This document shows, piece by piece, positions 1-64,000 of a stretch of DNA of 64,000 nt. The notes beneath the pieces were generated by a model. That model ran no database searches. It saw only the letters and a list, made by a program, of their open reading frames with translations, and had not been told where the DNA came from. The DNA comes from Vairimorpha necatrix (lineage: Eukaryota), in the NCBI GenBank assembly GCA_036630325.1, contig CP142728.1, forward strand, positions 434,001 to 498,000, in the 5' to 3' direction. The first letter of the stretch is position 1, and the number at the start of each line of letters is the position of its first letter. A program made the position numbers and the translations under genes.

Positions 1-609
1 ATAATACGTTTTTTCTATTTCATGGCGGAAAATCACTTTGTATAATTCTATTTGTCCGATTTCCATTTCAATTGATATTTATAATTTCATTTATGATTGC
101 TATTATTCGTGATATAAAAAATACGAAATTAAAATAAAAAAACGGGAAAAGGTCCCGCTTATTTGTTTTATTCCAGTTACTATGTATCCGCCTTATTCAA
201 AATTTATTTATTATTGTACTTATTTTTGATCAGATAATATCAGAAATAATTGTAAATTTATGACTAGAGACGCGAACTACCCAAAGCTAGAATATTATAT
301 AGGTATTAAATTGATATAATGTATCTTTCTATAGATACTAACTCATAAAACATAATTTTCTTTATTCGGATTTCTTCTAAAAACTGCTCTTTTGTAAGTT
401 TTATTTTGTGAATTGTATTGTATGCATGAAATATTTGATTTTTACATAAAAATTACGTTATCCTACTAGTTTGGTTTTTAAAGCCACATAATTATAAGTG
501 AATCATAATATCACTCTCAACGTGCATATAAGGATGAGCTCGTACATCGAAGGTGGGTAGATATAAATCCCCGGGACTAAAACTTGAAACTTTTTGCGAT
601 AAACATAAC

Positions 610-1226
610 ACCGATAATTATGAAGTTGGTTCAATGTAATTTATGTTCGTCCATCCGAAAGGTATAGAATATAAGTAGAAACGTATTTTAAGCCAATAAA
701 AGCACTCTTATAATTATTATCGTTACGTAAAGTACTTGCCGGTTTTAGCTTATTTGCATTAATGCTACACTCTGTGTGGATCCTAGAGAAAATGAGAGAA
801 TAACCAAAGTAGAGCAACATCGGGTCTAGAAGACCCATTTTTCAAAATTCTTTAACACGGTGGTCGAAACAGCTAGGGACTATTGGTAAACGCAGTTTAA
901 TAAGATGCTGGGCTTGTGACGCGGATATGTAAGATATGCATGATGTTAAGTACCTTTGAGCAAATAAAATGATGTTCGCTCTCTCATTAGTCATACTATA
1001 GGCATAAATATGTCCGCAGTGGTGTACTTTGGACTTTATTATAGGTATAGGTGAATTATATTCTAATGAGCCAAACCAATGAATAAGACGAATTCTGGGG
1101 ATTTAAATGTTTAATTGATGGAGTTTTGGTGAATAAAAATTTAACGCTACCAGTGGAGAAGGATCGCATCAGATAACTTCTAATTCTTTGTAATATTTCT
1201 TCTTTCTTTTACTTACAAGAAAAAAA
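610..1226 (+). mobile_element. Diverged copy of the tRNA-headed SINE-like family (head not recognisable)
   Basis: Colinear blocks shared with 26830-27630 (gataattatgaagttggttcaatg, ggatcctagag, taacacggtggtcgaaac, gtacctttgag, taccagt..ggatc, ttacttacaagaaaaaaa); 5' boundary approximate. Confidence 0.8.
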
Positions 1227-1722
1227 TAAGACTAGCAAATTTGGAAATGTTTTTGTGACGACTTCTAACATATTTTATAATTCTATTAGTAAATTATAAG
1301 TATAAACGAGCTTTAAAAATATTTTAATATTACTCAATACAATAAAAATAAAGTGTTTTAATTTAATTGTTTTAGATTTTGAATGTTATTGAGATTTTTA
1401 TAGTTTCTAGGTCGTACTAGTTCGTTTTATATTAACTCTTCTGAAAATAAATCGCATAAGTTTACGTATATATTTACTCCATGACTTTCATGAACAAATA
1501 ACGAATTTGTTGTGTATTATTATCTTTTTTAATAATATGAAATTGCTGCTTTAACCTCAACCCTTCATGTAAGAATAAAAATTATTTTTCTAGTACATCC
1601 TATCTCATAGATAGTATATAAAGTTAATACGGGTTTCTTGGGATTCTACTATTTTTTGAGGTTTTTAATATTTAAAATTTGCGTATATTTTCTTATTAGA
1701 AAAAATTATAAATGAAAGTATG

Positions 1723-1902
1723 TGTCGTACCTCCTGCGGAAGTACAACTCCAATAAAGATAAGTTTTGAGTAAATAGTTTATTTCTCTTATCTTCCATAC
1801 CCCTAAGTATGGAATTTTCTTTTATAGTTTTTTTTGTTTGTTTACAGGGTAAACAAATCAAGAAATGTCAAAAATGATATGTTTGACATGTGGGATACCA
1901 CA
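1723..1902 (-). repeat. 3' LTR of family A copy 1
   Basis: Direct repeat of 5638-5817, preceded on the minus strand by the purine tract AAAAGAAGAGGGTAGGA. Confidence 0.97.
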
Positions 1903-1904
1903 TC

Positions 1905-4835
1905 CTACCCTCTTCTTTTAATGTCCTTTATGTGGATCCAGTTGCCTCCTTCTTCTACTTTAACCCAGTTTCCTTTCTTCCCAACCTCTTTGATCGTACA
2001 GGGTCCTTTATATTGTTCATCCATTTTCCCAGCTTTGACATCTCTTACAAATACTTTATCATTTATTTTTAATTTTTTATCGTTATTCTGGTTCAGTGTG
2101 GCTGGAACTGATTTGTATTTTGGTTCCTTTAGGTTGCTTTGTCGTCTGAATGGGTCAAAAAAGCTGTATTGTTTCTCTAATTCGAATGGAGAACATCCAA
2201 TAGTTCTTTTGTAATTTACGTTAAGTTTAATGTTAATTTTATTTGTTATGTCGTTGATGTTATTTAGCTTGTTTATCCTTAGACATTCAGCTATTATACT
2301 GTTTTGCCTTTCTGCCATTCCGTTGCTTTGTGGATGGTATATTGGAGTGTTAACGAGTTTAATTCCTCTACTTTTCTCATATTTTTCTCTGAGTTTTTCT
2401 CCGGTAAATTGTGTGCCATTGTCCATGATAATTTTTTCTGGCTGTTGAAATTCTTGTATCCATTTATCTATACATTTTATTATTGTATCTTCCGTTATGT
2501 TATATAGAAGGTATACCCTTGAAATTCTTGAGTAAACGTCTGTTATGCAAAGGTAATAAGCCTTATAATGGATTGTATCATGTTCAAAATTTTCAAGTTC
2601 AAATGGTCCAAATATGTCCATGGCTATTGTTCCGTAAATTTTATCAGATTCGATCTGTAATTTCTGAGTTTTGACTTTCTCTTTCTTATTTAAGTTACAC
2701 ATTCTGCAATTTTTTGTTATTGCTATTATTTTGTTCTTTAATCCAATTATGTTGTAGAAAGGAGAGAGATTCTTGTTTAATACTACGATTCCTGGGTGGC
2801 CGGCTAGTTCATGTATTTTTGTTATAAAATTTTCTGCTTCGGTGTTTTTGATCATTATTTTGTCATCTTTATTTCTTTCCCAGTTTTCCTTTCCGGATTT
2901 ATCGTCTGATATTTTTTCTACATATTGTTCTATTATATTCGTAAGGTTATTTCCATGTCTGACATTTTCTATTTTAAAACATCTTGATAGGTAGTCAGCT
3001 ACTGAGTTATTCTCTCCTGCGATTTGTTTTATGCAGTAATTGTGCTCTATCATCATCGCGTCCCATCTTTCTATTCTTCTGCTTATTTTGCTTTTAAATA
3101 GACAATTCCTGTTATCTGTATAGATTTCGACGTAATTTCCGAGTACTATGTTTCTGCACTTATCCATCGCGTATACTATTGCAAAGTATTCTTTTTCCAC
3201 TATTGTATAATTTCTTTCAGTTTTATTAAATTTCATGCTTATATTTAAAATTATTCCGTGTTCTTGTGATAGTACTGCGCCCATTCCTAGTTCAGAGGCG
3301 TCGCAATGTAGTGTAAATTTTTTACTGTAGTCTGGCAGTACTAGATGGCTATTGTTCTTTAGTGTACTTACTAATTTGTTTATTATTAGATTGTCTTCTT
3401 TTGTTAGCTTGACTTTTTTTTCGTTTCCTTTTAGCTTTTCGGTTAAGCTTAGAATTTCTAGACTTAAGTTTGGAATGTATTTTCTGTACCAATTAAATAT
3501 GCCAATTATTTTTTGCAGGTCTTTTTTAGTGTGGCATTTCATGTTTTCTGTTAGTTTACAGTCTTTCGTGAGAGGGTACATTTTTCCGTTAAAAATTCTT
3601 GTTCCTAGGATTTCGGTGTCCTTTGTGCAAAACTCTGATTTTGCGAAATTTACATTTACATTGTAATGTTTCAATCTTGTGAACAGTTCTTTAAGCGTAT
3701 TGAGGTGTGATTCGTAGTCCTTTGTGGCAATTATTATGTCGTCTATATATACTGAAATGTTATTTATCCCGAAAAGTATTTTGTTCATGATTTTCTGAAA
3801 AGCTTTTGGTCCATTTTTTAATCCAAAAGGAAGTCTTTTGTACCTGAATGTTTTACCAAATATCGAAAATGCTGTCCATTTTCTGCTATCTTTTGCTAGG
3901 AGTAATTGATTAAACCCGTTTGTCAAGTCTAATTTGCTTATTACTTCGCTTTTACCAAGTTGATAAATAATATCGTCCATTTTGGGTATTATTTCCACTT
4001 CATCTTCAACAAAGTTATTTATTTCTCTATAGTCTACTATTAATCTCATTTTCCCATTTTTCTTTTTCTTAAAAAATGCGGGACTTGTGTATCTTTCATT
4101 ACATTCTTCTATTATGTCAGCGGTTATAAGTCGTTGTATTTCGGCTATTGCATCTTCTTTAAAGTTTGATGGTACGGCATAGTTAATTTTCTTACATTTT
4201 ATGTCGTTGTTTGAAACTTGTAATTTAACGTGATCTGTGTTTATAGGACAATTTTCTTTGATTTCTCTTTTATAATTATCTATAATTTCCCTAAGTCTTT
4301 CTTCTTCCTTAGTGATAAGTATTTTTCCTGGGGGTTTTTCGAATTCTGTTTCTTCTGCATTTGTTTTCATATTTACGGTTGCGTTGTTCCAGATTATTTT
4401 CTTTCTTGTAAAATCTAATATAATATCGATTCTCGACATGAAATCTCTACCAAGTATAATATTGACTGGTAGGTTTTTTAATAAGTAAAATTCAATCTTG
4501 CATGTCTCGTTTTGATCCTTTAATTTTAAGTCGAGTTCTATTGTAGTGTTAGTTTTTTCACTAGATTTATTACCGAACATTACCTGGATCTCTTTGTTTT
4601 CTCTAGTGGTGATGTTCCATTGTTCTACGAGGTCTGCTTTTATAAAGTTTAATCCTGCTCCGCAGTCTATAGTTCCTGTTGACTCATGTTTTGTGTTGAT
4701 TATGAGTGGGATATCGAGTTGTTCGACAATGTTAGGATTTTCTAAAATAACATAGTTTAAAGAGTTTTTATTTTCCCTGGGCTCTGAAGTCTTTCTCGTT
4801 GTATTTTTTAAATTTTGATTGGTATCGGGAACTAC
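1905..4835 (-). CDS. pol: Pol polyprotein frame (aspartic protease, RT, RNase H, integrase)
   Basis: Frame stays open upstream of the 4580 ATG through the protease motif IDCGAG; RT LPFGLKNGP/YIDD; RNase H CDAS..GAVL; integrase HHCC and D,D-35-E (MDIFGP, MDNGTQF, NGMAER); GP-type C-terminus. Confidence 0.92.
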   Translation of the reverse strand, partial: VVPDTNQNLKNTTRKTSEPRENKNSLNYVILENPNIVEQLDIPLIINTKHESTGTIDCGAGLNFIKADLVEQWNITTRENKEIQVMFGNKSSEKTNTTIELDLKLKDQNETCKIEFYLLKNLPVNIILGRDFMSRIDIILDFTRKKIIWNNATVNMKTNAEETEFEKPPGKILITKEEERLREIIDNYKREIKENCPINTDHVKLQVSNNDIKCKKINYAVPSNFKEDAIAEIQRLITADIIEECNERYTSPAFFKKKKNGKMRLIVDYREINNFVEDEVEIIPKMDDIIYQLGKSEVISKLDLTNGFNQLLLAKDSRKWTAFSIFGKTFRYKRLPFGLKNGPKAFQKIMNKILFGINNISVYIDDIIIATKDYESHLNTLKELFTRLKHYNVNVNFAKSEFCTKDTEILGTRIFNGKMYPLTKDCKLTENMKCHTKKDLQKIIGIFNWYRKYIPNLSLEILSLTEKLKGNEKKVKLTKEDNLIINKLVSTLKNNSHLVLPDYSKKFTLHCDASELGMGAVLSQEHGIILNISMKFNKTERNYTIVEKEYFAIVYAMDKCRNIVLGNYVEIYTDNRNCLFKSKISRRIERWDAMMIEHNYCIKQIAGENNSVADYLSRCFKIENVRHGNNLTNIIEQYVEKISDDKSGKENWERNKDDKIMIKNTEAENFITKIHELAGHPGIVVLNKNLSPFYNIIGLKNKIIAITKNCRMCNLNKKEKVKTQKLQIESDKIYGTIAMDIFGPFELENFEHDTIHYKAYYLCITDVYSRISRVYLLYNITEDTIIKCIDKWIQEFQQPEKIIMDNGTQFTGEKLREKYEKSRGIKLVNTPIYHPQSNGMAERQNSIIAECLRINKLNNINDITNKINIKLNVNYKRTIGCSPFELEKQYSFFDPFRRQSNLKEPKYKSVPATLNQNNDKKLKINDKVFVRDVKAGKMDEQYKGPCTIKEVGKKGNWVKVEEGGNWIHIKDIKRRG

Positions 4836-5713
4836 TGTCTTTTGTAGTTGTTGAATTTTTCGTGTTTTACTTTGCTCATATTCGATCGATTTGTTTCATT
4901 GCTTTGCCCGCAGTCTCTCGTTGTATGTCCCAAAGTTTTGTGGACTTTACACCATTTTTTCATGAATCTTATACCTGAGGTGTTATTTAGCTTTCTCGGT
5001 ATGTTAAATCTTGTTATTATGTTTTCTTCAATTCTTTTTAGGGCTGGTATGATTTCGGGTAGTGTTTCGAAGTTTTGTTCCTCGAGATATCTTACTGTTT
5101 CTAAGCCTAGTCCTCTGTATAGAGATTCCTTTGATCTTCGTTCATATTCTTTCATGCTACAGTTGGATACTTTACTGTAGATAGTTAATCGATTCATGAT
5201 TTCGTTTACATAGTCGTCGAAGAAGATGTGGTCAGTCTGTTTGAGATTACTCAGTTCTGCTATTAAGTTCTCGACCCTTTTCTGTGAAAATACTTTGGAC
5301 ATGATGTATTTTTTGTTCTCTTCATAATCATCTTTCAATTTGGTTTTATCTATAATCTGATCTTCTATAAGATCGTATAAAAAGAGCCTTTTAGTTTCTT
5401 CATTCCATTGGTTCCTTTGGAAAATTTCTTCGATCTTTTTGAACCATCCTAGTAGATCGATTTCGAATATGTCGTTGATCAGTTCTACATTCTTAGTGAT
5501 TCCTAGATCCACTTCACCTGTCTTAATTCTTATGGTGACTACTTTTGTTTCTTGAATTTTGGAGTTGTGCCCTGCGATTTCTCTTCCTAGCGTGGGTGGG
5601 AGTTCATTATATTTGTACTCTCTTATTGAATTCAATATGTCGTACCTCCTGCGGAAGTACAACTCCAATAAAGATAAGTTTTGAGTAAATAGTTTATTTC
5701 TCTTATCTTCCAT
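4832..5713 (-). CDS. gag: Gag-like protein with CX2HX4HX4C knuckle
   Basis: ATG at 5713 lies inside the 5' LTR after GGGGT; WCKVHKTLGHTTRDC; colinear with the N-terminus of ORF 29670-33479. Confidence 0.88.
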   Translation of the reverse strand: MEDKRNKLFTQNLSLLELYFRRRYDILNSIREYKYNELPPTLGREIAGHNSKIQETKVVTIRIKTGEVDLGITKNVELINDIFEIDLLGWFKKIEEIFQRNQWNEETKRLFLYDLIEDQIIDKTKLKDDYEENKKYIMSKVFSQKRVENLIAELSNLKQTDHIFFDDYVNEIMNRLTIYSKVSNCSMKEYERRSKESLYRGLGLETVRYLEEQNFETLPEIIPALKRIEENIITRFNIPRKLNNTSGIRFMKKWCKVHKTLGHTTRDCGQSNETNRSNMSKVKHEKFNNYKRQ

Positions 5714-5817
5714 ACCCCTAAGTATGGAATTTTCTTTTATAGTTTTTTTTGTTTGTTTACAGGGTAAACAAATCAAGAAATGTCAAAAATGATATGTTTG
5801 ACATGTGGGATACCACA
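5638..5817 (-). repeat. 5' LTR of family A copy 1
   Basis: Direct repeat of 1723-1902; followed by palindrome TATTGAATTCAATA (5624-5637). Confidence 0.97.
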
Positions 5818-5859
5818 GTATGATATTTGAGTTTTTGCGATTTTATTAAAAAATTATGT

Positions 5860-6345
5860 TTTTTATTGAAGTTTTAGAAATCATTCAGTCCAGGAATGTG
5901 TAGCTAATGAGTATGTTGAGATACAGTTGACAGTAGGATACATTGAAGTATTAAATAAAGTATAACAAGCCTGATATACTAATTGTGGATAAGTTGAGGA
6001 AAGAAGTGATCGTTGTTGAAGTTGGAATCACAAGCTATAACAACCTTCATAGGTAGAAACAGAAAAGAAACATAAATACGACTTGCTTGCAAATCATGTA
6101 GCTTTTCTCTATAAATATAAGCCAAAAATTATTTCTTATGTGATAACTTAAGGTGGAATAGTAACTTATTATAACCTCTCGCATATCAAAGAGCTCGAAT
6201 TAGAACCCAGAACGGAAGCATATATACAGACAAGAGTCTTTAAATGACTTCTGAAAGCCTAACCATGTCAGTCGGACATGGGTTTGATACACATCAGGAT
6301 GGGGTATTAGAAAACCCAATATGTGGATTTCAGAAGGAACTCCGG
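5860..6345 (+). pseudogene. Degenerate 3' fragment of an RLE-type (restriction-like endonuclease) non-LTR retrotransposon
   Basis: Broken translation NKPDILIVDKLRKEVIVVEVGITS..VETEKKHKYDLLANH matches the PD..D..E..K..KY motif; boundaries approximate. Confidence 0.75.
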
Positions 6346-7492
6346 GAATTTTCAGAAGAAATTGTGAAAATTAATAGTAAGTAAGATATTATATTATACT
6401 CCAATGGAGTTTTATTTAAAATCTTCATTCTTAGGCAAGATTTCATTCTTTTCATTCTTCAGATTGCAAAAAAAGTCTAATAAAATTTTATGAAAAGATT
6501 ATTTCCATCAGTGTTCAAAATTTTCAGAGTTATTATAGGCTAGAGAAAATCCAAGGAATGATTTTCAAAAACTAGTATGTCTTGGCGCTATTTAAGCTCT
6601 AATATAGCAATATAATATTTAAGTTCCGTATTTTCTTATTATACCAAGGCTTATATCCAGTCTATGATTTTAAAAAGATTTGAAGTGTATTCTTAACCTT
6701 TAAAAGATAGAACTCTCTTAGAGAAGATTATAGCACGTGAGCGAAAACATAGCAAATTGCATGCAAAAGGATGGGTACTACGCCAAGTGTGAATAGTGGT
6801 TAACTACATTACTACTTTTTTTTACAAAAAATAAACTTTCATTTTGTATTTTTATCAATATAAGTATTTACAATTTTAAGTCCCTAAAAAAAATTCTTAT
6901 GAGGAATATATGAGCACAACGTTTTAGTTTAGACGAAATGCAATAGCGATAATATCTAGGAAATACAGCTGAATTAAATATATAGTAATGTTTTAATTTT
7001 GTAAAAAACAATATTTAATGAGATATAGATTATAAGGCCTAAAATCTTTGTGAGCTCAAACGTTATAGGAAAGTTATTAATTTATAAAAGCACGAATTCA
7101 TTTTTCTGACCAAATAATTTTCGAAGATATATTTCAAGTAGATAATTTAGTTATATATTTAGATCTATGAGATTAATTTTTTTTAAACTATATTACAGTT
7201 TTAATTTAACTTCAATTTTATTGTAAAATACAAATGAAAATAAGAATTCTAAGCTTTCATGCCAAAAGTTTATGTTAATGAATTGAACTATAGTGTTCTT
7301 TTTAATATTTTTAGGATAAAATTTTTCGTTGCAGTAAAAACCTTAGATCTAGTTTTTTATCTTAACAAGATTTTTCTTTTTCTGCATTGTAAGAATAGTT
7401 TATCGAAATTTAAATTCCATTGTAAATTTGATTCTTGTTTTATTTATCACATATAAATTTTTTTAAACTGTTACAATTAAATCAAAATGGTT

Positions 7493-8443
7493 TTAATCTA
7501 TAATTCCATATTTTGATCTCAGTATCTCAAGATTTGACACAACATTTGTGCAATTTGTAGTAATTTGCGGCAAACTTGTAAAGAAACTTTGCATTTTATC
7601 TGAGACTACGTTTAATGCATCCTTTTCATCATCAGTTAACATATTATTACAAATCTTTTCCAAATTTGCTCTAAATAATAGAAAATTTTTAATTATGTTA
7701 TAATTATTACATAAGCAATTTAGTTTTGAAGGTATTTTTTTAAATATTGAAATTATTTTGCAACTTGAAAGTGTATATCGCAATTGAATAATTGACATTT
7801 TACTTATATAATTAAAACACACGTTTAAAGTATTAAACTGTTCCATTAGCACTATGTCGTGACTTTCTTTTTCTTGAGTTCTTGTTAGAATTCCTTCTAT
7901 TTTACTCATAAGCACATCTAAACTTATTCTAAAATAGTAGAAAATTCTATTTAAGTTATGTCTGTTTTCATTATATTTCATCATTTCTTCTACTGACTTA
8001 TTACATTTTATTCTTATATATTCTGCTTTAAGTTTTTCGTCTTCTTTTTCCCATATCTTAATTTGATCTTGCAATTTTTCTAATGGTAATTTGGGTTCGA
8101 AATAATCTTCTTGGCTTTTTTCTTTATTTTTATTTTGTAATGTATATAACTGTATATTCGGATTTGAACACACGCGCTTTGCGCGTGGGCTATGATCATC
8201 ATTTATATGAATAGATGTTTCTTTAAAGATGCAATCTTGTGTTGTTTCTGAAATTTCGGTTTGACTTATAGCATTCAAAGATCTTTTTCTTTTTTTAAAT
8301 GGGAGATTATTTTCTTCAATAACTGTATTGATTTTCGTATCATTTTGATTGTCACGTATTAAAATATCTTTTTCCAATGAATTTGTGTCATTTGTTTCAT
8401 TAAAAATTTCGGTGCATGCAATTAGAAAAATAAATGGAATCAT
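7493..8443 (-). CDS. Hypothetical secreted protein with basic NLS-like motifs
   Basis: 316-aa ORF, CCCC upstream of ATG, short hydrophobic N-terminus, KKRKR and PRAKR motifs. Confidence 0.8.
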   Translation of the reverse strand: MIPFIFLIACTEIFNETNDTNSLEKDILIRDNQNDTKINTVIEENNLPFKKRKRSLNAISQTEISETTQDCIFKETSIHINDDHSPRAKRVCSNPNIQLYTLQNKNKEKSQEDYFEPKLPLEKLQDQIKIWEKEDEKLKAEYIRIKCNKSVEEMMKYNENRHNLNRIFYYFRISLDVLMSKIEGILTRTQEKESHDIVLMEQFNTLNVCFNYISKMSIIQLRYTLSSCKIISIFKKIPSKLNCLCNNYNIIKNFLLFRANLEKICNNMLTDDEKDALNVVSDKMQSFFTSLPQITTNCTNVVSNLEILRSKYGIID

Positions 8444-9108
8444 ATTGGGGATAATACCGTAAAAGTACCTTATTTTAGTTCCTTTTTATTATTTTTGCAA
8501 AAATGAATTACGAACTATAATTTAATTAATAAATAACGATTTATGAGATTTTCAGGTCCTATATTGAATTTTTCACTTTGGTTATAAATTAAAGAATTAT
8601 GTTTATATTTATTTGTTAGTAAAGCAAGTCTATTATATTAGTAATTATATTCAACATATTTTACAAGTTCTATTGTATTGTTAGCGTACACATCATGCTT
8701 ATCAAAAAATACTGTTTTACATGTCAGAATACAATGTATTTACTTGTAAGAGTTTTTATGGCTTGGTAAGTCATGAAATATTATGTAAACATATTCACGA
8801 CGTCTTTTCTCATAGGACAAACTCCTTTTGACCAGTGTTAAACTATTGTTTCTAGAAAACTTAATTACTGTATCATTAAATTTCACGATACATTGTTGTT
8901 ATGGGGATGATATTCATCTGCTAGATTATCCTTTACCATTTATTATTTGTTACTATACAATTAATATATAGTATTTGAAATATTATAATCGGTAAGGACA
9001 GTGATAAGTTTTTCAAAATTTCAATATAATGCAGTTTGTACGTGATTTTTAAGTAAAAATTTTTATAAGTTTTTTCTGACTAACGGAGTACATATTACGT
9101 ATTGATGC

Positions 9109-9458
9109 TGTCATGTATCCGGGGTACATGGCCATTTTTATAATATCTCTCTAAATAGTTTTTAATGTAAATATGTTTATTGATGGTTTTAATCTCTCTC
9201 TTGGATTCTATATATTCCATACCCTTCACAGACAGACTTTCTTTTATAGTTTATTTTTAATTTGAAGATTCTTGTCAACACTAACCTACAAACTTTGGCG
9301 TACTTACGAATGTAGTAACGACCATGCAACTTTCGTTTGTTTGTTTGTTTGTGTGACTCATCTTGACATGTAACTTGAAATGCTTGACATGTCTTTGGTC
9401 ATAAGTGATAGATGACATATTTGACATCTGTTCATGTGATGTAGCAATGTACATCACA
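9109..9458 (-). mobile_element. Solo LTR, family B
   Basis: 350 bp, near-identical reverse complement of LTR 61374-61723; TG..CA; TSD GATGC (9104-9108, 9459-9463). Confidence 0.96.
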
Positions 9459-10653
9459 GATGCACCTATACTTTGTTATTTCTATTAGATAAAACATTTA
9501 AGTAATTTGGAATCATACGTCAGTAAGTTTTTAGTATTTATCTTCTCATTTTTACTTAAGTATAAAAAAAACTTACCATAGCGACCTCTCTTATATTATT
9601 AAATATCAAATGTATAGGGAAAAAAACAAAACTAGCACAAATAATGACAAGCAAAAGCTGACTGTTTTTAAAATACATTACAAGTCCTTTTAAGATTAAT
9701 ACTTTCAACTTAAAGTAAATATTTTACAATGTAATTTATGTACTTATTCGAATAAACGCGTCTATCAGAAAAAAAATATATCTATCAAAACAAAGTCCTT
9801 GTTTTTTAAATTTATGTGTAAGTTTTGATAAATATATAAATTTCATTATATTTTTAATTTTTTTCCAAATGTCCAAAATATAGTTGTTCTAAAGACACTT
9901 ATATATTAATATGAGCTGCATTTAATATTTGGTTTTATTAGTAATTCTTTTTTGAAATAAATAAAACCTGCAAATTTTTAATTTATCAAAAATAAAATGC
10001 GTAATCGTAGTATGATGTAAATTTAAAAAACTATTTTAATAAATAATAAATGCTTATGAATAAAATTCATTTTACAAACAAATGAGGGTTTTTTGTTATG
10101 ATTATAAATTACATAATCAATGTGCATATAATAAAAAAGTATAATAAAAAAACACTGACAAATAATAGCACGGAATACTTAGCTGTTGTTAAAGATAATT
10201 GTAAATTGAAGAATAAATTTATTAAATATATATTCTCAACAGCTGTAAAGAGAAGTTTAGACTATAAAGGTCAATATAAAATTTAATACTTCATGGAGTT
10301 TCAAGAAGACATAATTATTTGACATACACTATTTTTTTGCAGTACTTATAAAGCTTTAGCACTAAAAATGGATCAATAAAAATTTTCAATTACGTCGTCA
10401 TATATTGTCAATCTCTATAAATCTTTTAAAATTATTATTTTTTAATTTTCCTATTACGGCTTGTTTTTTAAGTTAGAAAGTATAATTAAAAATATTACTT
10501 ATTTTCTATCTTCACTTAGTTTTCAATTACCTCTTTATTCCAGAAATATTAGAAAACATTAATGATAGAATATTATAAATTGTCTACAGGGCGTTAGAGT
10601 AAAACTATTTCATTTAGTATTATAATATAACCTTTCGGTTTTCAAATATTCAA

Positions 10654-11060
10654 TTTTTTAGGGTATGCTTATTGTAATTTATATTTTTAGTTTAACAAAA
10701 ATAGGTTCCGCGTTAGCGTCTCCTGCTTGTATGTGGCTTCTCGTCTACATAGTCTGTTCCACATCGGCTTCGTCTCCTCACCTTCGGTAGTCCTGAGTTG
10801 CTTTCTAGCGTCTTCTTTAGCGTGATCATCTGGATGTACGCTTCTGCCTTATTATAGATTTCAAGTCTTGTGGTATAAGATTTACGAAACTTAGGCACTA
10901 TACCATCCCAAGTGATTACGTAGGAATAATTTCTGTTTTTAGTCCATATATTAGGCCCATTTCGTTGCGAGGACATCATACTTTCTTAACTTATCGTATT
11001 AGACTTGATGAAGATTTTCTTGTGATGTGACATATCAATTTTCAAATATTAAATTTTTTT
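10654..11060 (-). mobile_element. 5'-truncated 3' end of an RLE-type non-LTR retrotransposon
   Basis: YVITWDGIV..AEAYIQMITLKKTLES; ends AATAAGCATACCCT-AAAAAA; homologous to 38350-38570 and 56556-56990. Confidence 0.8.
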
Positions 11061-11144
11061 TCATATTTTTACCAGTATTGATAACTTATAAGTCCCATCT
11101 TTTTTTATTCTATATATATTTAATTTTCCTCGTTTCTTCTTTTT

Positions 11145-11855
11145 TTATTCGTCAAATAGTTCTACTTGTATATATTCATATTCTTCACTTATATTTATTT
11201 CCCCTTGATAATATACCTTTTTATTATCATAAACCAGTACCATATTATTTTCTTCTTCTACTTCTATTAATTCACATGTTTTTTTCAAATACAAATATAA
11301 TTCTTCATTACCTTTCACATTTCTAAAATTAAAAATGCAAAATTTTTTATCTTTTTCTTGACTTGTACTTGTCAAGAAATTAAGTGCTAATAATGAATAT
11401 TTTTCTGGTTTTTTATACTTATTTATGAAGTTTACATTCTTTTTACTCGTTTTTATATTTTTTTTCTTGTATATTTTTATATTGACTGGTATATTTTCCT
11501 GGATTTTTCTATAATAAAAGTAATCATTAATATATATATTGTTATGATATTGTGTACAATATTTCAATATCTCATGTTTCTTATGTACTATTTCTTTTTT
11601 TGTAGTTATATAACAATTCATGCTCTTTTTATATTTTATAGGTTCTAGTTCATGTTTTTTGTATGCGGGATTATATTTCCATATGATTAAGTGTGGTACT
11701 AAGAGTTTGAATTTTTCTTTAAGAATATTTTTAGTATGTAGATATTTTTTACTAATAACACGCTTAGTGTTTATAGTTATAATATGTCTTGGTGGAGATA
11801 CATAAGTTAAACACGGGGTAATTATTTTGTATTTTATACTAAAGCCCATATTCAT
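11145..11855 (-). CDS. Hypothetical protein
   Basis: 236-aa ATG ORF in a gene-dense block; no motif recognised. Confidence 0.6.
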   Translation of the reverse strand: MNMGFSIKYKIITPCLTYVSPPRHIITINTKRVISKKYLHTKNILKEKFKLLVPHLIIWKYNPAYKKHELEPIKYKKSMNCYITTKKEIVHKKHEILKYCTQYHNNIYINDYFYYRKIQENIPVNIKIYKKKNIKTSKKNVNFINKYKKPEKYSLLALNFLTSTSQEKDKKFCIFNFRNVKGNEELYLYLKKTCELIEVEEENNMVLVYDNKKVYYQGEINISEEYEYIQVELFDE

Positions 11856-12189
11856 GCTAAATTTACTTATTTATAGTTTTTTCATACATTTTGTTTGTTC
11901 TACAACAAATTACTTTTAAGGTCAACTTTGTTTCCAAAAAGTTTTTTTTATATAGGCGATAAATATGTTTTTAGTATAAATATATGTTGTTTTATTTTTT
12001 TAAATATGTTGCTTTATAATATGTTGTTTTATTTATATAATATGTTTTTTTCCCGTACTCCATACTACTATCCTGTTTTACTCATTTATGTTCTTGTTTT
12101 TCTCATGTATGATCTTGTTTTTCTGCCCTTCTTACAAGATACCTCACTTCTCCTAAATTTGTGTATCTTGTTTTTTCTCATGTATGTTC

Positions 12190-12696
12190 TTATTTTTTCT
12201 CATATATGCTTAGTATTTCGCTCATTTTTCGTTCTATTTCTTCATCTGTCTCCACTTCTCTTTCTATCTTTAGTACCATACACACTAGTTTTACACATGC
12301 TTTTATTAAAAGTTCCTCGTCTTCTTGATATGTTTCAAGATACACTGTGTCATTTAGAAATACCCAAAGATATTGGGTCATTAGCCTTGTGAGTTTATAT
12401 TTCTCTACATATAAGTTTATATTTTTATAAATGTCTACCATCTCAAAGTCAAAGTCCATTATTTTACAAATTTCTAATTCTATATTAGAATTATTTACTA
12501 ATAGATCTTTATTATTTATTATATAATTTGATATTTTACATCCCAGTACAATACAAGTATTTATTATAGTGTCTCTGTCTCCAGTCCCTTCTTTCTTATA
12601 TATTTTGTATAAATTTGTACAATATTGTACAGATCTCTGAGTACAGCCCAAGTTTCTACATTTATTTACAATTTCCTGTATGTCCTTAAAAGTCAT
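12190..12696 (-). CDS. Cyclin-like protein (transcriptional cyclin C/K/T type)
   Basis: Cyclin-box-like TCIVLGCKI..ELEICKIMDFDF..WVFLND; ATG 12696 downstream of CCCCC. Confidence 0.7.
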   Translation of the reverse strand: MTFKDIQEIVNKCRNLGCTQRSVQYCTNLYKIYKKEGTGDRDTIINTCIVLGCKISNYIINNKDLLVNNSNIELEICKIMDFDFEMVDIYKNINLYVEKYKLTRLMTQYLWVFLNDTVYLETYQEDEELLIKACVKLVCMVLKIEREVETDEEIERKMSEILSIYEKK

Positions 12697-12820
12697 ATAT
12701 AAATTAAAGGGGGTCAAATTTAAACAATATTTCTACAATACATTTATTATTATTTTATACTGCTCTATTTATTATATATATTTAATACAATTTAAGTATC
12801 TAATAGATTTGTACTTTCTT

Positions 12821-13381
12821 TTAAATTATGTTAAGGGTGTTCTTGTCTTTTCCTAATATCTTCTTGATTTCTTGTATATCTACTGTCTCACATTTATCTA
12901 TCACTCTTTTTACATATTCTTCTACTCCTTCTTTTATATTCTCCACCACTCTCTTATCAATATTTTGCTCCACTCCCATTTCTCTAAAATACTGCTCGAT
13001 TTTATATTTAATTTCTTCATTATTCAGTAATTGTCTACTATTTTTATATGTCATAAACTTAGTAGATTTGTAAATATTCTCAAATTCGTATTTTCTTTCT
13101 GTAATTTCAAGTGTCTCTGTCTTTTTCAAGTTCTTTAAGAACTTGTTGTCTAAGAATTTGTTTATTTTTAGTGTGGGTCTTGTTTTTAGATTTTTGATTT
13201 TTTCTATGACTATTTTGTTGAAATCTAGTGGGGTGATTTTGTATATTTTAAGGAATTTAAGGAGGGTATTTTTGTCTATTTTTTGGTGTATAAAGAAATT
13301 TATAAGGTCTTCAATAGTATCTTTATGATCTTGATCTTCTTTAAGTTGATCTTGATCTTCTTTGAGATTTTGACTTTCCAT
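12821..13381 (-). CDS. Histone-fold protein, possibly SAGA Ada1/Tad1- or TAF4-like
   Basis: C-terminal EIKYKIEQYFREMGV..VVENIKEGVEEYVKRVI resembles a histone fold; CCC before ATG; identity uncertain. Confidence 0.5.
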   Translation of the reverse strand: MESQNLKEDQDQLKEDQDHKDTIEDLINFFIHQKIDKNTLLKFLKIYKITPLDFNKIVIEKIKNLKTRPTLKINKFLDNKFLKNLKKTETLEITERKYEFENIYKSTKFMTYKNSRQLLNNEEIKYKIEQYFREMGVEQNIDKRVVENIKEGVEEYVKRVIDKCETVDIQEIKKILGKDKNTLNII

Positions 13382-13471
13382 AAAGAGGGTTTTAAAAAAT
13401 TAAATAAAATTCTTTTTTATATCTTTTTTTAATATATCCAGTTTAAACTATATTAAACTTATATAGTTGTT

Positions 13472-14743
13472 TTAATTTTTAGTAAATATATTTAGGACGG
13501 GGAGTTCGTCTATTACTAATTTACTTATAAATCTCATAAATGTCTCATCATAACATTCATCAATATACTTATTTATCTTATCTTCTTCATTATATTTAAT
13601 CTTATCAAGTCTATTTCTTTTTAATATCTTAAGACAATATGAATATAAAGTACTTGTCCTCGGTCTACTACTCATAGTCTCACTATATCCCTTTTTATAT
13701 TCTTCTCTAATTATTTCTTCTAAATTTATCTCATTCTTCTGTAGAATTTTGTAAATATTTCCACTAAGAAAGGCATTCTCGGGGTTGTTCACCCACATTT
13801 CAGAAATAAATCTAAGAATCTCAATATCCAAGATATTCTTACTTAATAGAGAAATATATAAGATATATTTAGTGTCACTACAAATAAATTTACCATCTTG
13901 TACGAATATCCCTCGTCTGAAGATGAAATCTTCATAGACTTGGATTTGGGGGGCTTTCTTGACTAAGACATTGTAAATTGACTTGTAGTCTGAGAATTTA
14001 GGCAGAGTCAGGAATAAATAAACAAGTCTATCAAAATCTATAGTGGAAGTATTATTATGATCGATATATTGATCTAGTAAATAATATTTCCCGGAATCTA
14101 TGAAATATAAAGTGGGGGTTTCTATCCCTTGGAATAAAGAGACTTCTCTTAGTTCTATAAGTTTACTCACAAATGAGTCACTCTTGTGTAAATTTAGAAG
14201 GACTTGTTTCATGTCGAGATGGTCTAAAACCATATACTTGATTTTCTTAAAATGGTAATTAAGAATTTTAAAGAATGATTCAAGGACTAAATCTTTATCA
14301 TTTAACTTATAAATGTCATCGTCCTTATTAAATGTATTAGATATGCTGTTAGATGTAGTGGTATTATTAGAAGATACTTGTGGATGTTTTCTTACCCATA
14401 ATCTTTTAAGTTTTTCTCTACCACTTCTTCCTAAGACACTTGTCCATAACTCTAACTTGTTTATACTCACTTCGTCATAAACCTGAGATGACTTAATGAG
14501 TGGATCATAAAACAATATATGAGAAAAGGAGTGGAACTTAGCATAAAACACATTATTAAAATCTTCATTCTGCGTCATGAAATACTCAGAGACCATTTTT
14601 ATATCTTCGAAATATGGGAAATTTACTATTAAGAAATCTATATTGTCAATAAAAGGCTTAGTAATTTGGACTACTTCTTTTTTAAAAGATTTTAAAGATT
14701 TCCTCATAAATCGAAGCATTTTCTTGTAATCGTGTTCATCCAT
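13472..14743 (-). CDS. Hypothetical protein
   Basis: 423-aa ORF with CCC motif upstream of ATG. Confidence 0.8.
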   Translation of the reverse strand: MDEHDYKKMLRFMRKSLKSFKKEVVQITKPFIDNIDFLIVNFPYFEDIKMVSEYFMTQNEDFNNVFYAKFHSFSHILFYDPLIKSSQVYDEVSINKLELWTSVLGRSGREKLKRLWVRKHPQVSSNNTTTSNSISNTFNKDDDIYKLNDKDLVLESFFKILNYHFKKIKYMVLDHLDMKQVLLNLHKSDSFVSKLIELREVSLFQGIETPTLYFIDSGKYYLLDQYIDHNNTSTIDFDRLVYLFLTLPKFSDYKSIYNVLVKKAPQIQVYEDFIFRRGIFVQDGKFICSDTKYILYISLLSKNILDIEILRFISEMWVNNPENAFLSGNIYKILQKNEINLEEIIREEYKKGYSETMSSRPRTSTLYSYCLKILKRNRLDKIKYNEEDKINKYIDECYDETFMRFISKLVIDELPVLNIFTKN

Positions 14744-14867
14744 GCGAAAGGGAAAAAAAACTAAAATTTATAAATAATTTGAAATTTAAAATAAATCTAA
14801 AATAAAACTAAATCTAAAATAAAACTAAATCTAAAATTATTTAAGATAAATTTATTTGAGATTATTC

Positions 14868-14992
14868 ATGCAATATAAGTTTATGCAATATAAGTTTATG
14901 CAATATAAGTTTATGCAATATAAGTTTATGCAATATAAGTTTATGCAATATAGGTTTATGCAATATAAGTTTATGCAATATAAGTTTATGCA
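14868..14992. repeat. 15-bp minisatellite (ATGCAATATAAGTTT) x~8
   Basis: Direct tandem copies in the divergent intergenic region; one unit has an A>G variant. Confidence 0.95.
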
Positions 14993-15038
14993 GACATAAT
15001 TATATTATCTAATCTTATTTTGTAATAATATCACCCCC

Positions 15039-15314
15039 ATGTTCAAAATACGAAATGATCTCAAAATACAAAATGATCTTAAAATTCTTGACATTTTCGA
15101 ACTACAAGGAGAATCAAAAAATATCCACAAATTTGATGGGAAATTTAATAGGCAGAAAATAGAACTGGAATTTGACACATTTATTTTAAAAGGAAAAAAG
15201 ATAAATAAAAAGATCAGTATTTTAGAAAAAGAAGATGATCAATTAAAAATAATATCTAAAGAAGTAAATTATTACATTTTTGATAAACCACCAAAATATA
15301 AAGTACTAAATTAG
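15039..15314 (+). CDS. CTF8: Ctf8-like chromosome transmission fidelity protein
   Basis: IFELQGE..ILKGK..ILEK..YIFDKPP pattern; CCCCC directly before ATG. Confidence 0.65.
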   Translation: MFKIRNDLKIQNDLKILDIFELQGESKNIHKFDGKFNRQKIELEFDTFILKGKKINKKISILEKEDDQLKIISKEVNYYIFDKPPKYKVLN

Positions 15315-15407
15315 TATTTGAAATCAGATCAGTGAATAAATTGTAATTTGACAATTCTGTCTCCTTTACTCCTTTTTAGGTATAAAAAAAGAAATTTCTA
15401 ATTTTTT

Positions 15408-16007
15408 ATGGAAAAACAACAAAATGAGAAGAAACTCAATGAAGAAGAAACTGAAAAATTAGCTCTTAAAGAAGAACACCCTAAGAAAGTCAATGAAGAA
15501 GACAATTTAGACACTCTTCCGGAGAAAAGGGAAGAACACCCAAAGAAAGTCAACGAAGAAGACAACTTAGACACTCTTCCAGAGAAAAGGGAAGAACACC
15601 CTAAGAAAGTCAACGAAGAAGACAATTTAGACACTCTACCAGAGAAAAGGGAAGAAGACATTGTTTTTAAAAAAGTCAATGTTGAAAAAAATAAGGAAAA
15701 AGAAGAAGATCACAATTTCTCTTCAAATTACGCAGACCATAAAATCGACCTTCTCTCCATAGAAAATAAAGATTTTCCTAAGAAACAGAAAAAAGTAAAA
15801 GACTCTCTTCATTTACTTAAAGAAAACAGAGACAGAGATTTCGGGAGAAGTAAAAGAGGACATGTAAGAAATAAAAAACAAGGAAGAGAAACAGGAACAA
15901 GAAGGATAAAAATAAGAAAGAATAATTATGAGAGTAATGATATAAATAATTACAATATAAAAACAATATCAAAAAAGAGTAGAAGAAAAGAAGCAGAGAG
16001 ACAGTAA
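15408..16007 (+). CDS. Hypothetical charged protein with 20-aa tandem repeats
   Basis: Three 60-bp units ([20 protein letters not shown]) at ~15471-15656; basic C-terminus. Confidence 0.7.
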
Positions 16008-16095
16008 AAAAATAAAGAAATATTATATAATACTCTTTTTAAAATATTTATAAATATATCTTATACTCTTAGTAAAATAAACCCCCCCTTATAAA

Positions 16096-16608
16096 ATGAC
16101 AAGTGAAAAACAAATTCATAAAGAAAGTCTAACAGAAGTAGTAAAATATCTAAATGAGGAAAATAAAACAAACATAGAAGAGGAAGAAGAAGTAGAAATA
16201 TACAGTAAGAAGAAAATAAGACAAATGTCAAAGAAAAGAAAAACAGAAGAAAGAACAAAAAACAACGAGAAATCTCAAGAAAAAATGAAAGGCGATAAAT
16301 TTAAGCAAGAGAAGTTGCAAGAAATATCTGAAAAATCTAAACAAGAGAAATCTCAAGATACCCATAAGCAGGAGAAACTTACACGAAAAGAAAGAAGGAA
16401 AATGAAAGAAGAAAACAATGGAGAAGGTATGAGCTCAAAAGAATACATGAAAATATTTAAAGAAAATCCAGGGAGAAAAATCGAAAGATCAGATAAAAAT
16501 ATCAGCAGGCTGCATATTCCAAGTAAGAGGAAATCGGAATTCCCTAAAGCGGACGAGAAGCCTAAAAAGAGAAACTTCAAGAAAAGGTCTAAGCAAAGAA
16601 GACGATAA
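16096..16608 (+). CDS. Hypothetical K/E/R-rich protein
   Basis: 170-aa ORF after a CCCCCCC motif. Confidence 0.75.
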   Translation: MTSEKQIHKESLTEVVKYLNEENKTNIEEEEEVEIYSKKKIRQMSKKRKTEERTKNNEKSQEKMKGDKFKQEKLQEISEKSKQEKSQDTHKQEKLTRKERRKMKEENNGEGMSSKEYMKIFKENPGRKIERSDKNISRLHIPSKRKSEFPKADEKPKKRNFKKRSKQRRR

Positions 16609-16621
16609 ACAAAATAAAAAC

Positions 16622-16724
16622 ATATATAAGTTATATAAGAGTTATATATAAGCTATATAAGCATTATATATAAGTTATATAAGCATTATATATAAGCTAT
16701 ATAAGCATTATATATAAGTTATAT
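16622..16724. repeat. Degenerate AT-rich tandem repeat (TATAAGCATTATATATAAG-like)
   Basis: Visible tandem units in the convergent intergenic region. Confidence 0.8.
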
Positions 16725-16798
16725 CTATTTGATGTCGCGTTGTGATTTACGTGGCCTTATTTTATACTGTGGTATTATTTATGCCTTCTTTTACATTA

Positions 16799-18754
16799 TT
16801 AAATTCTATAGAGACCTTTGAGTTTTATAATAGACTTTTTATCTGTAAAAATAATATCGTATAATTTCTTTCTTTCTCGTTTCGTACATATGAAAACATA
16901 TCTAAATATATCTTCTTTGATTAAATCTATAGAAATGTCATGTTTTTTTAAGTAAAATATTAAAATCATCAAATTATCAAAATCCTGAGACTTGACCATG
17001 TCGACTTTCTCTTCATTTTTAAAATTTGATATCAAATTTATAGCAGTCAAATATATAAAATTCCTTAATTTGTAATAATCCGCACTGTCTTTATAAGTGA
17101 AAGTAGATTCGCCCACAGTACATGTTTTTATAATTTCTTGATTGGGTCTCTTTGTCTTTTTTATATTCCTTAGATCTTCTAATAAATACTGGTAGATAAA
17201 TAAGAAGTCTTCCTTATTTTCAATATTCAATTTCTCAGACAAGAAATAAAAAAGTATAAAAATATTCTTGTGTCTTTTTCCATATTTCTTCATCTCCTTA
17301 AAAATTACTCTAGTGTCTATTTCTTGTAAATTTATACATTGATTTATAATCTTGACTCGACTCATTTGTAAATAAATATCTTCTACTTCTATAAACATGA
17401 AATAAATCATCATCAACATCTCGAAATATTTCTCTGTATTCCTAAAATCCATATTTATGAAATATACCACAAAATATAAAACATCCTTGTGATTATCCTT
17501 TAAAGTTATCAAATATAAATACAAATATGATAAATTCATATCTCTAAATAAAATATTAATAAATTGTATCTTGTTCTTCGAATTATTAATTATAATTAAT
17601 AAATTATCTAATAAAAGATCTAAAGTGGACTTATTTATAAATCTCAGAATTATCTCATTATATAAATCATTATTATAAAGATCATTGTATATTTTTACAA
17701 TATCAAATGACTTATTAAATTTCATCTTGATCTTATTTAAAATCTTATATTTGTATTTTAAAAAATTTTCAATCATGAAATCATAATCACTGAATGTTTT
17801 AAATTGTGTGGAAATTGTAAAATTTTCTAAATTATCATGTAATAATTCTAAAGTATCCGATTCATCGTACGAGCCATCTGTAAAATCCAATATTTTAAGT
17901 ATAAAAATCATCATCATAGTATCTTCGTAAATATTAGTAAATAAATGTATTGATTCCTCAATACATCTTAAATAAATCCCTTTTTTATATTTCGAACTTC
18001 CAAGTTGATAAATCAACTTGATAAGTTCAATTAATAATTCCAAATCTGAAGATTCAAAAATTTTAAAAGTATCTTGAGAAAACATCAAATCTATCAAATA
18101 AACACTGTATCCTAAAAGAAAATCTTTATAATCATCAGAAAACATCTTAAAATCATAATCTAATAAATAATATAGAATTCTACAACAAAATAAGAAATTT
18201 CTATCTAACAAATTATTCTCTAAATAATAATTTAGTTGTTTGTAAACATCTAATAATCTATTATGACAAATCTTATTATTATCTAATAACTTAAGAATAA
18301 TAGACAAATTTTCTGTAGATTGTAAATCTATCAATTTTTTATATTCCTTGTAAATTATATTGTATCCAAAATAATTCCTGAAAAAATCAATATCTTCGTT
18401 ATTGACTTCGCATTCTTGTAAAATGGAAATAATGTCTAAAGGATGTGTAAAATTTTGTATATTTTTCTTTAACCATGTCATAATATTCACATTTAGATCA
18501 ATTTGATTGTATTTGATAAGAGTAAAATTTTTTATATTTTTTACCATTTCAATTATTTTATGCAGAATTTTTTTATTTATAGAATAATTTGTGAGTTTGT
18601 TTGTTTTCAAAAGATAAAATTGAATATAAAAATCTTCATGTTCAAATATCTGAAAAAAATCTACAATATTAATATCGATTATTTCATATCTTTTTATTTT
18701 GCTTGTTATATCTTTAATTGGAGATGTTTTTGTCTTTTCTTTCTTCAAGTGCAT
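16799..18754 (-). CDS. Hypothetical protein (likely helical-repeat)
   Basis: 651-aa ORF; no motif recognised. Confidence 0.75.
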   Translation of the reverse strand: MHLKKEKTKTSPIKDITSKIKRYEIIDINIVDFFQIFEHEDFYIQFYLLKTNKLTNYSINKKILHKIIEMVKNIKNFTLIKYNQIDLNVNIMTWLKKNIQNFTHPLDIISILQECEVNNEDIDFFRNYFGYNIIYKEYKKLIDLQSTENLSIILKLLDNNKICHNRLLDVYKQLNYYLENNLLDRNFLFCCRILYYLLDYDFKMFSDDYKDFLLGYSVYLIDLMFSQDTFKIFESSDLELLIELIKLIYQLGSSKYKKGIYLRCIEESIHLFTNIYEDTMMMIFILKILDFTDGSYDESDTLELLHDNLENFTISTQFKTFSDYDFMIENFLKYKYKILNKIKMKFNKSFDIVKIYNDLYNNDLYNEIILRFINKSTLDLLLDNLLIIINNSKNKIQFINILFRDMNLSYLYLYLITLKDNHKDVLYFVVYFINMDFRNTEKYFEMLMMIYFMFIEVEDIYLQMSRVKIINQCINLQEIDTRVIFKEMKKYGKRHKNIFILFYFLSEKLNIENKEDFLFIYQYLLEDLRNIKKTKRPNQEIIKTCTVGESTFTYKDSADYYKLRNFIYLTAINLISNFKNEEKVDMVKSQDFDNLMILIFYLKKHDISIDLIKEDIFRYVFICTKRERKKLYDIIFTDKKSIIKLKGLYRI

Positions 18755-18957
18755 TTGTTTATCGAAAATGTTTATTAAAAAATAGATGTTTCAGAAAAAA
18801 AACTTAATTCAAGCAGTTTAAAAAATAATAGATGCCTTGAAAATGATACATAGTTTTAATAAAGTAAAACTATAACGTTTTTTTAGCTACAAAAATAAAC
18901 ATTAAACATTAAAATTTTTTTTACAAAAATAAATAAAATTAAAATTTTTTATTTTTT

Positions 18958-21087
18958 TTAGAACTCTGGAAATTGCATACCTGTTCGTAATATCATTTTA
19001 TATGTATTTTTCCCTAACTTATCTCTTATACTTTTCATTTTCTCCAATAATATTTTCCTTATCTCATTACATTTTTTATTTCCAATTATTTGATCTTTAT
19101 GAATCTCAGCCACTGTATTAAAAATCCTAGAAGCTACAATTGTATTTTCACAATATTCCAAAAGATCGATAAGTGAAAATATTTGTGTAGAATTTAATAA
19201 GACAATGAAACTGTTTAAAACACCCAATCCTATTTCCTGAACCAGCCTATTGAACTTTTCATTTATTTTGAAATTTGACAAATTCGTCTCTTCTAATAAA
19301 TCCAAAAATTCTTCATATTTAGAGGTATTAGTAATAGACACACTATTTGTCTCTAACATCGCACTATCTTCGCTATCCTCATCTAATTTCTCTAATTCAT
19401 ATTTGTCTACGTGAAAATATCTTAGAATATTGTCATTTGCTCCTACTAAAAAATTTTTATCTAATAAAACTCTGGTACAATCGAAATATTTTTTTTCATG
19501 ATAAATTTTAAAACCTTTGAAATATTTCAAAGTAGATCCGCCGAAAATAAACATTTCATCATTAATTACTTGTATATTGGCACTATTATTGACAATGATA
19601 CTTTTTCTACAATCTCCAAAATCAAGTCCCCAAATTTTAAGCATTTTATCGGCTCCTATAGTATAAATCAATTTATCAGTAACATCAATATTGATAACAG
19701 GCAGAGCATGTCCATATAAAGTTTTATATAAATCTTTATTCTTATCATAAATATAAACTTTAGAATTTAATAAACCGATAAAAATAAATTCATTAAAAAT
19801 TTTTAGACATGAGACGTAATCTTCTAATTCTAACGTGTCAAAGACATCAAAATTCTTATCTAAAAAATCGACCTTTGAATTTATTGCGATGGCTAAAAAA
19901 TCATCGCAAAGTTCTTCTTTTTTATTATTTAAAAAATTTTCAGAATTTTGAGATTTGCTTATAAAAATGTTATTATTTCCATTTTCTTCGATTTCTATGA
20001 TTTTTTTTATTTTCAGATCGTTAATATTTACAAATAAAATTCTATCTCTTTCTGCTATGACATAACATTCATTAAAAATACATAAGGATTTCCCTTCTGA
20101 AACTAATATCTGATTGTAAAAAACAAATTTATCCTCAGTAACATTCCAAATGATCAATTTGTCTTTACTAAATGAACATATTCTTTCATTTTCATCTTTC
20201 TCTAAATTTATAATATTTTCTTTATGATAACCTATTTCTAGTTTATTTTTTATATAAGAATTATCTTTAGTTATAAAAAAAAATTCTTGATTAATTTTAG
20301 AAAAATCTATGACATTAGATTTGCAATCTAAAGAATTTTGATCCACTAAAATATAACCATTTTTTGTATTTTTAATCTCAAAAATATAAAATTTTTTATC
20401 ACTGAGAATATAAAGTAAATCGGCTACACGTTTTACTGATTTAATTTTCTTAAATTTTTTACATTCCTTGAATTTGTCTTGTTTCAAATCGTAAATTTGT
20501 ATATTGTTGTCTCTAAAAACAAACAAAAAGTTATTGTCATCTAAAATACTTAAAAATTTCAATCTATTGTCTAAAATAATAGAATGTTCTTTCTCGTCTT
20601 TAAGCATTGTAAAGGTACAATCTCCTGTTCCAACTACTACTAAATCATTTTTCGTATCAAAGACATCAATCGGACTAGTCTGAAAAATTTTACTAGATTT
20701 TTCTAATTCTAAGTCATACTTATAAACAAGTCCATCAGATGATGCGGAAATTATAAAATTGTTTTCTTCTTTGATACTAATTATCCTTTTTGTATGATTT
20801 CTATATTTTAAAATTTTTTCATATTCAAAATCATTTTTGTAAATTTTTATAAGACCATTCCAAAATCCAACAAAAAGATATTTTTCACTAATATTAAAAC
20901 AAGACACGGAATGTTTTTTATTTGTTATAGATTTTAATAATGTTGATGATCTAAAATCCCATATGTTGATTGAGTTATTATAAGAAATAAAAGAAATATC
21001 ATTTTGAGATAAAATTGAAGATTTAATATTTGAGATTTCACCACTTTGAGACTTATAAATAAAATTCGGCACAAAATCCATTTCCAT
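18958..21087 (-). CDS. UTP12: WD40 SSU-processome protein Utp12/Dip2/WDR3
   Basis: LYGHALPV..GADKMLKIWGLDFGDCRKSI signature; multiple WD repeats; C-terminal Utp12-like helices. Confidence 0.88.
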   Translation of the reverse strand: MEMDFVPNFIYKSQSGEISNIKSSILSQNDISFISYNNSINIWDFRSSTLLKSITNKKHSVSCFNISEKYLFVGFWNGLIKIYKNDFEYEKILKYRNHTKRIISIKEENNFIISASSDGLVYKYDLELEKSSKIFQTSPIDVFDTKNDLVVVGTGDCTFTMLKDEKEHSIILDNRLKFLSILDDNNFLFVFRDNNIQIYDLKQDKFKECKKFKKIKSVKRVADLLYILSDKKFYIFEIKNTKNGYILVDQNSLDCKSNVIDFSKINQEFFFITKDNSYIKNKLEIGYHKENIINLEKDENERICSFSKDKLIIWNVTEDKFVFYNQILVSEGKSLCIFNECYVIAERDRILFVNINDLKIKKIIEIEENGNNNIFISKSQNSENFLNNKKEELCDDFLAIAINSKVDFLDKNFDVFDTLELEDYVSCLKIFNEFIFIGLLNSKVYIYDKNKDLYKTLYGHALPVINIDVTDKLIYTIGADKMLKIWGLDFGDCRKSIIVNNSANIQVINDEMFIFGGSTLKYFKGFKIYHEKKYFDCTRVLLDKNFLVGANDNILRYFHVDKYELEKLDEDSEDSAMLETNSVSITNTSKYEEFLDLLEETNLSNFKINEKFNRLVQEIGLGVLNSFIVLLNSTQIFSLIDLLEYCENTIVASRIFNTVAEIHKDQIIGNKKCNEIRKILLEKMKSIRDKLGKNTYKMILRTGMQFPEF

Positions 21088-21361
21088 TATGGGCCAAAAA
21101 TAAAAAAATTTAATACAAAATTTTAACTCTTTTAATTTTGAAGTGTAATTTACAAATTAAAAAATGCCGCTTTTATAAAATTTCATTTCTACAGGAATTT
21201 AAAGCCGTTTATTGATATTTCTTACTAATTAAATGACACTCTAATTAATGAACAAAATTATATAAAGATTTTATATACACATTATATTTTAAGTTTATTA
21301 TATAACTAAAAATTCCACTGTATAAATTTAGAATTTTTTTCTATGTATTTTGTATACTTTT

Positions 21362-21490
21362 TTATTTTTTTCTGTACATTTTATTTATATTTTTTAATTC
21401 TTTAATATATTCTGAGATTTCCTCATCTGACAATTTTTTAAAATTTTTATACAAGAGAATTTTCTTAATAGTTTCTTCGTCTAGCTTCAT
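21362..21490 (-). CDS. Candidate 42-aa small protein
   Basis: CCC-TTAAT-ATG start; MKLDEETIKKILLYKNFKKLSDEEISEYIKELKNINKMYRKK*. Confidence 0.4.
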   Translation of the reverse strand: MKLDEETIKKILLYKNFKKLSDEEISEYIKELKNINKMYRKK

Positions 21491-21569
21491 ATTAAGGGAT
21501 GAAAAAAAATAGAAAAATCTTTTTAATAATATTTTGATATTACATCTTTGTAAAAACTATGATATTAAA

Positions 21570-23315
21570 TTATATATTTTTATTATTTCTTTTTATTCTG
21601 TTTAATTCTATTTTCTCTATGAATTTTATCAATTTCGCATTGTCAGTTAATATCTCTTTTGTAATATTAATATTACTAAATTTCTCATTTAATTTGATTA
21701 TTCCTTTCAGATTTCTTCTTATTAATCCTTTATAAAACATTTTCATGAACTTTATTCCATCTCCGTCATATCCTTTGAAATTTGTTATATCCTGATTTTG
21801 TTTGTTTGTTATTAATTTAATCAGATTCTCTTTGATTCTTAAATTGATATCAGGCTGATTAATTAAAATTTTAATGTATAAAAAATATTTCTTTATATTC
21901 TTATTTATCTTAATATTTAATCTTTGACTTAATACATAACTTATTAAAATTTTTACTACAAAAGATTTGTTAATTAATTCTTGTTCTTTTTCCGCATATA
22001 TTGTACAAGTGTATAATTTTTTATACACAAGTTGTACATTATTTTGAAATATTTCGTATAAAGTATTCACCAAAAGTTTCATGTCTAATTTTTTCATTAA
22101 TTTTTCTATACATTCTCTTAGTACCTTGGCAGATTTAAATTTTATATTTTTAAAAATGCCTAAAATATTCAAGTCTGTCGCCGTGACTGGAGAGTCGATA
22201 ATATTGTAAGAAATTTGGACTATGTGGTCATCTTGCAATTTGAACTTACTAAAACTTGCCATTTTATAAAATAAAAGTATGGCAGTATTTCGAACTTCTT
22301 CGTTCTCGTCATTTATAGTATTGATAAAATATTCAATACATATTTTATATATTTCTTTTTGTTTTTTATAAAGTTTAGTACCTTGGTCTTCATTTTGGGC
22401 TTCTAATTTTCCATGTGCTTTTTTTTCGGATTTTTTGCCTAATTTTTTTCTATTTTTTTTAAGTGCTTGTTCAAGATTTTTTTGAGAAGAGGTTTCATTT
22501 TTTTCGAGAGTTTTATCTTCATTTTTGCCATGTGAAATTTTTTTATGTATTTTTTTAATATAAAATTTATGAATAATTTTTTTATAAAAAATATATAAAG
22601 AAATTATTGTATTTTTTCTAACTTGACTTATTTCATCTTCTAATCCATAAACTATTGTCCCCGAAATATCATTTTCTACTTTTTTAAATAAAAGCTTGTA
22701 AAATATTTCGATATCTAAATTGTAAAAAATCGAAATAAGTTTAGAAGTCAAAATTCTTATTTGGTTGTTTTGTGAAGTCATAAACTTAGTCACTTTTTTA
22801 CATAAAGATTCCAAGTCAGATTTGTCTATTTCTTTAAATTTATTTGGTGTTGTTTTAAAATTTTTATCGTTTTCCTTAATTTTAGTGTCGAGTTCTTTAA
22901 ATTTTTGCGTGTCATTAAAATATTCTATAAATTTACAGTATCTTTCAAGTAGAACTTCAAGTGCTTTAAGAATAATCTCATCATTTACATCATCAAGATA
23001 AAAAATCAAATCTTGAATGTTTAAATTTTCTATACATTCTTTTCTTATTTTAAAAAATGGATCATTTTTTAAATGTTTGGGAATTGAAGAAATACCAAAA
23101 TATTTTATACTGTAAAGAAGTGCAATGTGTCTTATTTTTGAATTTGTATTTGTTAATTCACTAAAAACTTCAGTTTTTATTATTTCATTATTGAATAAAT
23201 ATTCAATATATAAATAAATGTGATTATTAATATTACAAGATACACATTTGTAATCTTTATAAGGAGATTGTACACGAGTTTGTAAAGCGCGGCTGTATAA
23301 ACAGACGTTGAACAT
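21570..23315 (-). CDS. INTS4: Integrator subunit 4-like HEAT-repeat protein
   Basis: SGTIVYGLEDEISQVR and FINTINDENEEVR resemble IntS4 G..V.GLEDE...VR and ND....VR motifs; start taken at the ATG after CCC (23315). Confidence 0.65.
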   Translation of the reverse strand: MFNVCLYSRALQTRVQSPYKDYKCVSCNINNHIYLYIEYLFNNEIIKTEVFSELTNTNSKIRHIALLYSIKYFGISSIPKHLKNDPFFKIRKECIENLNIQDLIFYLDDVNDEIILKALEVLLERYCKFIEYFNDTQKFKELDTKIKENDKNFKTTPNKFKEIDKSDLESLCKKVTKFMTSQNNQIRILTSKLISIFYNLDIEIFYKLLFKKVENDISGTIVYGLEDEISQVRKNTIISLYIFYKKIIHKFYIKKIHKKISHGKNEDKTLEKNETSSQKNLEQALKKNRKKLGKKSEKKAHGKLEAQNEDQGTKLYKKQKEIYKICIEYFINTINDENEEVRNTAILLFYKMASFSKFKLQDDHIVQISYNIIDSPVTATDLNILGIFKNIKFKSAKVLRECIEKLMKKLDMKLLVNTLYEIFQNNVQLVYKKLYTCTIYAEKEQELINKSFVVKILISYVLSQRLNIKINKNIKKYFLYIKILINQPDINLRIKENLIKLITNKQNQDITNFKGYDGDGIKFMKMFYKGLIRRNLKGIIKLNEKFSNINITKEILTDNAKLIKFIEKIELNRIKRNNKNI

Positions 23316-23618
23316 TAAAGGGTAAAAAAAATAAATAAAAAACATAGATTAATATAAAAAGCATTTGGGATTTTCTAATGCAAAAAAAGAAGGTTTAAAC
23401 ATGTTTTTTTTATAAGAAAAACGTAGACTATATTTTTATTTCAATTATTTTTGTATTTCTAAATAATTAATTTTATAAATGTAATTTACCGTTAAAAATT
23501 AAGTATCTTTCTAAATGAAAACTAAAACGATACGTTTTAGATCGAAATTGTAAAAAATATTTTATACTTAAAAAAATTAATACCGTTTTTCCGTTAAAAA
23601 ATTAATTTTACTAACCCC

Positions 23619-24617
23619 ATGAATGAACCAAAAAGTGTACACGATCTTTCTGGTAAAAATAACAATGAAAATTCTTTAAACTTTCAAACTCCTGTAGAAG
23701 GAATTAATTTCGACACTAAAAACTTAACATTAGACCACATAATTAATTCTTTTAAATCTACTGGTTTTCAATCTACAAATTTATACAAAAGTATTCTAGA
23801 AATAGATAAAATGATAAAATCAAATTCTAAAATATATTTAGGCTGTACTTCTAACTTAATAAGTAGTGGTCTAAGAGATATTATCAGATTTTTAGTCCAA
23901 CATAAACACATTGATGTATGTGTTATAACAGCAGGAGGAATAGAAGAAGACATAATAAAATGTTTAAAACCTACACTGTGTGCAGATTTTACCTATAAAG
24001 GCGAAGATTTACGAAATAACGGCCTAAATAGAATTGGGAATTTAGTTATACCAAATGAAAATTATGAATTATTTGAAAAATGGTTCAACGAATCATTAGA
24101 TGAATTATTAAAAGATTCAAATGAAGACAATCCTTTGATTATAACGCCGTCTAAATTTATAGAGTATTTGGGACTGAGAATTAATAATGAAAAATCTATT
24201 TTGTACTGGGCTGCAAAAAACCACATACCAATTTATTCGCCTGCACTAACAGACGGGTCTATTGGCGACATGATCACATTTTATAAAAAGAGAACATGTT
24301 TTAAACTTGATATTGTTGAAGATATAAAATCCATAAATTTTAGTACTTTGGATTCTAAAAAAACAGGTGCTATAATATTGGGATCTGGACTTATAAAACA
24401 TCATATTTTGAATGCGAATTTGTTTAGAAATGGATTGGATTTTTGCGTATTGATTAATACAGCAAATGAATATGATGGAAGTGATGCTGGTGCCAATATC
24501 GAGGAATCTATTAGTTGGGGAAAGATTAAAGCTAAAACTCAAGGAATTAAAGTCGTAGGAGATGCTACTATTTTATTCCCATTAATAGTATATTCTACAT
24601 TTTACAAACTACATTAA
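23619..24617 (+). CDS. DYS1: Deoxyhypusine synthase
   Basis: TSNLISSGLRD, TAGGIEED, NRIGN, PALTDGSIGD, DGSDAGA..SWGK. Confidence 0.97.
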   Translation: MNEPKSVHDLSGKNNNENSLNFQTPVEGINFDTKNLTLDHIINSFKSTGFQSTNLYKSILEIDKMIKSNSKIYLGCTSNLISSGLRDIIRFLVQHKHIDVCVITAGGIEEDIIKCLKPTLCADFTYKGEDLRNNGLNRIGNLVIPNENYELFEKWFNESLDELLKDSNEDNPLIITPSKFIEYLGLRINNEKSILYWAAKNHIPIYSPALTDGSIGDMITFYKKRTCFKLDIVEDIKSINFSTLDSKKTGAIILGSGLIKHHILNANLFRNGLDFCVLINTANEYDGSDAGANIEESISWGKIKAKTQGIKVVGDATILFPLIVYSTFYKLH

Positions 24618-25520
24618 AAAAAAATTATTTTGATTTTAACTATTTTTTTTAAATGTAAGCTGCATTATTAAATTCTATTTGTCTTAGTATTTGAAATACT
24701 TCTGGAATGTACTATCTGGTTAAAACTTAAAATTTTTAACTTATTCATGTGCAATAAAAATGATATATTAAATACTATAATTGTCCAGAGAAATAGAAAT
24801 TTATATATAAAGATTACCCTAACGCATATAAATACATGCGTTCTATGAATAATTTTTTCCATTTGATAAATTTTAGGTTACATGAAAGTTTTCATATTGT
24901 TTTAAAAATTGCTGCAAATGTATGGCTCATGATAATTGTCATAAGAAAAAAGTAGTTGTTATTGCATTTCTTAAAAAAATAAAATGGATTACATCAAAAA
25001 CGGGCTTCAATCTGATCGCCTTTTCATAATACTTAATGTGAAAAAAATCTTCACGATAAAATAATCACGGCGTTCATATCGCGCACATACGCATAATGAC
25101 ATTCTTGTCTCTATATATTTTTTTAATTGTAAAAATTTTATGTGATGCGGAATTTTAATAAAAAAACAAAAAGGTCGCTACACTGCGGAAATTATTAAAT
25201 TTTAAATACTTTTGATGCTAATCTTAAATATTATCATGTGTCAAACTCAAAAGATAAATTTAATAAGAATTCTAAGAACCCCAGATTTATAAAACCTCTA
25301 GTACATTGTTTTAAAAAAATTACATATGAACAGATCAAACTACGTTTCCGACTATAATTTAGAACTAATATTATATATCAGTTTACTTAAAGTTTTATAA
25401 AGATTTTATTCGTCAAAATCAAGATACCAAACAAAGTCCAGATAGTCAAAATTCTATGGCACATCTATACATCATTCAAATTTATTTTTTAGATCCGTTA
25501 GTTTAGTTATATGTATTTTT

Positions 25521-26591
25521 TTATTCTTTTCTTTTTATTATGACATTTTTCATTATGTTTTTTATGAATCTGTCAGCATATTCCTTGGGATCTTTACATG
25601 ATTTATTCGTAACACATAAGCAGAAGACATAAAATAAGTTTTCGATCTTTTTCTTTTTACTATAACTTGTTAGTATGTCGATTATTCCCATAGAATATTC
25701 TCCTAATTTTATGATGTCTCTATAATCTTCTTTAATATATGTTTCGTCTACATTTAAATTTTTTTCATCTTCTTTATTTTGTTTATTTGTCTTATATTCT
25801 ATTATATTTGCTTTGCATTCTTTATAATTTGATTTATTTTCATTATACGTCTTAGTATTTTCAAAATATCTATTATTAATGGTCTTATCCTTTATACAAT
25901 CAATATCTTTATCTGTTTTATTATATTCTTCATTTTTTATCTTTTTTCTTTCTGGTGTATTTACACTGATTACTAATGAATAATCCATTATATTTAAATC
26001 TCTTAAGAATCCCACGTCCTTCTTTATTTGCTCAATACATTTCTCTACATTCCCAATTTCTATCTTCTTTTTTTCTTTATACCATTCTTTGTCTTTTTTT
26101 ATATATTGGTTTCTTGTCCTATACAAATTATCGCCTTTCAAATCGAAAATACTTTCAATATCTTCACTTCTAAACACGTTTTTCATTATTATAAATCGTA
26201 TTTCTTTCTCTTTTGTCTTATATGTGACACATCCCAATATTTTTACTAAATATGTATCCCGATTATTTATTAAATATTCTGTGTAGTCATTTATTATTCT
26301 CAATAAAGTGTCGAATTCATAGTTCTGGATTATTTTTAAAGTGTAATTGAAATCTGAACTAAAAAATATTGAAGATGAAGAATTGCCTTTAATCAAAGGA
26401 GTGTAGTGATAAGACATCTCGAGATCGAGAAAAGGCTTATCAAAAAGTGTCCTTATTTTTATGAAATTAGTTTCTTTATGGATTGTTAAGACTTCGTTGT
26501 TATTCGTTAGTTGTATGAAGTCTCTATGGATAGACTTTTTTATATTTGTTTTGTTGGCGAAGAAACTTAAGACTCCTTCAAGTAAATCCAT
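25521..26591 (-). CDS. Phosphatidylinositol-phosphate kinase (PIP5K/Mss4 family)
   Basis: G.SSS.FF.S.D..Y.LK, FDLKG, IMDYSL, MGIIDILTSY, P..YADRF. Confidence 0.92.
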   Translation of the reverse strand: MDLLEGVLSFFANKTNIKKSIHRDFIQLTNNNEVLTIHKETNFIKIRTLFDKPFLDLEMSYHYTPLIKGNSSSSIFFSSDFNYTLKIIQNYEFDTLLRIINDYTEYLINNRDTYLVKILGCVTYKTKEKEIRFIIMKNVFRSEDIESIFDLKGDNLYRTRNQYIKKDKEWYKEKKKIEIGNVEKCIEQIKKDVGFLRDLNIMDYSLVISVNTPERKKIKNEEYNKTDKDIDCIKDKTINNRYFENTKTYNENKSNYKECKANIIEYKTNKQNKEDEKNLNVDETYIKEDYRDIIKLGEYSMGIIDILTSYSKKKKIENLFYVFCLCVTNKSCKDPKEYADRFIKNIMKNVIIKRKE

Positions 26592-26829
26592 TTATTTTGA
26601 TTTGTTAGATATTATTTATAAATTATAAAAAGGAGTGGACTTACCAATGAGACACATTAAACATGTAAAAATAAAAAATAATTTTTTTTTTATTGTGGCA
26701 GAAACAATATTTTATAGAAAAACAGATCCTGTTGTATAAGCGCATGATATAGTTAATGTACATATATTATTGGTTAAGAAAATGATCTTATTGCGTTAAA
26801 AACGAAAATATCAAATTAATATGATTTAA

Positions 26830-27630
26830 GGTGCCCTTAGCACAGTGGTAGAATGCTATGCTTCCATTGAGCAATGGCTGGGTTCGATTCCCAGGGGCAC
26901 CAAAATTGTTTCTACTTTCTATGATGCAGTTGGAACAACTCAGATGATGAAAATGTCCACGATAATCATTAAGTTGATTCAATGAAACTTGTGTGTGTCC
27001 AGCCACAAGAGGATTAGCATCTAGTGTAGAAACGCACCTCAAGGCCAAAAAGCAGTATCGCCCTTTGGTGACTTAATGATACATAAAAGTATCTAATGGG
27101 TACGGCCTAGTTGGAGCCCATCGCTGGTGCACTCTAAAGTAGGATCCTAGAGCTAACTAAGAGACTAGACGAAGTAGGGCAATAGAAGATCTCGTGGACC
27201 CTATCCTACATGATTCTGTAACACGGTGGCCGAAACTAGTGGGAGACTGGTGGTCAACGCAGCCCAATAAAAACGCCGGGCTGGGGATGTGGTCGTGTAA
27301 GGAGCCGTGTGTGCAATACGGATGATTGTAGGTACCTTTGAGTCAGTACGATAATGTCTCTCCTCGGGTTATAGATAACCATGCCCGTTAAGTATATCCG
27401 CTGTGAGGTCACTCTGGACGCGATTTGAGGTATAAATGGAAAGTGTTCTCCTGGAGCCAAAGTCCAATGGATACGGCGGAGCTTGCTGCACCGGCAAGTG
27501 TATGGAGGGAGTTTTAGTGAGTAAGAATCTCACAGTACCAGTTGGATGAGGATCACACCCAAATCCCTCTGGTCCCTATGTAAGGTTTCTCCCTACCTCT
27601 TACTTGCAAGAAAAAAAAAAAAAAAAAAAA
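26830..27630 (+). mobile_element. tRNA-derived SINE-like element, full-length young copy
   Basis: tRNA-like head 26830-26902 with A box TAGCACAGTGG (26838-48) and B box GGTTCGATTCC (26881-91); ~700-nt non-coding body; ~A20 tail; TSD AAATTAATATGATTTA (26813-28, 27629-44); 4 other homologous copies in the window. Confidence 0.9.
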
Positions 27631-27999
27631 ATTAATATGATTTAGGAAAATAAACAACCCCCATAGTCGCGTGGCTGAAGTGGGCTATCATGAGAAAACC
27701 CTAATCTTTCATTGAAGCACACATTTTTTCATAAAAATAAAGCCGCTATAGATATAAAAAGGCGTATTAAATTTTTATAAAGCTCATTGTAAATGGGCCT
27801 ATAATCTGGTTAAACTTTGAGGTTTTCTCAAATTCTAATGCTCTACAAAAAACCAAATTATAAATTTAAGCTTTAATCAATATCAACAATAATCTAATAC
27901 AGTAAAATGACAGATTAATTCTTGTCCTCAATTAGCATATACCTGACTATATAAGATTTAATTACTTTTGTTCTACATATAAACGGAATATATACAGGA

Positions 28000-28840
28000 G
28001 GAAGAATATTAAACAACCCTCCTCAAGGATGTTTAATTTTTTTAACCCCAAAAATGAAGTGCAAAAAAGGAGGAGCAAGAATGGAACCTAAATATCCGAC
28101 CACTTATAACATTAGAAATATAAACTGAACATAAAATGACTCTAAATTAATTCTAAACAGATTACATTTACAAAAATTTTTATATAATAGGAAATCAAAA
28201 AGAACCCGATATGATCTTCTTTTAATCCGGGTTCTAACGGGATGCTTCTTTTAGAACAGCCCACGCCCCTTCAGTAATGTATCTGTAGATACCATTCTGG
28301 ACATACAAAACCAATTGATCGTTTAAAAATGTAATGTTTTTGTGCCTCAAATTGATATAAATTTATGTACCTTTCCAACAATCTGTAAATATATTATATT
28401 TGTGAGATATAATCTTTTAGTGATTTTTCGGCAGTCTCGGTCTTTCATCCCTTTTCTTTTAGTGAGATTCAACCCTTTCCTTACTCCTTTTAACCATTCC
28501 AAACACCCATACTCCTACAACTTTGTGGCCTTTATTGTACTTTCCTTTCCATTTTTAGAATCGTCAATTTCTAAAAATATACCCGGTCCGCCAATTTTTG
28601 TACTACCAGTTATATGTTTACTAAATTTGCTGACAATTCTTATAGTGTTTATCTGTCAATAGCAAGAATTTATTAAGTGATTCTTAATGTTGTATCTTTA
28701 AAAATATCTGTATGGCTTGGAATATAATTAACCAAAGCAATTTAAATCTATAAAGTACTTCCTTAAAGTGATTATACTTCCAGTTTTGTGGCTTTTAGTA
28801 CATATCATTTTGTATTGTATTTCATTACGTCGATGTACAT
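28000..28840 (-). pseudogene. Merlin/IS1595(IS1016)-like DDE transposase relic
   Basis: Broken frames give KIGGPGIFLEIDDSK..KYNKGHKVVGVWVFGMV, IFTDCWKG, SIGFVCP; many stops and frameshifts; boundaries approximate. Confidence 0.8.
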
Positions 28841-28924
28841 ATTCGAGGGAAAAAGGTAAAAAACTTGAATTAGCTTATTATTTAATCAAATTCTTTTTAT
28901 TACGTCATTACTAATGATACAATG

Positions 28925-29281
28925 TGTGACACGGGCTGCCTCCCTGGCTGCTCGGTGTGTTTAAATAATTTATATTTTTATAATTTTTATTAACTCTTGT
29001 TCCTCTCATGACTCGGTGAGGGGCTAGAAATAATTCCTTTTTATAGTTTTATTTTCCCCCCATTCATCTTTCAAGAAAAGGCGGGATATTTATGGATAAT
29101 AGAAGTTAGCATATTTTGAGTGTTATAGCGTTTCTAAATACTTTGTATTCTGTTCCTCGTTTGTTTACGATGAGTCATTGTAAACAAACGGCATCTCAGT
29201 CATTTGACAGTTCTGACTGAGGGATTAGCATTTATAACTCCTCTGTTATCACTAGTGGGTCTGGAAGGATGTCGTGTGACA
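28925..29281 (-). mobile_element. Solo LTR, family C (no internal region in this window)
   Basis: 357 bp bounded by TG..CA, flanked by 5-bp direct repeat CAATG (28920-24, 29282-86); the minus strand has CTATAAAA, CCCC, ATG (29009), AATAAA and an open frame to the LTR end. Confidence 0.8.
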
Positions 29282-29564
29282 CAATGGAACAAAACTAGTG
29301 CAATGTAAGAAATTTATATATCATAGCAGCAATCAAATCCGGATTATTAAACATTTTAAGCTTTTAAAGTTAAGTCTGGCGTGCTGCTCAGGGTTGCGAC
29401 CTGTTCTAAAGTAATATACTAAACAACTAATGGCCTTGCCGCCTGTCCTTAGCAGGCTTTTCTTTTTTTAAAATTAATGTGTTAATGTCCCTCTCTTCAT
29501 GTATGGAGGCATTGGGACAAAAATATGAAGAAGGGAACCTATTTGAAAATAATAAATTACCTTC

Positions 29565-32500
29565 TGTGGTATCCCACATGTCAAACATATCATTTTTGAC
29601 ATTTCTTGATTTGTTTACCCCGTAAACAAACAATAAAAAATTATAAAAGAAAATTCCATACTTAGGGGTATGGAAGATATAAGAAATAAACATTATAGGT
29701 TTAACTTATCTTTATTGGAGTTGTACTTCCGCAGGAGGTACGACATATTGAATTCAATAAGAGAGTACAAACATCATGAACTCCAACCCACGCGAGGAAA
29801 AGAAATCGCAGGACACAACTCTAAAACTCAAGAAGCAAAAGTAGTCTCTATAAGAATTAAGACAGGTGAAGTGGACCTAGGAATCACCAAAAATGTAGAA
29901 ATGATTAACGATATCTACGAAATCGATCTACTAGGATGGTTTAAGAAAATTGAAGAAATTTTCCAAAGGAATCAATGGAACGAAGAGACAAAAAAGCTAT
30001 TTTTATTCGATCTCATTGAAGATCAGATTATAGACAAAGCCAATTTGAAAGATAACTACGAAGAAAACAAGAACTACATCATTTCACAGGTGTTCTCACA
30101 GAAAAGAGTCGAGAACTTAATAGTAGAACTGGATAATCTAAAACAAACTGACTACATTTTCTTTGATAACTACATAAACGAAATCATGAAACGAGTAACC
30201 ATCTACAGTAAAGTATCTAATTGCAGCCAGAAAGAATACGAACGAAGATCAAAGGAATCCATTTACAGAGGACTTGGCTTAGAAACGGTAAGATATCTTG
30301 AGGAACAAAACCTCGAAACACTACTTGAAATCATACCAGCCCTGAAAAGAATGGAAGAAAACATCATAACAAGATTTAACATACCGAGGAAGATAAACAA
30401 CATCTCAGGTATAAGATTCATGAAAAAGTGGTGTAAAGTCCACAAAACTCTGGGACATACAACGAGAGATTGCGGGCAAAGCAACGAAACAAATCGATCA
30501 AATATTAGCAAAGTTAAAAACGAAAAATTTAACCTCAACAAGAAGACAGTAGCTCCCGATACCAACTTGAACCTAAAGAATACAACGAGGAAGATTTCAG
30601 AACCCAGAGAAAATAAAAACTCTTTAAACTACGTTAGTTTAGAAAATCCTACTATTGTCGAACAACTCGACATTCCACTCATAATCAATAAGAAACACGA
30701 GTCAACAGGAACTCTAGACTGTGGAGCAGGATTAAACTTCATCAAAGCAGACCTCGTAGAACAATGGAGCCTTACCACCAGAGAAAGTAAAGAGATCCAG
30801 GTAATGTTTGGAAATAAATCAAACGAAACCACCAGTACGTTAATAGAATTAGAATTACAGCTGAAGGGGAAAAACGAAACATGTAAAATAGAATTATATC
30901 TATTACAAAACTTACCGGTTAATATATTACTTGGCAGAGACTTTATATCGAGAAATGAAATTATACTTGACTTTACAAGAAGGAAAATAATTTGGAACAA
31001 CTCAACCATGAGTATGAAAACTAATCAAGAAGAAACAGAATTCCAAAAACCTTTTGAGAAAACACTCATTACAAAAGATGAAGCAAGATTACATAAAATC
31101 ATAGATGACTATAAAAGCAAAATTAAAGAAAACGACCCAATAAACACAGATCAAGTCAAATTACAAGTGTCTAAAAACAACATAAAGCTTAAGAAAATTA
31201 ATTATGCAGTACCTTCAAACTACAAAGAAGACGCAATACTAGAAATAGAACGACTATTAGACTCTAATATAATCGAGGAATGCAACGAAAGGAACACCAG
31301 CCCCGAATTCTTTAAGAAAAAGAAAAACGGCAAGATAAGACTAGTAATAGACTACAGAGAAATTAATAACTTTATCGAAGACGAAGTAGAAATAATTCCA
31401 AAGATGGACGATATCATTTATCAAATCGGAAAAAGCGAAGTAATAAGCAAATTGGACCTGACGAATGGATTTAACCAATTACTCCTAACAGAAGAAAGCA
31501 GGAAATGGACAGCATTCTCTATATTCGGCAAAACATTCAGATACAAAAGACTCCCTTTCGGATTAAAAAATGGCCCCAAAGCATTCCAGAAAACAATGAA
31601 CAAAATACTCTTCGGAATCAAAAATATATCGGTATACATAGACGACATAATTATAGCCACGAAGGACTACGAGTCTCATCTGAACACACTCAAAGAATTA
31701 TTTACAAGGCTACAGAAGCACAACGTAATTGTAAACTTCGCTAAATCAGAATTCTGCACCAAAGACACAGAAATTCTAGGAACAAGAATCTTTAACGGTA
31801 AAATGTACCCTCTCACTAAAGACAGTAAACTAATCGAAAACATGAAATGTAAAACCAAAAAAGACCTACAGAAAATAATAGGAATATTCAATTGGTATAG
31901 GAAATACATCCCAAATTTAAGCTTAGAAATTTTAAATTTAACAGAAAAACTAAAAGGGAAAGAACAGATAGTTAAACTAACTAAAGAAGACAATTCAACG
32001 ATAAATAAGCTAATAGACAAACTAAAAAATAAAAGCTACCTAGTACTACCAGACTATAGCAAAAAATTTACACTACACTGCGACCCTTCAGAACTCGGAA
32101 TGGGAGCAGTATTATCACAGGAACACGGAATAATACTAAATATAAGCATGAAGTTCAATAAAACAGAAAGAAATTACACAATAGTAGAGAAAGAATACTT
32201 CGCGATAGTCTACGCAATGGACAAATGTAGAAACATTATACTTGGAAATTATGTCGAAATACACACGGATAATAGGAACTGCCTTTTTAAAAGCAAAATA
32301 AGCAGAAGAATGGAAAGATGGGACGCGATGATGCTAGAATACAACTACAGTATAAAACAAATAGCTGGGGAAGACAACACCGTAGCAGATCATCTATCAA
32401 GATGTTTCAGAACAGAAAAAGCTAAGAACGAAAACGATCTAATAAATACAATAGAATTATATGCAGAGAAAATATCTGAAAATAAATCTGGGACAAAAAA

Positions 32501-33663
32501 CTGGAAAAAGAACAAAGATGATAAAATAATAATTAAAAACTCCGAATCCGAAAACTTCCTAAAAAAGATGCATGAAATTGCTGGTCACCCAGGAATAGTC
32601 GTATTGAACAAAAATTTATCTCCCTTTTACAGCATCAACGGAATAAAAAGCAAGATAATTAATGTAACAAAAAACTGCAAAATATGCAACCTAAACAAGA
32701 AAGAAAAAGTAAAAATTCAGAAATTACAAATAACCTCCGATAAAATGTACGGAACGGTTGCAATGGACATATTTGGACCATTTGAACTCGAAAATTTCAT
32801 CCATGAAGATATTCATCACAAAGCATATTATCTGTCCATAACAGATGTCTATTCAAGAGTCTCAAGGGTATACCTACTGTATAACATCACGGAAAATACC
32901 ATAATAAAATGTATAGATAAATGGATACAAGAATTCCAACAGCCGGAAAAAATTATCATGGACAATGGCACTCAATTCACAGGCGAAAAACTAAGAGAAA
33001 AATACGGAAACTGTAAGGGAATTAAACTTATAAACACCCCAATATATCATCCACAAAGTAACGGAATGGCTGAAAGACAAAACAGCATAATAGCTGAGTG
33101 CTTAAGAATGAATAGATCTAATAACATCAGAGAAACAACAAATAAAATCAACATCAAGCTAAACGTCAATTATAAAAGAATAATCGGATGCTCACCATTC
33201 GAACTGGAGAAAAAATACAGTTTCTTTGACCCATTCAAAAGGCAAACCACCAACAAAGAACCTAAAAATAAAACAACTCCCATTATTCCAAACCTTAATA
33301 ATGATAAAAAATTACAAATAAACGAAAAAGTATTTATTAAAGAATTCAACGCCGGTAAGATGGATGAACAGTATAAAGGACCATACACAATCAAAGAAAT
33401 TGGAAACAAGGGAATCTGGGCCAGAGTGAACGAAGGAGGAAATTGGATCCACATAAAAGACATTAAAAGAAGAGGGTAGGATGTGGTATCCCACATGTCA
33501 AACATATCATTTTTTGACATTTCTTGATTTGTTTACCCCGTAAACAAACAATAAAAAATTATAAAAGAAAATTCCATACTTAGGGGTATGGAAGATATAA
33601 GAAATAAACATTATAGGTTTAACTTATCTTTATTGGAGTTGTACTTCCGCAGGAGGTACGACA
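29565..33663 (+). mobile_element. Ty3/Gypsy LTR retrotransposon, family A copy 2 (single open gag-pol ORF)
   Basis: LTRs 29565-29745 and 33482-33663 (differ by one T in a T-run); TSD CCTTC (29560-64, 33664-68); PPT ~33465-33481. Confidence 0.97.
29670..33479 (+). CDS. gag-pol: Gag-Pol polyprotein (gag, PR, RT, RNase H, integrase)
   Basis: 1269 aa; CX2HX4HX4C knuckle, LDCGAG, YIDD, HHCC, DDE, GPY; starts inside the 5' LTR and stops inside the PPT. Confidence 0.96.
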   Translation: MEDIRNKHYRFNLSLLELYFRRRYDILNSIREYKHHELQPTRGKEIAGHNSKTQEAKVVSIRIKTGEVDLGITKNVEMINDIYEIDLLGWFKKIEEIFQRNQWNEETKKLFLFDLIEDQIIDKANLKDNYEENKNYIISQVFSQKRVENLIVELDNLKQTDYIFFDNYINEIMKRVTIYSKVSNCSQKEYERRSKESIYRGLGLETVRYLEEQNLETLLEIIPALKRMEENIITRFNIPRKINNISGIRFMKKWCKVHKTLGHTTRDCGQSNETNRSNISKVKNEKFNLNKKTVAPDTNLNLKNTTRKISEPRENKNSLNYVSLENPTIVEQLDIPLIINKKHESTGTLDCGAGLNFIKADLVEQWSLTTRESKEIQVMFGNKSNETTSTLIELELQLKGKNETCKIELYLLQNLPVNILLGRDFISRNEIILDFTRRKIIWNNSTMSMKTNQEETEFQKPFEKTLITKDEARLHKIIDDYKSKIKENDPINTDQVKLQVSKNNIKLKKINYAVPSNYKEDAILEIERLLDSNIIEECNERNTSPEFFKKKKNGKIRLVIDYREINNFIEDEVEIIPKMDDIIYQIGKSEVISKLDLTNGFNQLLLTEESRKWTAFSIFGKTFRYKRLPFGLKNGPKAFQKTMNKILFGIKNISVYIDDIIIATKDYESHLNTLKELFTRLQKHNVIVNFAKSEFCTKDTEILGTRIFNGKMYPLTKDSKLIENMKCKTKKDLQKIIGIFNWYRKYIPNLSLEILNLTEKLKGKEQIVKLTKEDNSTINKLIDKLKNKSYLVLPDYSKKFTLHCDPSELGMGAVLSQEHGIILNISMKFNKTERNYTIVEKEYFAIVYAMDKCRNIILGNYVEIHTDNRNCLFKSKISRRMERWDAMMLEYNYSIKQIAGEDNTVADHLSRCFRTEKAKNENDLINTIELYAEKISENKSGTKNWKKNKDDKIIIKNSESENFLKKMHEIAGHPGIVVLNKNLSPFYSINGIKSKIINVTKNCKICNLNKKEKVKIQKLQITSDKMYGTVAMDIFGPFELENFIHEDIHHKAYYLSITDVYSRVSRVYLLYNITENTIIKCIDKWIQEFQQPEKIIMDNGTQFTGEKLREKYGNCKGIKLINTPIYHPQSNGMAERQNSIIAECLRMNRSNNIRETTNKINIKLNVNYKRIIGCSPFELEKKYSFFDPFKRQTTNKEPKNKTTPIIPNLNNDKKLQINEKVFIKEFNAGKMDEQYKGPYTIKEIGNKGIWARVNEGGNWIHIKDIKRRG

Positions 33664-33668
33664 CCTTC

Positions 33669-34295
33669 CATGTTATCTTTTGATAATTTTACCTATCATT
33701 ATGATAAATAAATACAATAAATACATTTTTTGTTAAATATGGGGAATAGGGAAAACTTCTCATGTCGACGAAACAGAAGTATGAAATAGTCTATAATTAC
33801 GAATTATACTACAGAGACACTTATTATACCTGGAACGACTTGGTTAGTTGGAGGTATAGAAAATGAAATAAATGACTGTTTTCTAAAGAATTGTTCTTTA
33901 TAAGACAGCGGCTGTAATGCTAGAGCCTTTTATAGGAGTAAGTTGGCGAATTAACTGATGGATTTGCATCTTATCGTTCTGCTTGTTCGCGACTTCGGTT
34001 CTGTTCATAAAGTTGTTAATCATAGTATTGGCTTTACTAATAAATATGATCATCATATTAATGAAATAGAGAATCTGTGTAGTAATTTGAAAACTGAATT
34101 ACGAACAAGAAGAGGAATAATGAAGATAGGTATGGAAGATTTTATATATGAGTTTCAATTCAGAAAATTCATGTTTAAAAAAACCAAAATATCGATACTT
34201 ATGAAGAAACTTTGTCAAATACTTTTGTTAGAATAAATGGATTAGGGGGTTTCAATTTTTTTTAGCACCTGTGATTTTAAATAAAGGGAGCGCCT
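33669..34295 (+). pseudogene. Merlin/IS1595-like transposase relic, interrupted by the family A copy 2 insertion
   Basis: GIGK..HVDET, TWLVGGIE, TDGFASY, HKVVNHS.GF..H.NEIENL; the N-terminal part (EGNLFENNKLP) appears to lie at ~29470-29564 on the other side of the LTR element. Confidence 0.75.
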
Positions 34296-34889
34296 TATTT
34301 TTTACCTAATTTGAAGCTAAAAATTGTTACAGCGGAATTTTTGTCAAAGAAAAAAACAGTCATAAATGACTTACTACTTCTACAGGAATGCTATAAAGGT
34401 AGTTATAAAAAATCGAATGCAAGCCTATTTAGAAGGAATCTGTCTTTTTTTACAATAAGCTGTAAAAAAAGAAAAAGAGTCAAAAATGTGCTTTTTACAT
34501 GTGTGCGAATGTACGTGCATATGTTACTTGGTGTATTTTATTAATTGGCAATACAAATGACCAACATAGTCTCAGTAACATGTGAGGTTTCTAGTCCTGT
34601 TCAAAAAAATTAAAGGGGTTATCATTTAAAGAATCAAGTTAAAAGGTTTTTTGTAAAAACAGAATAATTTCTAGGTCGGCGAGATAGCAATCTGTCAGGG
34701 CTAGAAAATTATGAATCTTATCAAAAAAGGATAAAACTGAAACAGATTGGCTGATTTGTAGGATAGAAAATGAAGGGGAAGATGTTTTTTGAAATTTACA
34801 TATAACATAACAATTCCCTGTAATGCGCGTATATTTATGCAATATGTGATATTTGAATTTAGATAAAATTTATTGCACAAAAAATCCTT

Positions 34890-35145
34890 CAACTGATTTT
34901 AGATCGATTTATAGAGTCGTTAATCGTAGTGTTGGTCTAACAAATATTAAGAAGAAAACACATACAAAACGGAGAATTTTTGAAAATAAAAAAACTAGAC
35001 TCAAAAAAAAATAAGACCATAAAGCAAATATGCAAGTATAAGAATTAAGACCTCAGTTTGGAATTTAATACTACAAAATACAGAGATATTTGACCATGTA
35101 GCAAATTTGTAAGATTTATTATATATGAGTTTCAATTTAGATCTG
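34890..35145 (+). pseudogene. Short Merlin-like transposase 3' remnant
   Basis: YRVVNRSVGLTN..HT and ..YEFQF, similar to 33990-34165. Confidence 0.45.
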
Positions 35146-35266
35146 AATGACCAAAAAGATATATAAAAAATTCTGCGTCATGATACATGTCTTTCTAGCC
35201 CCCGGGCTTTAAGTTAAAGCAATTCTAATGTCTTGATCTTCCATGTTTTTGTTTCTTACCCTCTAA

Positions 35267-35614
35267 ATGACTGTTAGAAAGTACAGATACATTTCTTTTA
35301 ATTTCTCAATACAGGAAAATAGGAAACTTGATCTGGAAAGTTCAATTCTGTCAATCATAAGAGACAAGGTCACTGAGAATTACGGGGAGAATATTCTGTA
35401 CAGACTACACAATCTGGCCCTATTAGAATATTTAAGAGATAATAATATATTTATTATTAGAGTAGACAGAGATATTAGTAAATATGTTATATTTAGTCTT
35501 ATTAGTAGTGGAGAAATAAACAAAATCAAGTGTAATTTCCGATTACTTTATATTTCGGGAATTTATAAGAAATTATTAAAAAGAATTTTGAATCATCTGA
35601 CTAACACGACATAA
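35267..35614 (+). CDS. POP5: RNase P/MRP subunit Pop5/Rpp14 family
   Basis: VRKYRYI..YG..IIRVDR..ISG.YKK pattern; CCC upstream. Confidence 0.75.
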   Translation: MTVRKYRYISFNFSIQENRKLDLESSILSIIRDKVTENYGENILYRLHNLALLEYLRDNNIFIIRVDRDISKYVIFSLISSGEINKIKCNFRLLYISGIYKKLLKRILNHLTNTT

Positions 35615-35645
35615 TAGAACTTTATAAATATTTTAATTTTTTTAG

Positions 35646-36656
35646 TTAAATTTCGTTTGTTTTTCTCAGTGGCAATTTATTCCATTCCTCGTTAAACTCT
35701 TCATTGATCTCAATTTTAATAATCGGAAAACTCAAATGCGGCTTCTTCTCAGTTCTTTGTATATCTACTTCTGTATCATTTTCAACCCATTCACTCTCGC
35801 TACTATCTTCATCATCTGTCTCATTTTCTTCTGACACAATGTCTTCTCCATCATCTTCTTCTTCCCATGTACTGTCTTCGTCATAATCTACTCCCAGTAT
35901 ATTTCCGAGACTATTTCTTATTTTTATATTTTTGTCTTGTTTTTTGTAAATTGGCGGCCGGCAGTCCGCCGCCAATTTTATAAAAATTTTCTTGACAGGA
36001 TTTATTAAATCTTTTCTTCGTCTTAAAGAAATTTTGTTTGGGTTTTTTAAGTTGTAAATGTAGACAGTAGAATTAAACTGTAAAGGAATAAATCTACTAG
36101 ATTGAGAGACAAGTTTCTCCCTTTTGGTGATGTAATTCAAGATTGACGAGTCATTACTTTTTACTTCTGTCATTTTGACTTTTTTCTTTTTCTTATTTAC
36201 TTTTATTTCTTCCTCTTTCTTTCTAATAGGTAGCTCGTCTTTTTTCTTATTTTTGTTTGTTTGTTCTTCTTTTATATCTTGTTTGATTTTATTCTTATTT
36301 TTTTCTTCTTCCTTTAGATTTATCTTTTCGAACATTTTCGTAATGTCTTCATTCCTATATTCTGATCTCTTCCCTATAAGTTTCTTAGTCTCGTCTGATA
36401 GATCTTTCATATCTTTCAGTCTAAATATTCCCTTCTCTAAGTCGTACCACTCTCTCAGTGCATTAGTAAGTTTTCTTATATTCATTTCTCTTCTTTTTCT
36501 GTTATTTTTATATTTGTAAAGAGTATTATAAAGATTTTCTAAGGGCATGTTGGTATTCTTGTGGCACAATAAGACAAGGAGATCTTTGGGAATATTTTGA
36601 TCTTCTGACAATTTCCAAGTCTTTAATAAGTCAAGAACATAAGGATGTGTAAGCAT
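35646..36656 (-). CDS. Chromatin assembly factor 1 large subunit (Cac1/p150)-like
   Basis: KER-rich region, RPP.Y, DYDEDS.WEEEDDGEDI acidic motif; start taken at the ATG after CCCC (36656). Confidence 0.78.
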   Translation of the reverse strand: MLTHPYVLDLLKTWKLSEDQNIPKDLLVLLCHKNTNMPLENLYNTLYKYKNNRKRREMNIRKLTNALREWYDLEKGIFRLKDMKDLSDETKKLIGKRSEYRNEDITKMFEKINLKEEEKNKNKIKQDIKEEQTNKNKKKDELPIRKKEEEIKVNKKKKKVKMTEVKSNDSSILNYITKREKLVSQSSRFIPLQFNSTVYIYNLKNPNKISLRRRKDLINPVKKIFIKLAADCRPPIYKKQDKNIKIRNSLGNILGVDYDEDSTWEEEDDGEDIVSEENETDDEDSSESEWVENDTEVDIQRTEKKPHLSFPIIKIEINEEFNEEWNKLPLRKTNEI

Positions 36657-37037
36657 CAAGAAAAATGGGGTATATATAAAAGGCATCGTATATACAAATA
36701 GTTGGTGGAAATGTCTGCCAACGTATAAAAAAATAGCCCTTAAATATGAAATTTGAAGCGAAAAACGCCACAAACTAATAGATTTATAGTAATGTGAAGC
36801 AAAATGATCTGTCAAATACAACATAACAATCATTTTAATACTTCTTATATGCTTTGATGATATTTAAAGACCGTATGGTTTTTTTTAAAATTTGAACTTC
36901 TTCTATAGTTAAAACCCCTCCCATAAATGTAAAAATTAAGAAAGACCTGTTGAATAAAAGGCATAAAATATGAATATAGCTATACGGAGGGTCAAATACT
37001 CAACAAATACCCTCGGACTTCACCATAAATTGTTTCG

Positions 37038-37816
37038 TTTTTTTTCTCTGCAAGTAAGAGGTAGGGAGAAACCTTACATAGGAACCAGAGGGATTTAATG
37101 TGATCCTTATCCAACTGGTATTGTGAGATTTTTACTCACTAAAATTTCTTCCATACAAATTGCAGGTGCAGCAGGCTCCGCCGTATCCATTAGACTTTGG
37201 CCCCAGTAGAACACTTCCCATTTAAACAAGAATTCGCATCCAGAGCGACCTCGCAGAGGATATACTTAACGGGCATGGTTATCTATAACCCGAAGAGAGG
37301 CATCATCGTACTGACTCAAAGGTCTCTACAATCATCTGTAATGCAAATACGGCTTCTTACACGACCACATCACCAGCCCGGCATTTTTATTAAGCTGCGC
37401 TTACCACTAACTTCGGCCACCGTGTTACAAGATCTCGTAGGATAGGTTCATCGAGGCTTTTTATTGCCCTATTTCGTCTTGTCTCTTAGAGAGCTCTAGG
37501 ATCCTACATTAGAGTGCACAAGCCATGGGCTCCAATTAGACCGTACATATCGGATACTTTTAAATTTTATTATGCTACCACAAGTGTGACACTATTTTAG
37601 TTCTTGAGATGCGTTTCTACACTAGATGCTAATCCCCTTGTGTCTAGAAACACAACAGGTTTCATTGAAACAACTATATGATTATCGCGGACATTTTCAT
37701 CATCTAAGTTGTTCCAACTACACCATAGAATGTATAAACAATTTTGGTGCCTCTAAGATTCGATTCCAGCTATTGGTCAATGGAAGCATCGCCTTCGACC
37801 ACTAGACCAAGGGCAC
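37038..37816 (-). mobile_element. tRNA-derived SINE-like element, second full-length copy
   Basis: Colinear with 26830-27630 end to end; A box TGGTCTAGTGG, decayed B box, A8 tail; no TSD seen. Confidence 0.9.
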
Positions 37817-38349
37817 ATTTGGTTCATACACTATGATAATTATTTATATTCCGAAGAAAGAATAATAGCATGCTGGTATGATAAAAATATAAACCACGCC
37901 AAGAATAAAAATGTCTATGCAATTGTGAAACATTTTACTCGCCAATTCCCGCCTTTGTTCAACTTTTCGTAGTATTTATTATAGATGAACTTTTTTTTAC
38001 TTCTATTGCTTATTTTTTTCTACCAAATAAAAAATATGAAACTTATCTGGAAGCTTTTCAAATACTATTCATTTTGGCAAAGATTAAAAAATGAATAGTA
38101 TGATAATATATCTTATATTCGTCTATACATGTTGCATTGCAAAGTGTATATTGAGACACCAGAAAACGATTTTGTGATTTACTTATTCAGATTCGGGTTT
38201 GAAAAAAATTCTAATCAATGATTTTTTCTAAATTATACAAGAATGTAAGATTTTTAATTTTACATCAAATTACCGCATTGTTTAATATATATCAGTGAAG
38301 AAAAAAATACTCAAATGCAATTAAGTTTTATGTATATATGGTTTTAAAA

Positions 38350-38570
38350 ACAGTAACAATTCCCTACGTAATCACTTGGGACAGCATAGTGACAAAGTTT
38401 CACAAGACTCGAAAACCCTGAGAAGGTAGAAGCGTACATCCAGATGATCACGCTAAAAAATATTCTCTGAACTATCGAAAAAGAGGAGCTGGAAGCTACC
38501 TACAAGCAGGAGATGCTAACGCGGAACCTATCCTCGTTAAATTAGAAGTAAATACACTAAGTATGCCCCA
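38350..38570 (+). mobile_element. Internally deleted 3' end of an RLE-type non-LTR retrotransposon
   Basis: IPYVITWDSIVTKFHK..VEAYIQMITLK; shares its 3' sequence (ctacaagcaggagatgctaacgcggaacc) with 10654-11060. Confidence 0.75.
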
Positions 38571-39224
38571 ATTTAATTTATTTTTAAGTTCTATGACGCG
38601 ATTATACAATTAAATTACTTTTTACCTATTATATGAAAAATTAGTTGAAAAAAGATCTTTTGCTTTTGTTTTTTAGAGAAATAATAGTAGTAAACATAGC
38701 ATTTACAAATAATAGAGAAAGGGGCCCGAATTCTTGCTTGAAAAGAGAATTGTATTCATTACATTTAAGTTTAATTGAGTATAAATGTGTTTAACAAATC
38801 GAGATTTTTTTAATGAAATATACAAACATAATACAAAAGCCAGAAAACAAGAAAAAAAACACTTAAAATAGAAAAATATTAAGGCATTGGTTGTTCTCAA
38901 TAGCTATCGAAATTGTGTCCTTATATAACTTTAAGCATAAAATTTTACAATTTTTTATTCATTTTGATTTCACCTTTTACGGGGATTCTTTTAATAGTTG
39001 GCGGACTTTTTCCCATGTGCAAATAACATCTTTATTATATTTATTATAATTTTTTGTATACATATCTTATGTTTAAAATATTTATTATTAGCCTACTACA
39101 GAGCCTTAAATACCGACAAAAATCCTCAAAATAACTTAAAAAGCCTATAAATGATTAGAAGTATAGAAGATGGATCAAGATATAATCTTATAGATCTTGG
39201 TTGTGGGTGCGTTAGAATAGTTGC

Positions 39225-39310
39225 GCAGTATCAGTTATATCTGAATCACACTCAAATTCCTTTGGTTCCTATATAAGGCTTTTATCTACCTCTTACTTGC
39301 TAAGAAAAGA
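39225..39310 (+). mobile_element. 3' fragment of the SINE-like family
   Basis: atcacactcaaattcctttggttcctatataagg..ctacctcttacttgc matches the SINE 3' end. Confidence 0.75.
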
Positions 39311-41648
39311 GGTTCTAGGAAAATTCACCGACCATCAATTCACCGACATCAATTCACCGACAGCAATTCACCGAAAATCAATTCACCGACCAACAAATTC
39401 ACCGACAACAAATTCACCGACAACAAATTCACCGACAACAAATTCACCGAAAAATTATAATATGTATTTTTTATGGGTATATTTATGATATACATATTTA
39501 ATTTAAATTTTTTTTTTGTATGGATCATAAATATTGTGCAATATAGCATTTGAATATTACTATATTTATATCACTAAATAAATTAAAAAATAGGAAAAGT
39601 ATCAAAATGTTCATTAAAAATTAATCTGAAAAGAAAGATTATGAAACAACGCGACAACAGCTCCTCAAAATTATGACATAAAATGTACTAGTATACTTGT
39701 AACATTAATGTTTTTACATTGCATTGGGGTGTAATGTTCTATCTAGACATATTGTAATAAAGTCTCATCCAATTCGATACCAAAGTGCAATGAAGGTATC
39801 TTAGGCACAATTGGTAAGGCGCAGGTTTGCGAAGAAAGATCTATACTTTACTTAAAATGGCACAACTCTTTTTAAATATTTTAACATTTTAATTCTGAAC
39901 CCCTAATTTCAATAATGCAGATCGAATATTTACTCTCAGAAAAGGGGAAGAAAAAATTAATTTTAGAAGGTCATCTTTTCTTTAAAGAAAAAGATGTTTG
40001 GGAACTATCCAAAATATATTGGAAATGTGAATACTATCAAAAGTGCAAGTGTAGAGTGATTACAATGTCTAATGGGGAAATTAAAGTGTTTGGCGAACAC
40101 AACCATTCGGGAGATGCTGCTAAAGTCGAAGCAGATAAAATATATGCTAATGTTCGAGCCTTGGCAAAAAGCTCTAGAGAAGCGCCACAATCTATTATAT
40201 CAGATTGTTTATCTCTATGCAGCCATGCTGCAGCTCCAAAATTGCCATCGATTGACAGTATGAAGCGTAGCGTTCGGTATATTCGACAAATTGCAGAAAC
40301 TAGCCCCGCACTCCCAAATTCGCGGCAAGAAATTACATTCACAGACGAATTCAAAGAAACGACAAGAGGGGAACCCTTTTTGCTATATGATTCTGGACCA
40401 GATGAAAACAGAATTTTATTTTTTCGACGACTCACAATTTACGGCTTTTGGCAGATAGTCAACACTGGTACGCAGATGGCACCTTTAAAACCGTACCATT
40501 ATTATTTCATCAACTGTACACAATTCACGGGCTAAAACAAAGTGCTTCTATTCCCTTGGTCTTCGCTTTATTGCCAAATAAATTAGAGCAAACGTATTCT
40601 AAATTTCTTTGCACTTTAAAAGAGTTGGAACCATCATTAAATCCGCAATCCATAACTGTAGATTTTGAAAAAGCCATGATGAATGCTATTTCAGTACAGT
40701 TTCCTGGTGCAAGTGTCTAAGGATGCTTTTTTCATTTCTCACAGTGCATTTTTCGAGCAGTTCAAAATCATGGACTCAAACTACTGTACAATACAGATCC
40801 AGAATTTGCACTGCAAATAAGATCGCTGGCCGCCATAGCATTTGTACCTTCCAATTTTGTTGTTGAAGTTTTTGAAGAATTGTCTGACAGAATACTGCCC
40901 ATCGAAGCTCTGCCCGTCTTAGATTATTTTGAAGATACTTGGATTGGCCGCCCAAACCGAAGACAGCGTCGAGCCCCGAAATTTGCATCAGAGATATGGA
41001 ATATGTACTCCAGAACAATAGATGGTCTACCGAGGACTAACAACTCGGTCGAAGGTTGGCATCGTGGGTTCGAGTCGCAAGCTGGTGGTACTCACCTGAA
41101 TATTTGGAAGTTTATCAATTGCTTAAAAAAGGAACAATCTCTAAATGAAGTTCGAATAGAACAATTTTTTTCTGGTTTTAATGCTCCTACGTCTAAAAAA
41201 AATATCGCGATTGTAGAACGAGACTTCTAAATATAGTGTCCAATTTTAATCGAGAAAATATTATAGAATATATTCATGCCATTGCCCATAATCTGACATT
41301 TTAATAATAAATTATTAGATTTTATGTTTTCTATTATTTTTAATTAGTTTTTTATGTTTATGATCATTTTGATACTTTTCCTATTTTTTAATTTATTTAG
41401 TTATATAAATATAGTAATATTCAAATGCTATATTGCACAATATTTATGATCCATACACAAAAAAAATTTAAATTAAATATGTATATCATAAATATACCCA
41501 TAAAAAATACATATTTCAATTTTTCGGTGAATTTGTTGTCGGTGAATTTGTTGTCGGTGAATTTGTTGGTCGGTGAATTGATTTTCGGTGAATTGCTGTC
41601 GGTGAATTGATGTCGGTGAATTGATGGTCGGTGAATTCTCCGGACACC
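39311..41648 (+). mobile_element. Mutator-superfamily (FLYWCH-MULE, Phantom-like) DNA transposon with foldback-type TIRs
   Basis: ~300-bp TIRs (39311-~39615, ~41358-41648) starting GGT, with 9 and 8 tandem AATTCACCGA units; 9-bp TSD AAGAAAAGA (39302-10, 41649-57). Confidence 0.95.
39915..41304 (+). pseudogene. MULE transposase with N-terminal FLYWCH zinc finger, disrupted
   Basis: YWKC..C.CR..HNH; WYADGTFK; VDFEKA; GCFFHFSQC; RTNNSVEGWH; frameshifts in a T-run (~40420) and an A-run (~41200); in-frame TAA 40718-20. Confidence 0.92.
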
Positions 41649-41719
41649 AAGAAAAGAATGTAAAAACAGCCCTCTATGAAAATCAAAAGACATATATCTA
41701 GTCATAAATATTTATTATT

Positions 41720-42685
41720 TTATAATATCGGGTAAATTTTAAAAGTGTGCTCATCGATACAAATCTTTATAAACATTTTCTTTTCAAAATACGTCGTCTT
41801 TATCGGAAAATCTTCCCATTTTTTCTTTATCTTTATTTTCTTGTATCTCATAAATCCAATATTTATATCTTCTAGTTTAGTCTCTGTGCTTTCTAATTTG
41901 GTCTCTGGGTTTAAAGCGCACAGAGTGCGCACTAGATAAATCTTAAGATTCGTCATGTCTTTATGAAATTCCATCTCTAAATTTAGAGAACGAATAAACA
42001 AATGATCATATTTTAGTGTCATGACCAAGTCTCCTTTGTCTTTTATCTCTGATTTTATAGTCTTTGAGATCATACGAGTTGGTTTTTTTAAATAATAAAA
42101 TATGTCGCCTTTGTTTTTATATTTATTTATTAAATCATTAAAACCATTCTGATATGATTTATATACATCATTTATATAGCTATTTATAATAGACGCGTCT
42201 ATTTTATCATCTATATCATCATTCTTACTTAATTGATTATTCCGTAAAAATTTTATTATTTCTGTAAATCCTGTACATGTTTCATCTTCTTCTTCGTCTA
42301 TCCTCACCATATCACTATCAATAAACAAATCTACTTTACAATCCTTATACGAATATTCCCTTCCAACTGTAAACTCATATTCATACCTATTTTTATTTTT
42401 ATTTCTTACCAGAATTATTACTAAACTGTATTTGACACTAAAGAACTCACTAGTAAATGACGGAATACAATTGTAAGGAATGAGACATTTATAAAAAAAA
42501 CTAAACCTTTTTGGTTCGTAAAATAATGGGACTGATGATAAAATCTTAATTTTATTAAAAGAAGTAATGAGAAAAGATTCGATAAAAATGAATAAACAGT
42601 CGGGGATATTTTGAGGAGATAAGGAGATGTGAACAGATAAAAGAGAATTTTGAGATATTTTGGAGAATCTGACAATTGGGATCAT
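41720..42685 (-). CDS. Hypothetical protein, arrestin-fold/Rgp1-like
   Basis: FSFFYKCLIP..IPSF.SEFFSVKYSL motif; start taken at the ATG after CCC (42685). Confidence 0.55.
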   Translation of the reverse strand: MIPIVRFSKISQNSLLSVHISLSPQNIPDCLFIFIESFLITSFNKIKILSSVPLFYEPKRFSFFYKCLIPYNCIPSFTSEFFSVKYSLVIILVRNKNKNRYEYEFTVGREYSYKDCKVDLFIDSDMVRIDEEEDETCTGFTEIIKFLRNNQLSKNDDIDDKIDASIINSYINDVYKSYQNGFNDLINKYKNKGDIFYYLKKPTRMISKTIKSEIKDKGDLVMTLKYDHLFIRSLNLEMEFHKDMTNLKIYLVRTLCALNPETKLESTETKLEDINIGFMRYKKIKIKKKWEDFPIKTTYFEKKMFIKICIDEHTFKIYPIL

Positions 42686-42785
42686 AAAAAAGGGCAAAAT
42701 GAAAGAAAAAATATTGAAAAATGTTTAGGGGCATAAACAGCATAAACCAATGGAGACGGGAATAATTTCAATGTAGAGACAGAAT

Positions 42786-43410
42786 TTTATTATTTATAAG
42801 TAAGAGAAGGTAGACATCTTACATAGGGACTATGAGGGATTTGGGTGTGATCATTATTCAACTAATACAGCTGGATTCCTACCTACTAAACCATATAACT
42901 TACAGACAAGGCGAGCTCCATAGTATCGATTATAGGCCTACGAATAAATTCACCATCTATTTCACAAACCGAGCTCAGAATTATTGTAAAACATAAATAT
43001 ATTAGTCGAAGAGAGACATAATCATACTATAAAGATGATTACACTACACATCATCAGCCTGCATTTAATTATACTGCGTTAATCACAGTATCGGCCACCG
43101 TGTTACAGAATACTGTAAGACAGAGTGCACGAGACTTTTATTTGTTCTACTTCGTCTAGTTGCTAGATTGAGGATTAGACACAGTGTGAAGCAAACATGA
43201 GCTCCAAGTAAGCTGACCCATCAGATACTTTTATGTTATTTTTAATTCGAACAAGAATGTATACTTAGCTTATGGTGCGTTTTTACACTAGATGTCAATT
43301 TTAAATGGCTGACGCATACAAGTTTCATTGAATCAACTTAATAATTATCGCGATATTTTCATCATCTGAGTTGTTCCAAATGCATCATAGGAATTACCTT
43401 TTAGTGCCGG
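42786..43410 (-). mobile_element. Diverged SINE-like copy with internal deletion
   Basis: Reverse complement retains ctatgatgca-ttggaacaactcagatgatgaaaat, gttgattcaatgaaacttg, ctgtaacacggtggccga, gatcacacccaaatccctc, ctcttactt. Confidence 0.85.
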
Positions 43411-44180
43411 TACATTGGCGAGCTCTGCTTTAACAAGAGCATAAGTAATCCCTTAACACGTAGTCTAAATATAGGGTTGCAAATATTATTATTATTACTT
43501 ATCCAGATATAATTGTTTGACTCGCATTTTGTGTCAGGAAAACAATAAGTCTTAAAACAATATTGTATAGTCATTACTTGTTCAAGAAGATAATGAAATT
43601 TTAAAGCTTCAAATTTAAAGAAGAATGCTTTATGATCAAATTAGTAAGGGCTATTTTAAGTCGAAATCTCGTTGTATCAGTTGGACGGGGATTTTCACAT
43701 ATGAACATTTTGATCTTTCAAATAATAAATTCCATTTAAGACCACAAAGAGAATTCATAAAATAAGCCAAACATATATTGGTTTTAAAACACATACTAGT
43801 ATTTACAAGACATTTCTAATATAATCCCTCAACATAATCTCGCACAGTCAATCATAATTCGAATTATGTGTCATTCCAAGTTTCATACAGCCATGCCTAG
43901 ATCTAGTACTATCTATTATTTACACTCAAGTCGGATCGTAGTTTTTATAAATGAAATCTACGTCCAAATAATATAACTTTGTAACATTCTTTGATTTTTA
44001 TACTGTCTAAACACGCTATTAGCACCAGGAGCTATTAAGACAATAAATAAGTTTCTTTTATCTTAGTCGTAAATCAACAGAGATCTGTCAATAATATTTG
44101 CTATATAGATATATTGTCTCAATATAATACAATCTTGAGTCTATAAAAAGAAAGTAAAACATACCCCCATCTTTGTTTTC

Positions 44181-55504: not shown

Positions 55505-56326
55505 ATGTCTGATGATTCTACTAGTCTTTCATTTTTAAATCTTAATTGGTGTGAATCAAAACAAGACACGTCACTTATATATCCTTTTATACTAGAACCA
55601 ACATTCACTAATATGTATTTAGAAATATCTTACAAATTAGAAGATTTAATCAAGAAAATCAAACTAATTAATTTCACTTATAAAATAATAAACGAAGATA
55701 ATATAAGATTTGTAAACATTAATACCAAAGAAACAATCTTAGAACTCGGTGTATGCGAATATGAAAAAATAAACTTTATAAACATTTACAGAATGAATTT
55801 GTTTATAGTTCTCAACAAACTTAAATATAAAAAGAAAATTACTAGTAGAAATAACAAGTTATACAAACAGAATATAGAAAAATCAACTAATATACAAATA
55901 AAAAATGAATACGAAGAATTAAAAAAAGAAATTTATGATAAACAAGTAAATAATAATATAAACTTTATATTTGTAGAAAACGAGAATGATTTGTTTAGAG
56001 AACTGAAAAATATCTTAAAATTTTTATCTATTGAAAAAAAATTTACGCCTAAAATTAAAACTTTTAAGAATGGTAGAGAAGCAGAATATATGGAATATAT
56101 AATAAGTCAAATACCAGGAATAGGGAAATGTGTGGCCAAAAATATTAGTGAAAGGTTTCTAAGTCTGGCGAAATTGAATGCTTTTATTCAAGAACATCGG
56201 AATGAGTTGAGTGAAATGATAATAGAAGATAGTGAGAATAAGAAATGTAGAAAACTTGGAGAAGTACAAGCTGATAAAATCGTACGGATTTTTATGTCAG
56301 AAGATCCAAATGAAAAAATAGTATAA
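55505..56326 (+). CDS. Eme1/Mms4-like ERCC4-HhH protein
   Basis: QIPGIG..VA..I..RF.SL and RKLG...A.KI.RIF.S.DP C-terminal motifs. Confidence 0.7.
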   Translation: MSDDSTSLSFLNLNWCESKQDTSLIYPFILEPTFTNMYLEISYKLEDLIKKIKLINFTYKIINEDNIRFVNINTKETILELGVCEYEKINFINIYRMNLFIVLNKLKYKKKITSRNNKLYKQNIEKSTNIQIKNEYEELKKEIYDKQVNNNINFIFVENENDLFRELKNILKFLSIEKKFTPKIKTFKNGREAEYMEYIISQIPGIGKCVAKNISERFLSLAKLNAFIQEHRNELSEMIIEDSENKKCRKLGEVQADKIVRIFMSEDPNEKIV

Positions 56327-56555
56327 CGAGCATATAAATAATTGTTTATTTGTTAATTTAAATCTTTTTGATTTATTTTTGTAATATAAGACTCTTTATT
56401 TTATTGTACTCATATATTGATAATATAGTAATTATATCTTTAATTATTTAAAGTTTTAGTACATCTTTTTTGCGTATATAATTCGCATTACTTAAGAATT
56501 ATTACATTTTTAATATATTTGAATCATAACACGCTGTCTTAAACATAAGAATAAG

Positions 56556-56990
56556 TTTTATTAGGGTATGCTTATTGTAGTTTATACTTCCAATTTAACA
56601 AGGATGGGGCCACGTTAGCGTCTCCTGCTTGTAGGTAGCTTCCTGCTCCATAGTCCTTTCCACGTCGGCTTCGTTTCTCTCTTTTGGTAGTCCAGAAAAA
56701 TGCTTTCTAGTGTGTTCATCTGAGTACGCTTCTACCTTCTTAGAAATTTCGAGTCTTGTGGTAGAAGATTTGTGAAACCCAGTCACTATACCGTCCCAAG
56801 TGATTAATAAAGAATTATATCTGTTTTAATCCATATATTCAGCTTAGTTCGTTCGCAAGATCATCATCTTTTCTTAACTTATCGTTTTCTACTTGCTAAA
56901 GGTTTTCTTGTGATGTGACACCTATTTCGATTATTCTGGTCAATTTGTTCTTTTTATCTACTACGACAATGTCCAGTTTATTCTTTTCTG
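56556..56990 (-). mobile_element. 5'-truncated 3' end of an RLE-type non-LTR retrotransposon
   Basis: DIVVVDKKNKLTRIIEIGVTSQENL..ENDKLRK..ITWDGIV..VEAY; same 3' terminus AATAAGCATACCCT as 10654. Confidence 0.82.
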
Positions 56991-57729
56991 CCTTAATATA
57001 AGAATAAATTAAATGACAAGTGTAATCAGAGTAAATTCTATAGCACAAAAACGGGGTATAATTTTTTATACAACAATTTTATAACCAAAAGATTGTGTTA
57101 AATTTCAAATAAATTTCGTCCATTATTTATGTAATTTGTGCCATTTCTAATATAAATGACCTCATCTCGACTTGCATCTCAGGAAACATCGCATATAAAA
57201 AATGAAAGTTCCGTACGACTCCGTAGCATAATAAAATTATTTTGTCTCAACTATTAATAAAAATCCAAATAAAAAAGTATAATTTTTTAATTATAAAATT
57301 TTAAAACTCAAAAAGCAAAACTTATGTGTAAATTAAAAGATTTTTTAATAGCTTTTTAAAATGTTAAAGGACGATATAAATCATTTAAAACAATAATTTT
57401 TTAATGTTAAGGAAATAATCTATATGTTATTATTTGCATGGCAAAAAAAATACAATCCTCCTATTCGTAATGTTAAAATTCAGTATGCCTAAATTAGATG
57501 AAGGCTTAGTAAGTTTAAAAAGTTTGTTTAAAAAGCGTTTTTTTGGTTTATTATAAATTAAAATATAATTTTAATTAAATAACGGCCATGTCAAATCCAT
57601 CAATTTGACAATTCCCTCATCAACTTCTCTAAGCCTTTAAGATAAAATCTAAGAAATTTGATAATAAAAATAAATAGAAGTCTTCTATCAATAAAAATCT
57701 AAATTATAAAATACCTCGATTTTACCCTC

Positions 57730-58605
57730 ATGATCATGTTAGGATTTTTATTTATTAGTTTTTCTAAAGCGCTGACTAAGTTATTCTTCATTAATAAATC
57801 ATTTGATCAATATTCCGTCTATATTGCCGTAACTAATCCTACACGTGAAGAAGTAAAAAGAATGTATTTTTTCGTGGATGATGACGAATTCAAACAATGC
57901 TTATTGTCTGATGACTTTGAAAAAATGAATTTTGACCTAAATCATGTTCCATTTTACCCGCTATCCCGTGAACAAATTTACGATGTACTAGCAAAGCAGT
58001 CAAAAATGAACCATTCCATAGGTAAAATGTTTAATAATGCTTATCCTATGCTTACGTGGATGGAAGATTTTGTGTTATTTGAGACTACTGTGAAAATTGA
58101 CTCACAGAAAAAATATTATATAAAAAGTATTAATCATTTGCAAGCAGGTTCCTTTGATGTTTTATGGTCACAAAGTGATAGTTTCGAAATATCGGAAAAT
58201 TATTTGGACATGAAAATAAATTTAGACAAGTTTATTAGCACAACAGTTTTCGAAATTTATTTTTATTATCACTACCTCGTCTCTTTGCATCAGAAAGCCT
58301 TCTATTACTACACGACTAACACTTTAGCCCCAAAAGAAATAGACGATTCAATTTTTAATTATTTAGAAGAAGAAATAGAGCCAGCTGACAATAACAAAAC
58401 TTTTAAACCAAAGAATTACAACGTGAAAATATCATATCCAAATCGGACAGAAGATAAAAAATCTATAAGAAGCCCAATTAACGACGAAAAAGAACCAGAA
58501 AAAAAAGACGAAAAGGATTTCGAAAAAAGTAACAAAGTGTTATTAATTACAATAGCAATTTTAGTATTATTGTTATGCTATTTGATTCGTAATAAATTTT
58601 TTTAA
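57730..58605 (+). CDS. Putative type I membrane/surface protein
   Basis: Hydrophobic N-terminus, C-terminal TM (VLLITIAILVLLLCYLI) plus short basic tail; CCC before ATG. Confidence 0.8.
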   Translation: MIMLGFLFISFSKALTKLFFINKSFDQYSVYIAVTNPTREEVKRMYFFVDDDEFKQCLLSDDFEKMNFDLNHVPFYPLSREQIYDVLAKQSKMNHSIGKMFNNAYPMLTWMEDFVLFETTVKIDSQKKYYIKSINHLQAGSFDVLWSQSDSFEISENYLDMKINLDKFISTTVFEIYFYYHYLVSLHQKAFYYYTTNTLAPKEIDDSIFNYLEEEIEPADNNKTFKPKNYNVKISYPNRTEDKKSIRSPINDEKEPEKKDEKDFEKSNKVLLITIAILVLLLCYLIRNKFF

Positions 58606-59489
58606 TTTTTATAGATTGTATGTAATCTACATGTTTAACAATAGTAAATATATTATGTTGACTATTTATATAAACCATAAACTAACAATTTTAAAAATTT
58701 TTAGATTCAAAATATTAGTATCATAACTTATGGAATTTTTACATTTTCAAAAACAATAATTGGTCATACACGTTAGAAATTCTTAAATCTAGTACTTTTA
58801 CAAAAAGTTAAAATCCTATAAAATATCTTCATTAAAACTGTAATGATACTCAATATATATCTAAATGAAATTGTGTATGTGAAGCTTCGGAATTCAAATA
58901 TTATTGTACAAAAATAAAAATCAAAAAAGATTTTTGCAATATTGCGAAAAAAACAACATAAATATTAAAAAATATCAAAAAATATCAAAAAATTTGGTCA
59001 ATGTTGACGCAATTTACACAAAAACAAATGAAAATATTAAATTACAAAAGAATGATATGATTTACGTCACTGATACAATCATATATGCCGAAGAAAAATT
59101 AGTGTAGGCTTTTCTTTGTTATTTTTATATTTACAATAACATCTACAGTATGTACTTAATAAATTATACTATACAAATCATTAAACATATTGATCTAGCT
59201 CTAAATGTAAACTGTTTCAATCAAACCTTTTTTTGATGCATCACAAAAATCATACTTATACAGTCATTGAGTTCATGATAAATAAATATTGTTTTGGCTT
59301 AATTAATTAAAACTAGTTTTGCGAATTTAATTAATATTTCGTTTCATATGTAAAAACAGAAAAAACAATAGCTATATTTAACTTTTGTATGAACAAAAAA
59401 CATAGTGGCGATTGATACATGAATTGTTTGTTTGTATTGCGTCATATGTATTCATACAGAGAATTTATATTCATTTTAACATATACCCC

Positions 59490-60275
59490 ATGATTTTCAT
59501 ACTTTATGTAATTTGCTATATTTGTGCTATTGCAGATCTTGATGAATCTGCCTTTGTTGAGAATAACGCAATTTGGACACGGGAAAAAGTTGACTCTCAA
59601 AATAAAAATTCTAATAACTATGGAGATGTGATTTTTAAAGATCTACCTCGAGATACTCATCTCGATATTAATTTAGACAATTATAATAAAGTAGTTAGAG
59701 ATTTTTTCTCAAATATTACTGAACATCCCGATATAAAAAAGAAGATTGATAATTTATTATCTAAAAATCATGATATTGATAAGAGTTTTTTATTGTCGCT
59801 TTTTAAACAATATCTACATGAGTTTAATTTTGGAAAAGTATATGATACAAAATGTTCAAAAGGGTTGTCTTTTTTCAAATCTTTGGCCAGTCGAAGCTAC
59901 AAACTAATATTAAGATTATCAAGTATATTAGATAATGAAGAATATATTGGTATCAGGGACAATATTAAGTATCAGATATTTAATAGTGTAGATTTAATAA
60001 TGGATGATAAATGTGAAAACAAAATCATACAATTATTCAATACTAAGAAATACAACAAGATTAGTTCACTGTTAGATAAAATGAATATCGAAGAACATTT
60101 TTTGCGAGAACAGAAAGCGTCAATACCATTTGCGCCATGGTTTAAGTTAAGACCAAAACCGACAACACCTAAGCCATTCGTAAATTATAAAAATCCAAAA
60201 GTTTACGTGCACGGGGGAGTGTACTTATCATGCAAAAATAAGAATTGTTCGCCCTCAAGAAATATGATCAATTAA
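59490..60275 (+). CDS. Putative secreted protein
   Basis: CCCC-ATG at 59490; signal-like MIFILYVICYICAIA. Confidence 0.78.
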   Translation: MIFILYVICYICAIADLDESAFVENNAIWTREKVDSQNKNSNNYGDVIFKDLPRDTHLDINLDNYNKVVRDFFSNITEHPDIKKKIDNLLSKNHDIDKSFLLSLFKQYLHEFNFGKVYDTKCSKGLSFFKSLASRSYKLILRLSSILDNEEYIGIRDNIKYQIFNSVDLIMDDKCENKIIQLFNTKKYNKISSLLDKMNIEEHFLREQKASIPFAPWFKLRPKPTTPKPFVNYKNPKVYVHGGVYLSCKNKNCSPSRNMIN

Positions 60276-61373
60276 ATTATAGGTTTAATTTATTTTTTAT
60301 TAAAGTTACGTTGAAAAATATTTTTAGGGTTGTTAAATTTTTTTTTAGTTTATTGTGCAATCTATCATTTTTACATAAATACATGCATGATAGTCGTTAA
60401 TAGTTGAATTATTCCTATAATTTAAGGTTTAGATATCTTTTTAGTTAAATAGAAAAAATGGATTAAATTTTACTATAAATGTAATTATGAGCGTTTCGTC
60501 TTATCCTGACTTACGATATAAAAGTGCAAAAATAAAAATATTGCATTGTTTTTAGTCTAATATTAATATTGTGGTAAAAAAATCTAGAGGTTGAATCTTA
60601 GATATAATAATCATCATGAATAGAATAGCAGAATCGAAACGTGCATTTACAATTTATTTAATATACTTATAGGTTCATAATATAATGATGATTGGGCGAT
60701 AATATTGAAATCTATAATAACATTCACATTAACTTTGAACAATGCAGCCTAGAAAAAAAAAGCTTAAGACTTATAAAAAAAAGAGCGTTTGAAGAACAAG
60801 GTCAACTAGATTATCATTTAACCCATATTAATATTACTCCTATAAGCCAAATCCTCGCTGTCAATGTTTACGTAATTGTATAAACGAATAGATACGACAA
60901 TACATTTTCTCAAAAACGGTATATATGTTTAACAAAATCTGTTTACAAGCAGCTTCGTTGAAACCACAATGTATTTGAAAATTCCAACCTTATAAACTTA
61001 AATTAAATATAGGGTCTTAAATATGTAAACGATGTGATGTGAAAATTTATCAGTACTAAATCAATTACTGACGTCTTTGATCATTAAATATTCCGAAAAC
61101 TAACTGTTAACAGTAAATTAATATCTATATTCTGTCTTAATTCTCGGGTGCCGCGTGTTTTTGATTTTAATTCACAAAAAAATTATATTAATATACAACT
61201 TTATGATTCGTTAGAAAAAGTTTACATTTAATTAACTTTACATAAACCATGGATTCAAGATAAAAAAGACATCTATAAAAATACCATGTGCGTTTAAACA
61301 ATTAATGTATTTAGATAATGTAGGATTTATAATCCTTAATAAATAAATTGTTAGCATAATGTAAATTAGGTTC

Positions 61374-63469
61374 TGTGATGTACATTGCTACATCACATGA
61401 GCAGATGTCAAATATGTCATCTGTCACCGATGTCCAAAGACATGTCAAGCATTTCAAGTTACATGTCAAGATGAGTCACACAAACAAACAAACAAACGAA
61501 AGTTTCATGGTCGTTACTACATTCGTAAGTACGCCAATGTTTGTAGTTTAGTGTTGACAAGAATCTTTAAATTAAAAATAAACTATAAAAGAAAGTCTGT
61601 CTGTGAAGGGTATGGAATATATAGAATCCAAGAGAGAGACTAAAACCATCAATAAACATATTTACATTAAAAACTATTTAGAGAGATATTATAAAAATGG
61701 CCATGTACCCCGGATACATGACATAATTGAATTCAATTCCCACAAAGTATCAAAAGGGGACAACAACGCAGTAATTAAAGAAGCGTTAGAATTTAAGTAT
61801 ACGATCGAAGAGATCGATTTAGAAGTAAAAAAAAACTTAAGTATAATAAAAAACATAAAAGAATTTAATGAAATGGAGCTAGATACATGGTTTGAGGATT
61901 TCAACCAAATCAGCAGAAATAAAAAATGGGATTTTAAAAAAGAAAAAATCGCCTTAGGAGAATTAGTGCGAGATCCCACATTGCAACAAATATTTGGATT
62001 ACCAGATTTAGAAAAAATAAGAAGATATATTGAAAAAAATGTAAGTCAAAGATCAAGTCCTGAGATGCTACATTTAAAGCTACAGGCATGTAAACAAATT
62101 AATTTCAGATACATTAAAGAATATTTGTTTGAAATAAAGAATCTAGTAGATCAGTATGCTAGACTAGAAAACTTAACGAGAAAAGAATACGAAAGAAAGT
62201 TAAGAGAGAGTTTTTTCTTGGGATTAGGTTTTTCCACTCGTCTTAAGATATTAGAGCTTGGAAAAAATAACGTCGAAGAAACCATGACGTATTTAGAAAC
62301 AGTGGAAGAGTGTTTGATTTTTGAAGGAAAAAGGCGTGAAATAACATATGAATCAGTTCATAATGATAGATTCAAGTTTGAGACCGAAAAGGACGGTTAC
62401 AAGAACAATAAATGGTGCCGCCTCCATAAAAACAGTACGCACAATACAGAGGATTGCTTTAGACTAAACAATACCTCAGAGCAGCTTAAGAAAAATTTAG
62501 AAAACATAAAAATGTCGAATATTGTTCCAGAAAAATTATTTACAATTAGAGAAATAAAGAAAAATAACATACCAGAAGAGGTAGTATTTAATAGAGAAAA
62601 TAAAGTCGAGAACATTAAAATAAAAAATCAAGAAGTAACTAATAAAGAAAATTCAAAAGAAGTGAAAACAAAACATGAAACATCGAAAAATGATGAAATA
62701 ATAGCGAAAACGCTTAGCCATGAGAAACTACAGAATGTAGTTGGAACAAATATATTAAAAGAGAAGGATTTAATTGTCAAAAGAAATACAGATATTGACA
62801 AGAAGCTTAACAATCCGATGAAAAATATAGAAAAAGAAAATAAAAAAGATGATAATAAAAGAAATCGAGGTAATAAATTAATAAAAATAAAATACCGTGA
62901 TAAATATAAACAAAAGAAGACATATAAAATAAGAAAGAAAAAAAATGAAATATTAGAAAGTATAAACACGAAGAAAAAGCAAAAAATGTTAAGTAGTGTT
63001 ATAGATAAAGCAATAGTAGACCCGCCGAATATAATATCTAAACATGAAGGGTGGTCAGCAACATGCAACAATGAATGGAGAACTTTAAAAAATTTAAAGC
63101 TTTAGGAGAGGGCAGAATGTGATGTACATTGCTACATCACATGAGCAGATGTCAAATATGTCATCTGTCACCGATGTCCAAAGACATGTCAAGCATTTCA
63201 AGTTACATGTCAAGATGAGTCACACAAACAAACAAACAAACGAAAGTTGCATGGTCGTTACTACATTCGTAAGTACGCCAATGTTTGTAGTTTAGTGTTG
63301 ACAAGAATCTTTAAATTAAAAATAAACTATAAAAGAAAGTCTGTCTGTGAAGGGTATGGAATATATAGAATCCAAGAGAGAGAGACTAAAACCATCAATA
63401 AACATATTTACATTAAAAACTATTTAGAGAGATATTATAAAAATGGCCATGTACCCCGGATACATGACA
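61374..63469 (+). mobile_element. Non-autonomous gag-only LTR retrotransposon, family B
   Basis: LTRs 61374-61723 and 63118-63469 (one substitution and a 2-bp indel seen); TSD GGTTC (61369-73, 63470-74); PPT AGGAGAGGGCAGAA; no RT/RH/INT core. Confidence 0.95.
61612..63105 (+). CDS. gag: Gag-like protein with K/N/E-rich C-terminal extension
   Basis: ATG in the 5' LTR after GGGT; WFEDF..W, LKQ-like, KEYERK..F.GLG, WCRLHKNSTHNTEDC; homologous to family A gag. Confidence 0.88.
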   Translation: MEYIESKRETKTINKHIYIKNYLERYYKNGHVPRIHDIIEFNSHKVSKGDNNAVIKEALEFKYTIEEIDLEVKKNLSIIKNIKEFNEMELDTWFEDFNQISRNKKWDFKKEKIALGELVRDPTLQQIFGLPDLEKIRRYIEKNVSQRSSPEMLHLKLQACKQINFRYIKEYLFEIKNLVDQYARLENLTRKEYERKLRESFFLGLGFSTRLKILELGKNNVEETMTYLETVEECLIFEGKRREITYESVHNDRFKFETEKDGYKNNKWCRLHKNSTHNTEDCFRLNNTSEQLKKNLENIKMSNIVPEKLFTIREIKKNNIPEEVVFNRENKVENIKIKNQEVTNKENSKEVKTKHETSKNDEIIAKTLSHEKLQNVVGTNILKEKDLIVKRNTDIDKKLNNPMKNIEKENKKDDNKRNRGNKLIKIKYRDKYKQKKTYKIRKKKNEILESINTKKKQKMLSSVIDKAIVDPPNIISKHEGWSATCNNEWRTLKNLKL

Positions 63470-64000
63470 GGTTCTATTGCCGAATACAAATAATTTATTA
63501 TTTTATAAGATATAATAAAAAAGTTTAAACAGGATTGCAGAGTTTTTTAAAAACGAATTAAAAGAAACAAGGAGTGGTGGGATGCATATTGGCATTGAAA
63601 TAATACGGTATGTATAACAAGTTTGCAGTTACAAATATTTGTTTATCTACAGTTACTTGATATAATAAAATCAAAATTTTCAACCAAGTCAAAGTTTTCA
63701 AGAGCTTTTTTGTGGATAAAATTCAAGATATATACATCTTTCATATTGTTTTACTTCAATAGTATTCTATTTTGATTTTCTATGCATGATCAAAGAGGAG
63801 AAGAATGATAATAAAATATGACAATTATAATGCAGTATTTTACCCTCGTAAAAGCTTTAAACGTGTCTGTACTTTTTGTATACTAAAGTTTTATTAATCT
63901 TTGCCTAAAATTGGCGTTTTTAATGTATCAAAAGTAAAGTTTATAAATACGTGTAAAAAAACAACGTATAGATATGCACAAACCTCGGGGTTCATATCTA

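Follow-up and report, generated by a model that had tools for sequence, protein, structure and literature searches.

An 800-bp non-coding element, tail included, on the forward strand of the 64-kb stretch of DNA analysed here (the window, taken at its full length) is very probably a young member of a family of tRNA-derived, poly(A)-tailed SINEs, transcribed by RNA polymerase III (Pol III) and copied by the reverse transcriptase of a LINE. It is apparently the first SINE of the Microsporidia that can be characterised, recently active and with an ordinary mechanism. The original prediction had placed an element of about 800 bp at this site, and its coordinates proved exact, with limits at 26829-27628. 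The features of the element (copy c1) and of its relatives in the window (c2 to c5) are collected in Table 1.

Table 1. Coordinates in the window of the putative SINE, its parts and its further copies.
Feature	Position	Strand	Basis or remarks
Copy c1, probable young full-length SINE	26829..27628	+	Sequence reading, blastn, nhmmer, motif location; contig breaks in run X2 (3)
Left target-site duplication, 16 bp	26813..26828	+	Exact 16-mer match
Right target-site duplication, 16 bp	27629..27644	+	Exact 16-mer match
tRNA-like head (pseudo-tRNA), 73 nt	26830..26902	+	ARAGORN, Rfam tRNA, fold z
A box-like motif, begins at element position 10	26838..26848	+	Regex match to consensus
B box-like motif, begins at element position 53	26881..26891	+	Regex match to consensus
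Non-coding body, GC ~0.47	26903..27610	+	Stop counts, Rfam, protein search
3' terminal module, best conserved	27512..27610	+	Identity of last 60 nt; content of c5
A21 run, unbroken (tail 18-21 A; final 3 A common to the duplication)	27611..27631	+	
Copy c2, full length, 84% to c1	37038..37818	-	B box broken, head decayed, A8 remnant
Copy c3, ~70% to c1	42785..~43440	-	Head largely eroded, A/T-rich tail remnant
Copy c4, ~64% to c1	~545..1229	+	Head: T-arm-like remnant only; A7 tail remnant
Copy c5, 74% to c1	39211..39310	+	3' terminal ~100 nt only

The footprints of target-primed reverse transcription are present: an A tail, a duplication of 13-16 bp and a copy made up of the 3' part only. Tail and duplication occur together in c1, whose body stops at 27610 and is directly followed by the A tail. 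The duplicated 16-mer has two exact occurrences within the 64-kb window, at 26813 and 27629 only, and the duplication is given as 13-16 bp because the three A at its start can also be counted as tail. A tail of about 20 A and a long duplication of 14-16 bp had been announced for this site, and a run of 21 A with an exact 16-bp repeat, subject to that ambiguity, is what it carries. Since the window holds two Ty3/gypsy elements and a MULE remnant, the element could be thought of as a fragment of an autonomous retrotransposon, be it an LTR, a UTR or an internally deleted form, but this is extremely improbable, as c1 has no terminal repeats, as poly(A) together with a 16-bp duplication is not the footprint of an LTR integrase, and as blastn at word size 7 matched it within the window to its own five copies only. 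No match to a UTR or LTR, which the original prediction had named as an observation that would overturn it, was found within the window by this search.

The putative SINE begins with the pseudo-tRNA. ARAGORN calls this head a tRNA-Met(CAT), one of two calls in the 64 kb, and against the Rfam tRNA family (RF00005) it scores 27.3 bits (E 0.0025); as this lies under the gathering cut-off of 29 bits and the anticodon arm is abnormal, the Met(CAT) call does not establish the parent tRNA. The anticodon arm was also flagged as non-standard in a permissive Rfam scan covering 26780-27660. By inspection, the acceptor stem is paired at 7 of 7 positions (26830-36 with 26895-901), the D stem at 4 of 4 and the T arm at 5 of 5, with the loop TTCGATT; the anticodon arm is aberrant and has either a mismatched stem or else a loop of 5 nt. 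The fold of the head is more stable than that of 300 shuffled versions (z -2.7). ARAGORN and the Rfam tRNA score together indicate a tRNA-derived 5' head as in SINE2/tRNA elements. In the A and B boxes of c1 every position of the generally known consensus is matched, and the boxes lie 32 nt apart with a placement like that in tRNA genes, so that, as a sequence match, they would constitute internal Pol III promoter boxes in canonical position. All the parts that had been described for the head, namely the 7-bp stem, the A and B boxes, the perfect T arm and the odd anticodon arm, are present. A genuine tRNA gene was considered at this place and rejected on the score below the cut-off, the non-canonical anticodon arm and the absence of a terminator after the head. 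At the Rfam thresholds the tRNA family is passed in the 64-kb window at 55338-55409 only (tRNA-Glu).

Length and T-runs bear on the polymerase. With 800 bp, c1 exceeds the length of under ~600 bp usual for a SINE, which is a soft limit, and it contains a T4 at 27512, the first run of five or more T being a T6 downstream at 27724. The absence of any run of more than four T from the sense strand, brought forward earlier as a supporting argument, is a correct observation; it is likewise seen in 54% of 5000 composition-matched shuffles and, being expected from the composition of c1 itself, is no evidence for Pol III. A non-autonomous retroposon mobilised by a LINE and made from Pol II or read-through RNA, in which the head would serve as a processing or stability signal or be a leftover and not a promoter, would accommodate this failed control, a length that is great for a Pol III transcript and the internal T4. 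We consider it very unlikely, because c1 and other copies alike start one base ahead of the acceptor stem, AATAAA is missing from the final 50 nt of c1, and the A and B boxes are intact and canonical in the young copy and broken in the old ones, which is the prediction for a promoter that is kept in source copies only. The same length and internal T4 count against the SINE reading itself, as do the head score under the Rfam cut-off and the fact that a convincing duplication is found in c1 only.

The body of the presumed SINE codes for nothing recognisable. The sense frames of c1 have 14-17 stops each and a longest stop-free stretch of 54 aa, a search of 5.8 billion proteins returned no relative of the longest antisense frame (91 aa), and no Rfam family reaches its gathering score in the body; c1 is thus non-coding and non-autonomous, with short frames and no protein, Rfam or Pfam parts. 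GC content is 0.47 in c1 vs 0.28 in the window, in line with the GC enrichment over the surroundings noted before, and the body is ~19 points richer than the genome. The element had also been presented as a structured RNA. This holds for the head only, since the whole 773-nt fold is not better than shuffles (z -1.0, 20 shuffles), thirteen 150-nt windows of the body give z from -1.7 to +1.4 on the sense strand with the antisense strand no different, and the alignment folding of four 3' ends yields an unfavourable covariation term (+0.94) with 2 of 24 pairs compensatory. The failure of the T-run and structure arguments does not speak against a SINE.

Conservation is highest at the 3' end, where the last 60 nt are 95% (c2) and 86% (c3) identical to c1, as compared to 84% and 70% overall. 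Given this conservation, the 3' module is a candidate for the site that the partner reverse transcriptase recognises. As c5 is made of this very part, as its conservation is the highest and as some contigs of the public run X2 (see below) diverge after 27499, it may be suspected, as a lead only, that the last ~100 nt are a separately acquired LINE tail. R2 elements are specific for rDNA and are not known to have an A tail or a long duplication. The R2 3'UTR family (RF00524) overlaps weakly with the conserved 3' module only (27506-27594), and the match was dismissed as chance (19.2 bits, cut-off 38, E 0.16).

Exactly four copies besides c1, with the very different ages that had been attributed to them, were located in the 64 kb by blastn, MAFFT and nhmmer, with no sixth copy and with nhmmer E-values of 1e-243 to 5e-26. 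The five copies add up to ~3 kb or, by coordinate arithmetic, ~4.6% of the window. The start of c4 is secure from about 598, and c5 is either truncated on its 5' side or the tail end of a different element with the same 3' part. All five end A-rich at the same element position and have unrelated flanks and, together with the contig pieces from public runs, they make up a dispersed multi-copy family. The original prediction had asked of the other copies both poly(A) and variable duplications; the A-rich ends are there in five of five, and a clear duplication exists in one of five (c1), a possible one in c2 (7 bp at most, one of them mismatched) and none in c3-c5, in which the missing duplications are eroded. 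By rising age, GC is 0.47, 0.42, 0.35 and 0.34, and the old copies differ from c1 by 65, 105 and 133 GC-to-AT changes and by 31, 42 and 61 changes in the AT-to-GC direction (~2:1). Both the fall in GC and the 2:1 bias point to decay after insertion under AT-biased mutation.

Further copies of the family were found in public sequencing runs, of which 13 were listed and 11 held some part; the contigs of four of them (X1, X2, X3 and X5) were placed on the stretch at 88% likeness. X1 yielded 419 pieces, 163 at >=99%, 138 at 95-99%, 95 at 90-95% and 23 below, and is not independent, since it may be the sample behind the assembly of the window. X2 yielded 213 pieces (63, 54, 68 and 28 in the same classes), and X3, a bat gut metagenome, 18 (3, 6, 7 and 2), which are confined to the element (12 of 30 bins), carry no flanks and reach up to 308 nt with 7 differences. 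The two pieces of X5, 39-42 nt long, carry no meaning. The single-copy flanks are present in X2 as well, differing at 1-15 positions per ~160 nt and with a summed depth of 1-6 (37 in one bin, 28028-28091), and the bins of the element have a summed depth mostly of 270-815, with 85-124 in the end bins; depth is not copy number, and the contrast is a sign of strong repetition only. The depth of X1, a run whose kind is only guessed, is very uneven across single-copy flanks, from 0 to ~17,600.

The contigs also define the 5' end and the age of c1. Just before 26829 three X2 contigs pass into mutually unlike sequence, which fixes the 5' end of the family at 26829, one base ahead of the acceptor stem; one X3 contig diverges before 26843. 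Loose contig ends in X1 and X2 show a second head variant resembling that of c2, which points to two or more subfamilies. At 8 listed positions X1 and X2 disagree with the letter of c1 in nearly all of their depth, as does X3, where it covers them, fully at 7, and at five of these eight c1-specific positions c1 has A and the others G. From these discordant positions c1 is ~1% off the majority of the family, and is young without being brand new. Among the listed contigs none joins across an empty insertion site at 26813-27644, and X1 has no contig over the intergenic 26620-26811. The internal skips seen in X1-X3 at 88% likeness have sides of 21-39 letters, 6 of 15 being under 30. A conserved 24-mer and a degenerate 21-mer had no match in public metagenome contigs, nor had the 24-mer in public viral contigs. 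The head, the tail, the duplication, the graded copies and the contig pieces at >=99% all support the earlier description of a long-lived and recently active SINE inserted by target-primed reverse transcription.

Two side observations concern depth. X1 reaches 900-17,600 over the 5' coding end of the PIP5K gene (26300-26619) and ~82 on the other flank, which is uneven for a DNA run. Bin 28028-28091 stands at 10,388 vs 0-82 in its neighbours in X1 and at 37 vs 2-6 in X2; this segment is not repeated elsewhere in the window and may mark the border of a different repeat family.

The pieces in X3 raise the question of origin. A recent import of the SINE from an animal host, or an exchange with one, in which the copies in X2 and X3 would lie partly in host DNA and the high GC would betray foreign descent, would be compatible with the SINE mechanism, as it concerns origin. 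Such exchange would fit the GC of 0.47 vs 0.28, the pieces 97-99% alike and devoid of flanks in an unrelated gut metagenome, and the report that microsporidia and metazoans have exchanged transposons horizontally (PMC4202319). It is nevertheless unlikely: copies down to 64% identity and a GC of 0.34 in a microsporidian contig indicate long residence, and X2 also has microsporidian flanks, at low depth, so that its copies may all be those of the parasite. A broader proposal, in which the ~19-point GC excess of the body is sustained over a long history by RNA-level selection on source copies or by repeated exchange between microsporidia and animal hosts, in what would be the first characterised SINE of Microsporidia, seems doubtful to us; the near-identical X3 pieces fit its repeated-exchange option.

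For a Pol III-transcribed SINE the following sequence of events can be proposed. The A box (+10) and B box (+53) of the pseudo-tRNA head would start Pol III transcription at or next to 26829. The transcript would cross the ~710-nt body and the encoded A tail and probably end at a T-run in the flank (T6, 27724). A LINE endonuclease and reverse transcriptase, acting in trans, would then nick an AT-rich target, and priming would take place on the A tail, possibly aided by the conserved last 60-100 nt. Insertion would leave the A tail, the 13-16-bp duplication and an occasional 5' truncation, the footprints of which are those seen here, and the inserted copies would decay toward the AT-rich genome, as observed in the drop of GC from 0.47 to 0.34 with a 2:1 bias from GC to AT. 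The window holds no LINE reverse transcriptase (Pfam on 30 ORFs). A partner LINE is plausible, since LINE families are reported in related genera, with 15 in N. apis, 11 in N. bombycis and 4 in N. ceranae (Table 1, PMC4202319) and with 'Dong-R4' LINEs making up 1.04% of N. bombycis (Table 2, PMC3614468).

Among known systems, the poly(A)-tailed SINE2/tRNA elements of animals combine a pseudo-tRNA head, an A tail, a target-site duplication, 5' truncation and subfamilies of different age. The family described here resembles this general picture in its pseudo-tRNA head, its A tail, its 13-16-bp duplication, its 5'-truncated copies and its graded subfamilies, c1 being two to five times longer than its animal counterparts. 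The filamentous fungi have tRNA-related SINEs of a similar build, including MgSINE (472 bp), Mgsr1 (800 bp), Egr1 (700 bp), EGH24 (900 bp), Nrs1 (500 bp) and Foxy (PMC5063351). By description, likeness extends to the tRNA-related head with A and B boxes, the non-coding body of 0.5-0.9 kb, the tens to hundreds of copies and the dependence on LINE machinery, and difference to the microsporidian host, its genome of 28% GC and a body ~19 points richer. The claim that c1 is much longer than typical tRNA SINEs accordingly holds against those of animals, whereas among the fungal ones listed, at 472-900 bp, its length is ordinary (PMC5063351).

That no SINE had been well described in microsporidia, as supposed in the original prediction, agrees with a full-text literature search, which had subscription journals and supplements outside its range and returned table and legend labels only. 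The word 'SINE' occurs zero times in the main texts of PMC4202319, PMC7313128 and PMC12558613, whose supplements or deposited annotations may hold SINE-labelled families. A RepeatMasker 'SINE' line is given for N. bombycis (28,669 bp, 0.18%; Table 2, PMC3614468), the corresponding value for Microsporidia sp. MB is 0 (PMC11585130), and a SINE category stands in a figure legend of PMC13702014. The RepeatMasker lines may concern elements of this kind in a related genus; they are automatic class labels only, and the passages that give them describe no sequence, structure, duplication or copies.

The Microsporidia serve as models of how genomes become reduced, and surveys of their transposons list LTR elements, LINEs and DNA transposons. 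With a well-defined and recently active SINE, the microsporidian mobilome would gain a further class, and a relative of Nosema and Vairimorpha would have to possess active LINE machinery and retroposition driven by Pol III. The family would explain part of the 'unknown' repeats, which amount to 14% in N. bombycis (Table 2, PMC3614468), and its presence or absence at given sites could provide markers for typing strains of insect-infecting microsporidia. If exchange between host and parasite were true, the family would trace, and perhaps carry, transposon traffic between the two. Knowledge of how SINEs work is unchanged by it.

The window has a GC of 0.28 and densely packed intronless ORFs, 29 of them of at least 150 aa. 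Its deoxyhypusine synthase is 73% identical to that of Vairimorpha apis and 65% to that of Nosema bombycis, followed by many other microsporidia, and such protein likeness places the host, in keeping with the genome type assigned beforehand, among the microsporidia, near Nosema/Vairimorpha. The element forms an island with a GC of 0.40-0.47 between a Ty3/gypsy element and the PIP5K gene (25521-26591, reverse strand; Pfam 7e-50), whose best named relative is that of Vairimorpha bombi (38%). Pfam on 30 ORFs showed two Ty3/gypsy pol genes, a FLYWCH/MULE remnant and host genes; two long ORFs on the reverse strand, 45224-48385 (1053 aa) and 16799-18754 (651 aa), matched no Pfam family at E 0.001, and the former lies in a locally GC-richer stretch (0.37).

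The Ty3/gypsy elements, at 29565-33663 (forward) and 1720-5817 (reverse), have single gag-pol ORFs of 1269 and 891 aa from the ATG. The short LTRs of each match one another at 100% (153 nt) and 99% (183 nt), respectively, the two elements have ~28 nt in common at the LTR edges, and both look recently inserted. FLYWCH zinc finger and MULE transposase domains are spread over three adjacent ORFs at 39885-41227 (forward), and are suggestive of a Mutator-like element in decay. Just upstream of these ORFs and directly after c5, at ~39330-39400, come about five tandem repeats of 14-15 nt. The genuine tRNA-Glu(TTC) gene (55338-55409, reverse strand) scores 63.6 bits, and the first T-run downstream of it, a T6 located 26 nt past the gene, is the only example of a native Pol III terminator in the window.

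What the first reader, a model, noticed from the sequence alone, without database searches (positions are those of the whole stretch)
29746..29759. Palindrome instead of a tRNA primer-binding site in two unrelated LTR families
Seen: directly after the 5' LTR, family A has TATTGAATTCAATA (29746-59 and 5624-37), and family B has T-AATTGAATTCAATT (61725-38). Both are perfect 14-bp palindromes with a shared ATTGAATTCAAT core, although the LTRs are otherwise unrelated and the core is read as different peptides (ILNSI vs IIEFNS). There is no TGG-initiated PBS. Established: most Ty3/Gypsy elements prime on a tRNA 3' end, and Tf1 self-primes. From memory, palindromic PBSs have been noted for Skipper/Troyka/Cigr-1-type elements; this needs checking. 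Inference: tRNA-independent priming through an RNA homodimer, or a kissing-dimer signal, in elements that inserted recently.
Basis: partly seen in the sequence, partly recalled or inferred. Interest (0 to 1): 0.75.

Follow-up and report, generated by a model that had tools for sequence, protein, structure and literature searches.

The report
Palindrome replaces tRNA primer site
A group of jumping genes in microsporidian parasites carries a short, perfectly self-complementary sequence exactly where such elements normally bind a host tRNA to start copying themselves, and evolution keeps it self-complementary, which suggests they start copying without a tRNA.

Summary
TATTGAATTCAATA (29746-59 and 5624-37) and AATTGAATTCAATT (61725-38) lie 0-1 nt after 5' LTRs whose ends are fixed by 5-bp target duplications, polypurine tracts and TG..CA termini. 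There is no TGG within 40 nt. The two families are not unrelated. Their gag proteins are about 30% identical, and both LTRs share a TATA box and a GGGTATGGAA start context. They belong to a single-ORF Ty3/gypsy lineage whose named relatives are microsporidian (Nosema granulosis, Dictyocoela).

The new result is covariation. Five further families, read as DNA from public contigs, have other perfect 12-nt palindromes in the same slot: TATGAATTCATA, GATGAATTCATC, TATGACGTCATA, ATTGAATTCAAT and GCTGATATCAGC. TGA..TCA is invariant, and the centre pair and two outer pairs change with full compensation. At protein level, 55 of 58 relatives can be back-translated to a palindrome of 12 nt or more at the same codon position, against 31 of 1500 random hexapeptides. 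L/M at codon 1 covaries with an A-start or T-start residue at codon 4 (37/1/0/13).

This argues against a host tRNA primer and for self-pairing. The best reading is a self-complementary primer site used for dimer-based self-priming. That mechanism is inferred, not shown. The closest published analogue is the palindromic Conserved Hairpin Site of fungal GalEa copia elements.

The parts
29565..33663 (+). Element A1: complete 4099-bp single-ORF Ty3/gypsy LTR retrotransposon, flanked by the TSD CCTTC (29560-64 and 33664-68)
   Evidence: Pfam order is PR 338-428, RT 550-706, RNase H 771-891, IN 957-1111.
29565..29745 (+). A1 5' LTR (TGTGGTA...TACGACA). It holds a TATA-like box at 29642-52, the ORF ATG at 29670 inside the LTR, AATAAA at 29685-90, and a U5 hairpin at 29720-44 that ends at the LTR terminus
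   Evidence: The U3/R/U5 limits are inferred from motifs; no transcript data were available.
29746..29759 (+). 14-nt perfect palindrome TATTGAATTCAATA in the PBS slot (12-nt core at 29747-58)
   Evidence: predicted self-duplex -15.0 kcal/mol against -1.6 for the hairpin
29670..33479 (+). A1 gag-pol ORF, 1269 aa. It starts in the LTR and reads through the palindrome as ILNSI
33465..33481 (+). A1 polypurine tract aaaagaagagggtagga, directly before the 3' LTR
33482..33663 (+). A1 3' LTR
1723..5817 (-). Element A2: a subfamily about 83% identical to A1, with identical 180-nt LTRs (5638-5817 and 1723-1902), TSD CATAC (5818-22 and 1718-22), and the ORF broken into 293 aa and 891 aa
5624..5637 (-). 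A2 palindrome TATTGAATTCAATA, directly after its 5' LTR
61374..63469 (+). Element B: 2.1-kb gag-only non-autonomous LTR element. LTRs at 61374-61723 and 63118-63469, TSD GGTTC (61369-73 and 63470-74), PPT at 63104-17, gag ORF at 61612-63105
61725..61738 (+). B palindrome AATTGAATTCAATT, 1 nt after the 5' LTR, read as IEFN (a different frame from A)
9109..9458 (-). Solo LTR of family B with TSD GCATC. No palindrome follows it, which serves as an internal control

Best explanation
The palindrome is the minus-strand priming site of a microsporidian lineage of single-ORF Ty3/gypsy elements that has given up the tRNA primer. What is shown: a 12-14-nt perfectly self-complementary sequence sits 0-1 nt after U5, and it is kept self-complementary by compensatory substitutions across many families. 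Selection therefore acts on pairing of the sequence with a copy of itself. What is inferred: two genomic RNAs pair antiparallel through the palindrome, probably with help from the gag zinc knuckle. A cut at the 3' edge of the duplex, by the element's RNase H as in Tf1 or by another nuclease, leaves a 3'-OH paired to the first PBS nucleotide of the partner. That end is extended through U5 and R as strong-stop DNA. Later the plus strand copies the palindromic RNA end, which recreates the PBS for the second jump. This would be Tf1-like self-priming, but intermolecular and symmetric. The same duplex would also link the RNA dimer.
For: (1) Position. In 8 of 8 copies read as DNA (7 families), the palindrome starts 0-1 nt after the terminal CA of the 5' LTR. 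This is the slot where two relatives from the same MAG carry a canonical TGG site: L213 ...AACAACA|TGGCGACAGCG and L192.
(2) DNA covariation. Aligned on the dyad, the seven sequences are TATTGAA|TTCAATA, AATTGAA|TTCAATT, ATTGAA|TTCAAT, TATGAA|TTCATA, GATGAA|TTCATC, TATGAC|GTCATA and GCTGAT|ATCAGC. TGA..TCA is invariant. The centre pair is A-T, C-G or T-A, and the two outer pairs are each A-T, T-A, C-G or G-C, always complementary.
(3) Protein-level covariation. Of the best 150 gag relatives, 58 cover the site. In 55 of these 58 the hexapeptide can encode a palindrome of 12 nt or more centred at the same codon position, against 31 of 1500 random hexapeptides from the same proteins. Codon 1 L (TTG) goes with an A-start codon 4 in 37 cases, L with T-start in 1, M (ATG) with A-start in 0, and M with T-start in 13; 2 further L rows have serine at codon 4, which can start with A or T and was not classed. 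Fisher p = 3e-11, uncorrected for phylogeny. On a gag tree built without the site columns, the L/M switch needs at least 4 changes on well-supported branches (10 on the best tree). In 4 of 4 independent pairs codon 4 switches in the same direction.
(4) Two back-translation predictions were confirmed at DNA level. MNSY is ATGAATTCAT in L036. In L206 a CTG leucine is paired with a G-start alanine.
(5) The signal is in the nucleotides, not the peptide. B keeps the identical 12-mer in another reading frame.
(6) No Tf1-type complement lies in the LTR and no second copy lies downstream (best 2-4 mismatches of 10). There is no TGG within 40 nt in 6 of 8 copies; in the other two it lies at +14 and +30.
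(7) The centre dinucleotide is itself self-complementary in all three variants, and the duplex is far more stable than the hairpin (-15.0 against -1.6 kcal/mol). All 7 leaders co-fold through the full palindrome. This favours a duplex between two molecules over a hairpin.
(8) Families found together differ: A and B in the window, and four different palindromes in one MAG. A shared host primer does not fit that.
Against: No experiment or read data bear on priming. No RNA run was available, no strong-stop cDNA end was seen, and no cleavage was shown. Position plus covariation prove a self-pairing element in the PBS slot, not that it primes. The sign test on independent pairs has only 4 pairs on supported branches (p = 0.125). 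The Fisher test ignores phylogeny. All seven DNA examples are perfect Watson-Crick, so no G-U pair tells RNA pairing from DNA symmetry. The back-translation test shows compatibility, not sequence. The co-fold result is trivially expected for any palindrome. The host tRNA set could not be tested: no genome is held and only 2 tRNAs lie in the window. A 12-bp RNA duplex cut at its edge has a precedent only in Tf1, a statement I recall from the literature, and this lineage's relation to Tf1 was not tested.
Confidence: 0.5

Rival explanations
1. The palindrome is only an RNA dimer-linkage or packaging signal, comparable to a retroviral DIS or the Ty1 PAL sequences. Minus-strand synthesis is primed in some other, unidentified way.
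For: Covariation that keeps self-complementarity is what a dimerisation site shows, and all 7 leaders co-fold through it. Palindromes involved in gRNA dimerisation are described for Ty1 (PMC6844567, search listing and abstract only) and around the MMTV PBS (PMC8096270, search listing and abstract only).
Against: A dimer signal need not sit 0-1 nt after U5, yet it does in 8 of 8 copies (7 families), and no other candidate PBS exists. There is no conserved TGG and no LTR complement. Relatives with a TGG site have it in this same slot. Known DIS palindromes are about 6 nt, sit in a hairpin loop, and coexist with a PBS; that description is taken from the discussion of PMC5445492.
Confidence: 0.25
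2. The palindrome acts as double-stranded DNA: a symmetric binding site for a dimeric protein, such as a host transcription factor, integrase or gag, whose half-sites are kept identical.
For: All seven DNA examples are perfect Watson-Crick palindromes with an invariant TGA..TCA. No G-U pair has been seen that would prove an RNA-level function. The site lies about 75 nt (family A) to about 110 nt (family B) downstream of the putative promoter, a distance inferred from motifs.
Against: The variable positions take any of the four pair types but always stay complementary. That fits base pairing. It fits protein recognition poorly, because recognition would fix particular bases or require the protein to co-evolve in every family. 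A host factor cannot explain different palindromes in co-resident families. The fixed distance to the LTR end is also left unexplained.
Confidence: 0.1
3. A host RNA, such as an internal tRNA fragment, a tRNA half or another small RNA, is the primer, and the site is complementary to it.
For: Half-tRNA and internal-tRNA PBSs exist in copia-type elements (passages of PMC6317226, and of PMC5445492). The 12-mer is identical in families A, B and L204, as expected if a common primer imprints the PBS. The host tRNA set could not be examined.
Against: The partner would have to be palindromic itself, and different for each family: seven different sequences, four of them in one MAG. Compensatory change on both halves is not expected for a site that matches a fixed host RNA. 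Neither tRNA in the window gives a convincing match. No Rfam family matches the A1 leader.
Confidence: 0.05
4. The palindrome folds as a hairpin within one RNA and primes in cis after a cut at its 3' edge (snap-back priming), without any dimer.
For: The monomer minimum-energy folds show a small hairpin with a 4-nt loop in 7 of 7 leaders. Pairs flanking the palindrome (for example GAC..GTC, CGAC..GTCG, GGC..GCC) could extend a stem in L209, L189, L210 and L036.
Against: The hairpin is weak (-1.6 and -0.9 kcal/mol against -15.0 and -13.6 for the duplex). The two central nucleotides cannot pair in a hairpin, yet they stay self-complementary (AT, CG, TA) in all DNA variants.
Confidence: 0.08

Closest known systems
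[quoted passage not shown]
   Same: There is no tRNA-type PBS. A short conserved palindrome lies directly after the 5' LTR. The elements have 5-bp TSDs, TGT..CA LTRs and a single ORF. The authors also found no Tf1-type complement in the LTR and left the mechanism open. An extended block around the site is conserved between families of one species; here A1 and A2 are identical over about 66 nt around the site while being 83% identical overall.
   Different: It belongs to a different superfamily (copia against gypsy). The CHS palindrome is 9-10 nt and includes the last A of the LTR, whereas here it is 12-14 nt and starts after the LTR. CHS has a second complementary sequence 12-41 bp downstream that forms a hairpin, and none is found here. 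Compensatory variation is documented here across many families.
Tf1/Tj1/sushi-type self-priming (passages of PMC4600332 and PMC6317226)
   Same: The element is a Ty3/gypsy element with gag-pol in one ORF, has no tRNA PBS, and probably derives its primer from its own RNA.
   Different: In Tf1 the PBS is complementary to the first nucleotides of the mRNA in the 5' LTR. Here no such complement exists and the PBS is complementary to itself. Pfam finds no chromodomain. Phylogenetic relation to Tf1 was not tested.
Skipper of dictyostelids (passages of PMC5006619)
   Same: [quoted passage not shown]
   Different: Skipper has a polypyrimidine tract in the slot, not a palindrome. It has two ORFs and a chromodomain.
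Retroviral dimer initiation sites and Ty1 PAL sequences (PMC6844567, search listing and abstract only; the DIS description is taken from the discussion of PMC5445492)
   Same: They are self-complementary RNA sequences that pair two genomic RNAs, and palindromicity is the conserved property.
   Different: They coexist with a tRNA PBS, are about 6 nt in a hairpin loop (DIS), and are not placed at the U5 boundary.

Membership tests
Ty3/gypsy (Metaviridae) LTR retrotransposon | Domain order PR-RT-RNase H-IN | tested here: met
   Pfam on the A1 ORF: PR 338-428, RT 550-706, RNase H 771-891, IN zinc-binding domain 957-1011, IN core 1044-1111
Ty3/gypsy (Metaviridae) LTR retrotransposon | LTRs with TG..CA termini, a short TSD, and a PPT before the 3' LTR | tested here: met
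   5-bp TSDs in 4 of 4 insertions; PPTs at 33465-81 and 63104-17
Ty3/gypsy (Metaviridae) LTR retrotransposon | PBS complementary to a tRNA 3' end (starts with TGG) | tested here: not met
   No TGG within 40 nt after the palindrome start in A1, A2 or B. This feature is usual for the family but is not used to define it.
Tf1/sushi self-priming elements | PBS complementary to the 5' end of the element mRNA, within the 5' LTR | tested here: not met
   The longest exact complement of the PBS region in the LTR is 6 nt in A and none of 6 nt or more in B. The best 10-mer in the upstream 200 nt has 2-4 mismatches in 8 of 8 copies. The mRNA 5' end itself is not known.
Tf1/sushi self-priming elements | Chromodomain at the IN C-terminus, and placement in the Tf1/sushi clade by RT phylogeny | tested here: inconclusive
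   Pfam finds no chromodomain.
GalEa-type Conserved Hairpin Site | Palindrome directly at the 5' LTR boundary in place of a PBS | tested here: met
GalEa-type Conserved Hairpin Site | A second, complementary conserved sequence (CHSeq2) 12-41 bp downstream that forms a hairpin | tested here: not met
   The best downstream 10-mer within 120 nt has 2-4 mismatches in 8 of 8 copies
GalEa-type Conserved Hairpin Site | Ty1/copia GalEa clade | tested here: not met
   The domain order is gypsy-type
Retroviral DIS-type kissing loop | A 6-nt palindrome displayed in a hairpin loop, separate from a tRNA PBS | tested here: not met
   Here the palindrome is 12-14 nt, no stem presents it in a loop, and there is no separate PBS
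Skipper-type polypyrimidine site | A polypyrimidine tract after the left LTR | tested here: not met
   The sequence after the LTR is a mixed palindrome. The Skipper feature is taken from PMC5006619.

The most novel reading that the evidence does not exclude
A whole microsporidian clade of Ty3/gypsy retrotransposons starts reverse transcription by reciprocal trans-priming. Two genomic RNAs form a 12-14-bp duplex through a palindromic PBS. Each RNA is cut at the duplex edge, and each 5' fragment primes cDNA synthesis on the other. Genome dimerisation and priming would then be one and the same structure. This would be a third general solution to minus-strand priming in LTR elements, beside tRNA priming and Tf1-type cis self-priming, and possibly the same solution that fungal GalEa copia elements reached independently.
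Probability: 0.3. Interest if true: 0.85.

Novelty: new variant of a known kind. Interest (0 to 1): 0.72.

Why it matters
How LTR retroelements that lack a tRNA site begin DNA synthesis is settled experimentally only for Tf1. For Skipper and fungal GalEa it is an acknowledged open question (PMC5006619, PMC5445492). This lineage offers a clean case that can be tested. The elements are small (4.1 kb) and recently active, and a gag-only partner is present. The site is 12 nt, and natural variation already supplies what amounts to a compensatory-mutant series. If the dimer also supplies the primer, packaging of two RNAs and initiation of reverse transcription are mechanistically coupled. That is relevant to the evolution of retroviral dimer linkage. 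It also matters in practice: LTR-element finders that require a tRNA PBS will miss or misclassify this abundant microsporidian group. A gag profile finds 689 proteins at E <= 0.001.

Tried and rejected
- Whole genome: none is held for this window, so a genome-wide logo and a test against all host tRNAs were impossible.
- tRNA test: only the two tRNA genes in the window were tried, and no convincing complementarity was found.
- Sequencing runs: no RNA holder is listed. Laying X1-X4 gave contigs only, and the difference table was cut (435 rows not shown), so nothing can be said about variants at the palindrome.
- DNA pattern scan of viral contigs with the LTR end plus core: 29 loci, all chance matches. 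0 of 29 had repeated 18-mers upstream.
- Metagenome scan with a polyprotein alignment: 80 loci, of which only 1 (L036) carries this gag.
- Viral and genome contig scans with the same alignment: 93 loci fetched, 79 from the viral scan and 14 from the genome-contig scan. Only L189, from the genome-contig scan, carries this gag.
- Control survey of post-LTR sequences in the other fetched gypsy loci: it failed because most long repeats were contig-end overlaps (16 rows). Only L213 and L192 served as TGG controls.
- MAFFT did not align the A and B palindromes, because U5 differs in length. The comparison was anchored by hand.
- Longest shared words between A1 and B: 12-mers are expected by chance anywhere in the two elements, so only the shared position carries weight.
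- Tf1-type complement in the LTR and a GalEa-type second copy downstream: not found.
- Terminal inverted repeat search: a perfect match was found only in L189. For L209 the LTR start was fixed from the 3' copy plus the PPT. For L203/L210, L204/L211 and L036 the LTR end is inferred from the CA terminus and homology only.
- Rfam on the A1 leader: 0 matches.
- Earlier findings of this scan: none.
- Protein-level check of a coding explanation: rejected, because B reads the same 12-mer in another frame.
- First profile job: failed because the profile had more than 1200 positions. It was rerun with the gag-only alignment.
- Literature: searches, and a term search inside PMC4202319 (0 hits for PBS, primer or palindrom), found no description of a palindromic PBS in microsporidian or other Ty3/gypsy elements. 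Subscription papers, for example the first Nosema bombycis LTR-element paper (recalled, not seen), were not searchable.
Full report
**What is in the window**

The three sites are exactly as described. TATTGAATTCAATA lies at 29746-59 and 5624-37, and AATTGAATTCAATT lies at 61725-38.

I fixed the element boundaries independently of the palindromes.
- A1 is 29565-33663. Its LTRs run TGTGGTA...TACGACA, it has the 5-bp duplication CCTTC, and a polypurine tract lies at 33465-81.
- A2 is 1723-5817 on the minus strand, with the duplication CATAC.
- B is 61374-63469, with the duplication GGTTC and a polypurine tract at 63104-17.
- A solo B LTR is 9109-9458, with the duplication GCATC.

The LTR pairs are nearly identical. 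A1 has 181/182 nt with no mismatch and one indel. A2 has 180/180 identical.

In 3 of 3 elements with an internal part, the palindrome begins 0-1 nt after the terminal ACA. The solo LTR and the 3' LTRs are followed by flanking DNA instead.

The exact 12-mer ATTGAATTCAAT occurs 3 times against 0.05 expected. Palindromes of 12 nt or more are not rare in this AT-rich DNA: 55 observed against 46.6 in shuffles. The evidence therefore lies in the position and in what follows, not in the palindrome alone.

**What the elements are**

A1 has one ORF of 1269 aa with protease, reverse transcriptase, RNase H and integrase in the Ty3/gypsy order. The ORF starts inside the 5' LTR at 29670, just after GGG and about 20 nt after a TATAAAAGAAA box. 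An AATAAA follows at 29685-90. The R and U5 limits are inferred from these motifs only.

B is a 2.1-kb gag-only, non-autonomous element.

The two families are not unrelated. Their gag proteins align at about 30% identity, and both have the unusual knuckle C-X2-H-X4-H-X4-C. Both LTRs share the TATA box and the GGGTATGGAA start context.

The best named relatives are annotated in microsporidia. They are Dictyocoela roeselum, Nosema granulosis and Dictyocoela muelleri. The compact gene layout and the divergent host proteins in the window fit a microsporidian host.

A contig of run X1 joins 29558 to 33663, skipping 4104 nt. That equals the element plus one duplication copy, so it is an empty-site allele and the A1 insertion is polymorphic.

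**The palindrome is a conserved nucleic-acid signal**

A reads the core as LNS and B reads it as IEFN, so the identical 12-mer is kept in two frames.

A1 and A2 are only about 83% identical overall. They are nevertheless identical over about 66 nt spanning a U5 hairpin (29720-44), the palindrome and 12 nt beyond it.

**Relatives at protein level**

A profile of the gag region found 689 proteins at E <= 0.001 among 1.84 billion representatives. Of the best 150, 58 extend far enough toward the N-terminus to cover the site.

The tetrapeptides at the site are LNS+x, LSS+x, LIS+x, MNS+x, MSS+x, MIS+x, LHA+x, LYT+x and a few others.

In 55 of 58, the hexapeptide can be back-translated into a perfect palindrome of 12 nt or more, centred at exactly the same codon position. 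Only 31 of 1500 random hexapeptides from the same proteins can. The 3 misses are P0070, P0134 and P0153.

The first base of codon 1 covaries with the first base of codon 4:
- L (TTG) with an A-start residue: 37
- L with a T-start residue: 1
- M (ATG) with an A-start residue: 0
- M with a T-start residue: 13
- L with serine at codon 4, which can start with A or T and was not classed: 2

Fisher p is 3e-11, not corrected for shared ancestry.

On a FastTree gag tree built without the site columns, the L/M switch needs at least 4 changes on well-supported branches and 10 on the best tree. In 4 of 4 independent pairs codon 4 switches in the same direction. The sign test gives p = 0.125, limited by the number of pairs.

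Rare centre variants are also compensated. H-A fits CAT-GCA and Y-T fits TAT-ACA.

**Relatives at DNA level**

The metagenome scan gave 80 gypsy loci, of which one (L036) has this gag. After its LTR it reads ...CCGTCA|T|TATGAATTCATA, and the encoded peptide is MNSY. That is exactly the sequence predicted from the peptide.

A scan of prokaryote genome assemblies found contigs of the same lineage inside a MAG whose record title says Clostridium (handle G001). This is evidently eukaryotic contamination.

Four of its contigs show the site:
- L189/L205: ...ACACGACA|A|GATGAATTCATC
- L203/L210: ...GCACGGCA|T|TATGACGTCATA
- L204/L211: ...TTACGCCA|A|ATTGAATTCAAT
- L206/L209: ...ACATGACA|T|GCTGATATCAGC

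For L189 the LTR is delimited by a perfect 8-bp terminal inverted repeat and a polypurine tract. For L209 it is delimited by the 3' LTR copy plus a polypurine tract. For the other three the LTR end is inferred from the CA terminus and homology.

Across the seven families TGA..TCA is invariant. The centre pair is A-T, C-G or T-A. The next two outer pairs take A-T, T-A, C-G or G-C, and every one of them is complementary.

Two more distant gypsy elements in the same MAG have an ordinary TGG site in the same slot. They are L213 ...AACAACA|TGGCGACAGCG and L192. The palindrome therefore replaces a PBS positionally.

**What this excludes and what it suggests**

A host tRNA or tRNA fragment would have to be palindromic and different for each co-resident family, so this reading is very unlikely. 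It could not be tested directly, because no genome is held. The two tRNAs in the window do not match.

Tf1-type cis self-priming needs a complement of the PBS in the LTR. None exists in 8 of 8 copies.

The GalEa-type second complementary sequence downstream is also absent.

The centre dinucleotide stays self-complementary, and the duplex is much more stable than the hairpin: -15.0 and -13.6 against -1.6 and -0.9 kcal/mol. All 7 leaders co-fold through the whole palindrome, as any palindrome would. I therefore favour pairing between two RNA molecules.

The fixed position at the U5 edge makes a role in initiation the most economical reading. A cut at the 3' edge of the duplex would leave a 3'-OH paired to the partner's first PBS base. 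Extension through U5 and R would give strong-stop DNA. Plus-strand copying of the palindromic RNA end would then restore the PBS for the second jump.

None of these steps is shown. A pure dimerisation or packaging role, or a symmetric DNA-binding site, remains possible.

**Comparison with what is known**

Skipper has a polypyrimidine tract there (PMC5006619, passages).

The nearest published case is the Conserved Hairpin Site of fungal GalEa copia elements. It is a 9-10-nt palindrome at the LTR boundary with no tRNA PBS, and its mechanism is unknown (PMC5445492, section 10 and discussion). It differs in superfamily, in length, in including the last LTR base, and in having a downstream partner sequence.

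The survey of microsporidian transposable elements describes microsporidia-specific single-polyprotein gypsy groups. It contains no mention of a PBS, primer or palindrome (PMC4202319, term search).

My searches found no description of a palindromic PBS in Ty3/gypsy elements. Subscription papers were not searchable.

**Verdict**

A large microsporidian gypsy lineage keeps a self-complementary 12-14-mer in the PBS slot through compensatory evolution. Confidence that this is a selected self-pairing element replacing the tRNA PBS is about 0.9. Confidence that it works by dimer-based self-priming is about 0.5.

Noticed in passing
window 29558/33663 (run X1): A contig of run X1 joins the two flanks of A1, skipping 4104 nt (the element plus one TSD copy). 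This is an empty-site allele, so the insertion is polymorphic between the window's source and that sample.
   Followed up: partly
window 30432-30473 (A1 gag) and 62400-62441 (B gag), approximately: The gag zinc knuckle is C-X2-H-X4-H-X4-C (CHHC) instead of the usual C-X2-C-X4-H-X4-C. C, H, H and C are invariant in 12 of 12 aligned polyproteins.
   Followed up: partly
window 29670-29745, 61612-61723; relatives P0001 and others: The gag ORF starts inside the 5' LTR. The LTR-encoded N-terminus (NK...S.L..Y...G.VPR.HDI) is conserved at protein level across many families, so R/U5 is coding. L213 has the same layout although it carries a TGG site.
   Followed up: partly
window 61374-63469: Family B is a gag-only element of 2.1 kb with intact LTRs, PPT and TSD. 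It is presumably mobilised in trans. It shares the 12-nt core with the autonomous family A.
   Followed up: partly
window 1905-5713 (-): A2 has identical LTRs, yet its ORF is split into 293 aa and 891 aa. Either it was damaged very recently or an already defective copy was mobilised in trans.
   Followed up: no
window 26828-27497 and 37160-37819: Inverted duplication (81-88% identity) about 10 kb apart, bracketing the region that holds A1. The left arm begins with a tRNA-like gene (26830-26902) that ARAGORN calls Met(cat), but its anticodon arm is odd (loop TCCATTG, imperfect stem).
   Followed up: no
window 39318-41641: Inverted repeats of about 240-320 bp (93-98% identity) flank 1.7 kb containing an ORF with a FLYWCH zinc finger (39915-40535, E 5e-16). 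This looks like a DNA transposon or a derivative of one.
   Followed up: no
window 52887-53382: Tandem array with a 72-nt period (6 overlapping 143-nt copies, 60-78% identity), partly inside the ORF 53320-54225 (-).
   Followed up: no
L189, L192, L197, L203-L213 (handle G001): A MAG whose record title says Clostridium holds at least seven contigs of eukaryotic Ty3/gypsy elements of this lineage (six match the gag profile; L192 is another gypsy type). This is binning contamination.
   Followed up: partly
L036, L189, L210: Several public contigs of these elements are circularly permuted (pol - LTR - gag, or with overlapping ends), carrying a single LTR. They may be assembly collapse of multi-copy elements or reads from one-LTR circles.
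   Followed up: no
L213 244-261: The canonical-type site TGGCGACAGCG of this relative begins like the TGGCGACATCG... site quoted for Dictyostelium DGLT-A in PMC5006619, for which no matching tRNA was found there.
   Followed up: no
L209, L189, L210, L036 around the palindrome: The last bases of the LTR and the bases just after the palindrome are again complementary (GAC..GTC, CGAC..GTCG, GGC..GCC, GTC..GAC). This gives an interrupted longer inverted repeat in which the CA plus spacer stays unpaired.
   Followed up: no
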